Below, piece after piece: positions 1-64,000 of a stretch of DNA of 64,000 bases. The translations under genes were made by a program, and so were the position numbers. Origin of the DNA: Bacteroidales bacterium (lineage in GTDB: Bacteria > Bacteroidota > Bacteroidia > Bacteroidales > TTA-H9). Positions within the stretch are counted from its first letter, which is position 1. Each line of letters opens with the position of its first letter. The notes beneath the pieces were generated by a model. It searched no databases, was not told the origin of the DNA, and saw only the letters and a program-made list of their open reading frames with translations. Location of the stretch: the NCBI GenBank assembly GCA_030656615.1, contig JAUSOY010000007.1:27814-91813 (forward strand). Direction: 5' to 3'.

Positions 1-468
1 TGCTATATATTCAGCGTCATACTGTGGATGCTCACCATATACAAGAATCAGCCTTTTTTGACCATTATCCTCCAAAGCCTCTACTTCGTGGATAATCTCC
101 ATATCATCGAGCGTTTTTCGTACAGCCTCCTTGTTGGAAGCTCTGAAGCCGCAATACCTGCAATTATTAGTACACTTATTTCCAATGTATAAAGGTGCAA
201 ATAAAACAATGCGATTTCCATAAACTCTTTTTTTGAGTTCACGGGCACCATTTTTTATTTCTTCTATCAGTTCAGGATCAGTTGCATTGATTAAGGTAGC
301 CGTTTCGGCCAGACTGAGTCGTTGTTTTGAAAGGGATTTTGCAATAATATCGCGTACACCTTGTTTATCAGGTGCAGGCCGATTAAGATGTTCCCATATC
401 TCTGCCGCATCAATAAAGGGTTTCATTCGCTGATCCTTTATACGGCATACTTCGGGTGTGAATTTCAT
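1..468 (-). CDS. hydG: [FeFe]-hydrogenase H-cluster radical SAM maturase HydG, 5' part (runs off the window edge)
   Basis: Not in the ORF track. Manual translation from the ATG at 468 gives MKFTPEVCRIKDQRMKPFID...YGNRIVLFAPLYIGNKCTNNCRYCGF...GQKRLILVYGEHP. This has the CxxxCxxC radical SAM motif and the YGNRIVLFAPLY HydG/ThiH signature. Hydrogenase context favours HydG over ThiH. Confidence 0.88.
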   Translation of the reverse strand, partial: MKFTPEVCRIKDQRMKPFIDAAEIWEHLNRPAPDKQGVRDIIAKSLSKQRLSLAETATLINATDPELIEEIKNGARELKKRVYGNRIVLFAPLYIGNKCTNNCRYCGFRASNKEAVRKTLDDMEIIHEVEALEDNGQKRLILVYGEHPQYDAEYIA

Positions 469-487
469 GATTTAGTTTTTGAAAATA

Positions 488-495
488 CAAAGTTA
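488..495 (-). promoter_or_regulatory. Bacteroidota primary-sigma -7 promoter element for hydG
   Basis: Minus strand reads TAACTTTG, matching TAnnTTTG, about 20 nt upstream of the hydG ATG. Confidence 0.55.
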
Positions 496-537
496 CCCCT
501 AATTCAAGCAGTACGATACCTGAATTAGATGGATTCT

Positions 538-1179
538 TTAGATTCCTGCTTGTTTTTTTACGAAATAAGCCACTTTTTCGAGCGAAGTTACCATGTCATA
601 TTCCTGAAGGTAAACATGAGGGGAAACATTTAAAGGTTTAGGCGTAAAGTTGAGTATACCTTTAATACCAGCGATAACAAGTTTTTCGGCAACATCAGCG
701 GCTTGTTCAGCTGGTACAGTAATGATACCGATACTGATATTTTCGCGGGCAATTATTTCGCTGAGCTTATCAAAGTGATAACAATGCACCCCGGCATATA
801 CTTTATCAACCTTATCTGGATTGGCATCGAAGCCGGCAACAATGGAAAGTTTCGAACGTTTGCCATTGAAATACCCTATTAACGACCGGCCAAGGTTTCC
901 CACTCCTATCACACCCACACGTAAGCCTTCGTCAGTATCTAAAATTTTTCCAATAAGGTCGATAAGCTCTTTTACGTCGTATCCTTTACGCAATGTACCG
1001 GAGTATCCGATAAGCATGATGTCGCGCCTGACCTGTACGGGAGTTATATGATGCAATTGTGCGATCTCATGTGAAAAGATGTGTTGTTTGCCTTTAGCTA
1101 GACAAATTAACAGATTACGTCTGTACTGACTAAGACGTTCTACTGTTTTATCGGGTAATGTTTTTGAACTTATAACCAT
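538..1179 (-). CDS. rex: Redox-sensing (NADH/NAD+) transcriptional repressor Rex
   Basis: N-terminal wHTH (LPDKTVERLSQYRR...QVRRD...GY), Rossmann GVGNLG and C-terminal GILNFTP. The ATG at 1179 is preferred over the TTG at 1203. Confidence 0.93.
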   Translation of the reverse strand: MVISSKTLPDKTVERLSQYRRNLLICLAKGKQHIFSHEIAQLHHITPVQVRRDIMLIGYSGTLRKGYDVKELIDLIGKILDTDEGLRVGVIGVGNLGRSLIGYFNGKRSKLSIVAGFDANPDKVDKVYAGVHCYHFDKLSEIIARENISIGIITVPAEQAADVAEKLVIAGIKGILNFTPKPLNVSPHVYLQEYDMVTSLEKVAYFVKKQAGI

Positions 1180-1199
1180 TTTATAATCTGCTTGTGTTA

Positions 1200-2321
1200 T
1201 CAAATTAACGGAAAATCAACGGAAAACTCACTACCCACGTCAGAAATACTCCTGACACGGATATTTCCCTGATATGTTTCAATCAGTTTTTTTATGATCG
1301 AAAGCCCAAGTCCGCTGCCGGTAATATTCTTGGTCTTTTCATTTTTGATTCGAACAAAGTCATGAAATAGACGCGACATTTCTTCTTCTGTCATTCCAAT
1401 CCCTGAATCTTTCACACGAATATGAATTTTATCATCCGAGATATCGATGTTGCATTCTACACTGCCTCCATCCTGATTATATTTCACAGCATTGGAAATT
1501 AAATTGTTAAAGATAATCTCCATTTCGGTAGCATCGGCATCCATCATCACTTCTTTCGGAGAATTTAATGTAATCCGTATATCTTTTTGAATTGCCATTG
1601 GCTTTACTGTGTCCATTGCAGCCTGAGCCAACTCCTTAAGATTCAGGCGGGTAATGTTTTTTTCTTTCTGACCGGACTCAATTCGTGTCATATCCAACAA
1701 ATCGAGAATTAAACCACGCATCCCTTTAATTCTTTTCACACTTCTGTCGAGCACCTGCTCATAATCCTCAAGTGAATTTCCCAATTGCCTTTCCTGAATC
1801 ATTTTAAGATATCCTTCGATAGCATTCAAGGGAGCTTTCAATTCATGACTTAAAACCGATAGAAACTGAAACCGAATCTGTTTTCCGGCCTGATTCATTT
1901 GCTTGGTCATCCGAACAAGAAAAACGTGTTTTGTAATGCTTTCGATTGCAGAACGCAATTCCTGAGGGGTAAAAGGTTTGGGAATAAAATCATAGGCTCC
2001 GTCAGATGTGGCTTTAACGGCCAAGTCGAGGGAGGCATACGACGTAATCATCACCACCACGATATCGAGTTTTTTCTCTTTTATATACGATAAAACCTCC
2101 ACACCCTGAATACCAGGGAGTTTGTTATCGAGCAGAACAATATCAGGAATATTACTGTTGATAATATCCAGCGCATCTTCGCCGGTAGGAGCTTCCAGAA
2201 TTTCAAACTCAAAAGCTTCTTCCATAAAAGGATAATCTACCCGAAAATTTTGCAATATTCGTTGAATCCCTGCACGGATGTAGGGTTCATCGTCAACAAC
2301 CAGTATTTTAAGTTGTGCCAT
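1200..2321 (-). CDS. Hybrid REC + HisKA + HATPase histidine kinase (soluble)
   Basis: Receiver motifs LVVDDE, LLDNKLPG and FIPKPF, H-box SHELKAPL, N-box NLISNAVKY, and G boxes DSGIG and GSGLGL. Confidence 0.9.
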   Translation of the reverse strand: MAQLKILVVDDEPYIRAGIQRILQNFRVDYPFMEEAFEFEILEAPTGEDALDIINSNIPDIVLLDNKLPGIQGVEVLSYIKEKKLDIVVVMITSYASLDLAVKATSDGAYDFIPKPFTPQELRSAIESITKHVFLVRMTKQMNQAGKQIRFQFLSVLSHELKAPLNAIEGYLKMIQERQLGNSLEDYEQVLDRSVKRIKGMRGLILDLLDMTRIESGQKEKNITRLNLKELAQAAMDTVKPMAIQKDIRITLNSPKEVMMDADATEMEIIFNNLISNAVKYNQDGGSVECNIDISDDKIHIRVKDSGIGMTEEEMSRLFHDFVRIKNEKTKNITGSGLGLSIIKKLIETYQGNIRVRSISDVGSEFSVDFPLI

Positions 2322-2331
2322 TACTATTAGA

Positions 2332-2727
2332 TCAGATTTTTAATAATTTATTGATTTCGCGGTGGAGTTGATCGGGTCGCTGCCCTTTTTCCAGAAACAG
2401 ATCGGCCTTAATCCAACGCTTGTCAAATTCCTGATTCATATCGAAATTGATACCTGTTTCGGCCGTTACTGCCGTAGCGATAATGATTGGCACCTCCGGG
2501 TATTTTCTTTTCATACGATAACTCAGGATGAACCCACTATCTTCATTCTCCATCATTAAATCAAAAATCGCCAGGTCGGGTTGTATTTTATCAATGATTT
2601 TTTCGGCTTCTTTCTGACTATCGGCTGTAATAACTTTAAAACCGAAATTTTCGACAATAATTCTTAGTTGAAACAGATAATCAGGGTCATCATCAACGAT
2701 TAGAATGGTTTTTTTTATTGTTTCCAC
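2332..2727 (-). CDS. Single-domain response regulator (receiver only)
   Basis: ILIVDDD, phosphoacceptor in IFDLMM, ATAV and FLEKG. 131 aa with no output domain; GTG start. Confidence 0.88.
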   Translation of the reverse strand: METIKKTILIVDDDPDYLFQLRIIVENFGFKVITADSQKEAEKIIDKIQPDLAIFDLMMENEDSGFILSYRMKRKYPEVPIIIATAVTAETGINFDMNQEFDKRWIKADLFLEKGQRPDQLHREINKLLKI

Positions 2728-2751
2728 AGAATGAAAAATTAATAAGGTGTT

Positions 2752-4737
2752 TTATTGATGTTTTGGAAGGCTAATAGTGAAGGTTGTTCCGGTTGATCCT
2801 TCATCCGGATTGGCGTTAGAATGGACCGATATTTTTCCTTTATGCATTTTAACAATGCCATAAATAAGTGGAAGACCTAAACCAGTTCCTTTACCTACTT
2901 CCTTCGTGGTAAAAAATGGTGTAAATATTTTGTCCAGATTTTCTTTCAAAATTCCTGTACCAGTATCAGAAATAATAAAATTAATCTCTGATGGCGAATC
3001 TGTCAATTCAATAATAATTTCGCCCCCGATTTCCGGCATGGCTTCAATGGCATTTTTGACAAGATTGGTGAGTACCTGCATCATTTGGTCTGCATCAAGC
3101 GAAATGACCGGATGACTAAGGTGAGGATGAAACTGTATACTGATGTTTGAAGGCTTCACCACCGATTCAATACTACGTAGAGTAAGTTCTACAGCATCAA
3201 CATCCGAAAGGTTTACCTGATTTTTTCGGGCAAAATTTAACAAACCACCAACAATTTTACGACATCGTCCGGTCTGTTCTACAATAAGCTCCAAATCATG
3301 CCTTCGGGGATCATCTTCCGGGAATTCGTCAAACAATAAATTAGCATACATGGTGATAACACCAAGAGGATTATTCAATTCGTGAGCAATACCTGCAGAA
3401 AGCTGCCCCATATGAGCCAGCTTTTCACTTTGCATTAGCTGTTGCTTAGCAGAGGCAAGTTTATCATTTGTAATATTTAATTCATGCACCGAATGGTGAA
3501 GTTTTTCAATGGTATGCGGTAAACACATTTCTACCTCGGCAAATCCGTTAATTATAGCAACGGCATGCTCAAAACATGTATCGTAGCCACAAGAACCACA
3601 ATTCAAATGATCATGAGGATTATATTTACCCATTGTATGGAGAACCTTCTCGATATCATCAGGAAGAGGCTGTGGTAGCCTTCGATCCTCAGGAAAATAG
3701 TCTACTGAAAAATCGATATCGCTGTAAAAATCCATATCGGCTTGCCAGGCCTCATTATCAAGGCGGCCAAGTTTATTACGCACATATTTACCCACCTGCG
3801 TTCGACGGGCATATCGGGGTATGCCCTTAGACATACCAGGTCCCATTATACATCCTTTGCAGCATAGCAGCGACAGATGATGGTCAGAAACCACTCCACC
3901 TTCAAATTCACGTATCGCGTCTTTGAAACTTTGACTACCTTCTGCAATAATAATATTACGCTCAGAAATATCTTCACGTATCCCTGCGGTCTGTAATAAT
4001 CCCCTGCTAATCGAGAAAATTGATCCCTTGCCGGAATGAGGCGGATCGAAATCAGTAGGGATGGTATTGCCGGGCGATATTCCTTTTTCTTCAAGCAATT
4101 CTCGTAATTCTCTAAAAGTAATCGCCTCATCCACTTCCTGCGATTCTGCTTTTTTTGCGATACAAGGACCAATAAATACGACTTTTAGTTTATCGCCTTC
4201 CTTTTTTCTCAAAATACGGGTCATGGCAACCATTGGTGAAACAATCGGTGCCAAGCGGGGAGTTAAATTCGGATAGTAATGTTTTATATAATATACGATT
4301 GCCGGACAATCGGATGATATTTCACCCTCACTTTTTCCGGAATTTATAAGTTTACTGTATTCTTTGGCTATCATATCGGCACCAAAAGAAACCTCGGCAA
4401 CAATGCTAAAACCAAGTGCCCTCAACATACCCACCAATTGTTTATGATCTTCAAGTTCAATAAACTCGGCTGGAAAACTTGGTGCCACGATGGCAGCCAC
4501 TTTTTGTCCGGATTCAAGCAGTTCATTAACCTCGTATTTCGATTGTAAAAAGACTTTTGCATTCTGGCTACATACTTTCACACAATTTCCACATCCGATG
4601 CAACGCTGACTCACAACCTGCGCCTGACCATTGATAATCTGTATGGCTTTAACCGGACATTCGCGCACACAGGTATAACACACCCGACACCGGTCCTTGA
4701 TGGTAAATACGAGATCGCTTCTGAAAGATTTACTCAT
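2752..4737 (-). CDS. Sensory [FeFe]-hydrogenase-like domain fused to a histidine kinase (group C1-like)
   Basis: Two 4Fe-4S motifs (CRVCYTCVREC, CIGCGNCVKVC), H-domain motifs APSF, SSDCPA, GPCIAKKAE and CCKGCIMGPG, FeS motif CGSCGYDTC...MC, a coiled coil, then H-box AHELNNPL, NLVKNA, DTGTG, PFFTTK and GTGLGL. Confidence 0.9.
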   Translation of the reverse strand: MSKSFRSDLVFTIKDRCRVCYTCVRECPVKAIQIINGQAQVVSQRCIGCGNCVKVCSQNAKVFLQSKYEVNELLESGQKVAAIVAPSFPAEFIELEDHKQLVGMLRALGFSIVAEVSFGADMIAKEYSKLINSGKSEGEISSDCPAIVYYIKHYYPNLTPRLAPIVSPMVAMTRILRKKEGDKLKVVFIGPCIAKKAESQEVDEAITFRELRELLEEKGISPGNTIPTDFDPPHSGKGSIFSISRGLLQTAGIREDISERNIIIAEGSQSFKDAIREFEGGVVSDHHLSLLCCKGCIMGPGMSKGIPRYARRTQVGKYVRNKLGRLDNEAWQADMDFYSDIDFSVDYFPEDRRLPQPLPDDIEKVLHTMGKYNPHDHLNCGSCGYDTCFEHAVAIINGFAEVEMCLPHTIEKLHHSVHELNITNDKLASAKQQLMQSEKLAHMGQLSAGIAHELNNPLGVITMYANLLFDEFPEDDPRRHDLELIVEQTGRCRKIVGGLLNFARKNQVNLSDVDAVELTLRSIESVVKPSNISIQFHPHLSHPVISLDADQMMQVLTNLVKNAIEAMPEIGGEIIIELTDSPSEINFIISDTGTGILKENLDKIFTPFFTTKEVGKGTGLGLPLIYGIVKMHKGKISVHSNANPDEGSTGTTFTISLPKHQ

Positions 4738-4744
4738 ACAGTAA

Positions 4745-6469
4745 TTATAACAATATATTTCTTTTCGAATAAGAAGTTCTAAAATTCATTACAGGTGAAC
4801 CATCCACTTCCTGCTTTTTAAGTTTGTTCATTAGTTCAGTCAATCCTGGATTTTTATGACTAACCCTGATGGTTTCCTTGTCATCCATTTCGTATATAGC
4901 TTTGGCCCGTGCTTTTATGTCTTTTTCGGAAAGTCCTATCGGTTGTCCACCACCATAAATACATCCACCTTCACAAGCCATAACTTCAATAAACTGCAGA
5001 TCAGAGCGGCCATTGCGTATTTCATTAATCATTTTCCGGGCTTCCGCCAATCCACTTACTACGGCAAAACCAAGCTGGTACCGGCCCATTTTTATAAAAT
5101 ATTCTCTACGGGATGCCGAGGAACGCAATTCATTTATTTTAAGATTATCCATTTCATTCCCCGTAATCATAAAATTCAATGTGCGGATTACGGCCTCAGC
5201 CACTCCACCGGAAACAGCATATAAGCGAGCTGCAGAACTCCGAAGATTATAAGGAGCATCGGTTTGTTCCGGTTCGATATTCTGCATATCAATTCCATAA
5301 AGCTTTATCAAACTGGCCAGTTCACGGGTTGTTAGAACGGCGTCATTGTGGGTTATTCCCCTTAAAGTCATTTCTTCACGCTGAGCTTCGAATTTTTTTG
5401 CCGTGCATGGCATAATAGAAACCGTGAAAAGATTTTCGGGATGAATTTTCTGTTGACGGGCATATGATTCTTTGATAATCTGCCCCATAATCTGCTGAGG
5501 AGACTTTACCGTACTGATATGTGCCAGCATATCCGGATAAAACTCTTCAGCGAATTTTATCCAACCGGGACAACAACTCGAAAACATGGTTGATTTATTA
5601 CCCGATTTTATCGAATCAGAAAGCTGGGATGCTGTTTCGTAAATAGCAGCATCGGCAGCGAACGCCGTTTCGAAAACCTTTGCAAATCCTATTTTTCGTA
5701 ATGCAGCAATTAAAAGTCCGGAAATGTCTTTTCCACTTCTGAAACCAAATTCCTCAGCCAAAGACACCGAAACGGAAGGCGAAAAATGAACATTTACCTG
5801 TAGCGAAGGCTGATGCAAAGCATCCATAACCTTTTTAATATGCGTTTTTTCGTACAAGGCACCCGTAGGACAAACCATAATGCATTGGCCACAATCAACA
5901 CATGTTGATAAATTAAGTCCTTTATTGTATGCCGTTCCTATCACCATGCGATTACCACGTCGTATAAAATCAATGGCAGATACAGAAACCGTTTCATCAC
6001 AAACCCTAACACATCTCCCGCACAGGATACATTTGGCAGGATCACGCAAAATGCTTGGGCTGGCATGATCCTTTTTATGCATATTCTTTTTCCCCGAGAA
6101 ACGTTTTTCGCGAACATTCAAATCGATGGCTAAATCCTGCAATTCGCAGTTACCATTTCGCTCGCAATACAAACATTCATCGGGGTGATTGCTTAGAAGC
6201 AATTCCACTATCTGTTGCCTAGCTTTAATAACGCGCGGAGAATGCGTCTTTATCTTCATCCATTCTTCAACCGGATGCGAGCAGGACGGTATCAAATTAT
6301 TCTTCCCATCAACCTCTACAACACAAATACGACAGGCTCCGGTTGGTGAAAAACCATTCATGTGGCAAAGCGTAGGAACATTCAGTCCGTTACGATTTAG
6401 GCACTCCAGAACCGTTTCACCCTTCTTCGCTATGATTTGCTTATTGTTTACTTCAATATTAAACAGCAT
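4745..6469 (-). CDS. hydA: [FeFe]-hydrogenase HydA/HndD-like subunit (group A3 architecture, atypical active-site surroundings)
   Basis: N-terminal 2Fe-2S, His-ligated 4Fe-4S (HPDECLYCERNGNC) and two 4Fe-4S motifs. H-cluster motifs FSSCCPGW, MPCTAKKFE and EVMACEGGCIYGGGQP. Lies directly downstream of NuoE/NuoF-like genes. Confidence 0.88.
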   Translation of the reverse strand: MLFNIEVNNKQIIAKKGETVLECLNRNGLNVPTLCHMNGFSPTGACRICVVEVDGKNNLIPSCSHPVEEWMKIKTHSPRVIKARQQIVELLLSNHPDECLYCERNGNCELQDLAIDLNVREKRFSGKKNMHKKDHASPSILRDPAKCILCGRCVRVCDETVSVSAIDFIRRGNRMVIGTAYNKGLNLSTCVDCGQCIMVCPTGALYEKTHIKKVMDALHQPSLQVNVHFSPSVSVSLAEEFGFRSGKDISGLLIAALRKIGFAKVFETAFAADAAIYETASQLSDSIKSGNKSTMFSSCCPGWIKFAEEFYPDMLAHISTVKSPQQIMGQIIKESYARQQKIHPENLFTVSIMPCTAKKFEAQREEMTLRGITHNDAVLTTRELASLIKLYGIDMQNIEPEQTDAPYNLRSSAARLYAVSGGVAEAVIRTLNFMITGNEMDNLKINELRSSASRREYFIKMGRYQLGFAVVSGLAEARKMINEIRNGRSDLQFIEVMACEGGCIYGGGQPIGLSEKDIKARAKAIYEMDDKETIRVSHKNPGLTELMNKLKKQEVDGSPVMNFRTSYSKRNILL

Positions 6470-6498
6470 AATTTAATCGTTTTAAAGCGTTTAATGGC

Positions 6499-8442
6499 TT
6501 AGTGAACACTAATGGCATTAAATTTACAAGCTTCGTAACAAATACCACATCCAATGCACTTATCCTGAACGATAAAATGCGGATTACGCTGAACTCCAAT
6601 AATTGCTGATGTTGGACATTTGCGTGAGCAAATGGTACATCCCGTACATTTATCAGTATGTATATAGAAGGTTTTTAGACCTTTACACACATTTGCACGG
6701 CATTGACGGTCGAAAATGTGTTCTTCAAACTCATCCCGAAAATAACGCAGGGTACTGATAACCGGGTTTGGTGCAGTTTGTCCGAGGCCACAAAGGGAAG
6801 TATCTTGGATTACTTCAGCAAGTTCCTCAAGCATCATGACACCCTTGAATCTTTCAAGACTTTCATGTTTATCGTCGTCGGTCGGTTTTTTAGTTATCGA
6901 TTCCAAAATTTCAAGCATACGACGAGTCCCCTCACGACATGGGATGCATTTTCCGCAACTTTCGTTTTGCAAAAACTTCATAAAAAACTTAGATACGTCT
7001 ACCATACATGTGTTTTCATCCATCAGTACAAGACCGCCAGAACCCATCATGGCATGTTCGCGCTCCAGATTTTCATAATCAATGGGGATATCAAGGCATG
7101 AACTATCCAGACAAGCCCCTGAAGGTCCGCCAATCTGCATCGCTTTGAAATCCTTATAATCCTTTACTCCTCCTGCAATATCATAAATCAGGGTACGAAA
7201 AGTAGTTCCCATTTCCACCTCAATTAAACCCGTGGTCAATGATTTACCACTCAATGCAAAAACCTTCGTTCCCTTGCTGGTTTCTGTTCCCATATTTGTA
7301 AACCACCCGGGACCGTTCTGAACAATGGAAGGCACATTGGCCAGCGTTTCCACATTATTAACAATGGTTGGTTTACCAAAGAGACCTTTTACTGCAGGAT
7401 ATGGAGGTTTTGGTTCAGGAGTACCTCGTTTTCCTTCTATACTATTAATTAAAGCAGTTTCTTCTCCACATACAAAAGCACCCGCTCCAATTTTTATTTG
7501 TAAATAGAAATTAAAACCACTATCGAGGATATTATTTCCAATAAGCCCCATATCCCGGGCTTGCTGAATAGCATTTTCCAGGTTTTTAACAGCAAGCTTA
7601 TATTCCGAACGTATATATACAAAAGCCTGGGAAGCACCAATAGCATATGCAGCTATAGCCATTCCCTCGATGAGTTTATGTGGATCACCTTCAATAAGAG
7701 CTCTATCCATAAAAGCACCAGGATCGCTTTCGTCGGCATTACAAATCAGGTACTTCTGATCGCTTTGCGCGTTTAATGCAATATTCCATTTTTCCCCGGT
7801 AGGAAAACCGCCACCTCCACGACCCCGTAATCCGCTTAACTCTATCATTTGACATATATCAGCAGAAGTATAATTAAGAATGGCTTTTCCAAAAGCCTTA
7901 TAACCATCATATGCAATGTATTCTTCAATACTAAGAGGATCGATGATACCACAATTTTTCAGAACGATACGCTTTTGACGACTAAAAAAATCAATCTGTG
8001 AAATAAATGGTACGCCTTCCCAGGTGACCAGATTATCGGTCTTAAACTGGTAGAGAGAAGCTTCGTGTAATGTATTATTGAAGACGGCATCAAGAAGCCC
8101 AAAGACTTTCTCATGCGTAATGTTACTGAAAGCCAGACGATTTTTTCCCGGAAGCTGAATATCGATCAGTGGTTCAGCAGAGCACAGGCCAATGCATCCG
8201 ACTTCAATAACTTCTGCTTTTATTTTAAATTCATTGAGGTAATTTCTGACCGCTGCGGCCGATTTATGTGCTCCGGCAACAATACCACAAGTTCCGGCAC
8301 CGATGTATATAATTGGTTTCTCAACCCGCAACCTTCGCAGTTGAGATAACTTATCATCGATATAACGGGGATATTCGTTGGTTTCGTTCAAAACCACACT
8401 GCTAATAAGCGGATTTTTTATTTTTCGGGATTCGTGAGACAT
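6499..8442 (-). CDS. hydB: HydB/NuoF-like FMN- and NADH-binding diaphorase subunit
   Basis: Thioredoxin-like N-domain, GRGGGGFPTG, NADESDPGAFMDR, GAGAFVCGEETAL, GGPSG, SCGKCIPCREG, SLCGLG and two C-terminal 4Fe-4S motifs. Confidence 0.92.
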   Translation of the reverse strand: MSHESRKIKNPLISSVVLNETNEYPRYIDDKLSQLRRLRVEKPIIYIGAGTCGIVAGAHKSAAAVRNYLNEFKIKAEVIEVGCIGLCSAEPLIDIQLPGKNRLAFSNITHEKVFGLLDAVFNNTLHEASLYQFKTDNLVTWEGVPFISQIDFFSRQKRIVLKNCGIIDPLSIEEYIAYDGYKAFGKAILNYTSADICQMIELSGLRGRGGGGFPTGEKWNIALNAQSDQKYLICNADESDPGAFMDRALIEGDPHKLIEGMAIAAYAIGASQAFVYIRSEYKLAVKNLENAIQQARDMGLIGNNILDSGFNFYLQIKIGAGAFVCGEETALINSIEGKRGTPEPKPPYPAVKGLFGKPTIVNNVETLANVPSIVQNGPGWFTNMGTETSKGTKVFALSGKSLTTGLIEVEMGTTFRTLIYDIAGGVKDYKDFKAMQIGGPSGACLDSSCLDIPIDYENLEREHAMMGSGGLVLMDENTCMVDVSKFFMKFLQNESCGKCIPCREGTRRMLEILESITKKPTDDDKHESLERFKGVMMLEELAEVIQDTSLCGLGQTAPNPVISTLRYFRDEFEEHIFDRQCRANVCKGLKTFYIHTDKCTGCTICSRKCPTSAIIGVQRNPHFIVQDKCIGCGICYEACKFNAISVH

Positions 8443-8445
8443 GGC

Positions 8446-8907
8446 CTAATCCTCCTGATTTCGAAGTTGATCAATAATGGTCCGCATTTTCTCGGGATTT
8501 ACATTTCCGTGATAATCACCGCCGGTTTCTACCACGGGTGAAAGACTACAAGCTCCCATGCATTGAACTGTTTCCAAACTAAAACTCCCATCACGACTTG
8601 TTTCGCCGGCACTAATTTTCAATTCTTTCACAATCTCAGAAAGCACCTTTCCGGAACCCATCACATGACAAGCAGTGCCGTTGCATACGCGTACGTGGTT
8701 TTTTCCTTGTGGACTAAAACGGAACTGATCATAAAAAGTGGCAATGGAGTAAATACGGGATGTAGGAATCTGCAAATAAACAGCCACCTCATTTACTGCT
8801 TCCTGCGTCAGATAGCCCTGCTCACGCTGTATTTCCTGCAGTATTGATATCAGGGCATCCTTCCCTGCATTGAGAAATCGCTCAAATATTCTGCTGAATT
8901 TATCCAT
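8446..8907 (-). CDS. hydC: HydC/NuoE-like 2Fe-2S subunit
   Basis: LISILQEIQREQGYL, ATFYDQF, CNGTACHV and CMGAC. Confidence 0.92.
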   Translation of the reverse strand: MDKFSRIFERFLNAGKDALISILQEIQREQGYLTQEAVNEVAVYLQIPTSRIYSIATFYDQFRFSPQGKNHVRVCNGTACHVMGSGKVLSEIVKELKISAGETSRDGSFSLETVQCMGACSLSPVVETGGDYHGNVNPEKMRTIIDQLRNQED

Positions 8908-8969
8908 ATAATAATACTTAGTTTCGTGTTAATCATGAATTGGCAACTAAAATAAACTTTTTTTTAATA

Positions 8970-9004
8970 GTGTTAGAGAAATAACATTGTTATTTTATTA
9001 ACAA
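8970..9004. promoter_or_regulatory. Two adjacent Rex-type operator palindromes in the divergent promoter region
   Basis: GTGTTAGAGAAATAACAT (8970-8987) and TTGTTATTTTATTAACAA (8987-9004). The second is one mismatch from the clostridial-type Rex box TTGTTAANNNNTTAACAA, and rex is in the locus. Confidence 0.72.
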
Positions 9005-9149
9005 GTAACGATTTTTTGTATCTTTCAACTTTTCAAGCAGATGTACGTACTTTTATGCAAATATATTCAATATACTGCCTTTAATGTACTGATTTATACC
9101 ATAAGAATAAAGGCATTTGCTTATTTTTGACATCAAAATCGCAAGCGGG

Positions 9150-9398
9150 ATGGAAAATAAAACCGAAATAGTTATTTGTCTTGGTAGCAGTTGTTTTTCG
9201 CGCGGAAACAAAACTACTGTCCGTTTAATCGATAACTGGCTAAAAGAAAACCGTTTACGCGATAAAGTGTATTATCATGGCAATCATTGTTTCGCCAATT
9301 GCGATAAAGGTCCTGTACTTAAAATAGACGATACCATTCATCATCATGTGGATGCCGAAAAAGCCATTCAAATTCTTAAAGACTACTTCGGATTATAG
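9150..9398 (+). CDS. Small thioredoxin-like 2Fe-2S protein (HfsA-like)
   Basis: ICLGSSCFSRGN and HCFANCDKGP. First gene of an hfsABC-like arrangement. The ATG at 9150 is preferred over the TTG at 9117. Confidence 0.85.
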   Translation: MENKTEIVICLGSSCFSRGNKTTVRLIDNWLKENRLRDKVYYHGNHCFANCDKGPVLKIDDTIHHHVDAEKAIQILKDYFGL

Positions 9399-9410
9399 AA
9401 AATAATAAAC

Positions 9411-11300
9411 ATGCAAGTAATAGAATTCGATAAAGAGAAATGTAAACTTTGTTATGCCTGTGTCAGGGTTTGTCCTACCAAGGCTATAGCCGTAAAGACC
9501 AATGAGGAATATCCTCAGGTGCTTCATAACCGCTGCATAGGATGTGGGAGCTGTTTATCGGTATGTTCGCCCGAAGCTCTCACTTTCATTGATTCTACCC
9601 TGGAAGTACAAAACCTGCTCAAAAGTGGTGTTGATACCATTGCTATCGTGGCTCCAAGTATTTCAGGGGAATTTCCCGACATCACTGATTACCGGAAATT
9701 CGTGAGCATGATACGCGCTCTGGGATTTAAATATGTTAATGAAGTTTCTTTCGGTGCCGATTTAGTAGCTGCGCAGTATAAAGATTTAATGAGCGATTTC
9801 AAGGGGAAATATTACCTCAGCTCGCTATGCCCGTCGCTTACGGCCTATATTCAATCATTTTACCCAGAACTTACCGAAAATCTTACCCCCATTGTTAACC
9901 CCATGGTAGCCACTGCCAAAGTGGTGCGAAAAAAATACGGAGATCACATAAACGTTGTATATATATGCCCCTGCGTTTCCGCCAAAGATGAGGCGCGCCT
10001 GCATACCGGTGATGGAAGAGTAGAAGCCGTCCTGACATTTACAGAACTTCGAAAAATGTTTGAGGCAGCCGGAATCACAGAACATAATCGCGAATATTCC
10101 GAGTTTGATGGTCCAATCGGTCATCTCGGTTCGCTCTTTCCCATTTCCAACGGTCTTCTTCAAGCGGTCGATCTGGACGAAAGTTTGCTAAATGGAGAAA
10201 TCATCACGATAGAAGGAAAAGAAAACTTTCTGGATGCCATCAAGCAGTTCAGCAAATATACCGAGCGCATTCGCCGGCATTTTAATATCTTTTACTGCGA
10301 TGGCTGCATGATGGGTCCCGGAACCTCTTCGGGTGGCGAAAAATACCTTCGCCGGACACTCGTTACAGAATATGCCAATAAACGGCTTAAAGCTTTCACT
10401 CCCGAAGAATTCGAACGTTCGATGACTGAGTATACGGGGATAGAACTCTCATGCAGTTTCAAACCCAACGATCAACGCATTGCCATGCCACCGGCCGAAA
10501 AGATTGAAGAAATCCTAAAAGTTATCGGTAAACATGGCAGCAATCCTTACCTCGGGTGTGGAGCCTGCGGCTATGAATCATGTCACGAATTTGCTATTGC
10601 TGTAGCTAAAGGTCTTGCAAAGCCAGAAATGTGCCTCACGTATAACCTTCGCAATCAGATAGAATATATACGCACACTCAAGGGCACCAACGAAAAACTG
10701 GCAAAAACGGAATCGGCACTTAAAAACTCCGAAAAAACGGCGAGACGCGAACAGCAAGCCTCTCAGGATGCCAACGAAATCATCACCGCCATGCTTCAGA
10801 AACTACCCTCTGGCGTGGTAATCGTTGATGAACATCTTAAAATTATTCAGGCTAACAAAACTTTTGTAGAAATATTGGGTGAAGATGCCCGTATGATTGA
10901 TGAAGTAATTCCAGGATTGGCCAGTGCCGACCTAAAATCCCTCCTCCCCTATACCTTTTACAATCTGTTTTCATACGTCCTTAAAAATAATGAAAGTATT
11001 ACCAATAAAGACACCAAATACCACGAATCTCTGCTAAACGTATCAATTTTCCCAATAAGACACGGGAAAATTGTCGGGGCGGTCATTCGCGATATGTATG
11101 TACCTGAAGTACGCAAAGAACAAATTCTGTCACGCATCAACGAAGCAATTCATGAAAACCTGAGTATGGTTCAGCAGATTGGCTTCCTTTTAGGCGAAGG
11201 TGCTTCCAAAACTGAACGCATGCTAAACTCCATTATACAAAGTTACCGCCTCGACGAACACAATAAAGATCAGCACAGACTTACTGAAGACGAATCATGA
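9411..11300 (+). CDS. PAS-domain [FeFe]-hydrogenase-like sensor (HfsB/HydS-like, group C)
   Basis: Two 4Fe-4S motifs, H-domain remnants SSLCPS, CPCVSAKDE and YCDGCMMGPG, FeS motif CGACGYESC...MC, a coiled coil, PAS (LPSGVVIVDEHLKIIQAN) and the HfsB-type tail VQQIGFLLGEGASKTE. Confidence 0.87.
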   Translation: MQVIEFDKEKCKLCYACVRVCPTKAIAVKTNEEYPQVLHNRCIGCGSCLSVCSPEALTFIDSTLEVQNLLKSGVDTIAIVAPSISGEFPDITDYRKFVSMIRALGFKYVNEVSFGADLVAAQYKDLMSDFKGKYYLSSLCPSLTAYIQSFYPELTENLTPIVNPMVATAKVVRKKYGDHINVVYICPCVSAKDEARLHTGDGRVEAVLTFTELRKMFEAAGITEHNREYSEFDGPIGHLGSLFPISNGLLQAVDLDESLLNGEIITIEGKENFLDAIKQFSKYTERIRRHFNIFYCDGCMMGPGTSSGGEKYLRRTLVTEYANKRLKAFTPEEFERSMTEYTGIELSCSFKPNDQRIAMPPAEKIEEILKVIGKHGSNPYLGCGACGYESCHEFAIAVAKGLAKPEMCLTYNLRNQIEYIRTLKGTNEKLAKTESALKNSEKTARREQQASQDANEIITAMLQKLPSGVVIVDEHLKIIQANKTFVEILGEDARMIDEVIPGLASADLKSLLPYTFYNLFSYVLKNNESITNKDTKYHESLLNVSIFPIRHGKIVGAVIRDMYVPEVRKEQILSRINEAIHENLSMVQQIGFLLGEGASKTERMLNSIIQSYRLDEHNKDQHRLTEDES

Positions 11301-12481
11301 GCAGCAGAATTCACATTGAAGTTAATTGTCAGCAAATAAATCATGGCGTCGAAAAAATTTGCGGCGATGTATTTGTTTCGAAGCGCATCAAGGAAGAAGG
11401 ACGTATTATCATGGTGCTTTCTGATGGAATGGGACATGGTATAAAGGCCAATATACTTGCAACCCTAACTGCTACCATGGCATGCAACTTTACTCAGGAA
11501 CATAAAGATGTCAGAGTAATTGCCGAAATCATCATGAATACACTCCCTGTTTGCAGCGAGCGTAAAATATCCTACTCCACATTTACCATTGTAGACATTA
11601 ATGGCGATGGGGAAACCAATATTCTCGAATATGATAATCCGCAATGTGTAATCATGCGTGGAAAGCAGGTATTTGACCCGGGTTGGACACAAATTATAAT
11701 GGAAAGTGAAGCCAATAAAGGAAAAGAATTACGGACCTGCCAGTTTTTTCCAAAAAAGGAAGACCGTTTGATATTTTTTACTGATGGTGTGGCTCAGTCA
11801 GGAATGGGATCTGTAAAATACCCTTTTGGATGGGAAAGAGATTTAGTTCAGGATTTTTGTGTAAATCTGGTAGAAAACGAAAATGCGATTGCAGCCTCAC
11901 GTCTGGCCGCCAAGGTTGTTAATTTTGCCCATATAAACGACGGCTACCGTAGTAAAGACGACACCAGCTGTACCGTGGTTTATTTCCGTGAACCTCGTAA
12001 AATGTTATTATGCACAGGCCCTCCCTATGAAGAAAGCCGCGACGCAGAATATGCCGCCGAAGTTGCTGAATTCAAAGGAAAAATTGTTTTATCGGGTGCT
12101 ACTACTTCTGATATTGTAGCTCGTGAACTTAAAAGAGAAATTACTGATAGCTTTGATTTTGATGATCCCGAGCTTCCTCCGATCAGCTATATGGATGGTG
12201 TTGAATTCATTACCGAAGGCATACTCACCCTTACCAAAGCCACCGAAATACTTCGCGACTATTCCAACAATACCCGCCTTGGAAAAGGCCCCGCTGACCG
12301 CATGGTTCGTCTCTTTCTTGAATGCGACGAAATTCATTTCATCATTGGCACCCGAATCAACATTGCACATCAGGATCCAAATCTGCCGATCGAACTCGAA
12401 ATACGACGCACGGTGGTAAAACGTATTGCCAGGTTGCTCGAAGACAAATTCCTGAAAGAGGTTAGCTTGAAATTTATTTAG
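11297..12481 (+). CDS. SpoIIE/PP2C-family Ser/Thr phosphatase (HfsC-like)
   Basis: ICGD, LSDGMGHG, FTDGV and KDDTS metal-binding motifs. Overlaps the upstream stop (ATGA). Confidence 0.9.
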   Translation: MSSRIHIEVNCQQINHGVEKICGDVFVSKRIKEEGRIIMVLSDGMGHGIKANILATLTATMACNFTQEHKDVRVIAEIIMNTLPVCSERKISYSTFTIVDINGDGETNILEYDNPQCVIMRGKQVFDPGWTQIIMESEANKGKELRTCQFFPKKEDRLIFFTDGVAQSGMGSVKYPFGWERDLVQDFCVNLVENENAIAASRLAAKVVNFAHINDGYRSKDDTSCTVVYFREPRKMLLCTGPPYEESRDAEYAAEVAEFKGKIVLSGATTSDIVARELKREITDSFDFDDPELPPISYMDGVEFITEGILTLTKATEILRDYSNNTRLGKGPADRMVRLFLECDEIHFIIGTRINIAHQDPNLPIELEIRRTVVKRIARLLEDKFLKEVSLKFI

Positions 12482-12531
12482 AATATATTCCGGGGTTTCT
12501 TTATAAATAATATCACATTGACCAGTATTGG

Positions 12532-13158
12532 TCAAATCACACCAATAAAAACGAAGCCATCTTTGATCAAAATGATGGCAAAAACAATCAGGACAATTCC
12601 CAAAAATCTCATCAGATACATATATGCCGTATTGCTGAAAATATTTTTAGTTTTTTCGGAAATGATGGCCATCAGCATTTTTGAACCGGTAATGAATATA
12701 TAAAACCCTAAAACAAATAAAACAGCAGCCAACAAATTTAATTTCAGGGCTTTTAAAGTTATTGGTGCACCCACCAACATCCAGAACAGATAGGCATGTG
12801 GGCTAAGTATGTTCGCCAGAATTCCCTTTCTGAAAGAATGAATCGATGAGTTTTCTGTAGAAATTTCGGCGGGTTTTATATTTATTGTCTCGTATGCCAT
12901 ATATAATAAAAACACAGCACCCGCCAATGATATCATACCCAATACGATTCCAAAATCAGACATTTTAGCTAAAATAAGCAGCGACAGAGCCACAATTGGC
13001 AAATCGGAAAACAAAGGAGCAAGCGCAATTTTCATCCCCTCCTTGCGATTATATTTCATGGTTTCTGAGATAACCATGGTTAACAAGGGACCAGGAGTAA
13101 TACCAGCTATTAATCCGAGAGTTGCTCCGGTGATAAAAAATTCTAAGGTTTCAATCAT
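12532..13158 (-). CDS. LysE/RhtB-family translocator
   Basis: TPGP motif, NILSPH motif and about six hydrophobic segments. Confidence 0.88.
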   Translation of the reverse strand: MIETLEFFITGATLGLIAGITPGPLLTMVISETMKYNRKEGMKIALAPLFSDLPIVALSLLILAKMSDFGIVLGMISLAGAVFLLYMAYETINIKPAEISTENSSIHSFRKGILANILSPHAYLFWMLVGAPITLKALKLNLLAAVLFVLGFYIFITGSKMLMAIISEKTKNIFSNTAYMYLMRFLGIVLIVFAIILIKDGFVFIGVI

Positions 13159-13318
13159 TAATTCAATTTTCTCGAAATTCTCAGGTCACTCATTTTACTG
13201 ACACACTATAAATCTATCATAAACCCAATGATTTTTTCAATTTATGAATAGTTGAATTTTGCAGAAAACCCTTTTGTTATTCGAGCTTCCATTCCAGAAT
13301 ACCACCAGAAAATCCATT

Positions 13319-15709
13319 CTAAAGTTCGATCTCCAGTTTAATTGATTTAGTTTTTACAGGCGCAATTTCTATCGTATTCATTCCATCTTTAAAAACAGGA
13401 TACTGACCATTCTTTTTTACTTCATTCCATTTCCCATTTTCCAGATACCATGCTTTCCAGTTTTTCGGAATCCTGCAGCCCCCATCCGGACCGTCATCAA
13501 ACCAGTAGACATGAATGTATGAAATTTCCATCGCATCCTTAAAATCGTACCGCACCCATTCTTTGCTTCCTTTATGGTTCCAAAAAGTAAAACGAGGGAT
13601 TTCCTGATCATTCGATTTTTTGGGAATGCGCTGATCATTCAAAGCCAAAATCTGGTCGTAGACGTAGGATGCACTGGGGCTGCTTTCAGAAGCTATGGTG
13701 GGTGGTGGTAATGCACGAGCAGCTTTTTCGTCATAAGGAAACCAAACCATCATTTCGCCATTTCCACGATGTGCCCAAGCATAATAAGGAATTAGATTTA
13801 GCTTTTGTTCTTTCTTAATGACATTCGATTTGGAATCCATAGAAACGGAATAAGCATTAGAATGCATTGTATGAATCCCGTGCAATAAAGTCGGTTGATT
13901 TAATAATTCAAAATCGAGTTCCTTATCAATTAGAAAATTTCTGACTTTGCCTCCATTATCGATTCCCTCGGCGCAATATACTAAAGGGCCACGACTAAAG
14001 GCCATTTTATCCATATCGTCTTCTATCATTTTATGAGCAACAATTTTCCGAACTGGCATAGGCAATTTCAATTGAATTTTATCACCCGGCAACCATTCCT
14101 TTACAATTACAGCGTAGCCATGGTAGATAACTGTCTCAACCAATTCGCCATTGATCTTTAATAAGATTTTCTCCTCCGGTTCGTTTTGAAAACGGTACAA
14201 ATCACCCGGAAAAGGCTGATCCCCCGCCCATGAAGGAATTCTTAGCATGACTGTAAAAGACTTCTGAACTTCAGGGTTTAATTCAATATCGATTGTTCCA
14301 TCCCATGGATAATTCGTAGACTGAATAATATTAAGTTTGCCGAAGTCCATATTAATTTCAGCACGATTTCCGATATACAGATTTACGAATAACTGATTCT
14401 CTTTCTGTGCATAAATATATCCGGGCAGGGAAGGAAGAAAACGGGCCACATTTGTAGGACAGCAGGAGCAATCAAACCAGGGCGAGCGTTGATGGCTGCC
14501 ATCCGACTCCAATGGATTTGGATAGAAAAAGCGATCGCCATCCAAACTTACTCCCGAAAGAAACCCGTTGTACAGGGTACGTTCTAAAACATCAATGTAT
14601 TTAGCGTCACCGCTTAAAAGAAACATCCGCTGATTCCAAAAAATATTCGCAATGGCTGCACAGGTTTCGTTATATGCCGAAAGATTCGGAAGAAAATAAT
14701 CCGGACCGAAGGCTTCTCCTGAATGCATGGCACCAATTCCACCAGTGATGTATAGTTTTTTATCAACAACATTCTCCCAAATTATTTCCACAGCATTTTT
14801 ATAGGCAACGTCACCTGTAAGAGCAGCTATATCGGCCATTCCGGTATACATATATGCTGCTCTGACGGCATGTCCTTCGGCAGTGCATTGATTCACTACC
14901 GGCATATGATCCTGTGTGTAGGTCAAATTGCTTCCATCAGCGCCATAGGTATAAAGAGTACGGATTTTCGCATTGCCTCTTTGATCCAGAAAATATTTCG
15001 CCATATCAAGATACTTTCGTTTACCTGTAACTCTATACAATTTCACGAGGCCAATTTCAATTTCCTGATGTCCGGGAACGTCATGCAATTGATCCTTGTT
15101 CGGACCAAAAACCCTGCAGACCAGATCAGCACTTTTGAGCGCCACTTCAAGGAGATTTCTTTTTCCTGTGGCTTCGTAATATGCCACAGCAGCCTCATAC
15201 ATATGTCCAATATTATATAATTCGTGCGACTGTTTCAAAAGCGACCACCGCTTCTCGCCCGCATTGGATATAACTGTATCCGGATTAATGGTTCTGGCGG
15301 TATAGAGATATCCGTCATCTTCCTGAGCTGCCGCCACAAGGCCAATCAAACGATCCATGTATGTTTCGAGTTGTTCATCCGGGAAAGTACTGAGTGAATA
15401 GGCCGCTCCTTCCATCACTTTAAAAACATCCGAATCATTGTATCGTATTCCTTTAAACGAGCCTTTTTTAACCCCACCAGCAATCGAAAAATTATCGATC
15501 CGATTCGTTTCCTCACACTTTTTAAAATCATAAGGTATGGTGACTTTCCTGTTGGTTTCCAGGCGTGGAAGCCAAAAATGATCAGTAAGTCTGACGTTTT
15601 TAAAGGATACCGGTTTAACCGGATAATCGGATGATAAGGGCGATTCGGATTTACGGCTGCAAGAACCGGAAAGTAAAATTATCGATAAAAACAACAGGAC
15701 TTTTTTCAT
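13319..15709 (-). CDS. GH127 beta-L-arabinofuranosidase-like lipoprotein; probably truncated by an amber codon 14 codons before the natural end at 13277
   Basis: DSDVFK, SHELY, GHQEIE, GHAVR, YNETCAAIA and CSCCP motifs. Lipobox-like MKKVLLFLSIILLSGSC from the ATG at 15709. C-terminal discoidin-like beta domain. Confidence 0.88.
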   Translation of the reverse strand: MKKVLLFLSIILLSGSCSRKSESPLSSDYPVKPVSFKNVRLTDHFWLPRLETNRKVTIPYDFKKCEETNRIDNFSIAGGVKKGSFKGIRYNDSDVFKVMEGAAYSLSTFPDEQLETYMDRLIGLVAAAQEDDGYLYTARTINPDTVISNAGEKRWSLLKQSHELYNIGHMYEAAVAYYEATGKRNLLEVALKSADLVCRVFGPNKDQLHDVPGHQEIEIGLVKLYRVTGKRKYLDMAKYFLDQRGNAKIRTLYTYGADGSNLTYTQDHMPVVNQCTAEGHAVRAAYMYTGMADIAALTGDVAYKNAVEIIWENVVDKKLYITGGIGAMHSGEAFGPDYFLPNLSAYNETCAAIANIFWNQRMFLLSGDAKYIDVLERTLYNGFLSGVSLDGDRFFYPNPLESDGSHQRSPWFDCSCCPTNVARFLPSLPGYIYAQKENQLFVNLYIGNRAEINMDFGKLNIIQSTNYPWDGTIDIELNPEVQKSFTVMLRIPSWAGDQPFPGDLYRFQNEPEEKILLKINGELVETVIYHGYAVIVKEWLPGDKIQLKLPMPVRKIVAHKMIEDDMDKMAFSRGPLVYCAEGIDNGGKVRNFLIDKELDFELLNQPTLLHGIHTMHSNAYSVSMDSKSNVIKKEQKLNLIPYYAWAHRGNGEMMVWFPYDEKAARALPPPTIASESSPSASYVYDQILALNDQRIPKKSNDQEIPRFTFWNHKGSKEWVRYDFKDAMEISYIHVYWFDDGPDGGCRIPKNWKAWYLENGKWNEVKKNGQYPVFKDGMNTIEIAPVKTKSIKLEIEL

Positions 15710-16222
15710 GCAATTACTTCGATTTGTTGATGGGTCCATGGTTTTAGAGAAAATATCGGATCTACACCGCTGTAAAATCACATTTTCAAAGATATACATC
15801 CTGGGAATCATTTCCGATAAAAATGAAAAATTCCTTGTCAGGCAAATTTGGGATAACCTACAACATCCTGTTGGTTGTTGGGAGAAATTGCATCGATCAC
15901 TAAAAACAAAAGCTCAATATTATCATATAATCCAAAAAATTTAATGTTTGAGGTAAAAACGAATCCAACATTTGGCCAATTTATTTAAACCCAATACTTT
16001 TACTTTACACATCTCTAGCATTTGTAAAATTCTCATGCACGGAGAGCCGGAAACAAGCTTAGCCTCCATCCGACTTTACAAAAGTTAAAAACAATAGGAC
16101 GAGTGGTTTAATCCACTTTAAAAACTCCTTACATACAATATCAGGAGACTAAATATGGTACGAAAACCTTTATACTAAAATATTACCGATTAAAAATTAC
16201 TGAACAATAAATCAATCTAGAA

Positions 16223-16642
16223 ATGGTAGAATTCACGCTCTCCACCGACAAAAGCAAAATCGATATAGAAGTAATTCATGATTTTCTTACCAACCGATCA
16301 TATTGGGCAAAAAACAGAAGTATAGAAACTGTAAAACGCTCAGTGGAAAACTCCCTTTGTTTTGGCATGTATGATTCAGAAGAAAAAATGATAGGCTTTG
16401 CCAGGATTGTTACCGATTATTCAGTATTTGCATACATTATGGATGTTTTTATCCTTGAGGATTATCGAAAAATGGGATTAGGGAAAAAACTAATGGATTA
16501 CATAATGCAGCATCCTGATCTGCAAGGTTTGCAAAGGATTATGCTCACCACAAATGATGCTCATGGACTATACGCACAATACGGTTTCAAAAAAACGCTA
16601 ATTGCGGACAAACTCATGGAGATTATAAATCGTCCCCGGTGA
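16223..16642 (+). CDS. GNAT-family N-acetyltransferase
   Basis: GFARIVTD, DVFILEDYRKMGLGKKLM and AHGLYAQYGF. Confidence 0.92.
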   Translation: MVEFTLSTDKSKIDIEVIHDFLTNRSYWAKNRSIETVKRSVENSLCFGMYDSEEKMIGFARIVTDYSVFAYIMDVFILEDYRKMGLGKKLMDYIMQHPDLQGLQRIMLTTNDAHGLYAQYGFKKTLIADKLMEIINRPR

Positions 16643-17151
16643 AATACATCATCCGTTTACATTTTACGAATGGTCTGTATTCCAACTATCAGTTTGTACG
16701 AATATTCTTTGAATTCAATCAACAACTATAAATTACAGCTTCAAAAATCACAGAATCTCTTTGGTAAAATTCTTATATAGTGCTCTTTTTATGATATTTA
16801 CGTATCCTTTAAAAAATATTTCACCGAAGTTATTCCGATTTAGAATATTTGTAATTTTATTGTCACAACAAGCATCTGAATCAAAACTTTTTTTAATAGA
16901 AAACCCATTTATCAGATCACCGATTTCAAAAATTGGAGAACCTGAAATCTGTTTTTGTTTTAAGGTATTGAATCAAATAAGAACGATAAAACTAAAATCG
17001 TTCTAGATAACTTATAAACTATTTTTAAACACATAAAACGCAATTGGACATTCATTTGAATCATAAGCCTTAGCCTCATTAATAAATGACAAATACCAAA
17101 AGACAAGCTCCTAATTAATCAAAATTTCATTTACCATTAAAACTCACTCAC

Positions 17152-17967
17152 ATGAAAAAAAATGTAACAGTTATGTTTGGTATCATTGGGTTGTATTTAT
17201 TCACCCTGATGATCAGCAGTTGTAATAAGGGCCCTGTAGAAATTACCGATCAAATTAAAGATGCGAATAAGGTATTTATGGATGCTGTTAGTAATGCCGA
17301 TACAAATACCTTAATAGGTCTTTATACTGCTGATGCAAAAATTTTCCCCGCTGAAGGCGCGATCATCGATGGTCAGGCAGCCATTGGAAAATTCTGGGTA
17401 GCAACCCTTGGAATGGGCATTAAAAAAGTAATGTTTGAAACAGTAATCGCCCAAAAATTTGGTGATATTGCCATAGAAGAGGGTAATTATGCACTCTTTG
17501 TTGAAGGCGATCATATGGTCGATCAAGGCAAGTATATTGTAAACTGGAAATTGGAAAATGGAAAATGGAAGGTATTTCGGGATATCTGGAATGCAAATAC
17601 TCCTCCACCCCGAACAAGAGCATCGGCCAACGATACCGTCCTTGTAGTAATGAATTTTGTAAAGCCGGATAAAGTATCCCAATTCGAGGATTTTAATAAA
17701 AATTACCTGTTACCGGCAGGCATAGAGTTCAATGCACAGGTTACACAAACGGTGCGTATGCAGAAACCAGTCGGTCAGAATAAAGATGGTACCTATACCT
17801 ACGTCTATTTCATGGATCCATTTGTAAGTTCATATAATTATGGAATTTTACATACGTTAAGAGCCAAGTATAGCGAAGAGGCTTCTCAAAAATATATGAA
17901 AATGTACATCGAGTGCCTGAAAGACGGAAACTCGAAGCCTTATCTCTTAATAGAAACCGACTGGTAA
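17152..17967 (+). CDS. Lipoprotein with DUF4440/SnoaL-like (NTF2-fold) domain plus an uncharacterised C-terminal domain
   Basis: Lipobox ISSC, then LYTADA and DQGKYIVNWKLENGKWKVFRDIWN. Confidence 0.7.
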   Translation: MKKNVTVMFGIIGLYLFTLMISSCNKGPVEITDQIKDANKVFMDAVSNADTNTLIGLYTADAKIFPAEGAIIDGQAAIGKFWVATLGMGIKKVMFETVIAQKFGDIAIEEGNYALFVEGDHMVDQGKYIVNWKLENGKWKVFRDIWNANTPPPRTRASANDTVLVVMNFVKPDKVSQFEDFNKNYLLPAGIEFNAQVTQTVRMQKPVGQNKDGTYTYVYFMDPFVSSYNYGILHTLRAKYSEEASQKYMKMYIECLKDGNSKPYLLIETDW

Positions 17968-18224
17968 ATATCAGCTGGACAATATTTTATTTTAATTGAT
18001 TTCCGACTATCCTTCAGATTTTGCCTTTTCACTTCTTTTCTGGAAAGGCAAAATTTTTAGGACTATATCCTGAATTTTACATCAATAAATCGATATGGAA
18101 TCGCTCCGTGACAAATAATCTTGGCATAACACACATGGCTATAGATCTTTTTCATAAAATATTAGTATTTTGGCCATTGATTAATACTTCCGGCAAGTGT
18201 ACTGTGGCAACAAATTCACTATTT

Positions 18225-18845
18225 ATGAAATCTATCAAGTACTTATTTTACTGTTTATTCCTTTTCAATCTTTTAACCGCCTGTAGTAAGAATGATGAGA
18301 TAGTGATACCGGATTTTAACCTGCAAACGCCAGACAATTTAGATATCGATGAATATAAGATTTATTCTTTGATTCTAAATGAGGTGTATACGGCTTCTGA
18401 ACATTTCGTAGTAAAACAACAAACGTCGACATCAATTTCCATTTCTATCAACGATTCGTACTATGCAATACTTTTAGCCAATACTCCGAATCTCGATACA
18501 ACAATTTTCGCGAATTTTATTGAACGAAATGATTCGGCATACCAATTAGCTTATGGGTTCTCCGGTTTAATCAAACCCATTACATTGATATCTGAAGAAG
18601 AAACAGATTTTTTCTTTAACAATCCAAGCATCAATAAAAGCTGGGAAACGTTCTATAAAAAATATCCGAATTCCAATGGAATGATTGATTTTACAAGAGT
18701 AGGATTCAATGCGGATAAAAGTCAGGCAATTGTTGAATTTGGACATTACTATGCCAGTTTGGGTGCCAATGGCTCATTGGTTTATCTTGTAAAAGAAGAT
18801 AATAAATGGGTGATAATTAAATTATTGTATACTTGGATATCATAA
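18225..18845 (+). CDS. Hypothetical lipoprotein
   Basis: MKSIKYLFYCLFLFNLLTAC lipobox from the ATG at 18225. The upstream TTG extension looks non-coding. Confidence 0.7.
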   Translation: MKSIKYLFYCLFLFNLLTACSKNDEIVIPDFNLQTPDNLDIDEYKIYSLILNEVYTASEHFVVKQQTSTSISISINDSYYAILLANTPNLDTTIFANFIERNDSAYQLAYGFSGLIKPITLISEEETDFFFNNPSINKSWETFYKKYPNSNGMIDFTRVGFNADKSQAIVEFGHYYASLGANGSLVYLVKEDNKWVIIKLLYTWIS

Positions 18846-19100
18846 AAACGAGTGTAAAATAGTGCAGTTGGCTTCTGAAATAAAAGTCAAAACAGCTTGT
18901 TAACATTCATTTCGGTTGCAACATTTTATAAATTCAATTGTTAATTCAAAATCTATTCTTCGAATAAATGAATAGTCTTAACGGGCTTCTTTTACTCAAA
19001 AAATTAGATTTTTATGCTTTCAGACAATTGAAAATTAAAAAATTAGATTACTTTTCGAATTGAATTCACCAAACAGCCCTTCTCATTTATATAAATAGTC

Positions 19101-19916
19101 ATGAATTTAGATTGGTTATTAGAGATTAACCCTGTTTTACTTGCACTTTGTGCAACACTATTTACCTGGTTTGTAACAGCTTTAGGGTCTTCCATGGTTT
19201 TTTTCTTCAAAACCATCAATAAAAAGATTCTCAATTCGATGTTGGGCTTTGCCGCTGGAGTTATGATAGCCGCCAGCTTTTGGTCGCTGCTGAAACCGGC
19301 CATTGAGATGGCAGAAAGCAATGGAACCACCCCATGGGTGCCGGCTTTAATAGGTTTTCTGTCGGGTGGTGCATTTTTATTTTTAGTTGATAAACTTCTT
19401 CCCCACTTACACTTGGGTCTTTCAGTCGATAAAGCCGAAGGAATAAAAACCACCTGGCAACGATCGGTACTTCTTGTACTAGCAATCACGCTGCATAATA
19501 TTCCTGAGGGTCTTGCTGTAGGTGTGGCTTTTGGTGCATTGGCAAATAATCCGGATGCCGGTATGCTTGCTGGGGCTATTGCCCTGGCTATTGGTATTGG
19601 TCTTCAGAATTTTCCGGAGGGCGCCGCTGTTTCAATTCCATTGAGGCGTGAAGGTTTCTCCCGCTTAAAAGCATTCAATTACGGACAACTATCGGGTATT
19701 GTAGAACCAATCGCAGGCGTAGCCGGTGCATATTTGGTATTAACCATGACGCCAATTCTTCCTTACGCTCTTTCATTTGCCGCAGGTGCCATGATATTTG
19801 TTGTTGTGGAGGAATTAATTCCTGAATCTCAAACAGGCAATGAAACCGATTTGTCAACCATTGGAGCGATGCTTGGATTTGCTACCATGATGGTTCTGGA
19901 TGTTGCTTTAGGATAA
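19101..19916 (+). CDS. ZIP-family (ZupT/GufA) metal transporter
   Basis: [25 protein letters not shown] and EELIPE. Confidence 0.93.
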
Positions 19917-20024
19917 ACCAACAAATTATAAATTCAATCGCTCGGCATCACCATTGAATATCGGTGTACTTCTCCGCATAATTCTGTTGCCTGCTTGTAC
20001 AAAAGAATCCGATTGCAACGAAAA

Positions 20025-22385
20025 CTATTCGTCTCTTAAGCTGTCAACAGGATTCTGATTGGCTGCCTTAATACTCTTAAAAGAGATGGCTATGATGGCA
20101 ATTAGCAAGGCTATAAATCCGCCCAACAAAAAGTATATCGGGTTCAGGTCAACTTTGTTTACAAAGCTCCTCAAAACATATCGCATGGCTATATATGCCA
20201 CCAAAAAGGCAGGAATCATCGCCATGACTACCCATATCAGAATGTCAGAAAGTAGTTTGTATAAAACCTGAAAAGAGCTGCTTCCATGTACTTTTCGTAT
20301 CCCGATTTCTTTTGTCCTTCTTTCAACATTATAGACTGATAATGCGAACATTCCGATGAAGCTTAAGATGATAGCCAATAAAGTTCCGCTAAAAACCATT
20401 CTAAAAAAGCGTTCTTCTTTAATATATTTACGTGCAAACAAATCCTTCAAGGCAAAACTGTTAAACTGATAATCCGGTAAGAAATCGTGAAATACTCCGG
20501 CAACGGCTTCTCGGTTTCCTTTTGAAAACTCACCCTGAATTTTAAGATAAAAGATATTCACCTCATTCGAATAAACGGTCAGACATAGAGGCTGAATCAG
20601 CTTTCCGGAATTTTCATTATAATAGAAATCCTTTACTACCCCAATTACTTTCAGAACATCCTCATCAAACATTATCATCGACTGTCCCACGGGATTCTTA
20701 AGTCCAAGCATTTTAACGGCCGATTCGTTGAGAATAATTCCGTTTTTATCTTCCTGTCCATCCCTAAAAAATCGACCATCCAATAACTGCAGTTGCATGG
20801 TTTCGCAAAAGCCAGTCTGAACCCGATACTGATTGATGCTTTTGCTTTGCTTTTCTGTTTCACCAAACAAATAAACGCTCTGACCACTTACGCCTCCTCC
20901 CATAAAATGACCACTGGTTCCAACACTTTGAATAAAGGTCATTTTTAATAATTCCTGCTTTATAGCCTCTGTTTTACTTCCCAATCTCGTATTGAAATTG
21001 GAGATACCAATGACTTTATCAGAATTAAAACCAAGAGGAATATTCTTCATATAAGAAATCTGAGCATGGAGTATTATCAGGCTCACAATTAAAAAAATAC
21101 TGATAAAAAACTGGATCATAACAGAAGCAACGGATAAGCCTTTTTTTCTTTTCAATGTAGCAACGCCACCTCTAATAGATTCTATTACAGGAAGTTTTGA
21201 AAGATAATGTGCCGGATAGCTACCTGTAACGAAAATAAGAAAACCCAAAAAGCCCACCATTGTCAGAATGCTAAAAGGCGTAGCAAGTTCCAATAGACTA
21301 AGTTGGACCATCATCAGGTCAGAAAAATAGGGCAATCCTGCATTTGCTAATAAAAATGCCAGAACATAGGCTATAAAACAAATAATCGTGGTTTCGAGAT
21401 AAAACAAATTTCTCAGATTCGCCAAGGAGGCGCCGAAGGACTTACGCATACCAATTTCCAGAAGTCTCTTTTCACCATGAAAAATGTACAAATTAATGAA
21501 GTTAACAATTGCGATAAGCAAAATAAAAGCAGCGAGGCAGGCTATGAGAATAATTTCTCCAACACTCCCTTTAGCCGATAAATCAAAATCGGATTTAGTA
21601 TGTAAATGAAGTGATGGCAGTGGTTCAATTCCGGAATTAATCTTCTGACTTTCTGAATTAAATATCTGGCTAACGATTTCATCATTCAGTAGCGAAATTT
21701 TCCTTTCTACTTCTTTAATATCACAGTTTTCGTTCAGCAGATAATATGTAAAGAATTCGAGGCCTCCCAAGTAAAGTTCCGGATTTATGGTACTCATACT
21801 TGTTAAGATATCGAATTGAAAATGCGTCGTTTTAGGCAAATCTTTAATAACCCCTGCAACAGAAAACTCTTCTCCTTCGATATCAAGCATTTCACCAGCA
21901 CACTGAATATTTCCAAATATCCTTAATGCCAATGATTCTGTAATAACCAGCTGATTTTTTTGGATCAATATTTTCCCTTTTTCGCCTTCCAGAAGTTCAA
22001 GACCAAAAACATTAAAAAATTCAGGATCGACATAGAGCAAACTTTGTATTTCGTATTGTGATTCCTTTTTCGATACGATACGTTGCCAACCGCGGTAGAT
22101 CTGGCACGCGCTTTCAATATCAGGGACTTTCTGTGGGATTTCTGAATAGGCCTTTCTCGAACATATGGGATAGGTTTCAACAGAATTTTCATCCGTAACT
22201 GTATTATAGAGTCTGAATACCCTGCTTTTATTGACAAAATGCTGATCGAAACTCGATTCGTGTTTTACAAATATCATCAAGATTATAAAGGCAGCAAGCC
22301 CGATGGCCAAACCCGGCAGATTTACAAATAAGAGCACAGGACTCCGCCTAAAATATTTCAGAATTCTTGCTATTTCGTTCATCAT
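20025..22385 (-). CDS. MacB/FtsX-type ABC transporter permease (duplicated-domain type)
   Basis: EIGMRKSFGA, RTKEIGIRKVHG and C-terminal ANQNPVDSLRDE. Confidence 0.9.
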   Translation of the reverse strand: MMNEIARILKYFRRSPVLLFVNLPGLAIGLAAFIILMIFVKHESSFDQHFVNKSRVFRLYNTVTDENSVETYPICSRKAYSEIPQKVPDIESACQIYRGWQRIVSKKESQYEIQSLLYVDPEFFNVFGLELLEGEKGKILIQKNQLVITESLALRIFGNIQCAGEMLDIEGEEFSVAGVIKDLPKTTHFQFDILTSMSTINPELYLGGLEFFTYYLLNENCDIKEVERKISLLNDEIVSQIFNSESQKINSGIEPLPSLHLHTKSDFDLSAKGSVGEIILIACLAAFILLIAIVNFINLYIFHGEKRLLEIGMRKSFGASLANLRNLFYLETTIICFIAYVLAFLLANAGLPYFSDLMMVQLSLLELATPFSILTMVGFLGFLIFVTGSYPAHYLSKLPVIESIRGGVATLKRKKGLSVASVMIQFFISIFLIVSLIILHAQISYMKNIPLGFNSDKVIGISNFNTRLGSKTEAIKQELLKMTFIQSVGTSGHFMGGGVSGQSVYLFGETEKQSKSINQYRVQTGFCETMQLQLLDGRFFRDGQEDKNGIILNESAVKMLGLKNPVGQSMIMFDEDVLKVIGVVKDFYYNENSGKLIQPLCLTVYSNEVNIFYLKIQGEFSKGNREAVAGVFHDFLPDYQFNSFALKDLFARKYIKEERFFRMVFSGTLLAIILSFIGMFALSVYNVERRTKEIGIRKVHGSSSFQVLYKLLSDILIWVVMAMIPAFLVAYIAMRYVLRSFVNKVDLNPIYFLLGGFIALLIAIIAISFKSIKAANQNPVDSLRDE

Positions 22386-22435
22386 GGCCCTTTCGCTATT
22401 TTAATATTATGTCTTTTATTCAGCAATATCGTGTC

Positions 22436-24790
22436 TTACTCGTACCGCAGCGATTCAATCGGATTTCTCCTTGCCGCTTTGTAGGTCAGCCAGCTTACTG
22501 TAAGCAGAACAATTAAGGTTGAAATGCAGGCTGACAAAGCAAATATCCACCAACTTAGTGCTATTTTGTATGCAAAACTTGCGAGCCATTGATTCATACT
22601 ATAATATGCAATTGGTGTGGCGATTACAAAGGCCACAGCCACCCATTTCAGAAAACCGATATTCAGCATCATGACAATTTCGCTAACGCGAGCTCCATTT
22701 ACTTTTCGGATTCCAATTTCTTTTGTACGACTTGTCATTAGAAAGGTAGCCATCCCTAGCAATCCCATACTGGCGAGCATAATAGCAAGAAGAGCAAAGA
22801 AACCCATAAGCTGAAATGTTTTATTATCCTTATCATACAGATGATCCACCTGCTCATCTAAATAACTAAATTCGATTACCTCATCGGGATAAATACTCTG
22901 ACAGGATTTTGTTACCGTTTTCATGACCTGGACAACGTCCAGAGATTTTACTTTAACTATCAGATGATAATATTCCGGATAACTAATTACAAAAACTGCA
23001 GGCCTGATTTTTTCGTAAAGCGACTCAAAATGAATATCTTCAATAACTCCAACAATTTCACGCTTAGATTTTGGCCAATTGCATTGGATCCTTTGTCCAA
23101 TCGGGTCTCCTTGAATCTCAAGACTTGCAACAGCTGCCTCGTTCAAAATTATCGATTCCGTAGCATCTGTTTTAAAGCGATTGGAGAATAATCGGCCCCG
23201 TGTAGCTTTGATACCAAATGACTCAAAATAATCGAAATTCACATGAACATAAGGAATCGATTTTGGTTCTGTTTGCCCTTCTGGCAAAACTCCGCCTTCA
23301 TTGTTGAGGGATCCGGAAGGAATGCGGCTGGCTGTTGATACAGCAGAAACACAATTTTGAGCGATAAGTGTCTGTTTAAGAGCATTATATTTTTCTTCAC
23401 TCCCTAAATCAAATACAGCAGTAAGAACAGCATTCTTCTCAAATCCTAGATCTTTTTGTTTTAGAAATTGAATTTGGCGAAGCATGATGATAGAACAGCT
23501 TATCAAAATGATTACGATTGAAAATTGAGCTCCTATCAGGATTTTTTTAATCTGAAATCCGGAACTATTGCTGCCTCCAAGCGACTTCATTACCTGCACG
23601 GGACTATATTTAGACAATATAAACGCAGGATAATATCCGGCCAAAACACCGATAATCAATAATATACCAAACATTCCTAAGAGTATATTTCCGTTGGTCA
23701 GGACTGAAAACGACAATTCTTTTCCCGAAAGATTATTAAAAATCGGCAAACAAAATCTGACTAAAACCAGTGAAATGATAAATGAAATAATAAATACGAC
23801 AAAGGATTCTATTATAAATTGCAAGGCCACCTGACGACTGGAAGCACCAAAGGCTTTTCTCATCCCAATTTCGGTTAAACGGGTAGTTGCATTGGCTGTC
23901 AATAAATTAACGTAATTAAAACTGGCAATGAGCAGAATCAATAATCCGATAGCCGAAAAAATCAATACATAATTAATACTGTTTTGAGGTTGGATATCAT
24001 TCTGGAATTGTGCCGAATAAAGATGAATATCCTTCAATTGTTGAAGGGTAAATACTGGTAAAGGAGCATCCTTATCGTTTGGATTTTTTAATATCTGACA
24101 GATTTTTGCCTCTAGTTCCGGCTTCGAAAAGTCATTTTGCATTTCAAAATACACCAGAAAATTTTGCCAGCCCCATGAACTCATCCAATCTTTACCAAAA
24201 AGCATATCGCCATCAGCCAGTGTGAGAAAAATATCAAAGGTAAAATGCGAATTTTGGGGAACATCTTCAATGACACCGACTACCGTATAATCGTATTCAT
24301 TACCAACTTTTAACATCTTCCCGACGGGGTCAATATCACCAAAATACTTATGAGCCGTAGTTTCCGAAATCACTGCAGTGCCGGGCAGCTGAAAAAAATC
24401 TCCTGCATTTCCTTTTGTAAAACGAAAAGAAAATATATTAAACAAATCGGGATCGACCCAGGCAACTTTGTTCTCTCTAAATCGTTGATTATTACTCTGT
24501 ATCAAAATATTATCGCGGGGTAATATACGGGCGAACTTTTTAATTTCCGGCAGCTTATTTGCTAAAACTTCAGCGGCCGCAGGAGCCTGATAGGGATGAA
24601 CTTCCTGACATAAGCGGTAAATATGATCCGATTTTTCGTGATACCTATCGAAGCTTAATTCGTGAAACACGTAGAGCAACAACAGTATACAAACAGCAAG
24701 TCCGACACTCAAACTGGAAATGCTTATAATTGAATATACCCGACTCTTTATCAGACTCGCAAATGCAACTTTAAAATAATTCCTGAACAT
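22436..24790 (-). CDS. MacB/FtsX-type ABC transporter permease
   Basis: EIGMRKAFGA, RTKEIGIRKVNGA and AARRNPIESLRYE. Confidence 0.9.
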   Translation of the reverse strand: MFRNYFKVAFASLIKSRVYSIISISSLSVGLAVCILLLLYVFHELSFDRYHEKSDHIYRLCQEVHPYQAPAAAEVLANKLPEIKKFARILPRDNILIQSNNQRFRENKVAWVDPDLFNIFSFRFTKGNAGDFFQLPGTAVISETTAHKYFGDIDPVGKMLKVGNEYDYTVVGVIEDVPQNSHFTFDIFLTLADGDMLFGKDWMSSWGWQNFLVYFEMQNDFSKPELEAKICQILKNPNDKDAPLPVFTLQQLKDIHLYSAQFQNDIQPQNSINYVLIFSAIGLLILLIASFNYVNLLTANATTRLTEIGMRKAFGASSRQVALQFIIESFVVFIISFIISLVLVRFCLPIFNNLSGKELSFSVLTNGNILLGMFGILLIIGVLAGYYPAFILSKYSPVQVMKSLGGSNSSGFQIKKILIGAQFSIVIILISCSIIMLRQIQFLKQKDLGFEKNAVLTAVFDLGSEEKYNALKQTLIAQNCVSAVSTASRIPSGSLNNEGGVLPEGQTEPKSIPYVHVNFDYFESFGIKATRGRLFSNRFKTDATESIILNEAAVASLEIQGDPIGQRIQCNWPKSKREIVGVIEDIHFESLYEKIRPAVFVISYPEYYHLIVKVKSLDVVQVMKTVTKSCQSIYPDEVIEFSYLDEQVDHLYDKDNKTFQLMGFFALLAIMLASMGLLGMATFLMTSRTKEIGIRKVNGARVSEIVMMLNIGFLKWVAVAFVIATPIAYYSMNQWLASFAYKIALSWWIFALSACISTLIVLLTVSWLTYKAARRNPIESLRYE

Positions 24791-24856
24791 GATCGATGAT
24801 TTTTTATAAGAAATTACAGCTTCTCAAAACAATTATGCGCCTCACAGTCCGATCAC

Positions 24857-25543
24857 TTATTCATTCTTTAAATTGGCATTCTCCAGTATTACTTGTCCGT
24901 CAAGCAAATTAATGGTACGATGCGCAAAACCAGCATCACGTTCAGAATGCGTAACCATAATAATCGTTGTACCTTCCTGGTTGAGTTCGGTTAAAAGATT
25001 CATAACCTCCAGGCCATTTTTCGTGTCGAGGTTTCCTGTAGGCTCATCGGCGAGAATTAATGCCGGATTTGCAACCACCGCTCTCGAAATGGCAACCCTT
25101 TGCTGTTGACCGCCAGAAAGTTGCTGGGGAAAGTGATTGGTACGATGCCCTATTTTCATTCGTTGCAGAACTTCGGTCACTCGTTTTTTTCGTTCCGAAG
25201 CCTTCATTTTCAGATATAGTAAAGGCAGTTCCACATTGTCGTATACATTTAGTTCGTCAATCAGATTAAAACTCTGAAATACAAAACCAATATTCCCTTT
25301 TCTGTACTGAGTACGGTCCTTTTCTTTCAAACCGCTAACATCTGTTCCCGCGAACGCGTAGGTACCCTCTGTAGGATTATCAAGAAGGCCGATGATGTTT
25401 AGTAATGTTGACTTACCACAACCCGAAGGTCCCATTACTGCTACAAATTCACCTTTTTTTACATGTATATCAACCTTGTTTAAGGCATACGTTTCCACCT
25501 CTTCGGTACGAAATACTTTTCCTAATTTTTCTGTTTTTATCAT
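24857..25543 (-). CDS. ABC transporter ATP-binding protein (LolD/MacB type)
   Basis: GPSGCGKST, LSGGQQQRV, ADEPTGNLD and VTH. Confidence 0.95.
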   Translation of the reverse strand: MIKTEKLGKVFRTEEVETYALNKVDIHVKKGEFVAVMGPSGCGKSTLLNIIGLLDNPTEGTYAFAGTDVSGLKEKDRTQYRKGNIGFVFQSFNLIDELNVYDNVELPLLYLKMKASERKKRVTEVLQRMKIGHRTNHFPQQLSGGQQQRVAISRAVVANPALILADEPTGNLDTKNGLEVMNLLTELNQEGTTIIMVTHSERDAGFAHRTINLLDGQVILENANLKNE

Positions 25544-25641
25544 TTCAATGCGTATTAAAATTTACACTTCACTATTTTAATTTTTCAAGAATCTTAAATG
25601 ATGTAATTATTAATTCTGTGGTTTCATTCATAAACATATTA

Positions 25642-27969
25642 TTACTCGTACCTCAATGATTCAACGGGGTTTTTACGCGCTGCTCTCCAGCTATACCAAC
25701 TCACCGAGATAAGCGCAACTACCAATGCCATAAAGCCGGCAAGGACGAATATCCACCAACTTAAGCCGATGCGGTATGCGAAATTTTGCAACCACAAATT
25801 CAATATATAATATGATATTGGCACCGCTATACAAAAAGCAATAAGTATCCATTTCACAAAACTTCGATTGAGCATATAAACGATTTCCGAAACGGTGGCA
25901 CCATTAATCTTACGAATCCCAATTTCCTTTACCCGGTATTCGCACATAAAAATAATGAGTCCCAGGGCCCCAACAATTGAAATAATAATAGATATCAAAC
26001 AAAAGATAAATATAAGCTGGGCTTGTTTCTCCTCTTGCTGATACATGGCATTAAGCTTCTCGTCGAGGAAGGTATACTTTATCTCATATTTATGCTCAAA
26101 TTGAGAATAAACATTCTTTATATGCACCATGGTTCCGGCCAAATCTTGTCCGTTTATTTTCAGGCTTAATTGATAATGCCTTTGTTTTGTCAACCAGAAA
26201 GCCAGCGGTTGAACTTCCTCGTGTAGAGATGCATATTTTATATCGTTTACAATACCAATTAGTTCTCCCTTAAAATCGAAACCTGGTATTAATTTCCCTA
26301 AATATCCTTCGGTCCAGCCAAATTCATTCAAAGCCTTTTTATTAAAAATAAATTTATTTTCATCCGATTCGATATTGGAGGAAAATTCTCTTCCTTCAAT
26401 AATTTTGAAACCCATGAACTTCATATATCGTTCATCAACCGGCCAGGAATAAAAACTAACTTGCTTACCCTCAATCTCCCGACCCCAACTCATTCCAACG
26501 CCCCCAGGGACAAAGTTAGAGAAAGCATAATCAGAAATATTGGGATTCTTCATTAGTTCATCCATAAACGACTTCTCCTGCTTTCGGATATCTGATGTAG
26601 TTTCAACAACCAAAATATTCTCTTTTTCGAAGCCTAAATCATAATTTTTCAGATGAGAAATTTGCTTTTCGATAAATAACACGCCGATAATCAAGAGTAT
26701 AGAAATCGAATATTGAATTACTGTAAGTATTTTCCCTGACCTTGAATGCTTTACTGAAAATGAAATCAGTCCTTTAAGAGCCAGTGCAGGTTTTACACTT
26801 ACAAGGATTCGCGATGGATAAATGGAAAACAGAACCCCAACGATATAAAAAAGGAGCAAGCAATAAAGCATGATAAAACTGTAGTCTTTCAGAATCAGTT
26901 CATAACCGAAAATATCAGGCCAGATACTCACGGTCAGATAGGCTAAAACAATGGCCATTAAAAAGGCAAAACTGATAAGAATCAAGGTTTCGAAAATCAA
27001 AGCCAAGAGGAGTCGCTCCTTGGTTTCCCCAAAAATACGCCGCATATTGATCGAGCGAATTATCTTCGGGGCACTGGCGATAGCAAAATTGACATAATTG
27101 ATAAATGCCATCAGAAGCAAAAGGACGGCAACTAAAACCAGAGTCCTGTCGAAAGCCAGATTGCCATTTCCCCCACTTCTACTAAAATGATAATCTTTGA
27201 GTGGCAAAAAAGAGAAACTCACTTTCGATTCGGGATACTCTTCAACCAGGCTTTTTATTGCAGGAATTTTGAGAATTTTATTATTAATTGCTTCAAAATC
27301 AGTACCGGGATATGCTTTGAAAAAATGATTAAAACTGTACTCCGACCAATCATTTACCCATTTGCCTGTGGGATAAGAACAAAAAGCCTCATACCTAAAA
27401 CTTGAGTTAACAGGCAATTCATAAAACACAGCTTCAACAACATACGGTTCTTTAAAATTCGCCAATAAAGTTTTTCCTACTGGATTTTCATGCCCAAAAA
27501 TCCTGTTTGCTGTTTTTTCAGAAATTATAATGCTATTTTTCCCTTTCAAAGGTTTTCTTAAACCACTTTTAATCCGAAGTGTAAAAACATCGCAAAAAGT
27601 AGAATCAACAGCTCTGGTATATATTTGAAAGTTATTATTCTGATCAGACTCTTTTACGAAATTACTTGGTCCCCAAGCGAAAGAACAAAGATGCTCAAAT
27701 TCAGAAACATTTTCCGCAATGATATCCGCCATTGGGTTAGGCAGCATATAGCTCATACTGATTTCGCCATTTTTTTCTCTATGCATTTCCAGACGATAAA
27801 CATTTTCGTACGATTCATTATACCGATCGTATGTAAACTCATTGTACAGGTACATCGATAATAACATGAAGGCTGCAAACGAAACCGACAAACCTATTAA
27901 ATTAAATATGGTAACCTTTCCAGCCTTTTGCAGGTTTTTAATGATTAATTTCAGATAGTGTATAATCAT
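25642..27969 (-). CDS. MacB/FtsX-type ABC transporter permease
   Basis: RVKEIGIRKINGA and AARKNPVESLRYE. Confidence 0.9.
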   Translation of the reverse strand: MIIHYLKLIIKNLQKAGKVTIFNLIGLSVSFAAFMLLSMYLYNEFTYDRYNESYENVYRLEMHREKNGEISMSYMLPNPMADIIAENVSEFEHLCSFAWGPSNFVKESDQNNNFQIYTRAVDSTFCDVFTLRIKSGLRKPLKGKNSIIISEKTANRIFGHENPVGKTLLANFKEPYVVEAVFYELPVNSSFRYEAFCSYPTGKWVNDWSEYSFNHFFKAYPGTDFEAINNKILKIPAIKSLVEEYPESKVSFSFLPLKDYHFSRSGGNGNLAFDRTLVLVAVLLLLMAFINYVNFAIASAPKIIRSINMRRIFGETKERLLLALIFETLILISFAFLMAIVLAYLTVSIWPDIFGYELILKDYSFIMLYCLLLFYIVGVLFSIYPSRILVSVKPALALKGLISFSVKHSRSGKILTVIQYSISILLIIGVLFIEKQISHLKNYDLGFEKENILVVETTSDIRKQEKSFMDELMKNPNISDYAFSNFVPGGVGMSWGREIEGKQVSFYSWPVDERYMKFMGFKIIEGREFSSNIESDENKFIFNKKALNEFGWTEGYLGKLIPGFDFKGELIGIVNDIKYASLHEEVQPLAFWLTKQRHYQLSLKINGQDLAGTMVHIKNVYSQFEHKYEIKYTFLDEKLNAMYQQEEKQAQLIFIFCLISIIISIVGALGLIIFMCEYRVKEIGIRKINGATVSEIVYMLNRSFVKWILIAFCIAVPISYYILNLWLQNFAYRIGLSWWIFVLAGFMALVVALISVSWYSWRAARKNPVESLRYE

Positions 27970-28044
27970 ATCTTAAAATTTACAAATGTTTAATGCTTTA
28001 ATTTTCGACATTGCTTTTAATTTCCTGATTTAAAGGCAAACTGA

Positions 28045-29295
28045 TTATTTAAAAATGATACGCTTGCTGTCGCCGAAATTATCGTAACCCGAAACAATGA
28101 CCTGCTCCCCGGGCTGTAACCCGTCGATAAGCTCATAATATTTAGGGTTTTGCCGTCCTACTTTAATCATTCGCTTCTCAGCATACTTTCCATCCTCCGA
28201 CAATACAAAAATCCATTGACCGCCGGTTTGCTGATAAAAATTACCACGAGCCAGTAAGATTGATTTTTGTGGACTACCCAACTGCAAGCGGGTGTAATAT
28301 GTTTGCCCTGTGCGCATATTATCGGGATTAATACCAGTAAATATCATTTCCACAGAAAAACGGCCTTCGCGTACTTCGGGAAGCACTTTCCTGATTTTAA
28401 GCTCAAATTCCTGACCTTGCCGTTCCAGAATGGCTGTTAAACCTACCTTAACCTTGTCGATAAAATGTTCGTCTATTTGTGCCAACACCTTATAAGAAGT
28501 GAGTACGTGGATTTGTCCTATCCGTCCACCACCCGAAATGGACTGACCAATTTCAGCATCCAGCATTGTTAGCTGACCATCAACCGTAGCAATAACATTT
28601 AAATCTTCCTGCCTTTGGCGTACCAATTTCAGGTTTAAATCCATATTTCTAAGATTATCTTCCATCTGCTTTATCTGAATAAACCGATAAATAGAATCCT
28701 GTTTTTGACGTTCCAGATAGAGCTCATAACTCCTTTTAGCAAAGTGAAAGTCCTCCTCCGATTTCAAAAATTCTTCCTTCGAAATGAGCGCTTCCTCAAA
28801 AAGCGTCTTATTTTGACCATAGGTTCGCTTTTTTCTTTTGATATCAAATTCCAGATTCAGGAGCTCGCGTTTAATCTGAAGTTTTTCCTGTTCCATTACC
28901 ACCATGGTATTGCGCAGAAAGTTATTCTTTTCGGCCAGTTGCGATTCACTGTTTAGAATACTCAAACTCAGATCGGGATTACTCATCCGTAAAATAATAT
29001 CCCCTTTTTTTACCATGGCACCTTCTTCGATGAACTTTTCTTCCACTCTTCCCCCTTCACGAACGTCAAGAAATACGGTAGCTATGGGTTCAACGATTCC
29101 GGTGATGGTTATATAATCATGGAAAATGCCTTCTGTAACCGTTTCAATGGTCAATTTCTCTTTATCTGCACGAAACGTGGATAAATTGCCCGTGAAAAAT
29201 GCCTTGTAAACAAGTGCCAGGAATACCAGCACACCCAAAGCTATATATATATGCTTCTTTTTAATCCCTTTTTTCTTTTCAATAATGATATCCAT
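28045..29295 (-). CDS. Efflux periplasmic adaptor (membrane fusion protein)
   Basis: N-terminal anchor, lipoyl-like GGRVEEKFIEEGAMVKKGD, long alpha-hairpin and GLQPGEQVIVSG. Confidence 0.92.
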   Translation of the reverse strand: MDIIIEKKKGIKKKHIYIALGVLVFLALVYKAFFTGNLSTFRADKEKLTIETVTEGIFHDYITITGIVEPIATVFLDVREGGRVEEKFIEEGAMVKKGDIILRMSNPDLSLSILNSESQLAEKNNFLRNTMVVMEQEKLQIKRELLNLEFDIKRKKRTYGQNKTLFEEALISKEEFLKSEEDFHFAKRSYELYLERQKQDSIYRFIQIKQMEDNLRNMDLNLKLVRQRQEDLNVIATVDGQLTMLDAEIGQSISGGGRIGQIHVLTSYKVLAQIDEHFIDKVKVGLTAILERQGQEFELKIRKVLPEVREGRFSVEMIFTGINPDNMRTGQTYYTRLQLGSPQKSILLARGNFYQQTGGQWIFVLSEDGKYAEKRMIKVGRQNPKYYELIDGLQPGEQVIVSGYDNFGDSKRIIFK

Positions 29296-29336
29296 GCTAT
29301 TATAATTTTACCTTTTATCTGTCCGGTCAATATTCA

Positions 29337-30722
29337 TTAATTCAAGTGATTCCAGTTACCGGAATTGTAAAATTCGAGTATCTGTTTTCGCATGATGTAG
29401 ATTAATTTAGCTTTTAAAACAGCTGCTTCGGCCGACGCAACACGTTGTTTGGATGCTTCAAAATCCGTTGCCCCCGCTAGCCCTTTTTCCATTTTTCTTG
29501 CTACGTTCTTTAAAGAAAGGAGGTTGAATTCCCTTGATTCCATGGAGGCGTGGTATTCATTTTCGGAAGATTGCAGTTCATCCCTTGCCTTCACAATTTC
29601 AGCGTATAGCAAATCCTTTCTTTTTTGAAGCTCATATGCCTGATTGGTCAGGGCAATTTCCTTTCTTTTCCTTTGACAGTAAACCGATGCATGATTAAAT
29701 AATGGAATGGAAATTCCCAAATTTACCCACTGATTCTGATTGTTTTCGAGCTGTTTAACATACGCCAAAGTGTCCCCATCAAAATAATTGGAATTATAAC
29801 CAGCAGACATATACACTCTTGGGAAATAACTCCCTTTCGCCACAGCCAGATCCTTCTCCTTTGCTTTGAGTAAAAATTCTTGCTGTTTTATCTCTGGCAA
29901 AATCTGTACTGCCGTACTGAACAATGAATCAATATTCGACACTGCAGTAGTGGTAATCAACAAAGCATTTACTGTATCGATGCTAAGCATTTGACTTGCA
30001 TCAAGACGCAGCAATTGCTTTAATTCTAGCATTGCCTTACTCATATTATTTCGGGCACGGACAAGATTAAGCTTATCATCAGCCCATTGACTGTTTAATT
30101 CCTGTACCATGATGGGTGATTCCCTGCCTACATCAACAAACTTTTGCATTCGATGATACATTAGTTCTGACAAGTCAGCCTGACTTTGAGCCACCTGCAT
30201 CAATCCAATACTATAAACAGCGGTATAATATGAGCTTAATACACTAAATATTAGTTGATTTTTAGCAAACGAAAGATCTTCTTTGCTGGCAGAAAGCAGA
30301 TAATGATTATAACGAATTGTATTTTGCTTAATGAAACCATTAAAAATATCGATGGATGAACCGACCCAAAATTGGTTTCCCAAAGTCTGTTCATAGGTAA
30401 TGGCATTCGTATTTCCGTCGATGTTTCTTCCAAAATTCAAATTCACTGAACTGCCCATATTTAAATCGGGCAGCATTCCAATCTTACTTTCAAAAAGCCC
30501 GATTTGCTGGCTTTTGAGTTCGTTTGCCTTCTGATGAAGTTCAATATTATTATTCAGCGCATATTCTACACAGGCTGTAAGACTCCAAGTTTTTTGAGCA
30601 AAGGAAACAGAATGAAATAACATCAGAAGAATAAAAAGAACAAGGGGAAAAATTGAAGGCATGTAACTTTTCATCACATTCGTAAAAACATTTTCCTCAA
30701 TAACCAACAGCAAATTTTTCAT
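29337..30722 (-). CDS. TolC-family outer membrane protein
   Basis: Signal peptide ending SFAQ, WSLTACVEYALNNN, and OEP-like repeats (LPDL, ISIPLFN). The true start may be a later ATG. Confidence 0.88.
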   Translation of the reverse strand: MKNLLLVIEENVFTNVMKSYMPSIFPLVLFILLMLFHSVSFAQKTWSLTACVEYALNNNIELHQKANELKSQQIGLFESKIGMLPDLNMGSSVNLNFGRNIDGNTNAITYEQTLGNQFWVGSSIDIFNGFIKQNTIRYNHYLLSASKEDLSFAKNQLIFSVLSSYYTAVYSIGLMQVAQSQADLSELMYHRMQKFVDVGRESPIMVQELNSQWADDKLNLVRARNNMSKAMLELKQLLRLDASQMLSIDTVNALLITTTAVSNIDSLFSTAVQILPEIKQQEFLLKAKEKDLAVAKGSYFPRVYMSAGYNSNYFDGDTLAYVKQLENNQNQWVNLGISIPLFNHASVYCQRKRKEIALTNQAYELQKRKDLLYAEIVKARDELQSSENEYHASMESREFNLLSLKNVARKMEKGLAGATDFEASKQRVASAEAAVLKAKLIYIMRKQILEFYNSGNWNHLN

Positions 30723-30749
30723 ACCAATTCCATTAAGTCATTGGAATTG

Positions 30750-30765
30750 TTCAATGTTGATGCCA
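30750..30765 (-). promoter_or_regulatory. Putative sigma54 (-24/-12) promoter for the tolC-MFP-ABC operon
   Basis: Minus strand TGGCATCAACATTGAA (GG-N10-GA variant), next to a divergent enhancer-binding protein gene. Confidence 0.55.
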
Positions 30766-30829
30766 GTTACCATATCTAACAGAATATAAGCACTATAATG
30801 GCCAATATTTTATAAAAACCGAGAAAAAG

Positions 30830-30868
30830 TGTATAATTTTTTGACAATCCCTGTTTAATTATTTGACA
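30830..30868. promoter_or_regulatory. Two tandem TGT-N11-ACA boxes (putative enhancer/UAS)
   Basis: TGTATAATTTTTTGACA (30830-30846) and TGTTTAATTATTTGACA (30852-30868), 22 bp apart. Confidence 0.55.
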
Positions 30869-30935
30869 ATTATCTAACTTCGTTGATACATCATTTAATA
30901 ATGATGTTAAATGTTCTGAAATTATACAGAGAAAC

Positions 30936-32300
30936 ATGAAAAGTAATATTCTCATTCTCGACGATAACCATAGTGTATTAACGGCACTGGAAATGCTGCT
31001 TCAAACAGAGTTTGAAAATGTTTTCTGTCTAAAAAATCCAAACATCCTGATTTCAACCTTACAGCAACAAGATATCGATATTGTTTTGCTCGATATGAAC
31101 TTTAAAGCAGGAATGAATACAGGCAATGAAGGAATTTACTGGCTAAATCAGATTCAGGAGCACGACCCAAGCATTAGTGTTGTAATGATTACTGCCTATG
31201 GTGATATTGAATTAGCCGTAAAAGCTGTAAAAGAAGGAGCCTTTGATTTTGTTTTAAAGCCCTGGGATAATAATAAATTAATCAGCACACTACATGCAGC
31301 TATAAAACTGCGAAAAAGTAAAATGGAAAACATTTCACTTTTAAAAACAACTCACGCCCTAAAACAAGAATTGAAATCGAACTCACAAAAAATTATCGGG
31401 CAATCAGAATCCATGAGAAAAGTGATGGAAATGGTAAGAAAAGTTGCTGTGACGGATGCCAATGTTTTTATTACCGGCGAAAATGGTACAGGCAAAGAAC
31501 TTATTGCACACGAAATACATAATTACTCAAAAAGAAGCAAAGAAGTAATGCTGAGTGTGGATATGGGAGCAATTTCCGAATCGTTGTTTGAAAGCGAATT
31601 ATTCGGACATAGTAAGGGCTCGTTTACCGATGCAAAAGAAGACCGGACCGGCAAATTTGAAGCAGCACATAAAGGAACACTCTTTCTCGACGAAATCGGA
31701 AATCTCAGCCTGTCATTACAGGCAAAAATACTAACTGCAGTTCAAAACAGAACAATTATAAAAGTGGGGAGTAATACTCCGGTTCCTATTGATATTCGTT
31801 TGATTTCGGCTACCAACCGCGACCTTAAACCCATGATAAGCAATGGTCAGTTTCGAGAAGATTTGCTTTACCGCATAAACACCATTACCATAGAATTACC
31901 TCCCTTGCGTGACCGTGGAAGTGATATTCTGCTGCTTGCCGAATTTTATCTGCAGAAATATGCCTCAAAATATGATAAGTACGGACTAAAAATCAGTCAA
32001 AAAGCGATGCAAAAACTGATGGATTACAAGTGGCCGGGAAATATCAGAGAATTGCAACATTCGATCGAAAAAGCAGTGATTTTGGCTGAAGACAAAGTTT
32101 TGAATGAATTTTCTTTCAATTTAACGGATAATTCAAATGTACCTGACAAAACCCTTTCGAACAAAACCATCGAAAAAATGGAAAAAGAGATGATTCTTAA
32201 TAGTATTAACAAAGAAAAAGGCAATATAAGTGCAGTGGCCAAATCGCTGGGAATAACACGCCAGACGCTCTACAATAAATTAAAAAAGCATAATATTTAA
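30936..32300 (+). CDS. NtrC-family sigma54-dependent response regulator (REC-AAA+-Fis HTH)
   Basis: LLDMNF, GENGTGKE, ESELFGH, GSFTDA, FLDEIG, FREDLLYR, WPGNIREL and LGITRQTLY. Confidence 0.94.
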   Translation: MKSNILILDDNHSVLTALEMLLQTEFENVFCLKNPNILISTLQQQDIDIVLLDMNFKAGMNTGNEGIYWLNQIQEHDPSISVVMITAYGDIELAVKAVKEGAFDFVLKPWDNNKLISTLHAAIKLRKSKMENISLLKTTHALKQELKSNSQKIIGQSESMRKVMEMVRKVAVTDANVFITGENGTGKELIAHEIHNYSKRSKEVMLSVDMGAISESLFESELFGHSKGSFTDAKEDRTGKFEAAHKGTLFLDEIGNLSLSLQAKILTAVQNRTIIKVGSNTPVPIDIRLISATNRDLKPMISNGQFREDLLYRINTITIELPPLRDRGSDILLLAEFYLQKYASKYDKYGLKISQKAMQKLMDYKWPGNIRELQHSIEKAVILAEDKVLNEFSFNLTDNSNVPDKTLSNKTIEKMEKEMILNSINKEKGNISAVAKSLGITRQTLYNKLKKHNI

Positions 32301-32365
32301 GTTCAACTTGTATTAAACGAAAAGGTCAATTACAATAATTTATATTCCAAAATAAATCTACACAT

Positions 32366-33721
32366 ATGGGCTACTCGCATTTTTACCGGGTAATTATTTT
32401 AAAATTACTAATTATTATACTGCTTTCGATGGCCATTCCCTGGCTAATTTTTGTAAAACAAGCCTATGTTTTAAGTTTACTGCCATTGGGTTTATTAGTA
32501 ATTGCCTGTATTGATATCGTTCGCTTTTTTAATAAAATCAATCACTGGATAGCCTTTTTTCTTTTAGGAATCGAAAATGAAGACACCACATTAAAATCGC
32601 CACCGGCCACCGGCAATAAAGCCATCGACAACGTTTACAAAGCCACCGATCGGCTCAACGAACTTTTTAGGCAGATAAAAATAAACATCAGCACACAGGA
32701 GCAATATTTTCGAATGATTATCGACCAGTCACTTACCGGACTATTCGCGGTGAACGAAAATGGAAGGATCATCAATATTAATCCGGCTGCAAAAAAGCTG
32801 ACCCTTTTACAGGATCACCACCACATAAACCTCCTTTCAAATATTGATTCAGCCTTGCCCGATTTTATCATGTTTTCGGGCAAAAACAAAACACAGCAAT
32901 CCGCTGTTTTTGAAAATCAGTTTGGACAAAAATTACTGTTCAAATTATCAGAGATTAAAAGCCAGAAGGGAATTATTAAGCTGGTTGTTGTAAGCGATAT
33001 TACCAAAGAATTGGATAATGGAGAAGTGGAAGCATGGATAAAGCTGGCACGAACATTATCTCACGAAATCATGAACAATATTGCACCCATCACAACACTT
33101 TCACAGGTTATCTCGGGGTATTTTACAACAAACAACAAAAGAATTGATGTTCAGGATCTGGACTCCAAAACACTTACTAATACAGTAAAAGGACTCCGGG
33201 TGATCGAAGAACGAAGTCTTAGCCTGATGAATTTTACGGAAAACTACCGGAAATTTACCATGCTTCCCGTACCACAATTTTCCATGGTTAATGTATCGCA
33301 ACTCCTCGAAAATAATCTAATGGCCGCAAGCACCTATTGCGGATTTGATAATTTACATCTTGCAAAATCGATTCCCGAAAATCAATTATTCTTAACCGAC
33401 GAAAAGCTTCTTTCTCAGGTTGTACTAAACTTGTTAAAAAACGCCTGCGAGGCCCTTGTCATGGAAAAGACCAGCAATCCGAGTCTTGTAGTAAGTTTGA
33501 AACAAACCGGAAACAATCTCATAATAAACATTTCAAATAACGGGCCTGCAATTCCTCCCAGCTTACGAGAGCAGATTTTTATTCCTTTCTACACAACAAA
33601 ATCTGGTGGATCAGGCATTGGACTGAGTCTCAGTAAGCAAATAATGCTTAAAATGAATGGCGATATCGTACTAAGTCTGTCGAAGGATCACTTAACAACA
33701 TTTTCCATTGTTTTAAATTGA
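32366..33721 (+). CDS. Membrane sensor histidine kinase (cognate of the NtrC-like regulator)
   Basis: Two TM segments, PAS-like region, SHEIMN, NLLKNA, PFYTTK and GSGIGL. Confidence 0.9.
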   Translation: MGYSHFYRVIILKLLIIILLSMAIPWLIFVKQAYVLSLLPLGLLVIACIDIVRFFNKINHWIAFFLLGIENEDTTLKSPPATGNKAIDNVYKATDRLNELFRQIKINISTQEQYFRMIIDQSLTGLFAVNENGRIININPAAKKLTLLQDHHHINLLSNIDSALPDFIMFSGKNKTQQSAVFENQFGQKLLFKLSEIKSQKGIIKLVVVSDITKELDNGEVEAWIKLARTLSHEIMNNIAPITTLSQVISGYFTTNNKRIDVQDLDSKTLTNTVKGLRVIEERSLSLMNFTENYRKFTMLPVPQFSMVNVSQLLENNLMAASTYCGFDNLHLAKSIPENQLFLTDEKLLSQVVLNLLKNACEALVMEKTSNPSLVVSLKQTGNNLIINISNNGPAIPPSLREQIFIPFYTTKSGGSGIGLSLSKQIMLKMNGDIVLSLSKDHLTTFSIVLN

Positions 33722-33977
33722 GTCATGGATGGATTAATAGATGAAAAGTTGATGAAAACTCGGAGTTTTCAACTGGTAGATCTCCAATGAAACAAGCGAT
33801 TATTTTTCACTAAAATTATCCATCGATCATAACACATCTAGAAATCATAAATCATTTAAAATCTATTTATTTGTTCGCATTAATGTAACATTTATTTGGA
33901 GCAGATGTACAAGTATCAGGTTCAGGAAAATATGCATTGTCGTTTTAATAATAAACTGATTTCATATAAAATTCTGC

Positions 33978-35726
33978 ATGGGAATCGACATAAAAACCAT
34001 CGCTTTCGTTTTAGGAATCACGCATCTGATTCAGATATTGGTTTTTATATATCAGTATCGGGTTAATAAACACATCAAGGGCCCGGGATGGTGGCTTCTT
34101 TGGAGTGCCTTTGAATCGCTTGGATTTATCCTAATTATTCTAAGAGCTATCCCCTCATTGACATTTACAATGATTATTTTTCAAAACATTGTAATTCTGC
34201 TGGGAACCATTTTCATCTATATTGGTCTGATTAAATTTTTTAATAGGAAAGTTAATTTTCGATTCCTTGGTGTATTTTTCTTCTCTTTTTTAATGCTTCA
34301 TATTTACTTCATTTTTATTCATGACGATATATCAATACGATCAGTAAATTTAGCCATTTACCTTTCTATAATATCTTTTACTACAGCCTTTTACCTTCAA
34401 AAATACAAAACAAAATCTACTATTTTCACAGCCAATTTTAATATAATAATATTTATTGTCCATGGATGTGTATTTGCCTATCGAGCAGTATTAATTATAA
34501 CAGGCACATCAGTCACGGAAGTATTTACGCCCAGCCTTTTCAATTTTATTCCCTATTTTGATGCTCTGATTGTAAGCCTACTATGGACATTTGGTTTTAT
34601 TATGATGGTTAACCAGCGATTGAATTCAGAGATTTCAGAGGCGAAAACTCATTTTGAACTCATCTTTAATACCAGTCCTGATGCGTCTATAATTACCCAA
34701 ATAGAAAATGGTCTATTCATCGATTGTAATGAAAGTTTTATAAAATTATTAGGGTATTCAAAAGCAGACATCAATGGAAAGTCAACCCTGAATATAAATA
34801 TTTGGGGTAATCCGGATGACCGCAATGAAATGCTCCGCCGAATAAACGAATATGGTTTTTGCGAAAACTTTGAATGTGCTTTCCGTCGAAAAAACGATCG
34901 ATTATTTGTTGGTTTACTTTCAGCAAAAATTATAATACTGCAAGAAACTCCACATCTGATAAGTGTTATACGCGATATTTCTGAAAGGAAGCAAATTGAA
35001 GAAGAAATTAAACTAAAAAACGAAGAGCTCAATAAAGTCAATGCCGAAAAAGATAAATTCTTCTCCATTATTGCCCATGATCTTCGGAGTCCTTTCAGTG
35101 GATTTTTAGGACTAACAGAACTTCTCGCTGAAGATGTGCAAAATATGACAATGGACAGAACTAAACTGATAGCTCAGAAAATGCACGAATCTGCTGTTAA
35201 TATCTTCAGACTTCTCGAGAACTTGTTGGAATGGTCAAGAATGGAACATGGGCTTATTCATTTTAATCCTGAAAACATTCAGCTATATTCCCTTGCGAAT
35301 GAAAGTCTGACGATGATTGTTGATCGTGCAAAATCAAAGGAAATTGAAATTACCAATATAATCCCCGAAGACCTGAACGTATTGGCTGACAGCAACATCA
35401 TCCAGTCTGTGATACGAAACTTGGTCTCAAATGCGGTTAAATTCACTCCTTTCGGTGGAAAGATAATTCTTTCCTCCAAAATCATGACCAATAAAACTCT
35501 TAAAATATCGGTCAGCGATACCGGAATTGGCATGAGTTTAAGCATGTTAGAAAATTTGTTCCACCTCGGTGTTCAAACCAATAGAATCGGCACTGATGGT
35601 GAGCCAAGCACCGGTTTAGGACTTTTAATCTGTAAAGGTTTTATTGAAAGACACGGAGGAAAAATTTGGGCAGAAAGTGAAGAAGGAAAAGGCTCCGATT
35701 TCCATTTTACAATTCCAGGCAAATAG
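33978..35726 (+). CDS. Multi-TM PAS-domain sensor histidine kinase (orphan)
   Basis: About seven hydrophobic segments, PAS (IFNTSPD...RDISERK), AHDLRSPF, NLVSNAVKF, DTGIG and STGLGL. Confidence 0.9.
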   Translation: MGIDIKTIAFVLGITHLIQILVFIYQYRVNKHIKGPGWWLLWSAFESLGFILIILRAIPSLTFTMIIFQNIVILLGTIFIYIGLIKFFNRKVNFRFLGVFFFSFLMLHIYFIFIHDDISIRSVNLAIYLSIISFTTAFYLQKYKTKSTIFTANFNIIIFIVHGCVFAYRAVLIITGTSVTEVFTPSLFNFIPYFDALIVSLLWTFGFIMMVNQRLNSEISEAKTHFELIFNTSPDASIITQIENGLFIDCNESFIKLLGYSKADINGKSTLNINIWGNPDDRNEMLRRINEYGFCENFECAFRRKNDRLFVGLLSAKIIILQETPHLISVIRDISERKQIEEEIKLKNEELNKVNAEKDKFFSIIAHDLRSPFSGFLGLTELLAEDVQNMTMDRTKLIAQKMHESAVNIFRLLENLLEWSRMEHGLIHFNPENIQLYSLANESLTMIVDRAKSKEIEITNIIPEDLNVLADSNIIQSVIRNLVSNAVKFTPFGGKIILSSKIMTNKTLKISVSDTGIGMSLSMLENLFHLGVQTNRIGTDGEPSTGLGLLICKGFIERHGGKIWAESEEGKGSDFHFTIPGK

Positions 35727-35999
35727 GGGAAAAAAGATATGTTTTTGCCAAGTCGACCCAAGCTCATGAAATTGAATCCGGTTCATGTTTCTTTCCATCT
35801 TAACAAAAGAAAACATGTAAAACTTACTTACTCATATCTTCAAAAAAATAAATTAATAAATTTTGTAGGTAACCTATGAACATTTATATTTTTTGATATC
35901 TTTGGTTTAAAAACAAACAGCAACAAGGTGATTTTTTTGATTATTGATTAGCAAATACTTAAAACTGATCTTTATTTCAAAATCAACCTAGTAAAACCT

Positions 36000-36105
36000 T
36001 GAAAAACCAACAAGTGACTGAAGCAGTTAATACCAATCAACCAAAAAAACCATGAAAAACCAACAACTGAGTGAAGCAGTTAATACCAATCAACCAAAAA
36101 AACCA
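36000..36105 (+). repeat. 53-bp tandem duplication (2 copies, 51/53 identical)
   Basis: tgaaaaaccaacaa[gtgac|ctgag]tgaagcagttaataccaatcaaccaaaaaaacca at 36000-36052 and 36053-36105. Confidence 0.95.
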
Positions 36106-38177
36106 TGAAAAGAATCCCGGCTTCCCGATTTATCCATTTTGCCTTATTCATCATGCTTGCGACGAATCTTTTTGCGCAAAACCCTCCTGAAAAATATGGT
36201 AAAATATCTGTTGAAGAATTGGAAAATACTGCTTGCCCAATTGATTCGAATGCACATGCATTCTTTCTATTTGATTATGGAACCTCCTATTTTGAATATG
36301 CCGATACTGAAATTCATGAATTTGATTCCAGAGGAGACCAAAAAGGATTTCAATTATTCTTCAAACGGCACTGTAGAATTAAAATTCTTGATAACCAGGG
36401 TTTTTCATGGGCTGATTTCGAAATTCCCTTATATCACGACGAAGGAATAGATGAAGAAAAAATTATGAGCATCAATGCATGTGCATATAATTTGGAAAAT
36501 GGTAAAATCGCAAAAACGAAACTCAAGAAATCGGATGTTTTTAGCGAAGAAACAAATAAATACTGGACAACGAAGAAGTTTGCAATGCCAAACGTGCGTG
36601 AAGGTTCAGTTATTGAAATTGAGTACACTATTAAATCAGATTACTTTTTCAATCTTCGACCATGGTATTTTCAGAGGACAATTCCGGTTTTACAAAGCGA
36701 ATATCATGTGAGCATTCCAGAATACTTCAATTTCAATCAGACCCAAAGAGGATATATCCAAATACAGAGAGAAGAAGAACATAAACAAAAAAGACTAACC
36801 ATTACCTATCACGCAAAAGCATTGGGAATCATAGCTCAGAAACAAACGAGCTCGAGCACATTTGATTATTATGAATACATTTGTCATTATTACGCAAAAG
36901 ACATTCCGGCCTTTGAGATTGAAGAACATTTAAGAACGAAAGATAATTACCTAAGTCGATTTGAATTTGAACTTCAATGGACGCAGTTTCCGAATGCTGC
37001 CAGGCGATCATACACCTCGAATTGGGATAATATTAATGGAAACTTATTGGATCATGCGAAGTTTGGAGAAGAGTTAAATACAAGGTCACACATTAAAAAT
37101 GATGCCGCCACGCTTAAGCAATCCAATCAACAGGATTATCCACTCTTAAGCAGTGCTTTTAACTTTATTAAAGGTAAAATGGCGTGGAATGGATACTATA
37201 GCAAATATGTCACAACATCGCTTTCTGAGGCTTACAAATCGGGAAGAGGAAATTGTGCTGATATAAATTTAAATCTTCTGCTTCTGCTGAGGGAATTAGG
37301 TTTTGATGCCTATCCGGTCATATTAAGCACTCAGGAAAATGGCATAATTAATCCAGCCCTCCCTTCTATCAGTAGTTTTAACTATGTAATAACCGTGGTT
37401 AAATTAGACAAAGACACATTACTCATGGATGCTTCAGATCCATACGCTGAAATCAATATTTTACCTGTTCGCTGTCTTAACGACAAAGGCAGAATTGTAG
37501 ATAATACCGGAGGACACTGGATACTTCTGATGGATTATAAGCCATATTCCCTGTTAGAATACTATAAAATAGATATGGATGAAAACCGCTCTATCCATGG
37601 TGTGAGGCAATTGAGTTTAAAAGATTATGCTAAATATCAGTATAAAAAATCCATAAAAAAGCACAATAATATCTCAGAATATCAGTCTTATCTGGAAAAA
37701 GAAATTACTGATCTGAAAATCCTGGATCTCACGGTGACTGGATTGGATACCCTGATGGACAATATGAGCATAAGCATCAAATTCAAGCAAAATAATTTCA
37801 TTGAAGAATCAAATGATATTGCGTATTTTAAACCAGCTTATCAGCCCTTTGTTTCTAAAAACCCCTTTAAACTTGAAAAACGTGATTACCCGGTAGAATT
37901 TGATTATCCATATGGTGTCCAACAGATATACTCAATAACTATACCTGAGAAATATAGCATTTCAGATTTACCCAAAGCACTTATAATCAATTCGCCTGAT
38001 GGAAAATTAAAATACTTATACAATATAAGCCAGGCAGGAAACAATATTACCCTGATGATTAAATTCTCATTGAATAAAACACTGTTTTCATCAGTGGAAT
38101 ATGATGGATTAAAAGACTTTTATCAGCTAATCATCGACAAGCAAAACGAACTAATTGTACTTAAAAAAACCGAATGA
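36105..38177 (+). CDS. DUF3857 / transglutaminase-like domain protein
   Basis: Signal peptide, RIKILD, MPNVREGSVIEIEY, WYFQRTIPV, GNCADINL, FNYVI and NPFKLEKRDYPVEFDYP. Confidence 0.85.
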   Translation: MKRIPASRFIHFALFIMLATNLFAQNPPEKYGKISVEELENTACPIDSNAHAFFLFDYGTSYFEYADTEIHEFDSRGDQKGFQLFFKRHCRIKILDNQGFSWADFEIPLYHDEGIDEEKIMSINACAYNLENGKIAKTKLKKSDVFSEETNKYWTTKKFAMPNVREGSVIEIEYTIKSDYFFNLRPWYFQRTIPVLQSEYHVSIPEYFNFNQTQRGYIQIQREEEHKQKRLTITYHAKALGIIAQKQTSSSTFDYYEYICHYYAKDIPAFEIEEHLRTKDNYLSRFEFELQWTQFPNAARRSYTSNWDNINGNLLDHAKFGEELNTRSHIKNDAATLKQSNQQDYPLLSSAFNFIKGKMAWNGYYSKYVTTSLSEAYKSGRGNCADINLNLLLLLRELGFDAYPVILSTQENGIINPALPSISSFNYVITVVKLDKDTLLMDASDPYAEINILPVRCLNDKGRIVDNTGGHWILLMDYKPYSLLEYYKIDMDENRSIHGVRQLSLKDYAKYQYKKSIKKHNNISEYQSYLEKEITDLKILDLTVTGLDTLMDNMSISIKFKQNNFIEESNDIAYFKPAYQPFVSKNPFKLEKRDYPVEFDYPYGVQQIYSITIPEKYSISDLPKALIINSPDGKLKYLYNISQAGNNITLMIKFSLNKTLFSSVEYDGLKDFYQLIIDKQNELIVLKKTE

Positions 38178-40084
38178 AAAATTTCGTGTTTTTTATAACC
38201 ACTGTATTTTTATCGTTGCAAACGGTGCATGCGCAAGATGCCTATTCAGTGGTTCATATTGCAGATTCATTAAAGCAAAATGCCGATGCAGTAATCAGGG
38301 TATATAACACAACCTACACCCGATCTTCAGTGGGCGATTATGCGCTTGATGTGCATTTTGTAATAACGGTATTGAATAAAAACGGCAACAACTCCGCAGA
38401 ACTGACATTATTCTACGACCGAAACACAAAAGTTTCAGACTTAAAAGGATTTGTATATAACAAAAATGGCCAATTACAGCATGCCTTCAATAAAAATGAA
38501 ATTCTCGATTTAGCCGCGAACAACAGTTATACTCTTTTTAGTGACAGCAGACTAAAGTTTTGCAAACCAGCGGTATCCGATTATCCATATACGATTGAAT
38601 ACAAATATACCATCGAAAATAAAGGCATTGTTGGTTTTAACACCTGGATGCCCCAAAAAGGATTCAATACATCGGTAGAAATAGCAAAACTGACATTTTG
38701 CACTTCAGAAAAATTTGACATTAAATACAAAGAATTAAATTATTCCTTCTTACATGAAGTTTCAGATAAAAAGAAGTGGAAAATCTACTATTGGACGGCT
38801 AATAACCTGAAAGCAGTTGAACATGAACCTCATATGCCCAATTCCTTGGATTTTATTCCTGCTATATTGCTATCGCCCGATAACACAGCGTATGAAGATA
38901 CAAAAGGAGATTTTTCATCATGGAAATCCTATGGAAAATGGGGGTATAACCTCATAATTAACAGGGATGAATTACCTTTGGAAACATCAAAATTTATAAA
39001 AGAATTAACGGATACAATTCCCAATAAAAAAGAAAAGGCAAAAGCGGTATACAAATACATGCAAAGCAGGACAAGATATGTAAATGTTACTTTGGGTATT
39101 GGCGGGTTTCAACCCTTAATGGCCACTGATGTTGATAAAAAGGGTTATGGAGATTGTAAAGCATTAACGAATTACACCAAAGCACTCTTGAAATGTGCCG
39201 GTTTAGAATCGTTTTATACCGAAATAGGTTCAGGCGACCATCACGAAATAAAATTCACCGATTTTGCCAGCACTAACCAGACCAACCACATAATCCTCTG
39301 TTTACCCGTGGATGGTGATACTGTATGGCTTGAATGCACAAACCAAAAAATCCCATTCGGATATATTGGTACAGCGAGCCAAAACCGATATGCACTAATG
39401 ATTACGCCCGATGGAGGCCTTTTAGTAAAAACCCCTTCATTAAATGCGAATCAGAATACAAGAACTTCAAATACAATTTTAACCATAAACGATTCGGGGA
39501 ATGCTGATTTTATAATTACTACAAAATATTACAACAATCTTTATAGCGAGATATTTGAATTATTAAACATTTCGGAAAAAGAACAAAAAGATGCACTCCT
39601 CAGAAATCTATCATCCTATAGGTCGATAAAACTTGAAAGTTTTTCGGTCAAGGATAAGTCCGACACGATTGCAAAAGGAGAACTCTTCGTTAAAGGAAAC
39701 CTGCAAAATTATGCTTCCATTGCTGGTAAGCGAATGCTTTTCACACCCGGGTTTTTTCACAAAAATGAATTAGCAGCTCTTATTCAAAACAAAAGAAAAG
39801 TTGATATTTATGAACCTTTAAGCTATTCATATATCGACAGCTTGCAGATTAATATACCGAAGAATTACAGCATTGAATATGTTGCGAGCAGCAGCCAGAT
39901 AGAGTCAACATATGGTGAATGTTTAATCAATGTAAAGCAGACCGAAAGTGCTATCATGGTGGTTAGAAAACTGAGCATTAAGCATGGGAATTACAATTTT
40001 AAAATGTTGGATGAAATAAGTAATTTAATCAGGAGTATGGTGAGTTTTGAAAATAAAAAAATTATAATCACCAAAACTGATTAA
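38174..40084 (+). CDS. DUF3857 / transglutaminase-like domain protein (catalytic triad apparently intact)
   Basis: Signal peptide, RYVNVTLGIGG, YGDCKAL, NHIIL and WLECT. Overlaps the upstream stop (ATGA). Confidence 0.88.
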   Translation: MKNFVFFITTVFLSLQTVHAQDAYSVVHIADSLKQNADAVIRVYNTTYTRSSVGDYALDVHFVITVLNKNGNNSAELTLFYDRNTKVSDLKGFVYNKNGQLQHAFNKNEILDLAANNSYTLFSDSRLKFCKPAVSDYPYTIEYKYTIENKGIVGFNTWMPQKGFNTSVEIAKLTFCTSEKFDIKYKELNYSFLHEVSDKKKWKIYYWTANNLKAVEHEPHMPNSLDFIPAILLSPDNTAYEDTKGDFSSWKSYGKWGYNLIINRDELPLETSKFIKELTDTIPNKKEKAKAVYKYMQSRTRYVNVTLGIGGFQPLMATDVDKKGYGDCKALTNYTKALLKCAGLESFYTEIGSGDHHEIKFTDFASTNQTNHIILCLPVDGDTVWLECTNQKIPFGYIGTASQNRYALMITPDGGLLVKTPSLNANQNTRTSNTILTINDSGNADFIITTKYYNNLYSEIFELLNISEKEQKDALLRNLSSYRSIKLESFSVKDKSDTIAKGELFVKGNLQNYASIAGKRMLFTPGFFHKNELAALIQNKRKVDIYEPLSYSYIDSLQINIPKNYSIEYVASSSQIESTYGECLINVKQTESAIMVVRKLSIKHGNYNFKMLDEISNLIRSMVSFENKKIIITKTD

Positions 40085-40333
40085 TTCATTTATCGAGTCA
40101 GACGGTTCCTCTCCATCACCTATTTGAGTCGTATTTCAGTATTGGTGATAAATATCAGCCTCACATAATAAAAACAGCGTTTAGCTTACACCCTAACAAA
40201 CAAAATTCCTGATGTAACTGAAGAAAGCTGTGGATACAATTCACCCTTTCTTTTACTTTTGCCAAACAGAAAGTCAAACATTATTGTCTTTGTATACAAT
40301 TTAACTGGTAATCATAGTCTTATAAATAATATC

Positions 40334-41098
40334 ATGCGAAAAAAAATCATTCTTTCATTCACAATATGTGTAATCTCAATCTTCGGATTACAGCTCTTGG
40401 GACAAAAAAACGATTTACAGAAACAAAATCTTAAAGGAAAAATCCATTCGATTCATGAAGTGCATTTCAATGTTTCTGAAAATACCGGACAATTCACGAA
40501 AGGGGTTGTCGATGATTCATTCACCAATTTATTTGACGAAAAGGGTAATAAGATTGAAGATACCCGATGCAAAGCAAATGGAAGTATCGATAAGACGTAC
40601 AAATACGAAACCGATGGACTTGGCTTCAGAATAGCCCAAAGGCAATATAGTTCTGACAACACCCTTATCCGAAGAATCAAATATTATTACGATAAAAATG
40701 GCTTATTAACGGAAGACATCAGTTTTTCCGAGGCAGGCGTTCAAGAAAAGAAATATACTTATGAGTATGATGCAGGTGGAAGCTTAATTGCCGATAACAG
40801 CTACACTCCGGATGGTCAGTTAATAAAGAGGTACACATATTCGTATAACAGTTCCGGAAATATCGAAACCAACAAAAAATTTGATAAATCGGGGAATCTC
40901 GAAAAGATTATCCATTTCCAAAACAATGAGAATGGAGATGTTGTTGAAGAAAATGAGTATTCTGCAAGCGAAACGCTCATAAGCACCATCCGTTATCAAT
41001 ATGAATATGATGGTCATGGGAATTGGATCAAAAAAACCATCCTTAAAGACAGCAGCCCGATTATTTTTGTTGAAAAAGAAATAGAATACCAGAAATAA
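40334..41098 (+). CDS. Secreted YD/RHS-like repeat protein
   Basis: Signal peptide from the ATG at 40334, roughly 24-aa repeats with Y-x-Y-D-x-x-G, and end motif YEYDGHGNWIKK. Confidence 0.72.
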   Translation: MRKKIILSFTICVISIFGLQLLGQKNDLQKQNLKGKIHSIHEVHFNVSENTGQFTKGVVDDSFTNLFDEKGNKIEDTRCKANGSIDKTYKYETDGLGFRIAQRQYSSDNTLIRRIKYYYDKNGLLTEDISFSEAGVQEKKYTYEYDAGGSLIADNSYTPDGQLIKRYTYSYNSSGNIETNKKFDKSGNLEKIIHFQNNENGDVVEENEYSASETLISTIRYQYEYDGHGNWIKKTILKDSSPIIFVEKEIEYQK

Positions 41099-41364
41099 TT
41101 ATTTGGTTTCCAGTTATTTCTAATTGAAGATTTACGAATTTATCGCAGTATTCCGGAATATCTCTACATTGGCAAAACGTTTAATGGCTTGAAAAAAGCT
41201 CTGAAATCAAAGAAAATCGGAATGCTTGTATCTTGCTTATAGGATATCAAAAAATCTTTCATGGGTTTCATATTTTTTGAGTAATTTTGTGGTCTTTGGA
41301 ACTAAAATTCTTAGTTCCTGATTTTTAGTTTGTTACAATTATTATTTTTAGAATTCACATAAAA

Positions 41365-44154
41365 ATGGGTAAAAAAGAAAGCAAACATGTTTACTGTTTC
41401 GGCAATCGCAGTGCCGAAGGAAACGGTAAGATGAAGAATGAACTGGGTGGCAAGGGTGCCAACCTGGCTGAAATGAACCTGATTGGTGTTCCCGTTCCTC
41501 CGGGCTTTACCATTACTACAGAGGTTTGTGACGCATATTACAAACTGGGACGCGAGAAAGCCCTCGAGATGATCCACGATGAAGTAGTGGAAGGTGTTCG
41601 TTTCATCGAAAATATTATGGGTTCCAAACTGACCGATTCAGCCAATCCTTGTCTGGTATCTGTTCGCTCAGGTTCACGGGCTTCGATGCCCGGAATGATG
41701 GACACTGTTTTAAATCTGGGTCTTAATGATCAGGCAGTTGAAGGTCTTTCCATCAAAACCGGAAATCCACGTTTTGTATGGGATTCATATCGCCGTTTTG
41801 TACAAATGTTTGGTGATGTGGTTCTTGGAATGAAACCAGAATCGAAAGAAGATGCTGATCCATTTGAAGAAATTATTGAAAATCTGAAGGAAGAAAAAGG
41901 CATTCATAATGATACCGATCTTTCTGCTGATGATTTGAAAGAACTTGTTGCCCGTTTCAAAGAAGCTGTTAAAAAGAACACTGGTAAGGATTTTCCTTCC
42001 GACCCATGGGAACAGCTCTGGGGTTCTATCGTTTCCGTTTTCGATTCATGGATGAATGACCGCGCTATTTATTATCGCAAACTCAACAATATCCCTGACG
42101 AATGGGGAACAGCTGTTAATGTACAAGCCATGGTTTTTGGTAACATGGGCGACAACTCCGCTACCGGAGTAGCTTTTACCCGTGATTCATCTACCGGAGA
42201 AGGCATCTTCAATGGAGAATACCTGATTAATGCTCAGGGAGAAGATGTGGTTGCCGGTATTCGTACCCCACAGGAAATTACGCTGGAAGGTTCAAAACGC
42301 TGGGCAAAACTTGCCAGTGTTACCGAAGAAGACAGGGCTGCAAAATTCCCATCCCTCGAAGAAACCATGCCCGTTATTTATAAAGAATTGATGGAAATCC
42401 AGAAAAAACTGGAAAACCATTATACAGATATGCAGGATATTGAGTTTACCGTTCAGGACGGAAAACTTTGGATGCTTCAGACCCGTAATGCCAAGCGTAC
42501 AGGAGCCAGTCAGGTAAGAGTTGCTATGGATATGCTTCGCGAAGGACTTATCGATGAACCAACGGCTATTATGCGTGTAGAGCCTAACAAACTGGACGAA
42601 TTACTCCATCCGGTATTCGACCGTGGCGCTATCGCTTCTGCCCGTGTTATTGCTAAAGGACTTCCCGCTTCTCCGGGTGCTGCTACCGGACAAATTGTTT
42701 TTCAGGCAGATGATGCCGAACAATGGTCATTAGCTGGTAAAAAAATTGTTCTTGTTCGTATCGAAACCTCTCCCGAAGATTTACGCGGAATGGTTGTGGC
42801 TGAAGGTATTCTCACCGCCCGCGGTGGTATGACCTCTCATGCTGCCGTTGTTGCCCGCGGAATGGGAAAATGCTGTGTTTCCGGTGCCGGAAGCGTAAAA
42901 ATTGATTATCGTAAAAAGACCATCATCGCCGATGGCAAAACCTTTAATGAAGGTGACTGGATTTCTCTGAATGGTTCCACCGGTGAAGTATATGAAGGTA
43001 AAATCAAAACCGTTGATCCGGAATTAAGTGGCGATTTTGGTAATCTCATGACCCTTACCGACAAATTTGCTACCATGCTGGTTCGTACGAATGCTGATAC
43101 TCCTCATGATGCACAGGTTGCCCGCAATTTCGGTGCACAGGGAATCGGACTGTGTCGTACCGAACATATGTTCTTTGGTGGTGATAAAATTAAAGCAATG
43201 CGCGAAATGATTCTGGCTGATGATGAAGCAGGACGTCGTCTGGCACTTGCAAAACTTCTTCCTATGCAGCGCGAAGACTTCGAGGGCATCTTCGAAGCCA
43301 TGCACGATTTACCCGTAACGGTACGCTTGCTCGATCCTCCTCTGCACGAATTTGTTCCTCACGAAGAAGCCAACCAGAAAGAAATGGCTGAAGAAATGGG
43401 CGTTAGCGTAGAAGAAATCAAAAATAAAGTTGATTCGCTTCACGAATTCAATCCCATGCTCGGACATCGTGGTTGCCGTCTTGGAAACACCTATCCTGAG
43501 ATTTCCGAAATGCAGGCACGCGCCATTATTGAAGCAGCTTTAGACCTGAAGAAAAAAGGTATTACTGCTAAACCAGAAATCATGATTCCTCTCACAGGAA
43601 CCTATGCCGAAATGAAGATGCAGGAAATTATCGTAAGAGAAACTGCTGAAACTGTTTTTGCAGAACGTAACGACCGTATCGAATATTTGGTAGGCACTAT
43701 GATAGAAGTTCCCAGAGCCGCTATCACTGCCGACAAAATTGCCGAATCCGCTGAGTTCTTCTCCTTTGGAACCAATGACCTCACCCAAATGACCTTTGGT
43801 TATTCACGGGATGATTCCGGTAAATTCCTCCCCGTTTATCTTGAGAAAAACATTTTAAAATACGATCCATTCCAGGTTCTTGACCAGGAAGGTGTTGGAC
43901 GTCTGATGAAGATTGCTGTTAAAAAAGGCCGTAAAACCCGCAAAAATATCAAGATTGGTATTTGCGGTGAACACGGTGGCGAACCCTCATCCGTTGAGTT
44001 CTGCAATACGCTCGGTTTTAATTATGTAAGCTGCTCACCTTTCCGTATACCAATTGCACGTCTTGCTGCTGCTCAGGCTGTTATCAAACAGGGAGCGCCT
44101 AAAAACAAGAAAGCAAAAAAGGATAAAAAGGGTAAAAAAGATAAGAAAAAATAA
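41365..44154 (+). CDS. ppdK: Pyruvate, phosphate dikinase
   Basis: GGKGANLAEM, SMPGMMDT, GGMTSHAAVVARG (phospho-His), GLCRTEHMF, FSFGTNDLTQ and ICGEHGG. Confidence 0.98.
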   Translation: MGKKESKHVYCFGNRSAEGNGKMKNELGGKGANLAEMNLIGVPVPPGFTITTEVCDAYYKLGREKALEMIHDEVVEGVRFIENIMGSKLTDSANPCLVSVRSGSRASMPGMMDTVLNLGLNDQAVEGLSIKTGNPRFVWDSYRRFVQMFGDVVLGMKPESKEDADPFEEIIENLKEEKGIHNDTDLSADDLKELVARFKEAVKKNTGKDFPSDPWEQLWGSIVSVFDSWMNDRAIYYRKLNNIPDEWGTAVNVQAMVFGNMGDNSATGVAFTRDSSTGEGIFNGEYLINAQGEDVVAGIRTPQEITLEGSKRWAKLASVTEEDRAAKFPSLEETMPVIYKELMEIQKKLENHYTDMQDIEFTVQDGKLWMLQTRNAKRTGASQVRVAMDMLREGLIDEPTAIMRVEPNKLDELLHPVFDRGAIASARVIAKGLPASPGAATGQIVFQADDAEQWSLAGKKIVLVRIETSPEDLRGMVVAEGILTARGGMTSHAAVVARGMGKCCVSGAGSVKIDYRKKTIIADGKTFNEGDWISLNGSTGEVYEGKIKTVDPELSGDFGNLMTLTDKFATMLVRTNADTPHDAQVARNFGAQGIGLCRTEHMFFGGDKIKAMREMILADDEAGRRLALAKLLPMQREDFEGIFEAMHDLPVTVRLLDPPLHEFVPHEEANQKEMAEEMGVSVEEIKNKVDSLHEFNPMLGHRGCRLGNTYPEISEMQARAIIEAALDLKKKGITAKPEIMIPLTGTYAEMKMQEIIVRETAETVFAERNDRIEYLVGTMIEVPRAAITADKIAESAEFFSFGTNDLTQMTFGYSRDDSGKFLPVYLEKNILKYDPFQVLDQEGVGRLMKIAVKKGRKTRKNIKIGICGEHGGEPSSVEFCNTLGFNYVSCSPFRIPIARLAAAQAVIKQGAPKNKKAKKDKKGKKDKKK

Positions 44155-44205
44155 TTTTTGGACTTATTCTTAAGGAACCGAAATGGTTCTGACTTAATAC
44201 TTTTC

Positions 44206-44247
44206 GGAGATGTCAAGCATTCATGATTGGCATCTCCTTTCTTTTTT
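44206..44247 (+). terminator. Intrinsic terminator after ppdK
   Basis: Stem GGAGATGTCAA / TTGGCATCTCC followed by TTTCTTTTTT. Confidence 0.75.
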
Positions 44248-44522
44248 CCACTGTTTCAAACGATTGCCACTTCTATCATTCTTGTTTTCAAAAAAAAAAT
44301 CAAGGATATATAAATCATTGATTATCACAAATTCGAAGAGCGGAAGCAAACTAAATCCTAATAAAGCAGTGCTCAATCAATATCAAGGAACAATTAAGAC
44401 AATTGCCCTCTTAAAGTTGATAGTTTCTGGCATTACTTCTTTCGAACTTTATAATACAATTGTCAAAAAGCTTATGGCTGAATTTCTTTAACGTTCAACG
44501 AATTTCGTAGTCATTTTTACCC

Positions 44523-44530
44523 TACCTTTG
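44523..44530 (+). promoter_or_regulatory. -7 promoter element for typA
   Basis: TACCTTTG(C) about 40 nt upstream of the ATG. Confidence 0.6.
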
Positions 44531-44568
44531 CACCCCCGTATTTTTTTACATTTCAATAAATTAATCCT

Positions 44569-46374
44569 ATGGATATCAGGAATATCGCAATTATAGCTCA
44601 CGTCGACCACGGAAAAACCACTCTGGTAGATCGTATTTTACACCAGGTTAACCTCTTTCGTGCGAATCAGGAAGTAAAGGATCTCATCCTAGATTCGAAC
44701 GATCTAGAGCGCGAACGCGGTATTACCATCCTGGCGAAAAATGTTTCCGTACGATATAAAGAAGTAAAAATCAATATTATCGATACCCCTGGTCACTCTG
44801 ATTTTGGTGGTGAAGTTGAAAGAGTACTAAATATGGCCGATGGCGTTCTATTAGTAGTGGATGCTTTTGAAGGTCCAATGCCTCAGACCCGTTTCGTTCT
44901 CGAAAAAGCATTAAGTCTGAATCTGAAACCCATTGTGGTTATCAATAAAGTGGATAAACCCAATTGCGATCCAGACCTGACCCATGAAGCCGTATTTGAT
45001 CTCATGTTTTCTTTAGGAGCAACGGAAGATCAACTTGATTTTCCTGTGGTTTTTGGCTCATCCAAACATGGCTGGATGGCTGCCGATTGGCAACATCCTT
45101 CCGAAGACGTTACCTATTTATTGGATAAAATCATCGAACATATTCCCGCTCCGAAAATTCCTGAGGGTAACCTGCAAATGATGATAACATCGCTTGATTA
45201 CTCTTCGTATCTGGGGCGTATCGCCGTTGGGCGGGTATTACGTGGAACAATCATTGCCGGAATGAATGTGTCTCTGGCAAAAAGAGACGGAACTTTCGTA
45301 AAATCCAAAATCAAAGAATTGTATCTGTTTGAGGGTCTGGGCAAAGAAAAAATTAAGACGGAAGTTATTGCTGGCGATATATGTGCTGTTCTGGGACCCG
45401 AAGATTTTGATATTGGCGACACCATCGCCGATTCAGAAAATCCGGAAGCAGTACCGCCAATTATGGTCGATGAACCAACCATGAGTATGTTCTTTACCAT
45501 CAATAATTCACCTTTCTTTGGAAAAGAAGGAAAACTCGTTACGTCACGACATTTACGCGACAGACTATATCTTGAAATAGAAAAAAATCTGGCATTAAGG
45601 GTTGAAGACACCAATTCACCCGATGCTTATCTGGTTTACGGCCGGGGAGTTCTTCATCTCTCCATTCTTATAGAAACCATGCGCCGCGAGGGATATGAAT
45701 TACAGGTTGGTCAGCCAAAAGTTATTACAAAAGAAATTGATGGCGTCAAATGCGAGCCTATGGAGCATCTTATGGTAAATACTCCGGAACAGTTCTCAGG
45801 AAAAGTTATCGAACTTGTTTCTATGCGTAAGGGTGAAACAACGAGTATTATCACTCGTAATGATCGTATCCACATGGAATTTAAGATACCTGCCCGTGGT
45901 ATCATCGGACTTCGTAACAATGTACTGACAGCTACAGAAGGTGAAGCAGTTATGGCACATCGTTTTGACGGCTACGAACCCTGGAAAGGTGATATTGGTA
46001 TTCGAAGAAATGGAGCACTCATTTCTCACGAAACTGGTCAAGCTATCGCATATTCTATTGACAAACTGCAGGACAGGGGGACTTTTTTCATTTCGCCCAA
46101 CGATCCTGTTTACGCCGGAATGATTATCGGTGAATATTCCAGGCAAGATGATTTATTGGTGAATGTTATTAAAACCAAAAAACTGACCAACGTTCGTGCT
46201 TCTGGAACGGATGATAAAATCATGATTTCGCCTCCCCGTCGCTTTTCTCTGGAAGAATGTATGGAGTACATTGGCGAAGATGAATATCTGGAAATCACAC
46301 CACTATCTTTACGGATGCGTAAGATCATTCTGGATGAAAACGAACGCAAACGCAGTAATAAAAAAAGCGATTAG
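44569..46374 (+). CDS. typA: Translational GTPase TypA/BipA
   Basis: AHVDHGKTT, ERERGITILAK, DTPGH, NKVD, GRGVLHLSILIETMRREG and KKLTNVRASG. Confidence 0.98.
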   Translation: MDIRNIAIIAHVDHGKTTLVDRILHQVNLFRANQEVKDLILDSNDLERERGITILAKNVSVRYKEVKINIIDTPGHSDFGGEVERVLNMADGVLLVVDAFEGPMPQTRFVLEKALSLNLKPIVVINKVDKPNCDPDLTHEAVFDLMFSLGATEDQLDFPVVFGSSKHGWMAADWQHPSEDVTYLLDKIIEHIPAPKIPEGNLQMMITSLDYSSYLGRIAVGRVLRGTIIAGMNVSLAKRDGTFVKSKIKELYLFEGLGKEKIKTEVIAGDICAVLGPEDFDIGDTIADSENPEAVPPIMVDEPTMSMFFTINNSPFFGKEGKLVTSRHLRDRLYLEIEKNLALRVEDTNSPDAYLVYGRGVLHLSILIETMRREGYELQVGQPKVITKEIDGVKCEPMEHLMVNTPEQFSGKVIELVSMRKGETTSIITRNDRIHMEFKIPARGIIGLRNNVLTATEGEAVMAHRFDGYEPWKGDIGIRRNGALISHETGQAIAYSIDKLQDRGTFFISPNDPVYAGMIIGEYSRQDDLLVNVIKTKKLTNVRASGTDDKIMISPPRRFSLEECMEYIGEDEYLEITPLSLRMRKIILDENERKRSNKKSD

Positions 46375-46555
46375 TTTTAGCAAACTCGAATTTTATCTAT
46401 TTCGTCTTCATTTTAATATACTACTTCGAGGGTATTTATTCAGACTCGTATCTTATAATTCCATATTGAAGGATTTTACTTCAAAGAATGACACGAATAA
46501 TGGGATTTCGCGAGAATTATTACCTTTGCTGTGTTAATATATTTCTAATAACAAT

Positions 46556-46592
46556 TATAACAAAAAATCTTTTTTGCAGATTTTTTGTTATA
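46556..46592. repeat. Perfect 15-bp inverted repeat in the leader of the GlmU-like gene
   Basis: TATAACAAAAAATCT, 7-nt loop, AGATTTTTTGTTATA, downstream of a TACCTTTG box at 46521-46528. Confidence 0.75.
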
Positions 46593-46667
46593 TTATTGGA
46601 ATATAGGAAGAACTAAACATTCTTCGGCTTATTAAACTGATAATCAGACAGAAATCATTTTTGCCAT

Positions 46668-47855
46668 ATGAATTATATATTATTTGACGATTATTCGCGC
46701 AACAATTTACTGCCCCTCACCTTCCTGAGGCCTGTTGCAGACTTACGATTTGGCATTTTAACCATACGCGAAAAATGGGAAAAAATGCTCAATGTTAAAA
46801 CTTCATCGCTTACAGAAGAATATTTAAGTATTAAATATCCCATGGTAAAGGGAGCAAATAATATCCTTATCAATGGTTCGGTATGTCCGAGTCCTGAATT
46901 GGTTAAGGAAATTGCGACTCTTAAACCCAATGAAGCTTTATTAAGTCAGGACAGCATAATTGCTTTGCATGTCATTGCCGAAGATCTTGATAAAATTGGC
47001 GAAGGTGATACGGAAGGTATTATTGAAATTGAAACAAAATCGCCGTTTACAAAGATCAATTACCCTTGGGAAATTTATGCAAAGAATGCTGAAGCTATTG
47101 CTGCTGACTTTGAATTTTTAACCAAAGGAAAAACTTCTGCAACCATAAGCAGTAGCAACAAACTTACTGCTCCAGAGATGATTTTTATTGAAGAAGGTGC
47201 AGTAGTAGAAAATGTGATTCTTAACGCATCCGAAGGTCCGATATACATCGGAAAAAATGCTCAGATTTGGGAAGGTTCTGTTATTCGTGGCCCCTTTGCT
47301 CTTTGTAATGATGCTATTGTAAAAATGCAGAGTATTATTTATGGCGCCACGACTATTGGTCCATTTGCAAAAATTGGCGGAGAAATCGAAAACTCTGTCA
47401 TCATGGGCTATTCCAACAAACCCCATTGTGGTTACCTGGGTAATTCGGTCGTTGGTCAGTGGTGCAATATCGCCGCAGGAACCAATGTTGCTAACCTTAA
47501 CAATACATATGCAACCGTTAAAGTCTGGAATTATCCTCAGGAAAAATTTATTGATACCGGCCAGCAATTCTGTGGACTTATCATGGGCGATCATTCAAAA
47601 ACCGGAATAAATACAATGTTTAACACTGGTTCAGTCGTTGGTGTTAACAGCAATGTATTCGGTCATGGCTATCAAAGAAACTTTGTTTCGTCCTTTATGT
47701 GGGGAGGTCCGGCAGGTTATTCAGCATACGTTATCCACAAAGCACTCGACACGGCCATGCACGTATTAAAACGTCGCGGAGTAGATCTTACGGAAGCTGA
47801 ACTCGAGATTTTCCGCTCAGTATATGAAATGACTGCTGGAAACGCACGTCTGTAA
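46668..47855 (+). CDS. Bacteroidota GlmU-like putative sugar nucleotidyltransferase/acyltransferase with hexapeptide repeats
   Basis: LLPLTFLRPVADLRFGILTIREKW N-terminus, left-handed beta-helix repeats and GLIMGDHSKTGINTMFNTG. Confidence 0.85.
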   Translation: MNYILFDDYSRNNLLPLTFLRPVADLRFGILTIREKWEKMLNVKTSSLTEEYLSIKYPMVKGANNILINGSVCPSPELVKEIATLKPNEALLSQDSIIALHVIAEDLDKIGEGDTEGIIEIETKSPFTKINYPWEIYAKNAEAIAADFEFLTKGKTSATISSSNKLTAPEMIFIEEGAVVENVILNASEGPIYIGKNAQIWEGSVIRGPFALCNDAIVKMQSIIYGATTIGPFAKIGGEIENSVIMGYSNKPHCGYLGNSVVGQWCNIAAGTNVANLNNTYATVKVWNYPQEKFIDTGQQFCGLIMGDHSKTGINTMFNTGSVVGVNSNVFGHGYQRNFVSSFMWGGPAGYSAYVIHKALDTAMHVLKRRGVDLTEAELEIFRSVYEMTAGNARL

Positions 47856-48041
47856 ACCGACAGCACCTGACATACACTTTCTGTTTCTGAATGTGGCATG
47901 TTTGTTGACGATATAAACTTTCTTGATCATTATCCTGTAATTCCTGATACAATGCAACAGGAATTATGGTGTTTTGACAAAATGCTGTCCGCTTTTTTTT
48001 GCGTATAACATCCTCACTAATCCAAACTGACAATTTGTCTT

Positions 48042-50510
48042 ATGTCTGACCAAATGTTGAATTTTGATACTCTTTTTCTTTCCGATTTAATTCAGGGTGA
48101 TAATGAATTTATTCCACTTCTGTCGGCCGATGGCGAAGAAAGCTTAATGGCCGAAGAATTACCCGAAGAGTTGCCCATTTTACCACTTCGTAATATGGTT
48201 TTATTCCCGGGAGTCGTTATGCCAATTACCGTTGGCCGTGACAAATCCATCGCTCTGATTAAGGAACACTATCGCAAAACCCGTACGATTGGTGTTGTAG
48301 CCCAATTAAATGGCGACATCGAAGACCCTGATTTTAGCGATCTGCATAAAGTCGGTACGCTTGCCACCATCGTAAAAATATTGCAGATGCCCGATGGAAA
48401 TACGACTGCAATCATTCAAGGGAAAAAACGCTTCGAGATTACTGAACCCATACAACAGGAACCATATTTCAAGGCCCGAGTCAAAGCCTACAACGATATT
48501 AAGGCTGGTTCTTCGGCCCGGAATTTTGATGCTCTTATTTCTTCGATAAAAGATTTAGCTGTTCAAATTGTTCGTAAATCGCCCAATATGCCTTCCGATG
48601 CTGCTTTTGCCATTGGAAATATCGAAACACCTTCCTTCCTTATTAATTTCATTGCCAGCAACCTGAATATCGATATTCAGGAAAAGCAACGCATCCTCGA
48701 ATCGCAGAATATTCAGAAAAGGGCACAGGAAATACTTGGTATCCTTACGAAAGAACTTCAAATGCTGGATCTTAAAGCCGAAATCCAGAATAAGGTAAAA
48801 ATTGAAATCGATAAGCAGCAGCGCGATTACCTTCTGCATCAACAAATAAAAACCATACAGGATGAATTAGGCGATGATCCGGTAAAACGACTTGTTGCTG
48901 AGCTCAAAGAAAAAACCCAGAAAAAGAAATGGCCGTTAGCCATTCAGGAGATTTTTGAAAAAGAACTGACAAAATTACAGCGGATGCATACTGCAGCTGC
49001 AGAATTCTCAATACAGGTAAACTATCTCGAAACATTGGTTGAGTTGCCATGGCAACAATATTCCAAAGATAATCTTGATCTGCAAAGAGCAAAAAAAATC
49101 CTGGATGAAGACCATTACGGACTTGATAAAGTTAAAGAGCGCCTTATTGAATACCTTGCTGTACTTAAGTTAAAAGGCGATATGAAGTCCCCCATATTAT
49201 GTCTTGTCGGCCCTCCGGGAGTTGGGAAAACTTCCTTGGGGAAATCGTTGGCCCGAGCAATTGGGCGTAAATATATCCGGATGTCTTTAGGCGGATTACG
49301 CGATGAAGCGGAAATTCGTGGTCATCGTAAGACATATATCGGTGCAATGCCAGGAAGAATTATTCAGAATATCCGCAAAGCAAAAACATCCAATCCCGTT
49401 TTTATTTTAGACGAAATAGATAAAGTTTCGGGGAATAATATTAACGGAGATCCTTCCGCTGCTTTACTCGAGGTACTGGATCCGGAACAAAATAGCGCCT
49501 TCTACGATAATTTTCTTGAACTGGAGTATGACTTATCCGGAGTAATGTTTATTGCCACAGCCAATACGCTTTCTACAATACACCCTGCTCTTCGCGATCG
49601 TCTCGAAATTATTGATATCAGTGGGTATTTACTGGAAGAAAAAAGAGAAATTGCTCTTCGTCATCTGGTCCCAAAACAGCTAAGAGAACATGGTATTAAA
49701 AAATCACAACTACTAATTGATAATCAGTTAATTGAAGCTATTATTGATGATTATACCCGCGAATCGGGTGTCAGAGGTCTCGATAAGCTGATTGCTAAAG
49801 TTATCAGGCATCATGCCCGCTTCATTGCTGAAGGCGAAAAATATCAGAAAAAAGTCCCTGTATCTGCCCTTGAAACAATACTCGGAGTAAAACCTTTTCA
49901 TCACGAAAAAAGTATTTCAAACAAGGTGGCTGGAGTAGTAACTGGTCTGGCATGGACTCAGGTAGGTGGCGAAATTTTGTTTATTGAAGCAAGTTTAAGC
50001 CGTGGTGAAGGCAAACTCACACTAACAGGTAATCTGGGTGATGTTATGAAAGAATCGGCCACCATCGCCTACGAATATCTAAAATCACATTCTGAAGAAT
50101 TAGGCATCAATGCCGCTTTATTCAAACTATGGAATGTTCATATTCATGTTCCGGAAGGTGCTACACCCAAAGATGGTCCTTCTGCCGGAATTACAATGCT
50201 TACAGCTCTTACGTCTGTCTTTACGCAGCGTAAAGTAAAACAGGACCTTGCCATGACGGGCGAAATAACCCTCCGGGGAAAAGTACTTCCCGTTGGTGGC
50301 ATAAAGGAAAAAATACTGGCTGCAAGAAGAGCGAATATTAAGGAAATCATCCTTTCTGTGGAAAATAAAAAGGACCTCACTGAAATTAAGCAAAACTACC
50401 TTGAAGGCCTGAGTTTTCATTTTGCCGATACGATGTCAGAAGTCATTGCAATAGCCTTGTTGGACGAAAAAGTTGAAAACCCTAAAATCCTTAATTCGGA
50501 TTTGAACTAA
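48042..50510 (+). CDS. lon: ATP-dependent Lon protease
   Basis: [33 protein letters not shown] (catalytic Ser) and GGIKEK. Confidence 0.98.
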
Positions 50511-50539
50511 GATTCAATCGCAAATCAAATATTTAATAA

Positions 50540-50572
50540 AAATCCCTGTACTAAATAAAAGTACAGGGATTT
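50540..50572. terminator. Bidirectional terminator hairpin between convergent lon and CoA ligase genes
   Basis: AAATCCCTGTACT, 7-nt loop, AGTACAGGGATTT. Confidence 0.8.
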
Positions 50573-50591
50573 CTATTATAGTGGATATTTT

Positions 50592-52649
50592 TTACTTTTC
50601 AATACGGATACGGGCATCTACAGCAACAACCCTGGTGGGTGTGCCCAAAAGCGGATTAAGGTCGAGTTCCTTAATTTCAGGAGCCGCTTCCACCAAAGCA
50701 CTCAAACGACAAATAGTTTCGGCGAACATTTCTTCGTTAACGCCTTCTTGTCCTCTCACGCCTTTAATGATGCCGTAACTCTTCAGCCCTTGAATCATTT
50801 TTATAGCCATTTCTTTACTTACAGGCGAAATGGCTGAATTCACATCCTTGAGAACCTCAATAAAAATACCTCCCAAGCCTGCTAAAATCATATGTCCGAA
50901 TTTCGGTTCACAGGAAGCACCGGTAAAAATCTGTGTACCGCTCAGCATTGGCTGAAGCATTATGGCTGTAGTATCCTTGATTTGAATCATACGATTAAAC
51001 TCACGGATTACCGTATCATCATCTTTCACATTTAAAACCACTCCACCCACATCCGATTTATGTACGGGTCCGACAACTTTCATCACTATGGGGTATCCAA
51101 GATTTCTGGCAGCTACAACAGCAGCATCCGCTGTAGTAACAATGGCCTCCCCTGCCCTTACAATTCCAGCAGCGTCGAGCATTGCCTGGACTTTTTCGGG
51201 ACTTAAATATCCATTTTCACTATCATGAATGATATCACGTATTACTTTTACATCAACCTTTGGTAACTTAATATTCTCAGGTTCAGGGGCTGGCGTATGA
51301 ATAACCTTTGCAAGAGCTCTTCCAAATAATACTTCATCCGGAAAGTTAATTCGTCCCAAAGAAATAAAATATTCGATTTCCTTAGCTACATTAATAATTG
51401 AAGGAAGAACTGGATAAATTGGCTTACGACAGCTTTTCATTTTTTCATCAAGAAGCTTATAAACATCATATACTTCGAACAATCCCGGGCTACCAAAAAT
51501 AACAGCCATGGCATCGATATCTTCGAAATCAGTTTCACACGCATCAATAATATGCCCCAATTGCTCTGCAGTGCCTGTAGCCAAAAAATCAATAGGATTC
51601 GCTATGCTGGAGCCCGGAAAAAGTTTAGTGAGTAATTCATCAGCTTTAGTACCAGTAATTGCAGGCACCTGCAATCCATTTTCAGAAAGAGCATCAGTGA
51701 GCATAACAGCAGGTCCACCAGCATGCGTTATTACCGCTATGCGTTTACCGGCAGGACGAGGATGCATAAAAACCGAAGCAACTGTAGCAAGTTCCTCACG
51801 ACTGGAACAACGAACAATTCCAGCTTTATTAAATAATGCCTCCACCGCTGCGTCGCTACTGGCCAAGGCACCTGTATGCGATGAAGCTGCCCGACTTCCC
51901 GCCTCTGAACTTCCGGCCTTTATTGCTGCAATGCGGCAACCTTTACGAATCAAAGAAGATGCGTGCCGAAGGAGTTTTCCCGGCTTATTTACACTTTCGA
52001 TATATAATAACTTTACCTGAGACGAGGTCTCGGGATCATATGTGTTATCAAGGTATTCCAGAACATCTTCCACACCCAATTGTGCACTGTTTCCAACAGA
52101 CCAGACACTGGAAAATTTCAAACCTTTTGGTATACTGGCTTCCATAATAAACACCGCTGTAGCACCCGACCCGGATATAAAATCGACTCCTTTAGGGTGC
52201 ATTACCGGAATTGGGGTTGTAAAAGCACCCGCATAATGATGATTCAACATACCAACGCAATTGGGACCAATAAGAGAGCCGCCCGTATTTTCAATAATAT
52301 CGACAATTTGTTTCTCCAATCGGGCACCTTCTTCACTTTCTTCATGAAAACCAGCCGAAAGTATGATAAAACCTCTTGTTTTTTTTGAATGAGCAAGAAC
52401 TTCCACCGTAGACGGACAATGCCTTGCTGCAATGGCCAAAATTGCTAAATCAGTCTGAGGCAAATCCGATACATCTTTATAGGATTTAACACCTTGAACA
52501 ACTTCCTCCTTCGGATTTACAACATATAACTGACCTTTAAAACCATGGTCGAGCAAATTCTTAAGAACCTTGCCACCGGGTTTACTTACATCATTGGATG
52601 CTCCAATTACTACAATACTCTGTGGATTAACGAGTTGATTACTAATCAT
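50592..52649 (-). CDS. Acetate/acyl-CoA ligase (ADP-forming), fused alpha-beta type
   Basis: VIGAS CoA-binding motif, GPNCVG, ASSHTGALA (phospho-His), NPIDFL, HKSDVGGV ATP-grasp and ELDLNPL. Confidence 0.92.
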   Translation of the reverse strand: MISNQLVNPQSIVVIGASNDVSKPGGKVLKNLLDHGFKGQLYVVNPKEEVVQGVKSYKDVSDLPQTDLAILAIAARHCPSTVEVLAHSKKTRGFIILSAGFHEESEEGARLEKQIVDIIENTGGSLIGPNCVGMLNHHYAGAFTTPIPVMHPKGVDFISGSGATAVFIMEASIPKGLKFSSVWSVGNSAQLGVEDVLEYLDNTYDPETSSQVKLLYIESVNKPGKLLRHASSLIRKGCRIAAIKAGSSEAGSRAASSHTGALASSDAAVEALFNKAGIVRCSSREELATVASVFMHPRPAGKRIAVITHAGGPAVMLTDALSENGLQVPAITGTKADELLTKLFPGSSIANPIDFLATGTAEQLGHIIDACETDFEDIDAMAVIFGSPGLFEVYDVYKLLDEKMKSCRKPIYPVLPSIINVAKEIEYFISLGRINFPDEVLFGRALAKVIHTPAPEPENIKLPKVDVKVIRDIIHDSENGYLSPEKVQAMLDAAGIVRAGEAIVTTADAAVVAARNLGYPIVMKVVGPVHKSDVGGVVLNVKDDDTVIREFNRMIQIKDTTAIMLQPMLSGTQIFTGASCEPKFGHMILAGLGGIFIEVLKDVNSAISPVSKEMAIKMIQGLKSYGIIKGVRGQEGVNEEMFAETICRLSALVEAAPEIKELDLNPLLGTPTRVVAVDARIRIEK

Positions 52650-52674
52650 GACGTCTTATATTTAATCTTATGTA

Positions 52675-53292
52675 TTATTTTCTTCCAAAATCAGCCGGAA
52701 TTTCACCCCATAACTGGGTATTCCATTTTAATATTTTATTATTCCATGAATTTTTATGCAGCCAGGTTTCTGCTCTGGCAATCATTTCAAAAACCCTAAG
52801 ATTTTCAGGAACGGGTTCCAGCTTTGTACGCGCTTCCTTTTGATTCACCCATTTCATAGCATTAACTGAGTCGGTATAAATACTAACGAAGGAGTTCATT
52901 TTTTTAAAATAGGCAAGTGCATGTACAATAGCAAGAAATTCGCCAATATTATTCGTGCCTTGGTCAAACGGGCCTTGACGGAATAATTCCTTACCACTAA
53001 CAGTAATTACGCCTCGGTACTCCATCTTCCCGGGATTACCACTACAGGCGGCATCTACGGCAATTGACTGACTTAACGGCCAACCGACACGATCGAATTG
53101 AATAATTTTCTTCGGAGTAGCTTTAAATCCTCCATTCCCTGAATATGCTTCACGAGCTTCTGCTTCGGTAGAAAAAGATTTGAATGCCGCACCATCGAAG
53201 CCTTTCACTTGCTTTTCGGCTTCATTCCAATCGGTGTATATTCCGGGAATATGGCCTTTCCACACAACATAATATTTCTTCTTAGCGCTCAT
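52675..53292 (-). CDS. rnhA: Ribonuclease HI with N-terminal hybrid-binding (viroplasmin-like) domain
   Basis: KYYVVWKGHIPGIYTDW, VDAACSGNPG, TNNIGEFLA, IYTDS and WGEIPADFGRK. Confidence 0.95.
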   Translation of the reverse strand: MSAKKKYYVVWKGHIPGIYTDWNEAEKQVKGFDGAAFKSFSTEAEAREAYSGNGGFKATPKKIIQFDRVGWPLSQSIAVDAACSGNPGKMEYRGVITVSGKELFRQGPFDQGTNNIGEFLAIVHALAYFKKMNSFVSIYTDSVNAMKWVNQKEARTKLEPVPENLRVFEMIARAETWLHKNSWNNKILKWNTQLWGEIPADFGRK

Positions 53293-53514
53293 GTAACCTT
53301 TACGATGAATAAAAACAGAATACCTGACTCATTTACAGTTAATTTTTATAAAAAAATATAATAACAACTGATAAGTCAGAATTATAATAATGCAAACCTA
53401 GTGCATTTTCAGGATTCAGCCAAAGGAAGAACTTACTCAAAAAACTTGTTTTCTGATGCATTTTTTGTACTTTTCGACCTATAAAGCACAAAATTCTAGA
53501 CCGAAATAACCATT

Positions 53515-54105
53515 ATGCCTCAAGACGATACCAGAGAAAGAATTGTGACCGCTGCCAGAGAATTATTTGCAAGATTCGGATACCGTAAAACAACGATTGA
53601 CGATATTGCTCAGGCTCATGGTAAAGCAAAAAGTTCGGTATATTACTATTTTAAAGGCAAAGAGGACATTTTTGAAGCAGTTATAGAGTCCGAGGCCCGT
53701 ATCCTCCGGCAAAAGCTAAGTGAAGTACTTCGCGAAGAGCGTAATGATCCCATGGAACAATTAAGCCGGTATGTAAGAGTAAGAATGGGTTCTATACAGG
53801 AAATGGCAAGTTTTTATAGCATGATGAAGGACGAGTACTTATCAACCCTTCAATTCATTCATAAAACACGAGAGAAGTATTATTTAAAGGAGATTAGCAC
53901 ACTGGAAACCATCATAAAACACGGTATCAACAAAGGGGTTTTTGAGGATAAAAACCCCCACTCAGCAGCAATGGCTATTCTTACTTCAATCCATGGTATG
54001 GAACATCCGCTGTTTTTGGGCTACCTTCAATCGCGTGATTTGAAAGCCCGATTAAACGATGCGCTGGATATTATTTTTTATGGAATCGTCAAAAGGAATC
54101 CATAG
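53515..54105 (+). CDS. TetR/AcrR-family transcriptional regulator
   Basis: ARELFARFGYRKTTIDDIA and SVYYYFKGKEDIF. Confidence 0.93.
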   Translation: MPQDDTRERIVTAARELFARFGYRKTTIDDIAQAHGKAKSSVYYYFKGKEDIFEAVIESEARILRQKLSEVLREERNDPMEQLSRYVRVRMGSIQEMASFYSMMKDEYLSTLQFIHKTREKYYLKEISTLETIIKHGINKGVFEDKNPHSAAMAILTSIHGMEHPLFLGYLQSRDLKARLNDALDIIFYGIVKRNP

Positions 54106-54435
54106 CACTTTTCGATAATTTACTAACGAATCACTTTTACAAATAGAAGATCGGACAAGATAAGTTACCTAAAATACTAATTACAAATCAAGCAAATAAT
54201 AGCGTAATTACTACAAAAATAAGTTGTTGTGCCTTCCCCATTTTTTTAGTTTTCGAACAGTTTTGTAAATAGATCTTCATTTTTTAGTTTATATCATAAG
54301 GAGACTATCCTTTCTAAATCTAATATAATTAATATTGATACAGGCTGTGTATAAAATACTTACTAAGATTTGGAAGACGTACTAGATGCGAATGGTATAA
54401 ACAAAGAATCCTTTTTGTTTGATTTAATATTTTAA

Positions 54436-54462
54436 TATATTTGCAATTCGCGAATCGCGAAT
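54436..54462 (+). promoter_or_regulatory. -7 promoter element followed by a palindromic operator
   Basis: TATATTTG (54436-54443), then the perfect inverted repeat ATTCGCGA-A-TCGCGAAT (54446-54462). Confidence 0.7.
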
Positions 54463-54497
54463 CAAAAAATCGACGAAGTCAATAAACGATTATTGCC

Positions 54498-55019
54498 ATG
54501 AAGAAGCATAATGGAATGCGACCACAGGATATAGTAGTTCTGTTGAAAATTATTTCAATACGAGATGATAAGTGGAAAAATATTGATATTGCAAAGGCAA
54601 TTGGAATAAGTCCTTCTGAAATAACTGAGGCATTAAACAGATGTAAGATCTCAGGACTTATTGATAGTAAAAAAAGGAAAGTAAATACCAATTCATTCAC
54701 CGAGTTTTTGATTTACGGATTAAAATACGTTTTCCCAACAGAACCAGGAGCTATTGTAAAAGGCACTCCTACTGCTCATTCAGCTTCACCAATAAAAGAA
54801 TATATTTCGTCTGATACTGATGTTTATGTATGGTCTAATGCTAAAGGGACTCATAGAGGTCAAGCCATTGAACCATTATATAAAACACTTCCTCAAATAG
54901 TTCAGGAAGATGAGTTGTTCTATGAATTATTAACCATTGTTGACACTATTCGGGTTGGTCGTGTAAGGGAAATAAAAATTGCAATCGACGAATTAAACAA
55001 GCGATTAAAAGATGCCTAG
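54498..55019 (+). CDS. HTH-containing protein, putative type IV antitoxin/regulator
   Basis: IDIAKAIGISPSEITEALNR helix-turn-helix plus a C-domain (GLKYVFP, PTAHSASP, IEPLY, DTIRVGRVRE). Overlaps the next gene by 8 bp. Confidence 0.7.
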   Translation: MKKHNGMRPQDIVVLLKIISIRDDKWKNIDIAKAIGISPSEITEALNRCKISGLIDSKKRKVNTNSFTEFLIYGLKYVFPTEPGAIVKGTPTAHSASPIKEYISSDTDVYVWSNAKGTHRGQAIEPLYKTLPQIVQEDELFYELLTIVDTIRVGRVREIKIAIDELNKRLKDA

Positions 55020-55704
55020 CACAAACATTATTATGCTTCAAACTATTGCCCTTGGTTTGGCGGAGTTGAGAGATGAAATGGTTTTTGTAGGTGGAGTGGT
55101 TGCTGAACTTTATGCCGATAATCCGGCAGCTTCAGAAATCAGACCAACAATTGATGTGGATTGCGTTGTTGGGATAAGTTCACGGCTAGTATTTGCAAGA
55201 TTAGAAGAAAACCTGAGAACGAAAGGGTTTAAAAATGACATTTCAGAGGGAGCTCCAATTTGCAGGTGGATTTACAACCATATTAAGGTTGATATTATGC
55301 CAAGCGATTCAAGTGTTCTTGGATTCAGTAATCGGTGGTATGAAGATGGAATTGAATTTAAAGCGTCGAAAATACTCCCCAGTGGAACTGAAGTATTTGT
55401 ATTTCCCCCGGAATATTATTTGGCAGCCAAATTCGAAGCTCATAAAGGACGGGGTGGAAATGATTTACGCCAAAGCCACGATTTTGAGGATATCATTTAC
55501 ATTTTGGATAACTGTCCTGACATTTTAGAAAATATCACTGGTTCAAATCCAAATGTCAAAATGTATTTAAAGAAAGAATGCCAGAACCTTTTGGAAAATC
55601 CGAACATCAATGAGGGAGTTGAAAGTGCACTACCGTATGGTTCTGGTGAAGAAGGAACGGATATTATTTTAGAATTAATACAGAGAATTGCGGAGATTGA
55701 ATAA
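55012..55704 (+). CDS. Pol-beta-superfamily nucleotidyltransferase (AbiEii/MenT-like putative toxin)
   Basis: VFVGG, RPTIDVD, VDIMP, AAKFEAH..R and SHDFEDI motifs. Confidence 0.72.
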   Translation: MPSTNIIMLQTIALGLAELRDEMVFVGGVVAELYADNPAASEIRPTIDVDCVVGISSRLVFARLEENLRTKGFKNDISEGAPICRWIYNHIKVDIMPSDSSVLGFSNRWYEDGIEFKASKILPSGTEVFVFPPEYYLAAKFEAHKGRGGNDLRQSHDFEDIIYILDNCPDILENITGSNPNVKMYLKKECQNLLENPNINEGVESALPYGSGEEGTDIILELIQRIAEIE

Positions 55705-55798
55705 TGGAGAAAGGTAAATCGACCTATAAATTGTCTCTAAATTGAATTTGAACAGTAGTGAGATTTATAACAATAGTCATTCATCAGATATTCAAACA

Positions 55799-55834
55799 AA
55801 AGCGGGGCGTATTCAATGGAATACGCCCCGCTTT
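55799..55834. terminator. Strong bidirectional terminator hairpin
   Basis: AAAGCGGGGCGTATTC, loop AATG, GAATACGCCCCGCTTT, between convergent genes. Confidence 0.88.
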
Positions 55835-55851
55835 AATGTCAAAAATGCAAC

Positions 55852-58056
55852 TTACTTTTTAAGTTCGTCGCGCAGATATTTAATTTTAACCTCGATGAGT
55901 TTAACTTCCTGACGTGCTTTTTGAATCTTTCTTTCGAATTCGCCTTTCAGAAGATTCGCGTTTTTTGATTCAGCAAAGAAGCCAAGGTTATTTTCCCAAA
56001 GGGTAATGTCTTCATTCATTTTGGTAACCTTATTATGTAGGAAATTTATCTCCTTAATAATATGGCGTTGGCCTTCAGGACCATCCTTCATATTATCCAC
56101 GCGTGAACGGAAATTTTCATCACTCATTTCCACCGAACTGATATTCAATTTATCGAGTTGCGCGTTGATGACCTTACGGAATTCCTGACTGATTTTATCC
56201 TTCTCTTTAATGGGTACATGACCAATATCCATCCATTTGCGCTGAAAATCTTTCAAAGTAGAAAGGTTTTCGGATTTATCAGTCGAATATGCGTGTTCCC
56301 GAACCTGAGTAATCAGGTCAAGTTTAGCCTGAAGATTAGTACTTTCGTTTTCATGAATACTGGAGAAAAACACATCCTTGGCATTAAAGAAAGCATCGCA
56401 GGCTGCCCTGAAACGTTTCCATATTTTATCAGAATGCTTACGGGGTACAGGCCCGATTTTTTTCCATTCTTTCTGAAGGCTGATTAAATCGCGGGTAGTA
56501 TTTCTCCAATCGGTGCTAGTCATTAATGATTCCGCCTGAACACAAAGATCGAGTTTCAGGTTATAATTATGGAGCTGTTGTTCTTTTATCTTATTGAAAT
56601 AATCGGATTTCAGATTAAAAAACTCATCCAGAATTGCTTTAAAAAAGCCCCAGACTTCATCATTTACTTTGCGTGGCGCCGGTCCGATCGATTTCCAGAT
56701 TTTAAAAAGTTCGTCGAGTTTGTTGGTGCGTTCCTGCCATTCTTTAATGGAACGGGGTTCGCCATCTACGAGTTCTTTTGCCTTTTCGATAAGAGCCAGT
56801 TTTGACTCATGATTTTTCTCTAAATCGGAGTGAATGCTATCGTAATGCTCACGACGCCGTGAATTAATTTTATCAGTAGCATCTTTAAAGCGTTCCCATA
56901 CTTCATCCTTTTTATCCTGAGGTACTGGACCAATTTCTTTCCAGAGTTCATGTAGTTTCTGAAGATCTTTAAATGACTTCATGATGGACGACTCCAGCAA
57001 GAGTTCTTCTGCTTTTTCGCAAAGCTCAACCTTGGATTCGAGATTCTTTTTAAGATCAAGATCTTTCAATTCTTTATTGATACGAACTTTATCGAAAAAT
57101 TTCTCAACCAAAAAATGATAATTCTGCCAAAGCGTATTTACTTCGGCTTTTGGAACGATGCCAATATGGCGCCAACGCTCCTGAACTTCACGGAAATCGT
57201 CGTATGTTTTTTTAAGCGATTCGTCTGAATTGATCAGGTTACGGAGTTCTTCCAGAATATCCTGTTTCAATTGCAGATTTGACTGCTTTTCATTTTCAAG
57301 GTCGGCATTAAACTTATTTCGCTTTTCGCGGTATACGCCAAATAATGCCTTAAACTTATGATCGATATCATCGTCGGCAGGTACAAAATCTTCACTTATA
57401 CCGCCATTTTGGATAAACTCAGCCAATTCTGCCGCTGATTTTTCGCGTTTATGTTTCTGATAATTAACCTTTATCAGCGCTACTTTGGCTTTAATGCTTT
57501 TCAGATCATCGGCCTGTAAAACTTCTTCAAGAGCTTCTGCTAATTTTTCAAGACTAAGGCTTTCGATGACTTCATCCCGAAAATCAATTTCGTCAGAGTC
57601 CTCTTCATCCTCATTTTCTTCATTATCATCAGGTTCGTCTTCGCTAAGAGCCGCTTTTAATTCAGCCTTGCGTTTGATATCTTCGAAACCTTCGGGATGT
57701 ACAACCTTAAGATCGTCATCGTCCGAGATTATTTCTTCAACAACTTCAACTTTGGGAACATCCGTGGGCTCAACTATAGCACTTTCTGTTTCCATTGGTT
57801 CATCAATTGAAGGCACTTCTGCTTCCTGAACTTCGATGGAAGAAGCTTCTGTTTCCGTTGGTTTATCAATTGCTGGCACTTCTGCTTCCTGAACTTCGAT
57901 AGAAGAGGCTTCTGTTTCCATTACTTCTTCTACTGTTGAGGCTTCCGTTGTCAGGTTTTCTTCCTGAGGGGTTTCGGGTTGATTAACTTCCTGAGTGTTC
58001 TCATCCTTAGGGATTTCTACTCCTTCGGGAATCTGATTTAGCTCTTTGTTTTCCAT
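55852..58056 (-). CDS. DUF349 domain protein with acidic low-complexity N-terminus
   Basis: Repeated WxxIGxVP...W..F units (WRHIGIVP, WKEIGPVP, WKSIGPAP, WKKIGPVP, WMDIGHVP) and WENNLGFF. Confidence 0.9.
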   Translation of the reverse strand: MENKELNQIPEGVEIPKDENTQEVNQPETPQEENLTTEASTVEEVMETEASSIEVQEAEVPAIDKPTETEASSIEVQEAEVPSIDEPMETESAIVEPTDVPKVEVVEEIISDDDDLKVVHPEGFEDIKRKAELKAALSEDEPDDNEENEDEEDSDEIDFRDEVIESLSLEKLAEALEEVLQADDLKSIKAKVALIKVNYQKHKREKSAAELAEFIQNGGISEDFVPADDDIDHKFKALFGVYREKRNKFNADLENEKQSNLQLKQDILEELRNLINSDESLKKTYDDFREVQERWRHIGIVPKAEVNTLWQNYHFLVEKFFDKVRINKELKDLDLKKNLESKVELCEKAEELLLESSIMKSFKDLQKLHELWKEIGPVPQDKKDEVWERFKDATDKINSRRREHYDSIHSDLEKNHESKLALIEKAKELVDGEPRSIKEWQERTNKLDELFKIWKSIGPAPRKVNDEVWGFFKAILDEFFNLKSDYFNKIKEQQLHNYNLKLDLCVQAESLMTSTDWRNTTRDLISLQKEWKKIGPVPRKHSDKIWKRFRAACDAFFNAKDVFFSSIHENESTNLQAKLDLITQVREHAYSTDKSENLSTLKDFQRKWMDIGHVPIKEKDKISQEFRKVINAQLDKLNISSVEMSDENFRSRVDNMKDGPEGQRHIIKEINFLHNKVTKMNEDITLWENNLGFFAESKNANLLKGEFERKIQKARQEVKLIEVKIKYLRDELKK
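57784..57921 (-). repeat. 63-bp (21-aa) intragenic tandem repeat, about 2.2 copies
   Basis: Encodes ETEASSIEVQEAEVP(A/S)ID(K/E)P(T/M) twice. Confidence 0.9.
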
Positions 58057-58205
58057 TGAAAATGACTTAATACATTAATTTATACAGTGTTCTTTCCACC
58101 GTCGTGAAAAGGTATCAGAGATTACATTTGCTTATGCGGCTGATTCTGAAATACAAGCCAACATTCTGCAAAAATAAGAAATTCTCATTTGATTGTACCA
58201 CAGTC

Positions 58206-58238
58206 AAAAAAATAAGGAGATACGAATATCCCCTTATT
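58206..58238 (-). terminator. Intrinsic terminator after the aminotransferase gene
   Basis: Minus strand AATAAGGGGATA, loop TTCG, TATCTCCTTATT, then a T-run. Confidence 0.8.
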
Positions 58239-58260
58239 AAATATCAGTTTCAGTTGTTGG

Positions 58261-59460
58261 TTAATTTGTGCGGCCCGGATATACCTTCAGCGCTTCCGCC
58301 AAACATATCATCGAATTTTTCAAATCATCCAGATTTAGGACGTATGATATGCGAACTTCATCCTTGCCTTTTCCCGGTGTCGCATAGAATCCTGTCGCAG
58401 GAGCCAACATAACAGTTTGCTTATTGTAATCAAAGTCCTCGAGTAACCATTGGCAAAACCGATCTGAATCGTCGATGGGCAAACGGGCAACAACATAAAA
58501 AGCGCCCTTTGGATTAGGGCAAAATGCCTGAGGAATTTTATTGATGGCCTCAACCACAAGATTACGTCGTGAAAGATATTCTTCCAGTACAGAAACGAAA
58601 TAGCTATCAGGAGTATCCAGAGCTGCTTCTCCGGCGACCTGCCCAAGAGAAGGAGGGCTGAGGCGTGCCTGAGCAAATTTCATGGCGGTAGCCATTACTT
58701 CCTTGTTTTTAGAAATCATACATCCAATGCGTACACCACAAGCCGAATAGCGTTTACTCACCGAATCGATAAGAATCACGTGCTGTTCCAATCCTTCCAG
58801 CTGCATTACCGAAAAATGCTTATGACCATCATAACAAAACTCTCTGTAAACTTCATCTGAGAAAAGATAAAGATCATGTTTTAACACAATTTTACGAAGC
58901 AATTCCAATTCTTCGCGGCTATACAAATAACCGGTAGGATTGTTTGGATTACAAACCATGATGGCCTTGGTACGTGGTGTAATTGCTTTTTCAAATTCAC
59001 TCATGGGAGGAAGAGCAAAACCTCCCTCGATATCAGAGGGGATGGGCTTGACAATAACGCCTGAATTAACAGCAAAACCATTATAGTTTGCATAAAAAGG
59101 CTCGGGAATAATTATTTCATCCCCTGGATCCATGGTTGATTGCATAGCAAATAAAATGGCTTCCGAAGCACCAGCAGCCACAATAATTTCGTCAGCACTA
59201 ACATGAATTCCAATCTTTTCATAATATCCTGCCAGTTTTTTACGATAACTCAGAACACCCGCCGAATGACTATATTCGATAACCTTATCGGAATAATTCC
59301 GGATAGCATCCAGGGCTACAGCTGGAGTTTCGATGTCAGGCTGACCTATATTTAAATGATAAACCTTAACGCCTTTTGATTTGGCAACTTCAGAATACGG
59401 TACAAGTTTTCGGATTGGAGACGAGGGCATTAATTGCCCCTTTATGGAAATTTTAGGCAT
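58261..59460 (-). CDS. PLP-dependent class I/II (aspartate-type) aminotransferase
   Basis: LNIGQPD, CNPNNPTG, SDEVY and DSVSKRYSACGVRIG (PLP lysine). Confidence 0.94.
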   Translation of the reverse strand: MPKISIKGQLMPSSPIRKLVPYSEVAKSKGVKVYHLNIGQPDIETPAVALDAIRNYSDKVIEYSHSAGVLSYRKKLAGYYEKIGIHVSADEIIVAAGASEAILFAMQSTMDPGDEIIIPEPFYANYNGFAVNSGVIVKPIPSDIEGGFALPPMSEFEKAITPRTKAIMVCNPNNPTGYLYSREELELLRKIVLKHDLYLFSDEVYREFCYDGHKHFSVMQLEGLEQHVILIDSVSKRYSACGVRIGCMISKNKEVMATAMKFAQARLSPPSLGQVAGEAALDTPDSYFVSVLEEYLSRRNLVVEAINKIPQAFCPNPKGAFYVVARLPIDDSDRFCQWLLEDFDYNKQTVMLAPATGFYATPGKGKDEVRISYVLNLDDLKNSMICLAEALKVYPGRTN

Positions 59461-59513
59461 AACACATATTATTGAAAAAAATAATCCCGACTGAGGGTCG
59501 GGAAATATTAATG

Positions 59514-59987
59514 CTATTTATTCATTGGAGCAGCTGCGCTGTTTTGATTCATGGGCATCGTTTCCGCAGGTCTTTCTACCACATTACCAGCGATTCGTAA
59601 GACTATCGGATTGTTGGAAGCATTGGAAAATACTGTAATCGTCTTATTGATAATTCCGAGACGATTAGTCGAGTACTTCACCTTGATGGTGTCTGATTTC
59701 CCGGGGAGAATTGGTTCACGGGGCCATTTGGGCACCGTACAACCGCAAGAGGAACGTACTTCGGAAAGAATCAAAGGTTCTTTTCCGGTATTTTTGAAGG
59801 CAAAATACGAATCACCATTGGAGTCCTTAAAAATGGTGCCGTATTCCCAAACAGGGTTATTCGAATTGTCAAGTAGCTTTTTATCAAAAGAAATGACCGG
59901 TGCATTTTTATTTTCAGCCTGATTCTGAGCTGAAAGCGTATAGGTCATTAGAAAAATAAAACCGAGAGAAATTAAAAGGTTTTTCAT
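59514..59987 (-). CDS. DUF1573 domain protein (exported)
   Basis: Signal peptide and FKNTGKEPLILSEVRSSCGCTVP...PILPG. Confidence 0.92.
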   Translation of the reverse strand: MKNLLISLGFIFLMTYTLSAQNQAENKNAPVISFDKKLLDNSNNPVWEYGTIFKDSNGDSYFAFKNTGKEPLILSEVRSSCGCTVPKWPREPILPGKSDTIKVKYSTNRLGIINKTITVFSNASNNPIVLRIAGNVVERPAETMPMNQNSAAAPMNK

Positions 59988-60147
59988 AACAAAATGCTTT
60001 TTAATAAAGAGTTTGGTTTACGCATGTTGTCCCGCAAAATTATAAATTAAATATTGCAGTAACAACAAAAGATTTTTAACCAATTTCGTGCCATAGGTAT
60101 TTAAAATAAGGACACCTGCCGTATTTTTGCAGAAGTAAAATATAAAT

Positions 60148-62253
60148 ATGGAAGCGCTGCATCTTTTTAAACTCCCATTTCATGAACCATTGCTTGTATT
60201 TGCACTGCTTTTAATTATTATTCTGCTTAGTCAGGTACTATTTCAGAAACTGAAACTTCCTGGAATGATTGGCCTTATTCTAGCAGGAGTCCTTATTGGC
60301 CCTAATGGTTTGCATCTAGTTGATAGAGAAGGCAGTATGCAATTGCTTTCTTCTGTTGGCCTCATTTATATCATGTTTCTTGCAGGATTGGATCTCGATC
60401 TGGATAAGATTAATAAAAGTAAAAACCGCAGCATAACTTTCGGAGTTCTTACGTTCATTATTCCATTTACATTGGGAATGTTAGCATGCACCTACCTCCT
60501 CGGGTTTGGTTTAGTGGGTTCACTTTTGGTTTCCAGTATGTTTTCGACGCATACCCTGGTATCCTATCCGATAGCATCCCGTTTGGGAATTACAAGAGAT
60601 GATGCGATACCAACAGCCGTCGGCGGAACCATTATTACCGATACCGTTGTACTATTGCTTCTTGCCATTATCACTGCAGGGCACTCGGGAACTCTGGATA
60701 CCGGTTTTTGGGTACGCATGGTCATTTCCTTAAGCATATACACGTTCATTATATTTTGGGGATTTCCGAGACTTACTCGTTGGTTTTTCAAGAATATTGA
60801 AGGAGAAAACACCACGCCCTTCATTTTTGTTTTTTGGCTGCTCTTGTTGGCCGGTATTTTATCCGTAATGGCAGGTCTTGAACCCATTATCGGTGCTTTT
60901 ATGGCAGGCCTAGCTATCAACCGAATGATTCCCCGTGAATCAATATTGATGAACCGTATCGAATTCGTCGGTAATGCACTTTTTATACCAATATTTTTAA
61001 TCAGTGTTGGTATGATTGTAAATCTTTCGGTACTTCTCGAAGGCCCTAGGGCAGTTTACGTAGCAATAACGCTTACTTCTGTGGCGCTGATTGGCAAGTG
61101 GCTGGCGGCATGGTTTACACAACATATTTTTAGAATGTCTGCCATTCAAAGGGGCGTATTGTTCGGACTCAGCAGTACACACGCAGCAGCTACCCTGGCA
61201 ATTATTCTCATCGGCTATCAGATTAATCTTATTGACATTCACGTGCTTAACGGGACTATTATCCTAATTCTGGTTACGTGTTTAACCGGATCTCTGGTTA
61301 CCGAAAAATCAGGTCGAAAACTCGCTATTAGTATGCAGGAACTTCCCATGGAGGATATTCAACCAACGGATAAAATCCTCATTCCTGTTGCTAACCCTGC
61401 TTCTGTTGAAAAACTGGTAAATTTTGCTTTTGCCGTAAAATCGAGTCATTATGACAACAAGGTGATTGCTCTGGCCGTTGTCAGTGACGATGAGGATGCA
61501 CGTAACCGCTTGTCAATTGTCCGGAAAAATCTGATGCATGCCGCTGAAAATCTTCCGGAAGCCAAAGCCCAATTAAAGATAAAATCCCGCATCGATTTAA
61601 ACATCGTATCGGGAATTATACATGCTTGTAAAGAAGAGCAGATTAATAGCATCGTTATCGGATGGGGTTCGGGTAAGAAGTTTTTTGGTACTGTGTATGA
61701 AAATCTAATTAAAGCGAGTCCGGGTGAAATAATCGCTGTGAATTTATTACAGCCTTTAAATACTTTAAAATATCTAAGAGTATTCGTACCTGCAAATGCC
61801 GAACTTGAGGCCGGATACCGTTCATGGATCTTCCGAATGGTAATGCTGCAAGAATACACCAAAGCCACACTTCAGTATTTTGGAGGTACCGAAGGTTTTA
61901 AACACTTTCAAAATGTCAGCAAACTCTTCAATACATCTTTTAAATCCACTCATTTTCTTTATAATGCAGAAAATGAGGTCTTCCCAGTCTGCCAAGCCGA
62001 CAGCTTAAATATCGTTATTGGAGCCAGACAATCCACCATTTCTTTCGCTCCATCAATGGAGAACCTCATTGCCGAATCAGGGAAAAATCATAACTTACAG
62101 AGTTTTTTAATCTTCTTTCCGGAACAAAATCCAAAGTATCAGCGTAGTGGAATGTTTAGTACTGAAGATTTACATTTAGCACCATTACAAGATAAGCTTG
62201 AAAAAATCAGTCACCTGAAGAAATTTATCGGCCGCATTTTTAATAAAAAATAA
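60148..62253 (+). CDS. CPA2 cation:proton antiporter with C-terminal USP-like domain
   Basis: GLILAGVLIGP, IITDT, EPIIGAFMAGL, FIPIFLISVG, and a cytoplasmic domain starting KILIPVANP. Confidence 0.92.
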   Translation: MEALHLFKLPFHEPLLVFALLLIIILLSQVLFQKLKLPGMIGLILAGVLIGPNGLHLVDREGSMQLLSSVGLIYIMFLAGLDLDLDKINKSKNRSITFGVLTFIIPFTLGMLACTYLLGFGLVGSLLVSSMFSTHTLVSYPIASRLGITRDDAIPTAVGGTIITDTVVLLLLAIITAGHSGTLDTGFWVRMVISLSIYTFIIFWGFPRLTRWFFKNIEGENTTPFIFVFWLLLLAGILSVMAGLEPIIGAFMAGLAINRMIPRESILMNRIEFVGNALFIPIFLISVGMIVNLSVLLEGPRAVYVAITLTSVALIGKWLAAWFTQHIFRMSAIQRGVLFGLSSTHAAATLAIILIGYQINLIDIHVLNGTIILILVTCLTGSLVTEKSGRKLAISMQELPMEDIQPTDKILIPVANPASVEKLVNFAFAVKSSHYDNKVIALAVVSDDEDARNRLSIVRKNLMHAAENLPEAKAQLKIKSRIDLNIVSGIIHACKEEQINSIVIGWGSGKKFFGTVYENLIKASPGEIIAVNLLQPLNTLKYLRVFVPANAELEAGYRSWIFRMVMLQEYTKATLQYFGGTEGFKHFQNVSKLFNTSFKSTHFLYNAENEVFPVCQADSLNIVIGARQSTISFAPSMENLIAESGKNHNLQSFLIFFPEQNPKYQRSGMFSTEDLHLAPLQDKLEKISHLKKFIGRIFNKK

Positions 62254-62258
62254 CCATC

Positions 62259-62786
62259 ATGATAAAAAAAATTTACTCCCTATTAATTGTATTATCCCTT
62301 TTCGGAGCATCTTGCGGTAAGCATATGCAGAAGTCGCAAATTTCCCAAAAACCAACTCAAGAGCCAATTTCGCAAATTCAGGTACCATCCCCACCGGTAA
62401 TTATTTACAAAACAAGAGGTAATTATCTTGAGAATGTACCCGTAGGACTTTCTTCCGATAAAAGAAATATTGTTTCATACCCCGATAAGAATGACGTTAA
62501 AAATGGAGGACAATTTCTATACCCTGATAAACTTGCTTCAGGCTTTTTATTTGATAATCTGGGCATAACAGCGGAATCGGGATTTCTTAAAATCACATAT
62601 ACTGAATATAGCCGACTCGAAAAAACACCATCCAATACTGAATTAATAAAATTAATTGCCGACGACAATCCATTTACAGAGATGTACCGTTGTCCCAGAC
62701 AATTACCAAAAGATAAAATGATAGATGAACTCAATACTCGGATTATGAATAATACGCTGGAAGAAAGGTGTAATAAAATAAAATAG
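62259..62786 (+). CDS. Hypothetical lipoprotein
   Basis: Lipobox GASC, then IIYKTRGNY..VPV.LS...IVSYP. Starts 5 nt after the antiporter stop. Confidence 0.7.
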   Translation: MIKKIYSLLIVLSLFGASCGKHMQKSQISQKPTQEPISQIQVPSPPVIIYKTRGNYLENVPVGLSSDKRNIVSYPDKNDVKNGGQFLYPDKLASGFLFDNLGITAESGFLKITYTEYSRLEKTPSNTELIKLIADDNPFTEMYRCPRQLPKDKMIDELNTRIMNNTLEERCNKIK

Positions 62787-63041
62787 TTTTGGGTTTATCT
62801 AAAAAACATATTCTTTTTGGTTTTTAAAAAACGCAGCGTGAGTACGGAATTTTCATTGTCGCATTCTCATTTTCATCGAATTAACATTCATTAAGATAAT
62901 AAAGTATGGAATAAACTGTGAAATGTTATAATTTTGCAGCCGAAAAATATCCTCAAAAAACAAAACCGATAATCTATTGTTAATAAGGGGATTGCTTGAG
63001 CGAAAATAATCGCATCGATTTACTAACTAATACTGAAGGAA

Positions 63042-64000
63042 TTGAATATCAATACGAAGATTCTTGATGGCAAAGGGCTTTATTACAGTTTTGTAGCAGG
63101 AGCTCAGCGCGTCTTTGATAACCAACAACACCTAAACAAAATCAACGTTTTTCCGGTTGCTGATGCTGATACAGGCACGAACTTCGCCTCAACCATGCGT
63201 TCGATCATCGAAACAGTCAATCCAAATGCCAACGTAAGGGTTACTGCTGCGGCGCTTGCCAATGCTGCACTGATTGGAGCCAGAGGTAATTCAGGTATTA
63301 TTTTCGCACAATTTCTATATGGATTTAGTGTTGAAATCAAATCGGAAGGTACAATCACGGTTGAAAGTTTTGCTAATAGTTTAAAAAACTCCGTAAAGTA
63401 CGCGTATGAAGCTATTTCCAACCCGGTTGAAGGAACGATGATCACAGTTATACGCGAATGGGCTGACCAGGTTTATTTATTAAAAGACACGGCCGAAGAC
63501 TTTAACAGTCTTTTAACTCAATCGATTCAAAAAGCTAAAATTTCTCTGGAAGAAACGAAGACTAAACTTGCCGTTCTTGCCAAAGCAGGTGTTGTTGATG
63601 CTGGAGCCAAAGCCTTCGTTCTGTTTCTCGAAGGCATCCTTGAATTTTTCCAGAAAGGATTGAAATTTCTTTTAGGAACAAAAAAATTGGTGAAGGTGGT
63701 CGAAATGGACGCAATCCTTCATGAAGAAATCACTTTCCGTTATTGCACCGAAGCATTGCTGGTTGGGCAAAATATGAATCACGAAAAAATCAAAAGAACC
63801 CTTGATAAACTTGGTGATTCACTTGTTGTTGCCGGATCTCCTGAAAAAACCCGCATCCATATTCACACAGATGAACCTACTCAGGTTTTTTATAAAATGC
63901 ATAAGCATGGTGATATCACCTACCAAAAAGTAGATGATATGATTTTTCAGAATAATGTAGTTTCGGCACCAAGAACCAAGGTGGCTATCATGACCGATTC
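63042..64000 (+). CDS. DAK2 (FakA-like) domain protein fused to a DegV (FakB-like) domain, 5' part (runs off the window edge)
   Basis: Not in the ORF track. Manual translation from the TTG at 63042 shows INVFPVADADTGTN, GARGNSG, PVEGTMITV, GVVDAGA, RYCTE, GDSL and IHIHTD, and ends in frame with KVAIMTD, the typical start of a DegV domain. Confidence 0.85.
   Translation, partial: MNINTKILDGKGLYYSFVAGAQRVFDNQQHLNKINVFPVADADTGTNFASTMRSIIETVNPNANVRVTAAALANAALIGARGNSGIIFAQFLYGFSVEIKSEGTITVESFANSLKNSVKYAYEAISNPVEGTMITVIREWADQVYLLKDTAEDFNSLLTQSIQKAKISLEETKTKLAVLAKAGVVDAGAKAFVLFLEGILEFFQKGLKFLLGTKKLVKVVEMDAILHEEITFRYCTEALLVGQNMNHEKIKRTLDKLGDSLVVAGSPEKTRIHIHTDEPTQVFYKMHKHGDITYQKVDDMIFQNNVVSAPRTKVAIMTD

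Follow-up and report, generated by a model that had tools for sequence, protein, structure and literature searches.

A Rex-associated trimeric [FeFe] hydrogenase operon with putative hydrogen sensors in Bacteroidales

In the window analyzed here, a 64,000-nucleotide stretch of DNA from a Bacteroidales bacterium, a divergent locus probably represents a catalytic hydrogenase operon, repressed by Rex and adjusted by hydrogen sensors, rather than a purely regulatory unit, and its two divergent operons would supply both a trimeric [FeFe] hydrogenase linked to NADH and ferredoxin and a dedicated control system. The minus arm carries hydC, hydB, hydA, a hydrogenase-histidine kinase fusion, a lone receiver, a receiver-kinase, rex and hydG, and the plus arm an HfsA-like ferredoxin, a PAS-hydrogenase and a PP2C phosphatase. 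Domain scans located every gene named by the initial annotation where it had been placed, and, because the intergenic gaps within each arm are only −4 to 69 bases, each arm looks like one operon.

The layout was compared across 80 related Bacteroidales loci containing the closest relatives of the kinase fusion, with denominators counting the loci that had enough sequence. hydA was present in 78/78 loci, hydB in 73/74, hydC in 74/74, the lone receiver in 74/74 and the receiver-kinase in 66/66, so that the core hydCBA-kinase-receiver-receiver-kinase order occurs in essentially all of the 80. Less uniformly distributed were rex (47 of 66) and the PAS-hydrogenase (51 of 67), the latter accompanying rex in all 42 rex-carrying loci scored and occurring in 1 of 16 rex-less loci; together with the Rex box and the Hfs-like arm, rex forms a co-travelling add-on module. 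The initial annotation had named a lack of conserved synteny as grounds for rejecting the unit, an objection that falls away because the unit does exist and relatives share its gene order to a high degree.

The enzyme itself is encoded by hydC (8446..8907, minus strand), a NuoE-like [2Fe-2S] subunit (PF01257 at 1e-49), hydB (6499..8442, minus strand), a NuoF-like FMN/NADH subunit with Pfam domains Complex1_51K, NADH_4Fe-4S and two Fer4 (two C-terminal [4Fe-4S]), and hydA (4745..6469, minus strand), a large subunit of the catalytic [FeFe] hydrogenase type that carries 2Fe-2S and 4Fe-4S domains at its N-terminus. Subunits and domain order are those of the electron-bifurcating group A3 HydABC enzymes of Thermoanaerobacter kivui (8a6t), Acetobacterium woodii (7q4v) and Thermotoga maritima (7p5h), against which HydA gave E-values of 1e-149 to 1e-124, the top PDB match being 8a6t HydA1 at 1e-149. 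HydA scored 424 bits against TIGR02512, above the cut-off of 406, and 679 bits against the NCBIfam A6 model, below its cut-off of 765. The motifs SSCCPGW, MPCTAKKFE and EVMACEGGC are present, and C299, S319, M353, M497 and K358 are retained along with all cluster ligands. In contrast to group A3, the C-terminal region gives a weak small-subunit-like match (24 bits versus 92 in the paralogues on a second contig, C89), and the proton-path positions are T279, Q282 and S286 instead of the E279, E282 and R286 of CpI. Since these three residues are absent and CpI variants there lose most activity (E279A/Q leaves <1% and E282Q leaves 8%; PMC6226526), the enzyme may be slow.

These substitutions bear on a rather unlikely alternative in which regulation is the main role of the entire unit, including HydABC, the trimer acting as a slow NADH/ferredoxin/H2 comparator without fast proton transfer while other hydABC sets perform the bulk of H2 turnover. 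The initial annotation, which suggested such a regulatory role, had predicted a canonical hydrogenase elsewhere in the genome, and two hydABC sets indeed lie on contig C89, with HydA paralogues carrying E279, E282 and R286 and with their own Rex boxes, four boxes occupying the divergent region there. In line with this alternative, E279 is lost in 26 of 76 HydA orthologues with the four cluster cysteines retained in 76 of 76, every examined HydA from the simple rex-less loci keeps E279, and HydA and HydC are 68% and 62% identical to those of the nearest relative, below the 70–86% of the regulators. However, HydA keeps the residues and cluster ligands given above, the adjoining E278, conserved in 70 of 76 orthologues, could substitute for position 279, and the proton path is canonical in most orthologues. 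Of the enzyme subunits of the locus, HydB, with its complete domain set, shows the highest conservation (77% identity to L010, the nearest relative), and sensory enzymes without this proton path nevertheless turn over via a different route (PMC10055695). A mainly regulatory role is thus not the best reading, because the HydA ligands are intact, the HydB/HydC module is complete and, in the one simpler-form relative genome scanned (G004), HydA is the only hydrogenase, HydA and the kinase fusion being the only H-domain genes.

The preferred reading of a Rex-repressed catalytic operon draws on the shared intergenic region, where the initial annotation had noted Rex-type boxes and where two tandem palindromes do lie between the arms. 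These two abutting predicted operators (8970..9004; 18-mers at 8970–8987 and 8987–9004) have TGTTA-N6-TAACA cores at 8971–8986 and 8988–9003, the second palindrome differing from TTGTTAA-N4-TTAACAA by one mismatch. Two pattern matches to TAnnTTTG, which we take to be the consensus of the Bacteroidetes −7 promoter element, flank the region as predicted elements facing hydC (9058..9065, minus strand) and the hfsA-like gene (9122..9129, plus strand), and the Rex boxes are downstream of the hydC-facing match. Only six sites with at most one mismatch occur in the 3.56-Mb genome, three of which precede hydrogenase operons, and the others a glutamate dehydrogenase, a malic enzyme-PTA fusion and an ECF sigma gene; nuoA is preceded by a TTGTGAA-type site. 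At three mismatches, Rex sites in the window showed no excess (8 found versus 12.1 expected). rex itself (538..1203, minus strand; NF003995 at 193.8 bits against a cut-off of 126, PF06971 and PF02629) overlaps the stop of the upstream gene by 4 bases and is the only rex in the genome (a single PF06971 match).

Among the relatives, a Rex box with at most two mismatches lies upstream of hydC in 39 of 44 rex-carrying loci versus 2 of 19 rex-less ones. In 5/5 genomes with the rex-less form, rex lies elsewhere yet hydC has no box, which confines Rex control to one locus form. The same operator consensus serves the Firmicutes Rex regulons, whose targets include hydrogenase genes and hydG (Thermoanaerobacterium saccharolyticum, PMC5886521; Caldicellulosiruptor bescii, PMC6391272), whereas here rex is a sole copy inside a hydrogenase operon of a Bacteroidales genome. 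Control of the maturation genes, as proposed by the initial annotation, could extend only to hydG, via co-transcription; hydG starts 69 bases downstream of rex, and its N-terminal 156 codons (1..468, minus strand) encode a radical-SAM H-cluster maturase with a partial TIGR03955 match in the 1e-33 range, the gene extending past the window start to a complete 475-aa ORF on the contig with Radical_SAM and BATS domains. No Rex-like site with at most three mismatches was found upstream of hydE or hydF.

That the neighbors are merely co-located, with the two-component genes, phosphatase and rex serving unrelated targets, is exceedingly improbable. No output or target was identified, and Rex is a genome-wide regulator with sites at other redox genes, as such a coincidence would have it. 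Nevertheless, gene order is kept in all 66 to 78 loci at 60–70% protein identity, the genes overlap or lie within 30 bases of one another, kinase and H-domain are parts of a single protein, and Rex box and rex co-vary.

This fusion (2752..4737, minus strand) combines two Fer4 domains, Fe_hyd_lg_C, a four-cysteine FeS motif (PF04060), HisKA and HATPase_c, and is a putative group C1-like H2 sensor kinase judging from its sequence. Its motifs are SSDCP, GPCIAKKAE and LLCCKGCIMGPG, with D, G and C at positions 299, 353 and 497 and with C300, C355, C499 and C503 retained. Across 81 sequences there is little or no variation in the four cysteines, Asp 299, or the GPC and GCIMGPG motifs, with Asp 299 and the H-box GIAHELNNPLG found in 81/81. 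Downstream lie the single-domain response regulator (2332..2727, minus strand; Pfam receiver only), whose acidic pocket and D56 are conserved in 75 sequences, and the REC-HisKA-HATPase_c receiver-kinase (1200..2321, minus strand), which has no other sensor domain and whose D65 and H158 are conserved in 68 sequences. The signatures of kinase, receiver, phosphatase and Rex are intact and conserved. No DNA-binding response regulator was found in the locus, the receivers of the examined loci all being single-domain or kinase-linked.

Group C1 of HydDB comprises putative sensory, histidine kinase-linked [FeFe] hydrogenases that share with the fusion the cluster cysteines, altered C299, M353 and M497, the extra four-cysteine FeS motif and the kinase linkage. 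One example, Petrimonas mucosa ING2E5A_0849, lies beside hnd genes (PMC7768429) and so matches the window in having an NADH-linked hydrogenase of three or four subunits as its neighbor in a Bacteroidales host. The likeness comes from domains and motifs rather than a computed HydDB class, and the window clade differs in its Asp 299 (81/81), which among 150 diverse family representatives appeared only in three fragments, apparently of the same clade, and in 0 of 43 kinase-linked proteins. We know of no characterized group C1 member. Asp is the sole substitution at 299 that keeps 30–80% activity in CpI and HydA1 (PMC6226526).

The plus arm begins with an HfsA-like thioredoxin-like [2Fe-2S] ferredoxin of 82 aa (9150..9398, ATG at 9150; PF01257 at 4.6e-9), found in only 13 of 80 loci, followed by the HfsB/HydS-like PAS-domain sensory hydrogenase (9411..11300; Fer4, Fe_hyd_lg_C, PF04060 and PAS), both on the plus strand. 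The latter has the motifs SSLCP, CPCVSAKDE and FYCDGCMMGPG, with L, C and Y at positions 299, 353 and 497 and with C300, C355, C499 and C503 retained. The initial annotation's statement that all three H-domains deviate is thus accurate for the C299, M353 and M497 positions of the sensors and the 279, 282 and 286 positions of HydA, but all three keep the four cluster cysteines. TmHydS of Thermotoga maritima likewise keeps the cluster ligands, has altered C299, M353 and M497, as sensory enzymes do, and lacks the canonical proton path, but has Ala at 299 and a PAS output where the fusion has Asp and a kinase output (PMC10055695).

We infer that the sensors bind the H-cluster and respond to H2. 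Alternatively, they might report ferredoxin/NADH redox state through ordinary FeS clusters and PAS, the H-domain being a degenerate scaffold, which is unlikely. Both sensors do have two N-terminal 4Fe-4S motifs plus the extra four-cysteine motif, and a Hydrogenedentota study found that its group C1 proteins hardly showed H-cluster motifs (PMC11406978). Moreover, position 299 varies among the PAS-hydrogenases, and 42 of 52 of them carry Asp or Asn at the C499-equivalent, which makes a complete H-cluster doubtful for most relatives, although the protein in the window has Cys. Against this stand the near-invariance of the fusion motifs described above, the retention of HydE, HydF and HydG in the genome and the normal H-cluster bound by TmHydS, a related sensory type (PMC10055695).

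The third gene of the arm encodes a SpoIIE/RsbX-like PP2C Ser phosphatase (11297..12481, plus strand; RsbX match weak, E 0.006), the sole SpoIIE-family gene of the genome (one PF07228 match), with metal-binding Asp residues invariant in 53/53 and a conserved C-terminal domain (232–394) assigned to no known family. Stand-alone look-alikes of this phosphatase are listed in Atlas. A stand-alone STAS protein was not found in the genome, nor a STAS partner in the locus. An FeS protein, PAS-hydrogenase and Ser phosphatase likewise share one operon in hfsABCD of T. saccharolyticum and HydS-HydA2 of Ruminococcus albus; there, HfsB/HydS are viewed as regulators beside the Ser phosphatase from deletions (PMC5707799, PMC11837493), and predicted Rex sites precede hfsABCD, at −78 with the sequence TTGTTAATAAATTAACTA, and hydG (PMC5886521). 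Unlike these, the window operon lacks an HfsD/HydA2-type ferredoxin hydrogenase and has the divergent trimeric hydCBA instead, and HfsA is confined to few loci. The likeness to the Firmicutes systems is drawn from gene content.

Also on contig C89 are a third sensor and the one RsbW-like kinase of the genome, the top HATPase_c_2 match of the genome adjoining that sensor, and in a relative (G003) the genes of both loci form one contiguous block of ~26 kb. For these reasons, the hub is larger than the initial annotation described.

Taking the Rex-repressed, sensor-tuned operon as the preferred reading, Rex, encoded near the end of the long operon and presumably the cell's only NADH/NAD+ sensor, would bind both palindromes and repress at least the hydC arm at low NADH, and would be self-regulating because rex belongs to the operon it represses. 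Once the operon is on, the two sensors, with an H-cluster site outside a fast catalytic environment, could report H2 or redox state. The kinase fusion would autophosphorylate and donate its phosphate to two receivers, the lone one and that of the second kinase, in a multi-step His-Asp relay, while the PAS-hydrogenase would control the translationally coupled PP2C, which may oppose the RsbW-like Ser kinase encoded beside the third sensor. That the three signals are wired together, as the initial annotation held, we infer rather than read from the genes, since the output of neither signaling branch is encoded at the locus.

The components are of known kinds, namely group C sensory hydrogenases, hfs and Rex; their combination is new to study, in a cluster found in many environmental Bacteroidales.

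The genome carrying the locus (3.56 Mb in 90 contigs, 96.8% complete) places the window on contig C20, and ORF listing together with Pfam and NCBIfam scans bore out the gene list of the initial annotation. The minus-strand arm, whose genes are spaced by gaps of −4 to 69 bases, contains hydC (8446–8907; NuoE-like, PF01257), hydB (6499–8442; NuoF-like, with PF01512, PF10589 and two C-terminal 4Fe-4S Fer4 domains), hydA (4745–6469; the [FeFe] hydrogenase large subunit) and a 661-aa kinase fusion (2752–4737) comprising two 4Fe-4S domains, an H-domain, a PF04060 4-Cys motif, HisKA and HATPase_c. These are followed by a lone receiver of 131 aa (2332–2727) and a receiver-HisKA-HATPase protein (1200–2321), both identified by Pfam, then by rex (538–1203) and hydG (1–468), which is partial in the window and encodes 475 aa on the contig. 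The divergent plus-strand arm contains genes for an HfsA-like thioredoxin-like 2Fe-2S protein of 82 aa (9150–9398), a 629-aa PAS-hydrogenase with Fer4/H-domain/FeS/PAS architecture (9411–11300) and a 394-aa SpoIIE-type PP2C phosphatase (11297–12481), and stops after the PP2C gene, the neighbour of which is a convergent LysE gene. Bounding the locus on this side (12532–15811, minus strand) are the LysE-type exporter and a beta-L-arabinofuranosidase of family GH127 that carries an F5/8 type C domain, neither of which is related to the hydrogenase genes. Rfam gave zero matches across 1–13300, sigma-70 promoter and terminator scans performed no better than chance, and the only sigma-54 activator that turned up when the surroundings of the hyd genes were searched was an unrelated one ~19 kb away (31392–31895).

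Scanning a single genome for each species confirmed 349 relatives of the kinase fusion, and 7338 database proteins match its clade at E 1e-20 or better. The best 80 of the 349, full-length and 60–70% identical, formed the synteny set; by record nearly all are Bacteroidales/Bacteroidota MAGs, including Prolixibacteraceae, Lentimicrobiaceae and Draconibacterium. Window proteins were mapped on these 80 loci, a locus being counted for a gene only if its sequence extended far enough on that gene's side, and the set of neighbours proved highly conserved: hydA occurred in 78/78 loci, hydB in 73/74, hydC and the receiver in 74/74 each, the receiver-kinase in 66/66, rex in 47/66, the PAS-hydrogenase in 51/67 and PP2C in 47/63, with the HfsA-like gene in only 13 of the 80. 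Two forms could be recognized. The core form runs hydCBA, fusion, receiver, receiver-kinase, hydG and in many cases has one or two extra single-domain receivers upstream; in the extended form, rex and the divergent arm of PAS-hydrogenase and PP2C are added. Loci carrying rex contained the PAS-hydrogenase in 42/42 cases, versus 1/16 for loci without rex. That these neighbours are merely co-located is very unlikely. Two of the 80 records (L022 and L065) are labelled Syntrophothermus sp. and Alphaproteobacteria bacterium but have, at 63–65% identity, the locus found in the Bacteroidales MAGs, and are likely mis-binned contigs or mislabelled MAGs.

To read catalytic residues, the three H-domain proteins were aligned and checked against a chain of CpI, the Clostridium pasteurianum hydrogenase, whose numbering coincides with that of HydA over the stretch concerned. 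The initial annotation had stated that all three H-domains deviate at catalytic residues, which held in substance, except that no cluster ligand is lost, all four cluster cysteines being kept in HydA, the kinase fusion and the PAS-hydrogenase alike, and that HydA deviates in its proton path only. HydA carries the H-cluster motifs SSCCPGW, MPCTAKKFE and EVMACEGGCIYGGGQP, with C300, C355, C499 and C503 all present, and retains C299, S319, M353, K358 and M497. Positions 279, 282 and 286 are T, Q and S, versus E279, E282 and R286 in CpI, departing from the canonical proton path and ruling out HydA as a fully canonical enzyme. It exceeded the cut-off of the group A model TIGR02512 (424.3 against 405.95) and scored 678.9 with the NF040763 'A6' model, under the cut-off of 765. 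CpI variants E279A/Q have <1% activity, E282Q has 8.2% and R286A is mildly affected, while a C299D variant retains 30–80% (PMC6226526). Given this lost proton path, the HydABC of the window could itself be regulatory, as the initial annotation suggested and as the main rival to a catalytic role would have it, but its cluster ligands are intact, as is the HydB/HydC module, in which Pfam found the complete domain set of the group A3 HydABC type (FMN/NADH site, two [4Fe-4S] and a NuoE-like HydC).

Proton-path residues vary across the family. Among the 76 of 80 loci with a HydA orthologue at coverage of at least 80% and identity of at least 45% (the remaining four were left out), C300, C355, C499 and C503 were each present in 76/76, while E279 was kept in 50, E282 in 45, R286 in 71 and C299 in 67. 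Every plain core-form locus among them retained E279, and the loci with the 26 losses were all either truncated or of the extended form. That E279 was lost repeatedly where other hydrogenases exist fits a regulatory HydABC; nevertheless, sensory enzymes possess alternative proton routes, and we consider the regulatory reading unlikely. Six Lentimicrobiaceae-type HydAs (L048, L053, L061, L072, L075 and L089) have Asp at position 299, within an SSDCP motif, while 278 is occupied by Gln and 279 by Ile or Thr; they are natural C299D variants of an otherwise group-A-like protein.

The genome contains six H-domain genes, three in the window locus and three on the 25.6-kb contig C89, in a second hydrogenase cluster (L008; C89:5000–24999). 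One arm of C89 carries hydC, a short hydB, hydA and a receiver; the other carries a DRTGG-like protein, an RsbW-like kinase, a 463-aa sensor-type H-domain protein, DRTGG, PHP, a HATPase protein, a NuoE-like protein, hydB, hydA and hydC. As the initial annotation predicted, further hydABC sets exist elsewhere in the genome: two lie on C89, with the canonical proton-path residues E279, E282 and R286 in both HydAs. The maturases HydE and HydF are encoded on C32 and C77, respectively. One C89 HydA (L008:6400–8190, minus strand; 596 aa) has TSCSP, with Ser in the C300 column, as does the solved chain of Acetobacterium woodii HydA1 in our alignments. In the short HydB (L008:8209–9372, minus strand; 387 aa), Pfam recognized nothing beyond the FMN/NADH core; the pair of terminal FeS domains seen in the other HydB proteins was not detected. 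A DDE transposase-like frame at the contig end (L008:19005–20000, plus strand) may explain the assembly break.

Of five relatives checked, the nearest (G001) shows the same three-plus-three pattern of H-domain genes on two contigs, a second (G002) has all six within 29 kb, and a core-form genome (G004) has HydA and the kinase fusion as its only H-domain genes. In a further relative (G003), both loci lie along ~26 kb of one contig. Its first arm reads outward from the centre as rex, receiver-kinase, receiver, fusion, hydA, hydB and hydC; the second, divergent from it, contains the PAS-hydrogenase and PP2C; and a third block converging on PP2C contains hydC, hydA, hydB, a NuoE-like gene, HATPase, PHP, DRTGG, the sensor, the RsbW-like kinase and DRTGG, beyond which lie a receiver, a kinase-like gene and another hydA. 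This contiguity indicates that the window and C89 loci are two halves of one unit.

Both remaining H-domain proteins of the window resemble sensors. Changes at positions 299, 353 and 497 are a hallmark of sensory [FeFe] hydrogenases (PMC10055695), and these positions are D, G and C in the kinase fusion (motifs SSDCP, GPCIAKKAE and LLCCKGCIMGPG) and L, C and Y in the PAS-hydrogenase (SSLCP, CPCVSAKDE and FYCDGCMMGPG). With HisKA and HATPase_c within the same polypeptide as the H-domain, the fusion combines the features of group C1, namely the cysteines, non-canonical residues at 299/353/497 and a linked histidine kinase, which makes it a putative H2 sensor; HydDB assigns some kinase-bearing proteins to C3 (PMC11406978). 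In all 81 fusion sequences the cluster cysteines are invariant, the H-box is GIAHELNNPLG and position 299 is Asp. For comparison, 150 representatives of 50%-identity clusters retrieved with the H-domain have chiefly A, P, S, T or C at this position, and Asp in just three, all fragments of 259–283 aa with 56–66% identity to the query. By phmmer, 43 of the 150 carry a kinase, with P13, T10, A8, S4, N2, H2, F2, L1 and W1 at position 299 and Asp in none (0/43). Being invariant here and absent from those 43 kinase-linked representatives, Asp299 is a signature of this Bacteroidales clade.

The PAS-hydrogenase is more variable. Among 52 orthologues from the synteny set, 42 have N at position 299 and eight, that of the window included, have L; at the C499 equivalent, 32 have Asp and 10 Asn, with Cys confined to the 10 sequences of the window's subclade. 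Given the Asp or Asn at this position, the standard H-cluster may be unbound in most relatives. Across the phylum, 24/401 genomes had an H-domain match at E 1e-90, a rough prevalence of group-C-like proteins only, since fusion and PAS paralogues are inseparable at this level, where the PAS protein of the window itself reaches 8e-109. Group C enzymes are still termed 'putative' or 'thought to' be sensors in PMC12578642 and PMC7768429, and the literature searched on this locus yielded no demonstrated H2-dependent signalling for any group C member. The sensors could read redox state and not H2; with the cluster cysteines of the fusion invariant, we regard this as improbable.

The locus also encodes the genome's only rex. 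Its product scores 193.8 with NF003995 (cut-off 126), contains PF06971 and PF02629 and conserves the GxGxxG motif. Between the two arms lie two abutting palindromes, TGTTAGAGAAATAACA at 8971–8986 and TGTTATTTTATTAACA at 8988–9003, the second of which (8987–9004) differs by one mismatch from TTGTTAA-N4-TTAACAA, the Firmicutes-type operator consensus, and is a predicted Rex-binding site. Two pattern matches to the Bacteroidetes −7 promoter element in this intergenic region would put the Rex boxes downstream of the hydC-facing promoter. Sites with the TTGTTAA-N4-TTAACAA core are also listed in PMC5886521. Six sites with at most one mismatch occur in the genome, three preceding hydrogenase operons (that of the window and two on C89) and three preceding genes for glutamate dehydrogenase, a malic enzyme-PTA fusion and an ECF sigma factor, and nuoA is preceded by a TTGTGAA-type site. 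The divergent region of C89 contains four of the 61 genome-wide sites with at most two mismatches, and one more Rex-like site lies ahead of the second hydABC on C89 (L008). The sites outside the hydrogenase operons, on contigs C2, C32, C71 and C60 (L096–L099, respectively), lie 33–162 bases upstream of their genes (glutamate dehydrogenase, ECF sigma, malic enzyme-phosphotransacetylase and nuoA), which could plausibly make up a small NAD(P)H-linked regulon of Rex.

A site with at most two mismatches lies upstream of hydC in 39/44 rex-carrying loci versus 2/19 rex-less loci, and rex was found elsewhere in all five rex-less-form genomes tested, so that the link is one of in-locus rex with in-locus operator. 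At three mismatches the consensus was not enriched within the window, and the bare core TGTTA-N6-TAACA was not enriched genome-wide (8 found, ~10 expected); it is the better matches and their placement only that carry weight. Up to three mismatches, zero sites were found upstream of hydE or hydF, or between rex and hydG.

On the signalling side, the receiver Asp residues and the His of the second kinase are conserved in relatives, as are the metal-binding Asp residues of PP2C (53/53), the sole SpoIIE-family gene product in the genome. The best HATPase_c_2 match in the genome is the RsbW-like kinase on C89, giving a candidate pair of the RsbU/RsbX-RsbW-RsbV partner-switching type, PP2C in the window and a Ser kinase on C89, that are adjacent in G003. 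A genome-wide search for a STAS antagonist returned one STAS match only, within a 556-aa frame, which does not supply such a partner; in its place, two DRTGG proteins flank the RsbW-like kinase. The C-terminal domain of PP2C (residues 232–394; window 11990–12481) is highly conserved and has no Pfam family; stand-alone, unnamed look-alikes of 150–230 aa occur in Spirochaetota, Bacteroidota and Kiritimatiellota in the ESM Atlas, and the sole PDB lead was a weak SIS-like match (E 0.16).

Taking the locus as a whole, the explanation we lean towards, with somewhat more confidence than doubt, is a Rex-controlled, H2-producing trimeric hydrogenase tuned by H2/redox sensors. The data establish its anatomy and conservation, whereas ligand binding, phosphotransfer partners and outputs are inferred. 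Judging from the operator and established Rex biology, Rex would block the hydC operon, including rex itself and hydG, until NADH increases, whereupon HydABC would vent electrons from NADH and ferredoxin as H2. The kinase fusion and PAS-hydrogenase would signal H2 or redox state, one feeding a His-Asp relay composed solely of single-domain receivers and the receiver-kinase, the other working via PP2C against the RsbW-like kinase, with DRTGG proteins or enzyme complexes as candidate substrates of the Ser phospho-switch.

A more speculative variant, to which we assign a low probability, is that the kinase-linked HydABC and its fused paralogue jointly form an H2/NADH comparator, as opposed to a bulk enzyme with a passive sensor. 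The fusion would keep a working proton relay via the invariant Asp299, the only substitution known to preserve turnover, and would therefore equilibrate fast with H2. After extra canonical hydABC sets were gained, the adjacent HydAs would repeatedly have lost their fast proton path (E279 absent in 26/76), and HydABC may now act as a slow redox-coupling partner that fixes the reference potential of the kinase from NADH and ferredoxin. Outputs would pass through the single-domain receivers and the Ser phospho-switch on DRTGG proteins, targeting enzyme complexes post-translationally and not transcription.

Each module of the locus is already known singly. For Petrimonas mucosa (PMC7768429), and likewise for Hydrogenedentota (PMC11406978), group C1 proteins with a linked kinase are on record beside NADH-linked hydrogenases; the pairing of hfs/HydS with a phosphatase is treated in PMC5707799, PMC11837493 and a 2026 preprint on Kiritimatiellia, and predicted Rex sites at hfs and hydG in PMC5886521. 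As in HfsABCD, the PAS-hydrogenase is followed by a Ser phosphatase, here with a 4-base gene overlap. The 82-aa 2Fe-2S protein upstream, a putative HfsA counterpart, is absent from most related loci, and the catalytic ferredoxin hydrogenase of the hfs operon, HfsD, has no counterpart in the window operon. The combined locus, the Asp-299 clade and proton-path loss in a linked HydA were undescribed in the full-text literature searched, although other papers or supplements may differ.

What makes the locus valuable above all is that it lends itself to tests of H2 sensing by [FeFe] sensors. With a histidine kinase fused to the H-domain, a signal could be read directly by comparing autophosphorylation in the presence and absence of H2, and the clade is a large one whose carriers include cultivable genera (Draconibacterium by database records, Petrimonas by the literature). 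The locus also supplies natural proton-path variants in a catalytic-type HydA, and its one-to-one pairing of kinase and phosphatase limits where the Ser/Thr substrate has to be sought. In terms of anaerobic carbon turnover, it points to a way in which fermenting Bacteroidales living in sediments, groundwater and digesters may adjust the H2 they release to their NADH load and to back-pressure from H2.

Follow-up and report, generated by a model that had tools for sequence, protein, structure and literature searches.

A group A [FeFe]-hydrogenase subunit with an eroded proton-transfer path in a HydABC-type operon of Bacteroidales

The window analysed here, a 64,000-nucleotide stretch of contig JAUSOY010000007.1 from a Bacteroidales bacterium, carries an operon whose gene order (hydC-hydB-hydA-hydS::kinase-RR-RR::kinase-rex-hydG) is conserved in Bacteroidales, along with a divergently oriented sensory module (Table 1). 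We refer to the hydA gene of this operon as hydA* and to its product as HydA*. Both the stand-alone response regulator and the hybrid kinase (RR::HK) are kept in related operons, and the hydG gene, which runs off the window, is found as a full-length orthologue of 475 aa at the same place in related loci. Only the minus strand is open over hydA*, encoding 574 aa from an ATG start; a plus-strand reading of the same interval was ruled out by its many stops. The kinase gene starts at position 4737, 7 nt beyond the hydA* stop, a spacing already given in the initial annotation, although that annotation mentioned neither the strand of hydA* nor the H-cluster domain that the "kinase" itself bears.

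Table 1. Genes and sequence features of the hydA* locus (positions in the window)
Feature	Position	Strand	Description	Profile matches
hydG, N-terminal part	1..468	minus	runs off the window	TIGR03955 (7e-33 on 156 aa)
rex	538..1203	minus	221-aa redox-sensing repressor-type protein	PF06971, PF02629
RR::HK	1200..2321	minus	373-aa hybrid receiver and histidine kinase	PF00072, PF00512, PF02518
RR	2332..2727	minus	131-aa stand-alone response-regulator receiver	PF00072
hydS::HK	2752..4737	minus	661-aa fusion: 2x[4Fe-4S], sensory-type H-domain, Fe-S motif, HisKA, HATPase	PF02906 (1.7e-44), PF04060, PF00512, PF02518
hydA*	4745..6469	minus	574-aa M3-type [FeFe]-hydrogenase H-cluster subunit, canonical proton-transfer path eroded	PF02906 (6.8e-82), PF13510, PF10588, PF22117
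HydA* residues 560-567	4769..4792	minus	C-terminal segment; CpI H565, H569, Y572 are here V, R, Y	
HydA* residues 272-303	5561..5656	minus	helix bearing CpI E279, E282, R286 (here T, Q, S), then L1 motif with C299 and C300; from translation and ungapped CpI alignment	
hydB	6499..8442	minus	647-aa NuoF-like FMN/NADH subunit, N-terminal [2Fe-2S] and C-terminal 2x[4Fe-4S]	PF01512, PF10589, Fer4
hydC	8446..8907	minus	153-aa NuoE-like thioredoxin-type [2Fe-2S] subunit	PF01257 (1.3e-49)
Candidate Rex operators	8970..9004	none	TTGTTA-N6-TAACAA type; two tandem 18-bp palindromes, 17 bp offset, in the divergent promoter region	
Small thioredoxin-like [2Fe-2S] protein	9117..9398	plus	first gene of the divergent sensory module	PF01257 (5.5e-09)
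hydS-PAS	9411..11300	plus	629-aa sensory-type [FeFe]-hydrogenase, C-terminal Fe-S motif and PAS	PF02906 (1.6e-37), PF04060, PF13188
PP2C/SpoIIE-type phosphatase	11297..12481	plus	394 aa	PF07228 (1.4e-10)

HydA* falls inside group A of the [FeFe]-hydrogenases, scoring 424.3 bits against the group A profile TIGR02512 (cut-off 405.95). Against the NCBIfam profile for the electron-bifurcating HydABC enzymes of group A3 (NF040763, "group A6") it reaches 678.9 bits, below the cut-off of 765. Its N-terminus is that of an M3-type enzyme, with a [2Fe-2S] cluster, a His-ligated [4Fe-4S] cluster and two further [4Fe-4S] clusters predicted from PF13510, PF10588 and PF22117/Fer4, the Cys and His ligands being legible in the sequence. 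No PF04060, PAS, kinase or other signalling domain was detected by Pfam, so that the C-terminal Fe-S/PAS extension of sensory hydrogenases is missing. The best match among PDB chains (phmmer) is 8a6t_A, HydA1 of Thermoanaerobacter kivui (E-value 9.7e-150), which is also the closest fold to the AF2 model (pLDDT 82.5, TM 0.81). Adjoining hydA* are genes for a NuoF-like HydB, which matches 7t2r_B (2.4e-207), 7q4v_B, 8a6t_B and 7p5h_B, and a NuoE-like HydC. The Cys residues of the HydB [4Fe-4S] cluster and C-terminal ferredoxin domain are found in 62/62 orthologues from the S230 clade (defined below), those of the N-terminal cluster (C52, C83, C87) in 57 to 59 of the 62, and the four HydC Cys in 63/63. 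HydA* thus belongs to a bifurcating-type trimer, as first proposed: in domain order, length, adjoining HydB and HydC, and Fe-S and H-cluster ligands it is the same as the HydABC enzymes of T. kivui (8A6T), A. woodii (7Q4V/8A5E) and T. maritima (7P5H).

Where HydA* departs from these enzymes is in the residues that carry protons to the H-cluster. The translation of residues 272-303 matches the segment first described. Residues 207-308 align to residues 207-308 of CpI from Clostridium pasteurianum without a gap (phmmer against PDB chains), and because of this HydA* and CpI numbers coincide over that region. At the positions of CpI E279, E282 and R286, HydA* has T279, Q282 and S286, the substitutions originally read from a manual alignment and now borne out by HMMER, while HydA1 of T. 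kivui, HydA1 of A. woodii and HydA of T. maritima all have Glu, Glu and Arg. C299, C300 and S319 occupy their CpI positions, E278 is retained, and position 320 is Thr. A profile alignment spanning the CpI C-terminus places V560 at H565, R564 at H569 and Y567 at Y572; T. kivui and A. woodii, in contrast, show a His at CpI 569. Of the group A path (C299-E279-S319-E282(-R286), entered through S320, H569 and E278), just C299, S319 and E278 remain. A 24-residue segment at this helix is only 46% identical to a relative (P0002) that is 82% identical overall, ranking 14th from the lowest of 551 such segments. The other conserved segments said to differ do so, with S230 and S234 in place of CpI A230 and R234, and Y417, A418, V419, S420 and A424 in place of F417, G418, A419, T420 and M424. 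Judged from these alignments, HydA* has a break in the canonical catalytic proton path where CpI has its buried Glu (T279); in its lineage, further breaks affect the outer Glu (Q282), the Arg paired with it (S286) and two His at the surface (V560, R564).

The environment of the H-cluster, on the other hand, is of the catalytic type. All four ligand Cys (C300, C355, C499, C503) are present, and are kept in 121/121 of the nearest sequences; the group A second sphere (C299, M353, K358, M497) is intact and E361 is retained, in line with what the initial annotation had noted of the Cys and H-cluster motifs. Putative sensory hydrogenases of groups C and D, such as TmHydS and TamHydS, likewise lack the canonical proton path, and their genes lie next to those for group A hydrogenases and signalling proteins (Land 2020, Chongdar 2023). 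They have C299, M353 and M497 replaced, however, and bear an Fe-S motif at the C-terminus, in some cases together with PAS, whereas HydA* keeps all three residues, the M3 N-terminus and its HydB and HydC partners. Proteins that are truly group C-like do flank hydA*, namely HydS::HK and HydS-PAS.

The loss is not confined to this genome. Position 279 is not Glu in 63/80 related genome loci, and E279 is absent in 110/121 nearest homologues (query counted). By contrast, the full proton path is kept in 13/13 loci of the sister clade, which has A230. The S230 clade, which has Ser at this position (A230S, a single Fitch change over 66 tips), differs from 65 canonical representatives at nine columns alone: A230S, G412S and T297S are gained, R234, T275 and E279 are lost, and columns 398, 418 and 428 are changed. 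Only the loss of E279 is clade-wide, that of E282 being limited to a subclade; H569R is rare and R286S occurs in 1/121 sequences, namely HydA* itself. Loss of E279 is thus common to orthologues at the same operon position, which form a clade of their own, and simple decay private to this genome is rejected by this distribution and by the low dN/dS, while the full set of substitutions is not shared. In the same clade, site 279 has undergone 14 Fitch changes, near the median (61st percentile of 365 H-domain sites), against none at C300, C355, C499, C503, S323, P324 and E361 and three to four at M353, K358 and M497. At the far end of this variation, six loci (L057, L074, L076, L078, L079 and L086) have remodelled pockets with C299S/N/V and M353V/E/S. 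Values of dN/dS are 0.036-0.090 for eroded pairs (the 5/11 with unsaturated dS, the other 6/11 and the window gene's own nearest DNA relative being saturated), 0.027-0.088 for HydB and 0.036-0.074 for canonical pairs. These comparisons indicate that the erosion is a clade trait acquired stepwise in a gene under strong purifying selection. A homologue of the operon clade was found in 144/401 sampled genomes of the order, counted irrespective of the state of position 279.

Could HydA* have lost the [2Fe] subcluster altogether, leaving an Fe-S wire or scaffold in a HydA*BC complex that would act as an NADH:ferredoxin oxidoreductase, or be a gene on its way to decay? Loss of catalytic residues is the expected first step of either process, and some 50%-identity cluster representatives near HydA* are without K358, M353 and C299 yet keep the four Cys. 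We nevertheless consider this very improbable, as the 121 nearest sequences conserve the residues that serve the [2Fe] site alone (M353 in 119, K358 in 117, M497 in 121, P231 in 119, S323 in 121, P324 in 119, Q325 in 118), hydG lies within the operon, the reading frame is intact and of orthologous length, and the H-domain by itself gives a dN/dS of 0.05-0.12 in the pairs compared. With the second sphere also kept, the earlier term "pseudo-hydrogenase" seems too strong.

How such a protein might perform can be gauged from laboratory variants of CpI, in which the same positions have been hit (E279A/Q, E282Q, R286A, H569A, S320A). According to Duan 2018, E279A/Q retain less than 1% of the activity, E282Q 0.4-8%, S319A 6%, and R286A and C299D 30-90%; a more recent preprint gives about 0.1% for E279A and strong decreases for S320A and H569A (Duan 2026). 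HydA*, with a natural E282Q and a non-ionisable residue at 279, is therefore broken where CpI loses most activity, consistent with the loss of proton-transfer function first suggested. The CpI changes are single laboratory mutations of known activity; those of HydA*, known from sequence, are combined and fixed in a natural lineage under purifying selection. By extrapolation from the CpI variants, turnover by the normal route would drop by some two to three orders of magnitude, "slow" as a term for HydA* being extrapolated from variants of both CpI and HydA1. HydA* would still bind the H-cluster, and bind and split H2, with slow proton exchange. The physiological cost could be small, since other steps may set the rate of bifurcating complexes.

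A different possibility is that HydA* is a normally fast hydrogenase using an unrecognised proton route, for instance a chain of water molecules bypassing residue 279, or a path that begins at S230. Alternative pathways have been proposed for TmHydS and TamHydS, and A230S, which is fixed, arose before the loss of E279. Ser is also found at this position, next to the [2Fe] site, in CpII, the uptake-biased group A enzyme of C. pasteurianum (Therien 2017); CpII differs from CpI at A230, I268 and M353, of which HydA* retains M353. Most of the 66 clade members keep E282 (55/66), R286 (61/66), H569 (45/66) and E278, a retention not expected of a path that had merely fallen out of use, and one that would allow water to bridge the gap at 279. 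C299D, one of the milder CpI changes, is fixed in a large subclade (32/66 tips). Thr at 279, being small and polar, might moreover let water in, although no extra water was observed in CpI E279A (Duan 2018). Against such a route, column comparison with the 65 canonical representatives revealed no new conserved ionisable residue marking the clade. Nine or more residue types, Leu, Val, Ile and Met among them, occupy position 279, a variability that a route through it would not tolerate. The outer residues are themselves lost in the subclade of HydA*, and few H-domain sites, if any, evolve faster than the S320 and H565 equivalents (95th and 100th percentile). An alternative fast route therefore seems quite unlikely.

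If HydA* is slow, other enzymes could carry the bulk of the H2 flux. Of the 16 genomes with an eroded hydA*, 15 hold at least one extra HydA that scores as canonical, and a HydA type of about 590 aa is present in 15/16 of them as opposed to 0/13 genomes with a canonical operon HydA (counts drawn from MAGs, with completeness known for G000 alone). The extra copies that were checked have canonical signatures, and all three maturases (HydE, HydF, HydG) are encoded in the genome. The correlation of eroded hydA* with extra paralogues may stem from a single ancestral event. On the sequence evidence assembled here, we give an even chance to the reading that HydA* supplies the H-cluster to a third isoenzyme of HydABC type (linked to NADH and ferredoxin, with bifurcating architecture), functional but throttled in proton transfer and of low flux beside canonical paralogues that would carry most of the H2. 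Another Bacteroidales enzyme of HydABC type is the group A3 hydrogenase of Bacteroides thetaiotaomicron, whose catalytic subunit has low activity after semisynthetic maturation and is barely transcribed (3.5 TPM; Welsh 2025).

Expression of hydA* would probably be set by the NADH/NAD+ ratio through Rex. The rex gene is found in S230-clade operons and is absent from the 13 canonical-clade loci, and a box with at most one mismatch lies upstream of hydC in 49/69 related loci but in 0/10 canonical-clade loci, those without rex. Perfect TTGTTA-N6-TAACAA sites number just four genome-wide, two of them at hydrogenase loci, and candidate operators accompany all three hydrogenase loci, that of hydA* included. 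The classical Rex consensus with up to three mismatches is uninformative in the window (32 matches against 44 expected). H2 probably acts on expression as well, by way of the HydS::kinase phosphorelay and of the HydS-PAS/PP2C module encoded divergently. HydS::HK has D, G, L, Y and A at CpI columns 299, 353, 497, 279 and 319 but keeps all four ligand Cys, and its D143-C144-P145 motif is invariant in 47/47 aligned orthologues; HydS-PAS has L, C, A and F at columns 299, 353, 358 and 497, most orthologues having G at 353. With its own 2x[4Fe-4S], its H-domain with four ligands and its C-terminal Fe-S motif, HydS::HK is therefore predicted to be able to sense H2 without HydA*, and the kinase would do so through that H-domain rather than via HydA*.

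The abundance of signalling genes in the operon, which they dominate, raises the question of whether HydA*BC is itself a regulatory (sensory) hydrogenase, splitting H2 slowly, comparing it with the NADH and ferredoxin pools via HydB and HydC, and signalling to the HydS::kinase/RR/RR::kinase relay. The [NiFe] regulatory hydrogenases would offer a parallel for such a role. Across the clade, a canonical pocket gives way first to forms without the proton path and then to forms whose pocket is remodelled, and the remodelled forms remain within the dN/dS range given above for eroded pairs. Their substitutions at C299 and M353 resemble those of group C/D sensors (Land 2020). In L078 and L086 hydS::HK is gone, and the remodelled hydA* directly precedes RR, RR::HK and rex. 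Proton-path variants of CpI become trapped in an H2-dependent intermediate, a sensor-like property (Duan 2018), and canonical paralogues in the same genomes could carry the flux. HydA* itself, however, has a catalytic-type pocket and no signalling domain, and a contact between it and the kinase is hypothetical. The kinase, which has an H-domain of its own, also accompanies a fully canonical HydA in the sister clade (in 11/13 of the E279 loci with room downstream), and putative Rex control shared with other hydrogenase loci would fit a metabolic enzyme equally well. We therefore regard a regulatory HydA*BC as rather unlikely. Unlikely, too, is its fuller form, in which a Bacteroidales lineage would have turned a bifurcating HydABC into a regulatory hydrogenase by keeping the prototypical pocket and shutting the proton exit. 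Binding of H2 would then produce a persistent redox state, which would be weighed against the NADH and ferredoxin pools and passed on to the co-encoded phosphorelay. That HydA* works either slowly or in regulation is nonetheless probable from its residues and their history.

The C299-E279-S319-E282 path is held to be a strictly conserved hallmark of group A, its absence partly explaining the low activity of other groups, and Duan 2026 ranks it as very conserved across groups A and B. No description of a group A or HydABC enzyme without E279 was found in the openly accessible literature searched. The operon clade lies within group A as a natural lineage shaped by purifying selection, one that keeps the prototypical pocket while the buried Glu drifts. 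It provides a natural series of variants (canonical, E279 lost, E282/R286/H569 lost, C299/M353 remodelled) that could separate the effects of the proton path from those of the pocket and show how sensory hydrogenases may arise. Because public records label these proteins plainly as "group A" hydrogenases, their annotation could be improved, and the number of "A3 hydrogenase genes" counted in a metagenome may fail to reflect H2-producing capacity. Should the regulatory interpretation prove true, group A would gain its first sensor in HydA*, and the step from catalytic to sensory [FeFe]-hydrogenases a naturally occurring intermediate.

The hydA* gene, encoding a HydA-like H-cluster subunit with an eroded canonical proton path, is open on the minus strand only, where it reads for 574 amino acids from an ATG start as the third gene of an operon. 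According to Pfam, the [FeFe]-hydrogenase H-domain (PF02906, 6.8e-82) is preceded by a [2Fe-2S] domain, a His-ligated [4Fe-4S] motif of the NuoG type and a ferredoxin domain with 2x[4Fe-4S]. The protein scores above the NCBIfam group A cut-off (TIGR02512, 424.3 vs 405.95) and below that of the NCBIfam "NADH-dependent group A6" model (678.9 vs 765). Among solved structures it is closest to HydA from bifurcating HydABC enzymes, T. kivui (8a6t_A, 9.7e-150) before A. woodii and T. maritima, with the Clostridium pasteurianum [FeFe]-hydrogenase I (CpI, ~1e-112) behind them. Superposing its AlphaFold2 model (pLDDT 82.5) on 8a6t_A gives a TM-score of 0.81. Judged from its sequence, hydA* probably works like a group A3 HydA and mostly is one, although its proton path, which the literature regards as a conserved feature of group A, is not intact. 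Membership of the group C/D sensors is excluded, as it has neither a signalling domain nor a C-terminal Fe-S domain and keeps C299, M353 and M497 (CpI numbering). The HydB encoded beside it is full length and aligns end to end with B subunits from solved bifurcating enzymes, C-terminal 2x[4Fe-4S] included. HydE and HydF are encoded elsewhere in the genome (96.8% complete), and the divergent genes code for a small [2Fe-2S] protein, another HydS, this one carrying PAS, and a PP2C phosphatase.

Features of the hydA* operon and of related hydrogenase loci (window positions unless a contig or locus is named; C89, contig of the window's genome; L078 and L086, related loci)
Feature	Position	Strand	Description
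hydC	8446-8907	-	NuoE-like [2Fe-2S] subunit
hydB	6499-8442	-	NuoF-like FMN/NADH subunit
hydA*	4745-6469	-	H-cluster subunit
hydS::HK	2752-4737	-	sensory H-domain fused to histidine kinase
RR	2332-2727	-	receiver
RR::HK	1200-2321	-	hybrid receiver-kinase
rex	538-1203	-	redox-sensing repressor type
hydG	1-468 (partial)	-	H-cluster maturase
palindromes	8970-9004		two 18-bp palindromes, 17 bp offset, in divergent promoter region
further boxes	C89:15084, 15126, 19157		TTGTTA-N6-TAACAA type
~596-aa HydA	C89:11399-13189		canonical paralogue (locus L001)
operon without hydS::HK	L078:2720-6724		hydA, then receiver, hybrid kinase, rex
operon without hydS::HK	L086:9001-13033		hydA, then receiver, hybrid kinase, rex

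A phmmer alignment of hydA* to CpI has no gap across residues 207 to 308, so that the same numbering applies there, and it bears out the manual reading of the initial annotation: E279, E282 and R286 are replaced by T279, Q282 and S286, in columns that hold Glu, Glu and Arg in all three solved HydABC HydA subunits in the same output. C299, C300 and S319 are retained, and position 320 is T320. The changes reported in other conserved segments are also present, with S230 and S234 for CpI A230 and R234, and Y417, A418, V419, S420 and A424 for F417, G418, A419, T420 and M424. The four H-cluster cysteines are all retained, as are M353, K358, E361 and M497. In a profile alignment reaching the CpI C-terminus, V560 and R564 occupy the columns of H565 and H569, the surface His pair to which, together with S320 and E278, the Duan 2026 preprint assigns proton entry. 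The 24-residue segment bearing the path residues is only 46% identical to that of the nearest relative (82% identical overall), ranking 14th from the lowest of 551 such segments.

Loss of the path is a clade trait, gained stepwise. Among the query and its best 120 homologues (56-82% identity, the named ones from Bacteroidales or Lentimicrobiaceae), Glu279 is missing in 110 of 121 sequences (Q 41, V 23, L 16, T 14, M 7, others), with E282 kept in 94, R286 in 107 and S230 present in 99. Single-gene FastTree analysis of 80 loci from species-representative genomes places 79 in one operon-sharing clade (support 0.986), the other (L085) being a Dehalococcoidales outgroup. This clade splits into a canonical clade of 13 loci with A230 and a complete path (support 0.955) and the remaining loci, the S230 clade (support 0.72). 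The expectation that orthologues share the loss and form their own clade is confirmed for E279, which is gone in 64 of 66 S230-clade tips (sequences below 500 aa excluded) and replaced such that the site holds at least nine different residues. E282 is lost across the window's subclade (P0002, L020, L021, L037, L040), H569R is shared by the window and one further subclade, and R286S is found solely in the window. A large Lentimicrobium-like subclade (e.g. L038, L042, L058) has Leu at 279 and, in the C299 column, Asp. Across an order-wide sample, 266 of 401 genomes have a match at E <= 1e-100 and, among the matches listed, 144 of 401 have one of at least 46% identity (operon-clade level), counted irrespective of E279 state.

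The expected effect can be gauged from CpI mutants, for which Duan et al. (2018) give residual H2-release activities of <1% (E279A, E279Q), 0.4-8% (E282Q), 6% (S319A), ~50% (E282A) and 30-90% (R286A, C299D); the Duan 2026 preprint puts E279A at ~0.1% and reports strongly decreased activity with large overpotentials for S320A and H569A. hydA* combines a non-ionisable residue at 279 with a blocking Gln at 282 and has neither the Arg nor either surface His; by analogy with these mutants its canonical route is very probably non-functional. A fast proton route so far unrecognised could take its place, an unlikely reading that draws some support from the fixed A230S and from the fact that most members still have E282, R286 and H569. 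The A230S change is common to hydA* and CpII, an enzyme with slow H2 evolution (Therien 2017). A screen of 110 eroded (without Glu279) against 65 canonical representatives yielded nine separating columns (A230S, G412S, T297S; loss of R234, T275 and E279; changes at 398, 418 and 428) and no new conserved acid or base in the eroded set.

Constraint on the protein is otherwise strong. Nei-Gojobori dN/dS, estimable in five of 11 eroded pairs (the other six being saturated), is 0.036-0.090 for hydA and 0.027-0.088 for HydB in the same pairs, as against 0.036-0.074 in four canonical HydA pairs; for the H-domain alone it is 0.05-0.12 in eroded and 0.065-0.10 in canonical pairs. The cofactor cysteines of HydB and HydC are retained across the S230 clade. 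Fitch counts over its 66 tips (365 H-domain sites, median 11 changes) reach 14 at site 279 (61st percentile), 27 at 320 (95th), 36 at 560, the H565 column (100th), and 14 at 564, the H569 column (61st), against none at C300, C355, C499, C503, S323, P324 and E361 (7th), one at S230 (10th), three at each of K358, M497 and E278 (17th) and four at M353 (20th). Together, the low dN/dS, the kept cysteines and this contrast argue that the eroded HydA and its partners are functional and that release is specific to the proton path. A wire-only or decaying protein is very improbable, because the [2Fe]-site residues are conserved and hydG lies within the operon. We give about an even chance to HydA*BC being a functional HydABC isoenzyme that carries an H-cluster but is throttled in proton transfer.

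The adjoining gene first annotated as a kinase appears to be itself a hydrogenase-type sensor, with 2x[4Fe-4S], an H-domain with all four ligand cysteines, the Fe-S motif PF04060, HisKA and HATPase. Its pocket is sensory-type (Gly 353, Leu 497, Tyr 279, Ala 319), and Asp at the C299 column (D143-C144-P145) is invariant in 47/47 aligned orthologues. It may keep a bridgehead proton relay without the remaining path, since CpI C299D stays active and is singled out by Duan 2018 as departing from the more severe losses seen closer to the H-cluster. The same Asp stands at the C299 column of the co-encoded HydA in 32 of 66 S230 tips.

The main rival, that the HydA*BC complex has turned into a regulatory hydrogenase, seems rather doubtful. 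It would account for the clade moving on to sensor-like pockets (C299S/N/V with M353V/E/S) while omega (dN/dS) stays at 0.036-0.090, and for two such loci, L078 and L086, that have lost hydS::HK, so that hydA (Asn 299, Glu 353, Gln 279; omega 0.09, purifying selection persisting) directly precedes response regulators. CpI proton-path variants are moreover described as trapped in an H2-dependent state (Duan 2018). The pocket of the window's hydA* is, however, catalytic-type, hydS::HK brings an H-domain of its own, and this kinase is also found with canonical HydA, being adjacent in 11/13 E279 loci and 46/58 non-E loci with enough downstream sequence.

Six H-domain genes occur in the window's genome. 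Two of them, on another contig, are canonical HydA paralogues; in both, the path is complete, and APAVR, the C-terminal His pair and an IFG.TGGVMEA-type motif are present. An eroded operon HydA is accompanied by one or more additional canonical-scoring HydA in 15/16 genomes, and by a ~590-aa type in 15/16, the exception being a 1.6-Mb bin; where the operon HydA is canonical, 7/13 genomes have another HydA and 0/13 the ~590-aa type (completeness being known for the window's genome alone). Both S230 genomes checked that still have E279 carry the ~590-aa type. Such a pattern would fit erosion after a second bifurcating hydrogenase had taken over the flux, and the association may reflect one historical event. 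The ~596-aa paralogue (L001) and its counterparts at L087, L088, L089, L090 and L091 have Ser at the C300 column (L1 motif of TSCSPGW type), as does A. woodii HydA1 in the CpI alignment; the HydB partner at L001 has just 387 aa.

Public records label the eroded proteins ordinary group A hydrogenases, and in a full-text search of literature outside subscription papers no group A or HydABC lineage was described as being without E279. The B. thetaiotaomicron A3 subunit, for which low in-vitro activity and low transcription are reported (Welsh 2025), may or may not be connected with the eroded clade. Degenerate HydA-like subunits appear widespread outside the operon clade: many 50%-identity cluster representatives nearest hydA* (44-50% identity, M3 length; P0123, P0125-P0131, P0143-P0176) are without C299, M353 and often K358 and retain the four H-cluster cysteines. 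The top representative match, P0122 (4122 aa, seven separate H-domain-matching stretches), represents either a very large fusion of several hydrogenases or an error of gene calling or assembly.

The tandem palindromes in the divergent promoter region are candidate Rex operators of a Bacteroidales form, since TTGTTA-N6-TAACAA boxes co-occur with rex across related loci and resemble the Rex consensus. With at most one mismatch, a box lies 5' of hydC in 49/69 related loci, mostly as such a pair, and in 0/10 canonical-clade loci, where rex is also missing. The 3.56-Mb genome has just four perfect sites, of which hydrogenase loci account for two; its other hydrogenase cluster contains two more boxes with one mismatch. 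If these are Rex operators, all three HydABC-type loci would respond to NADH/NAD+, and such shared control would be no less compatible with a metabolic than with a sensory HydA*BC.
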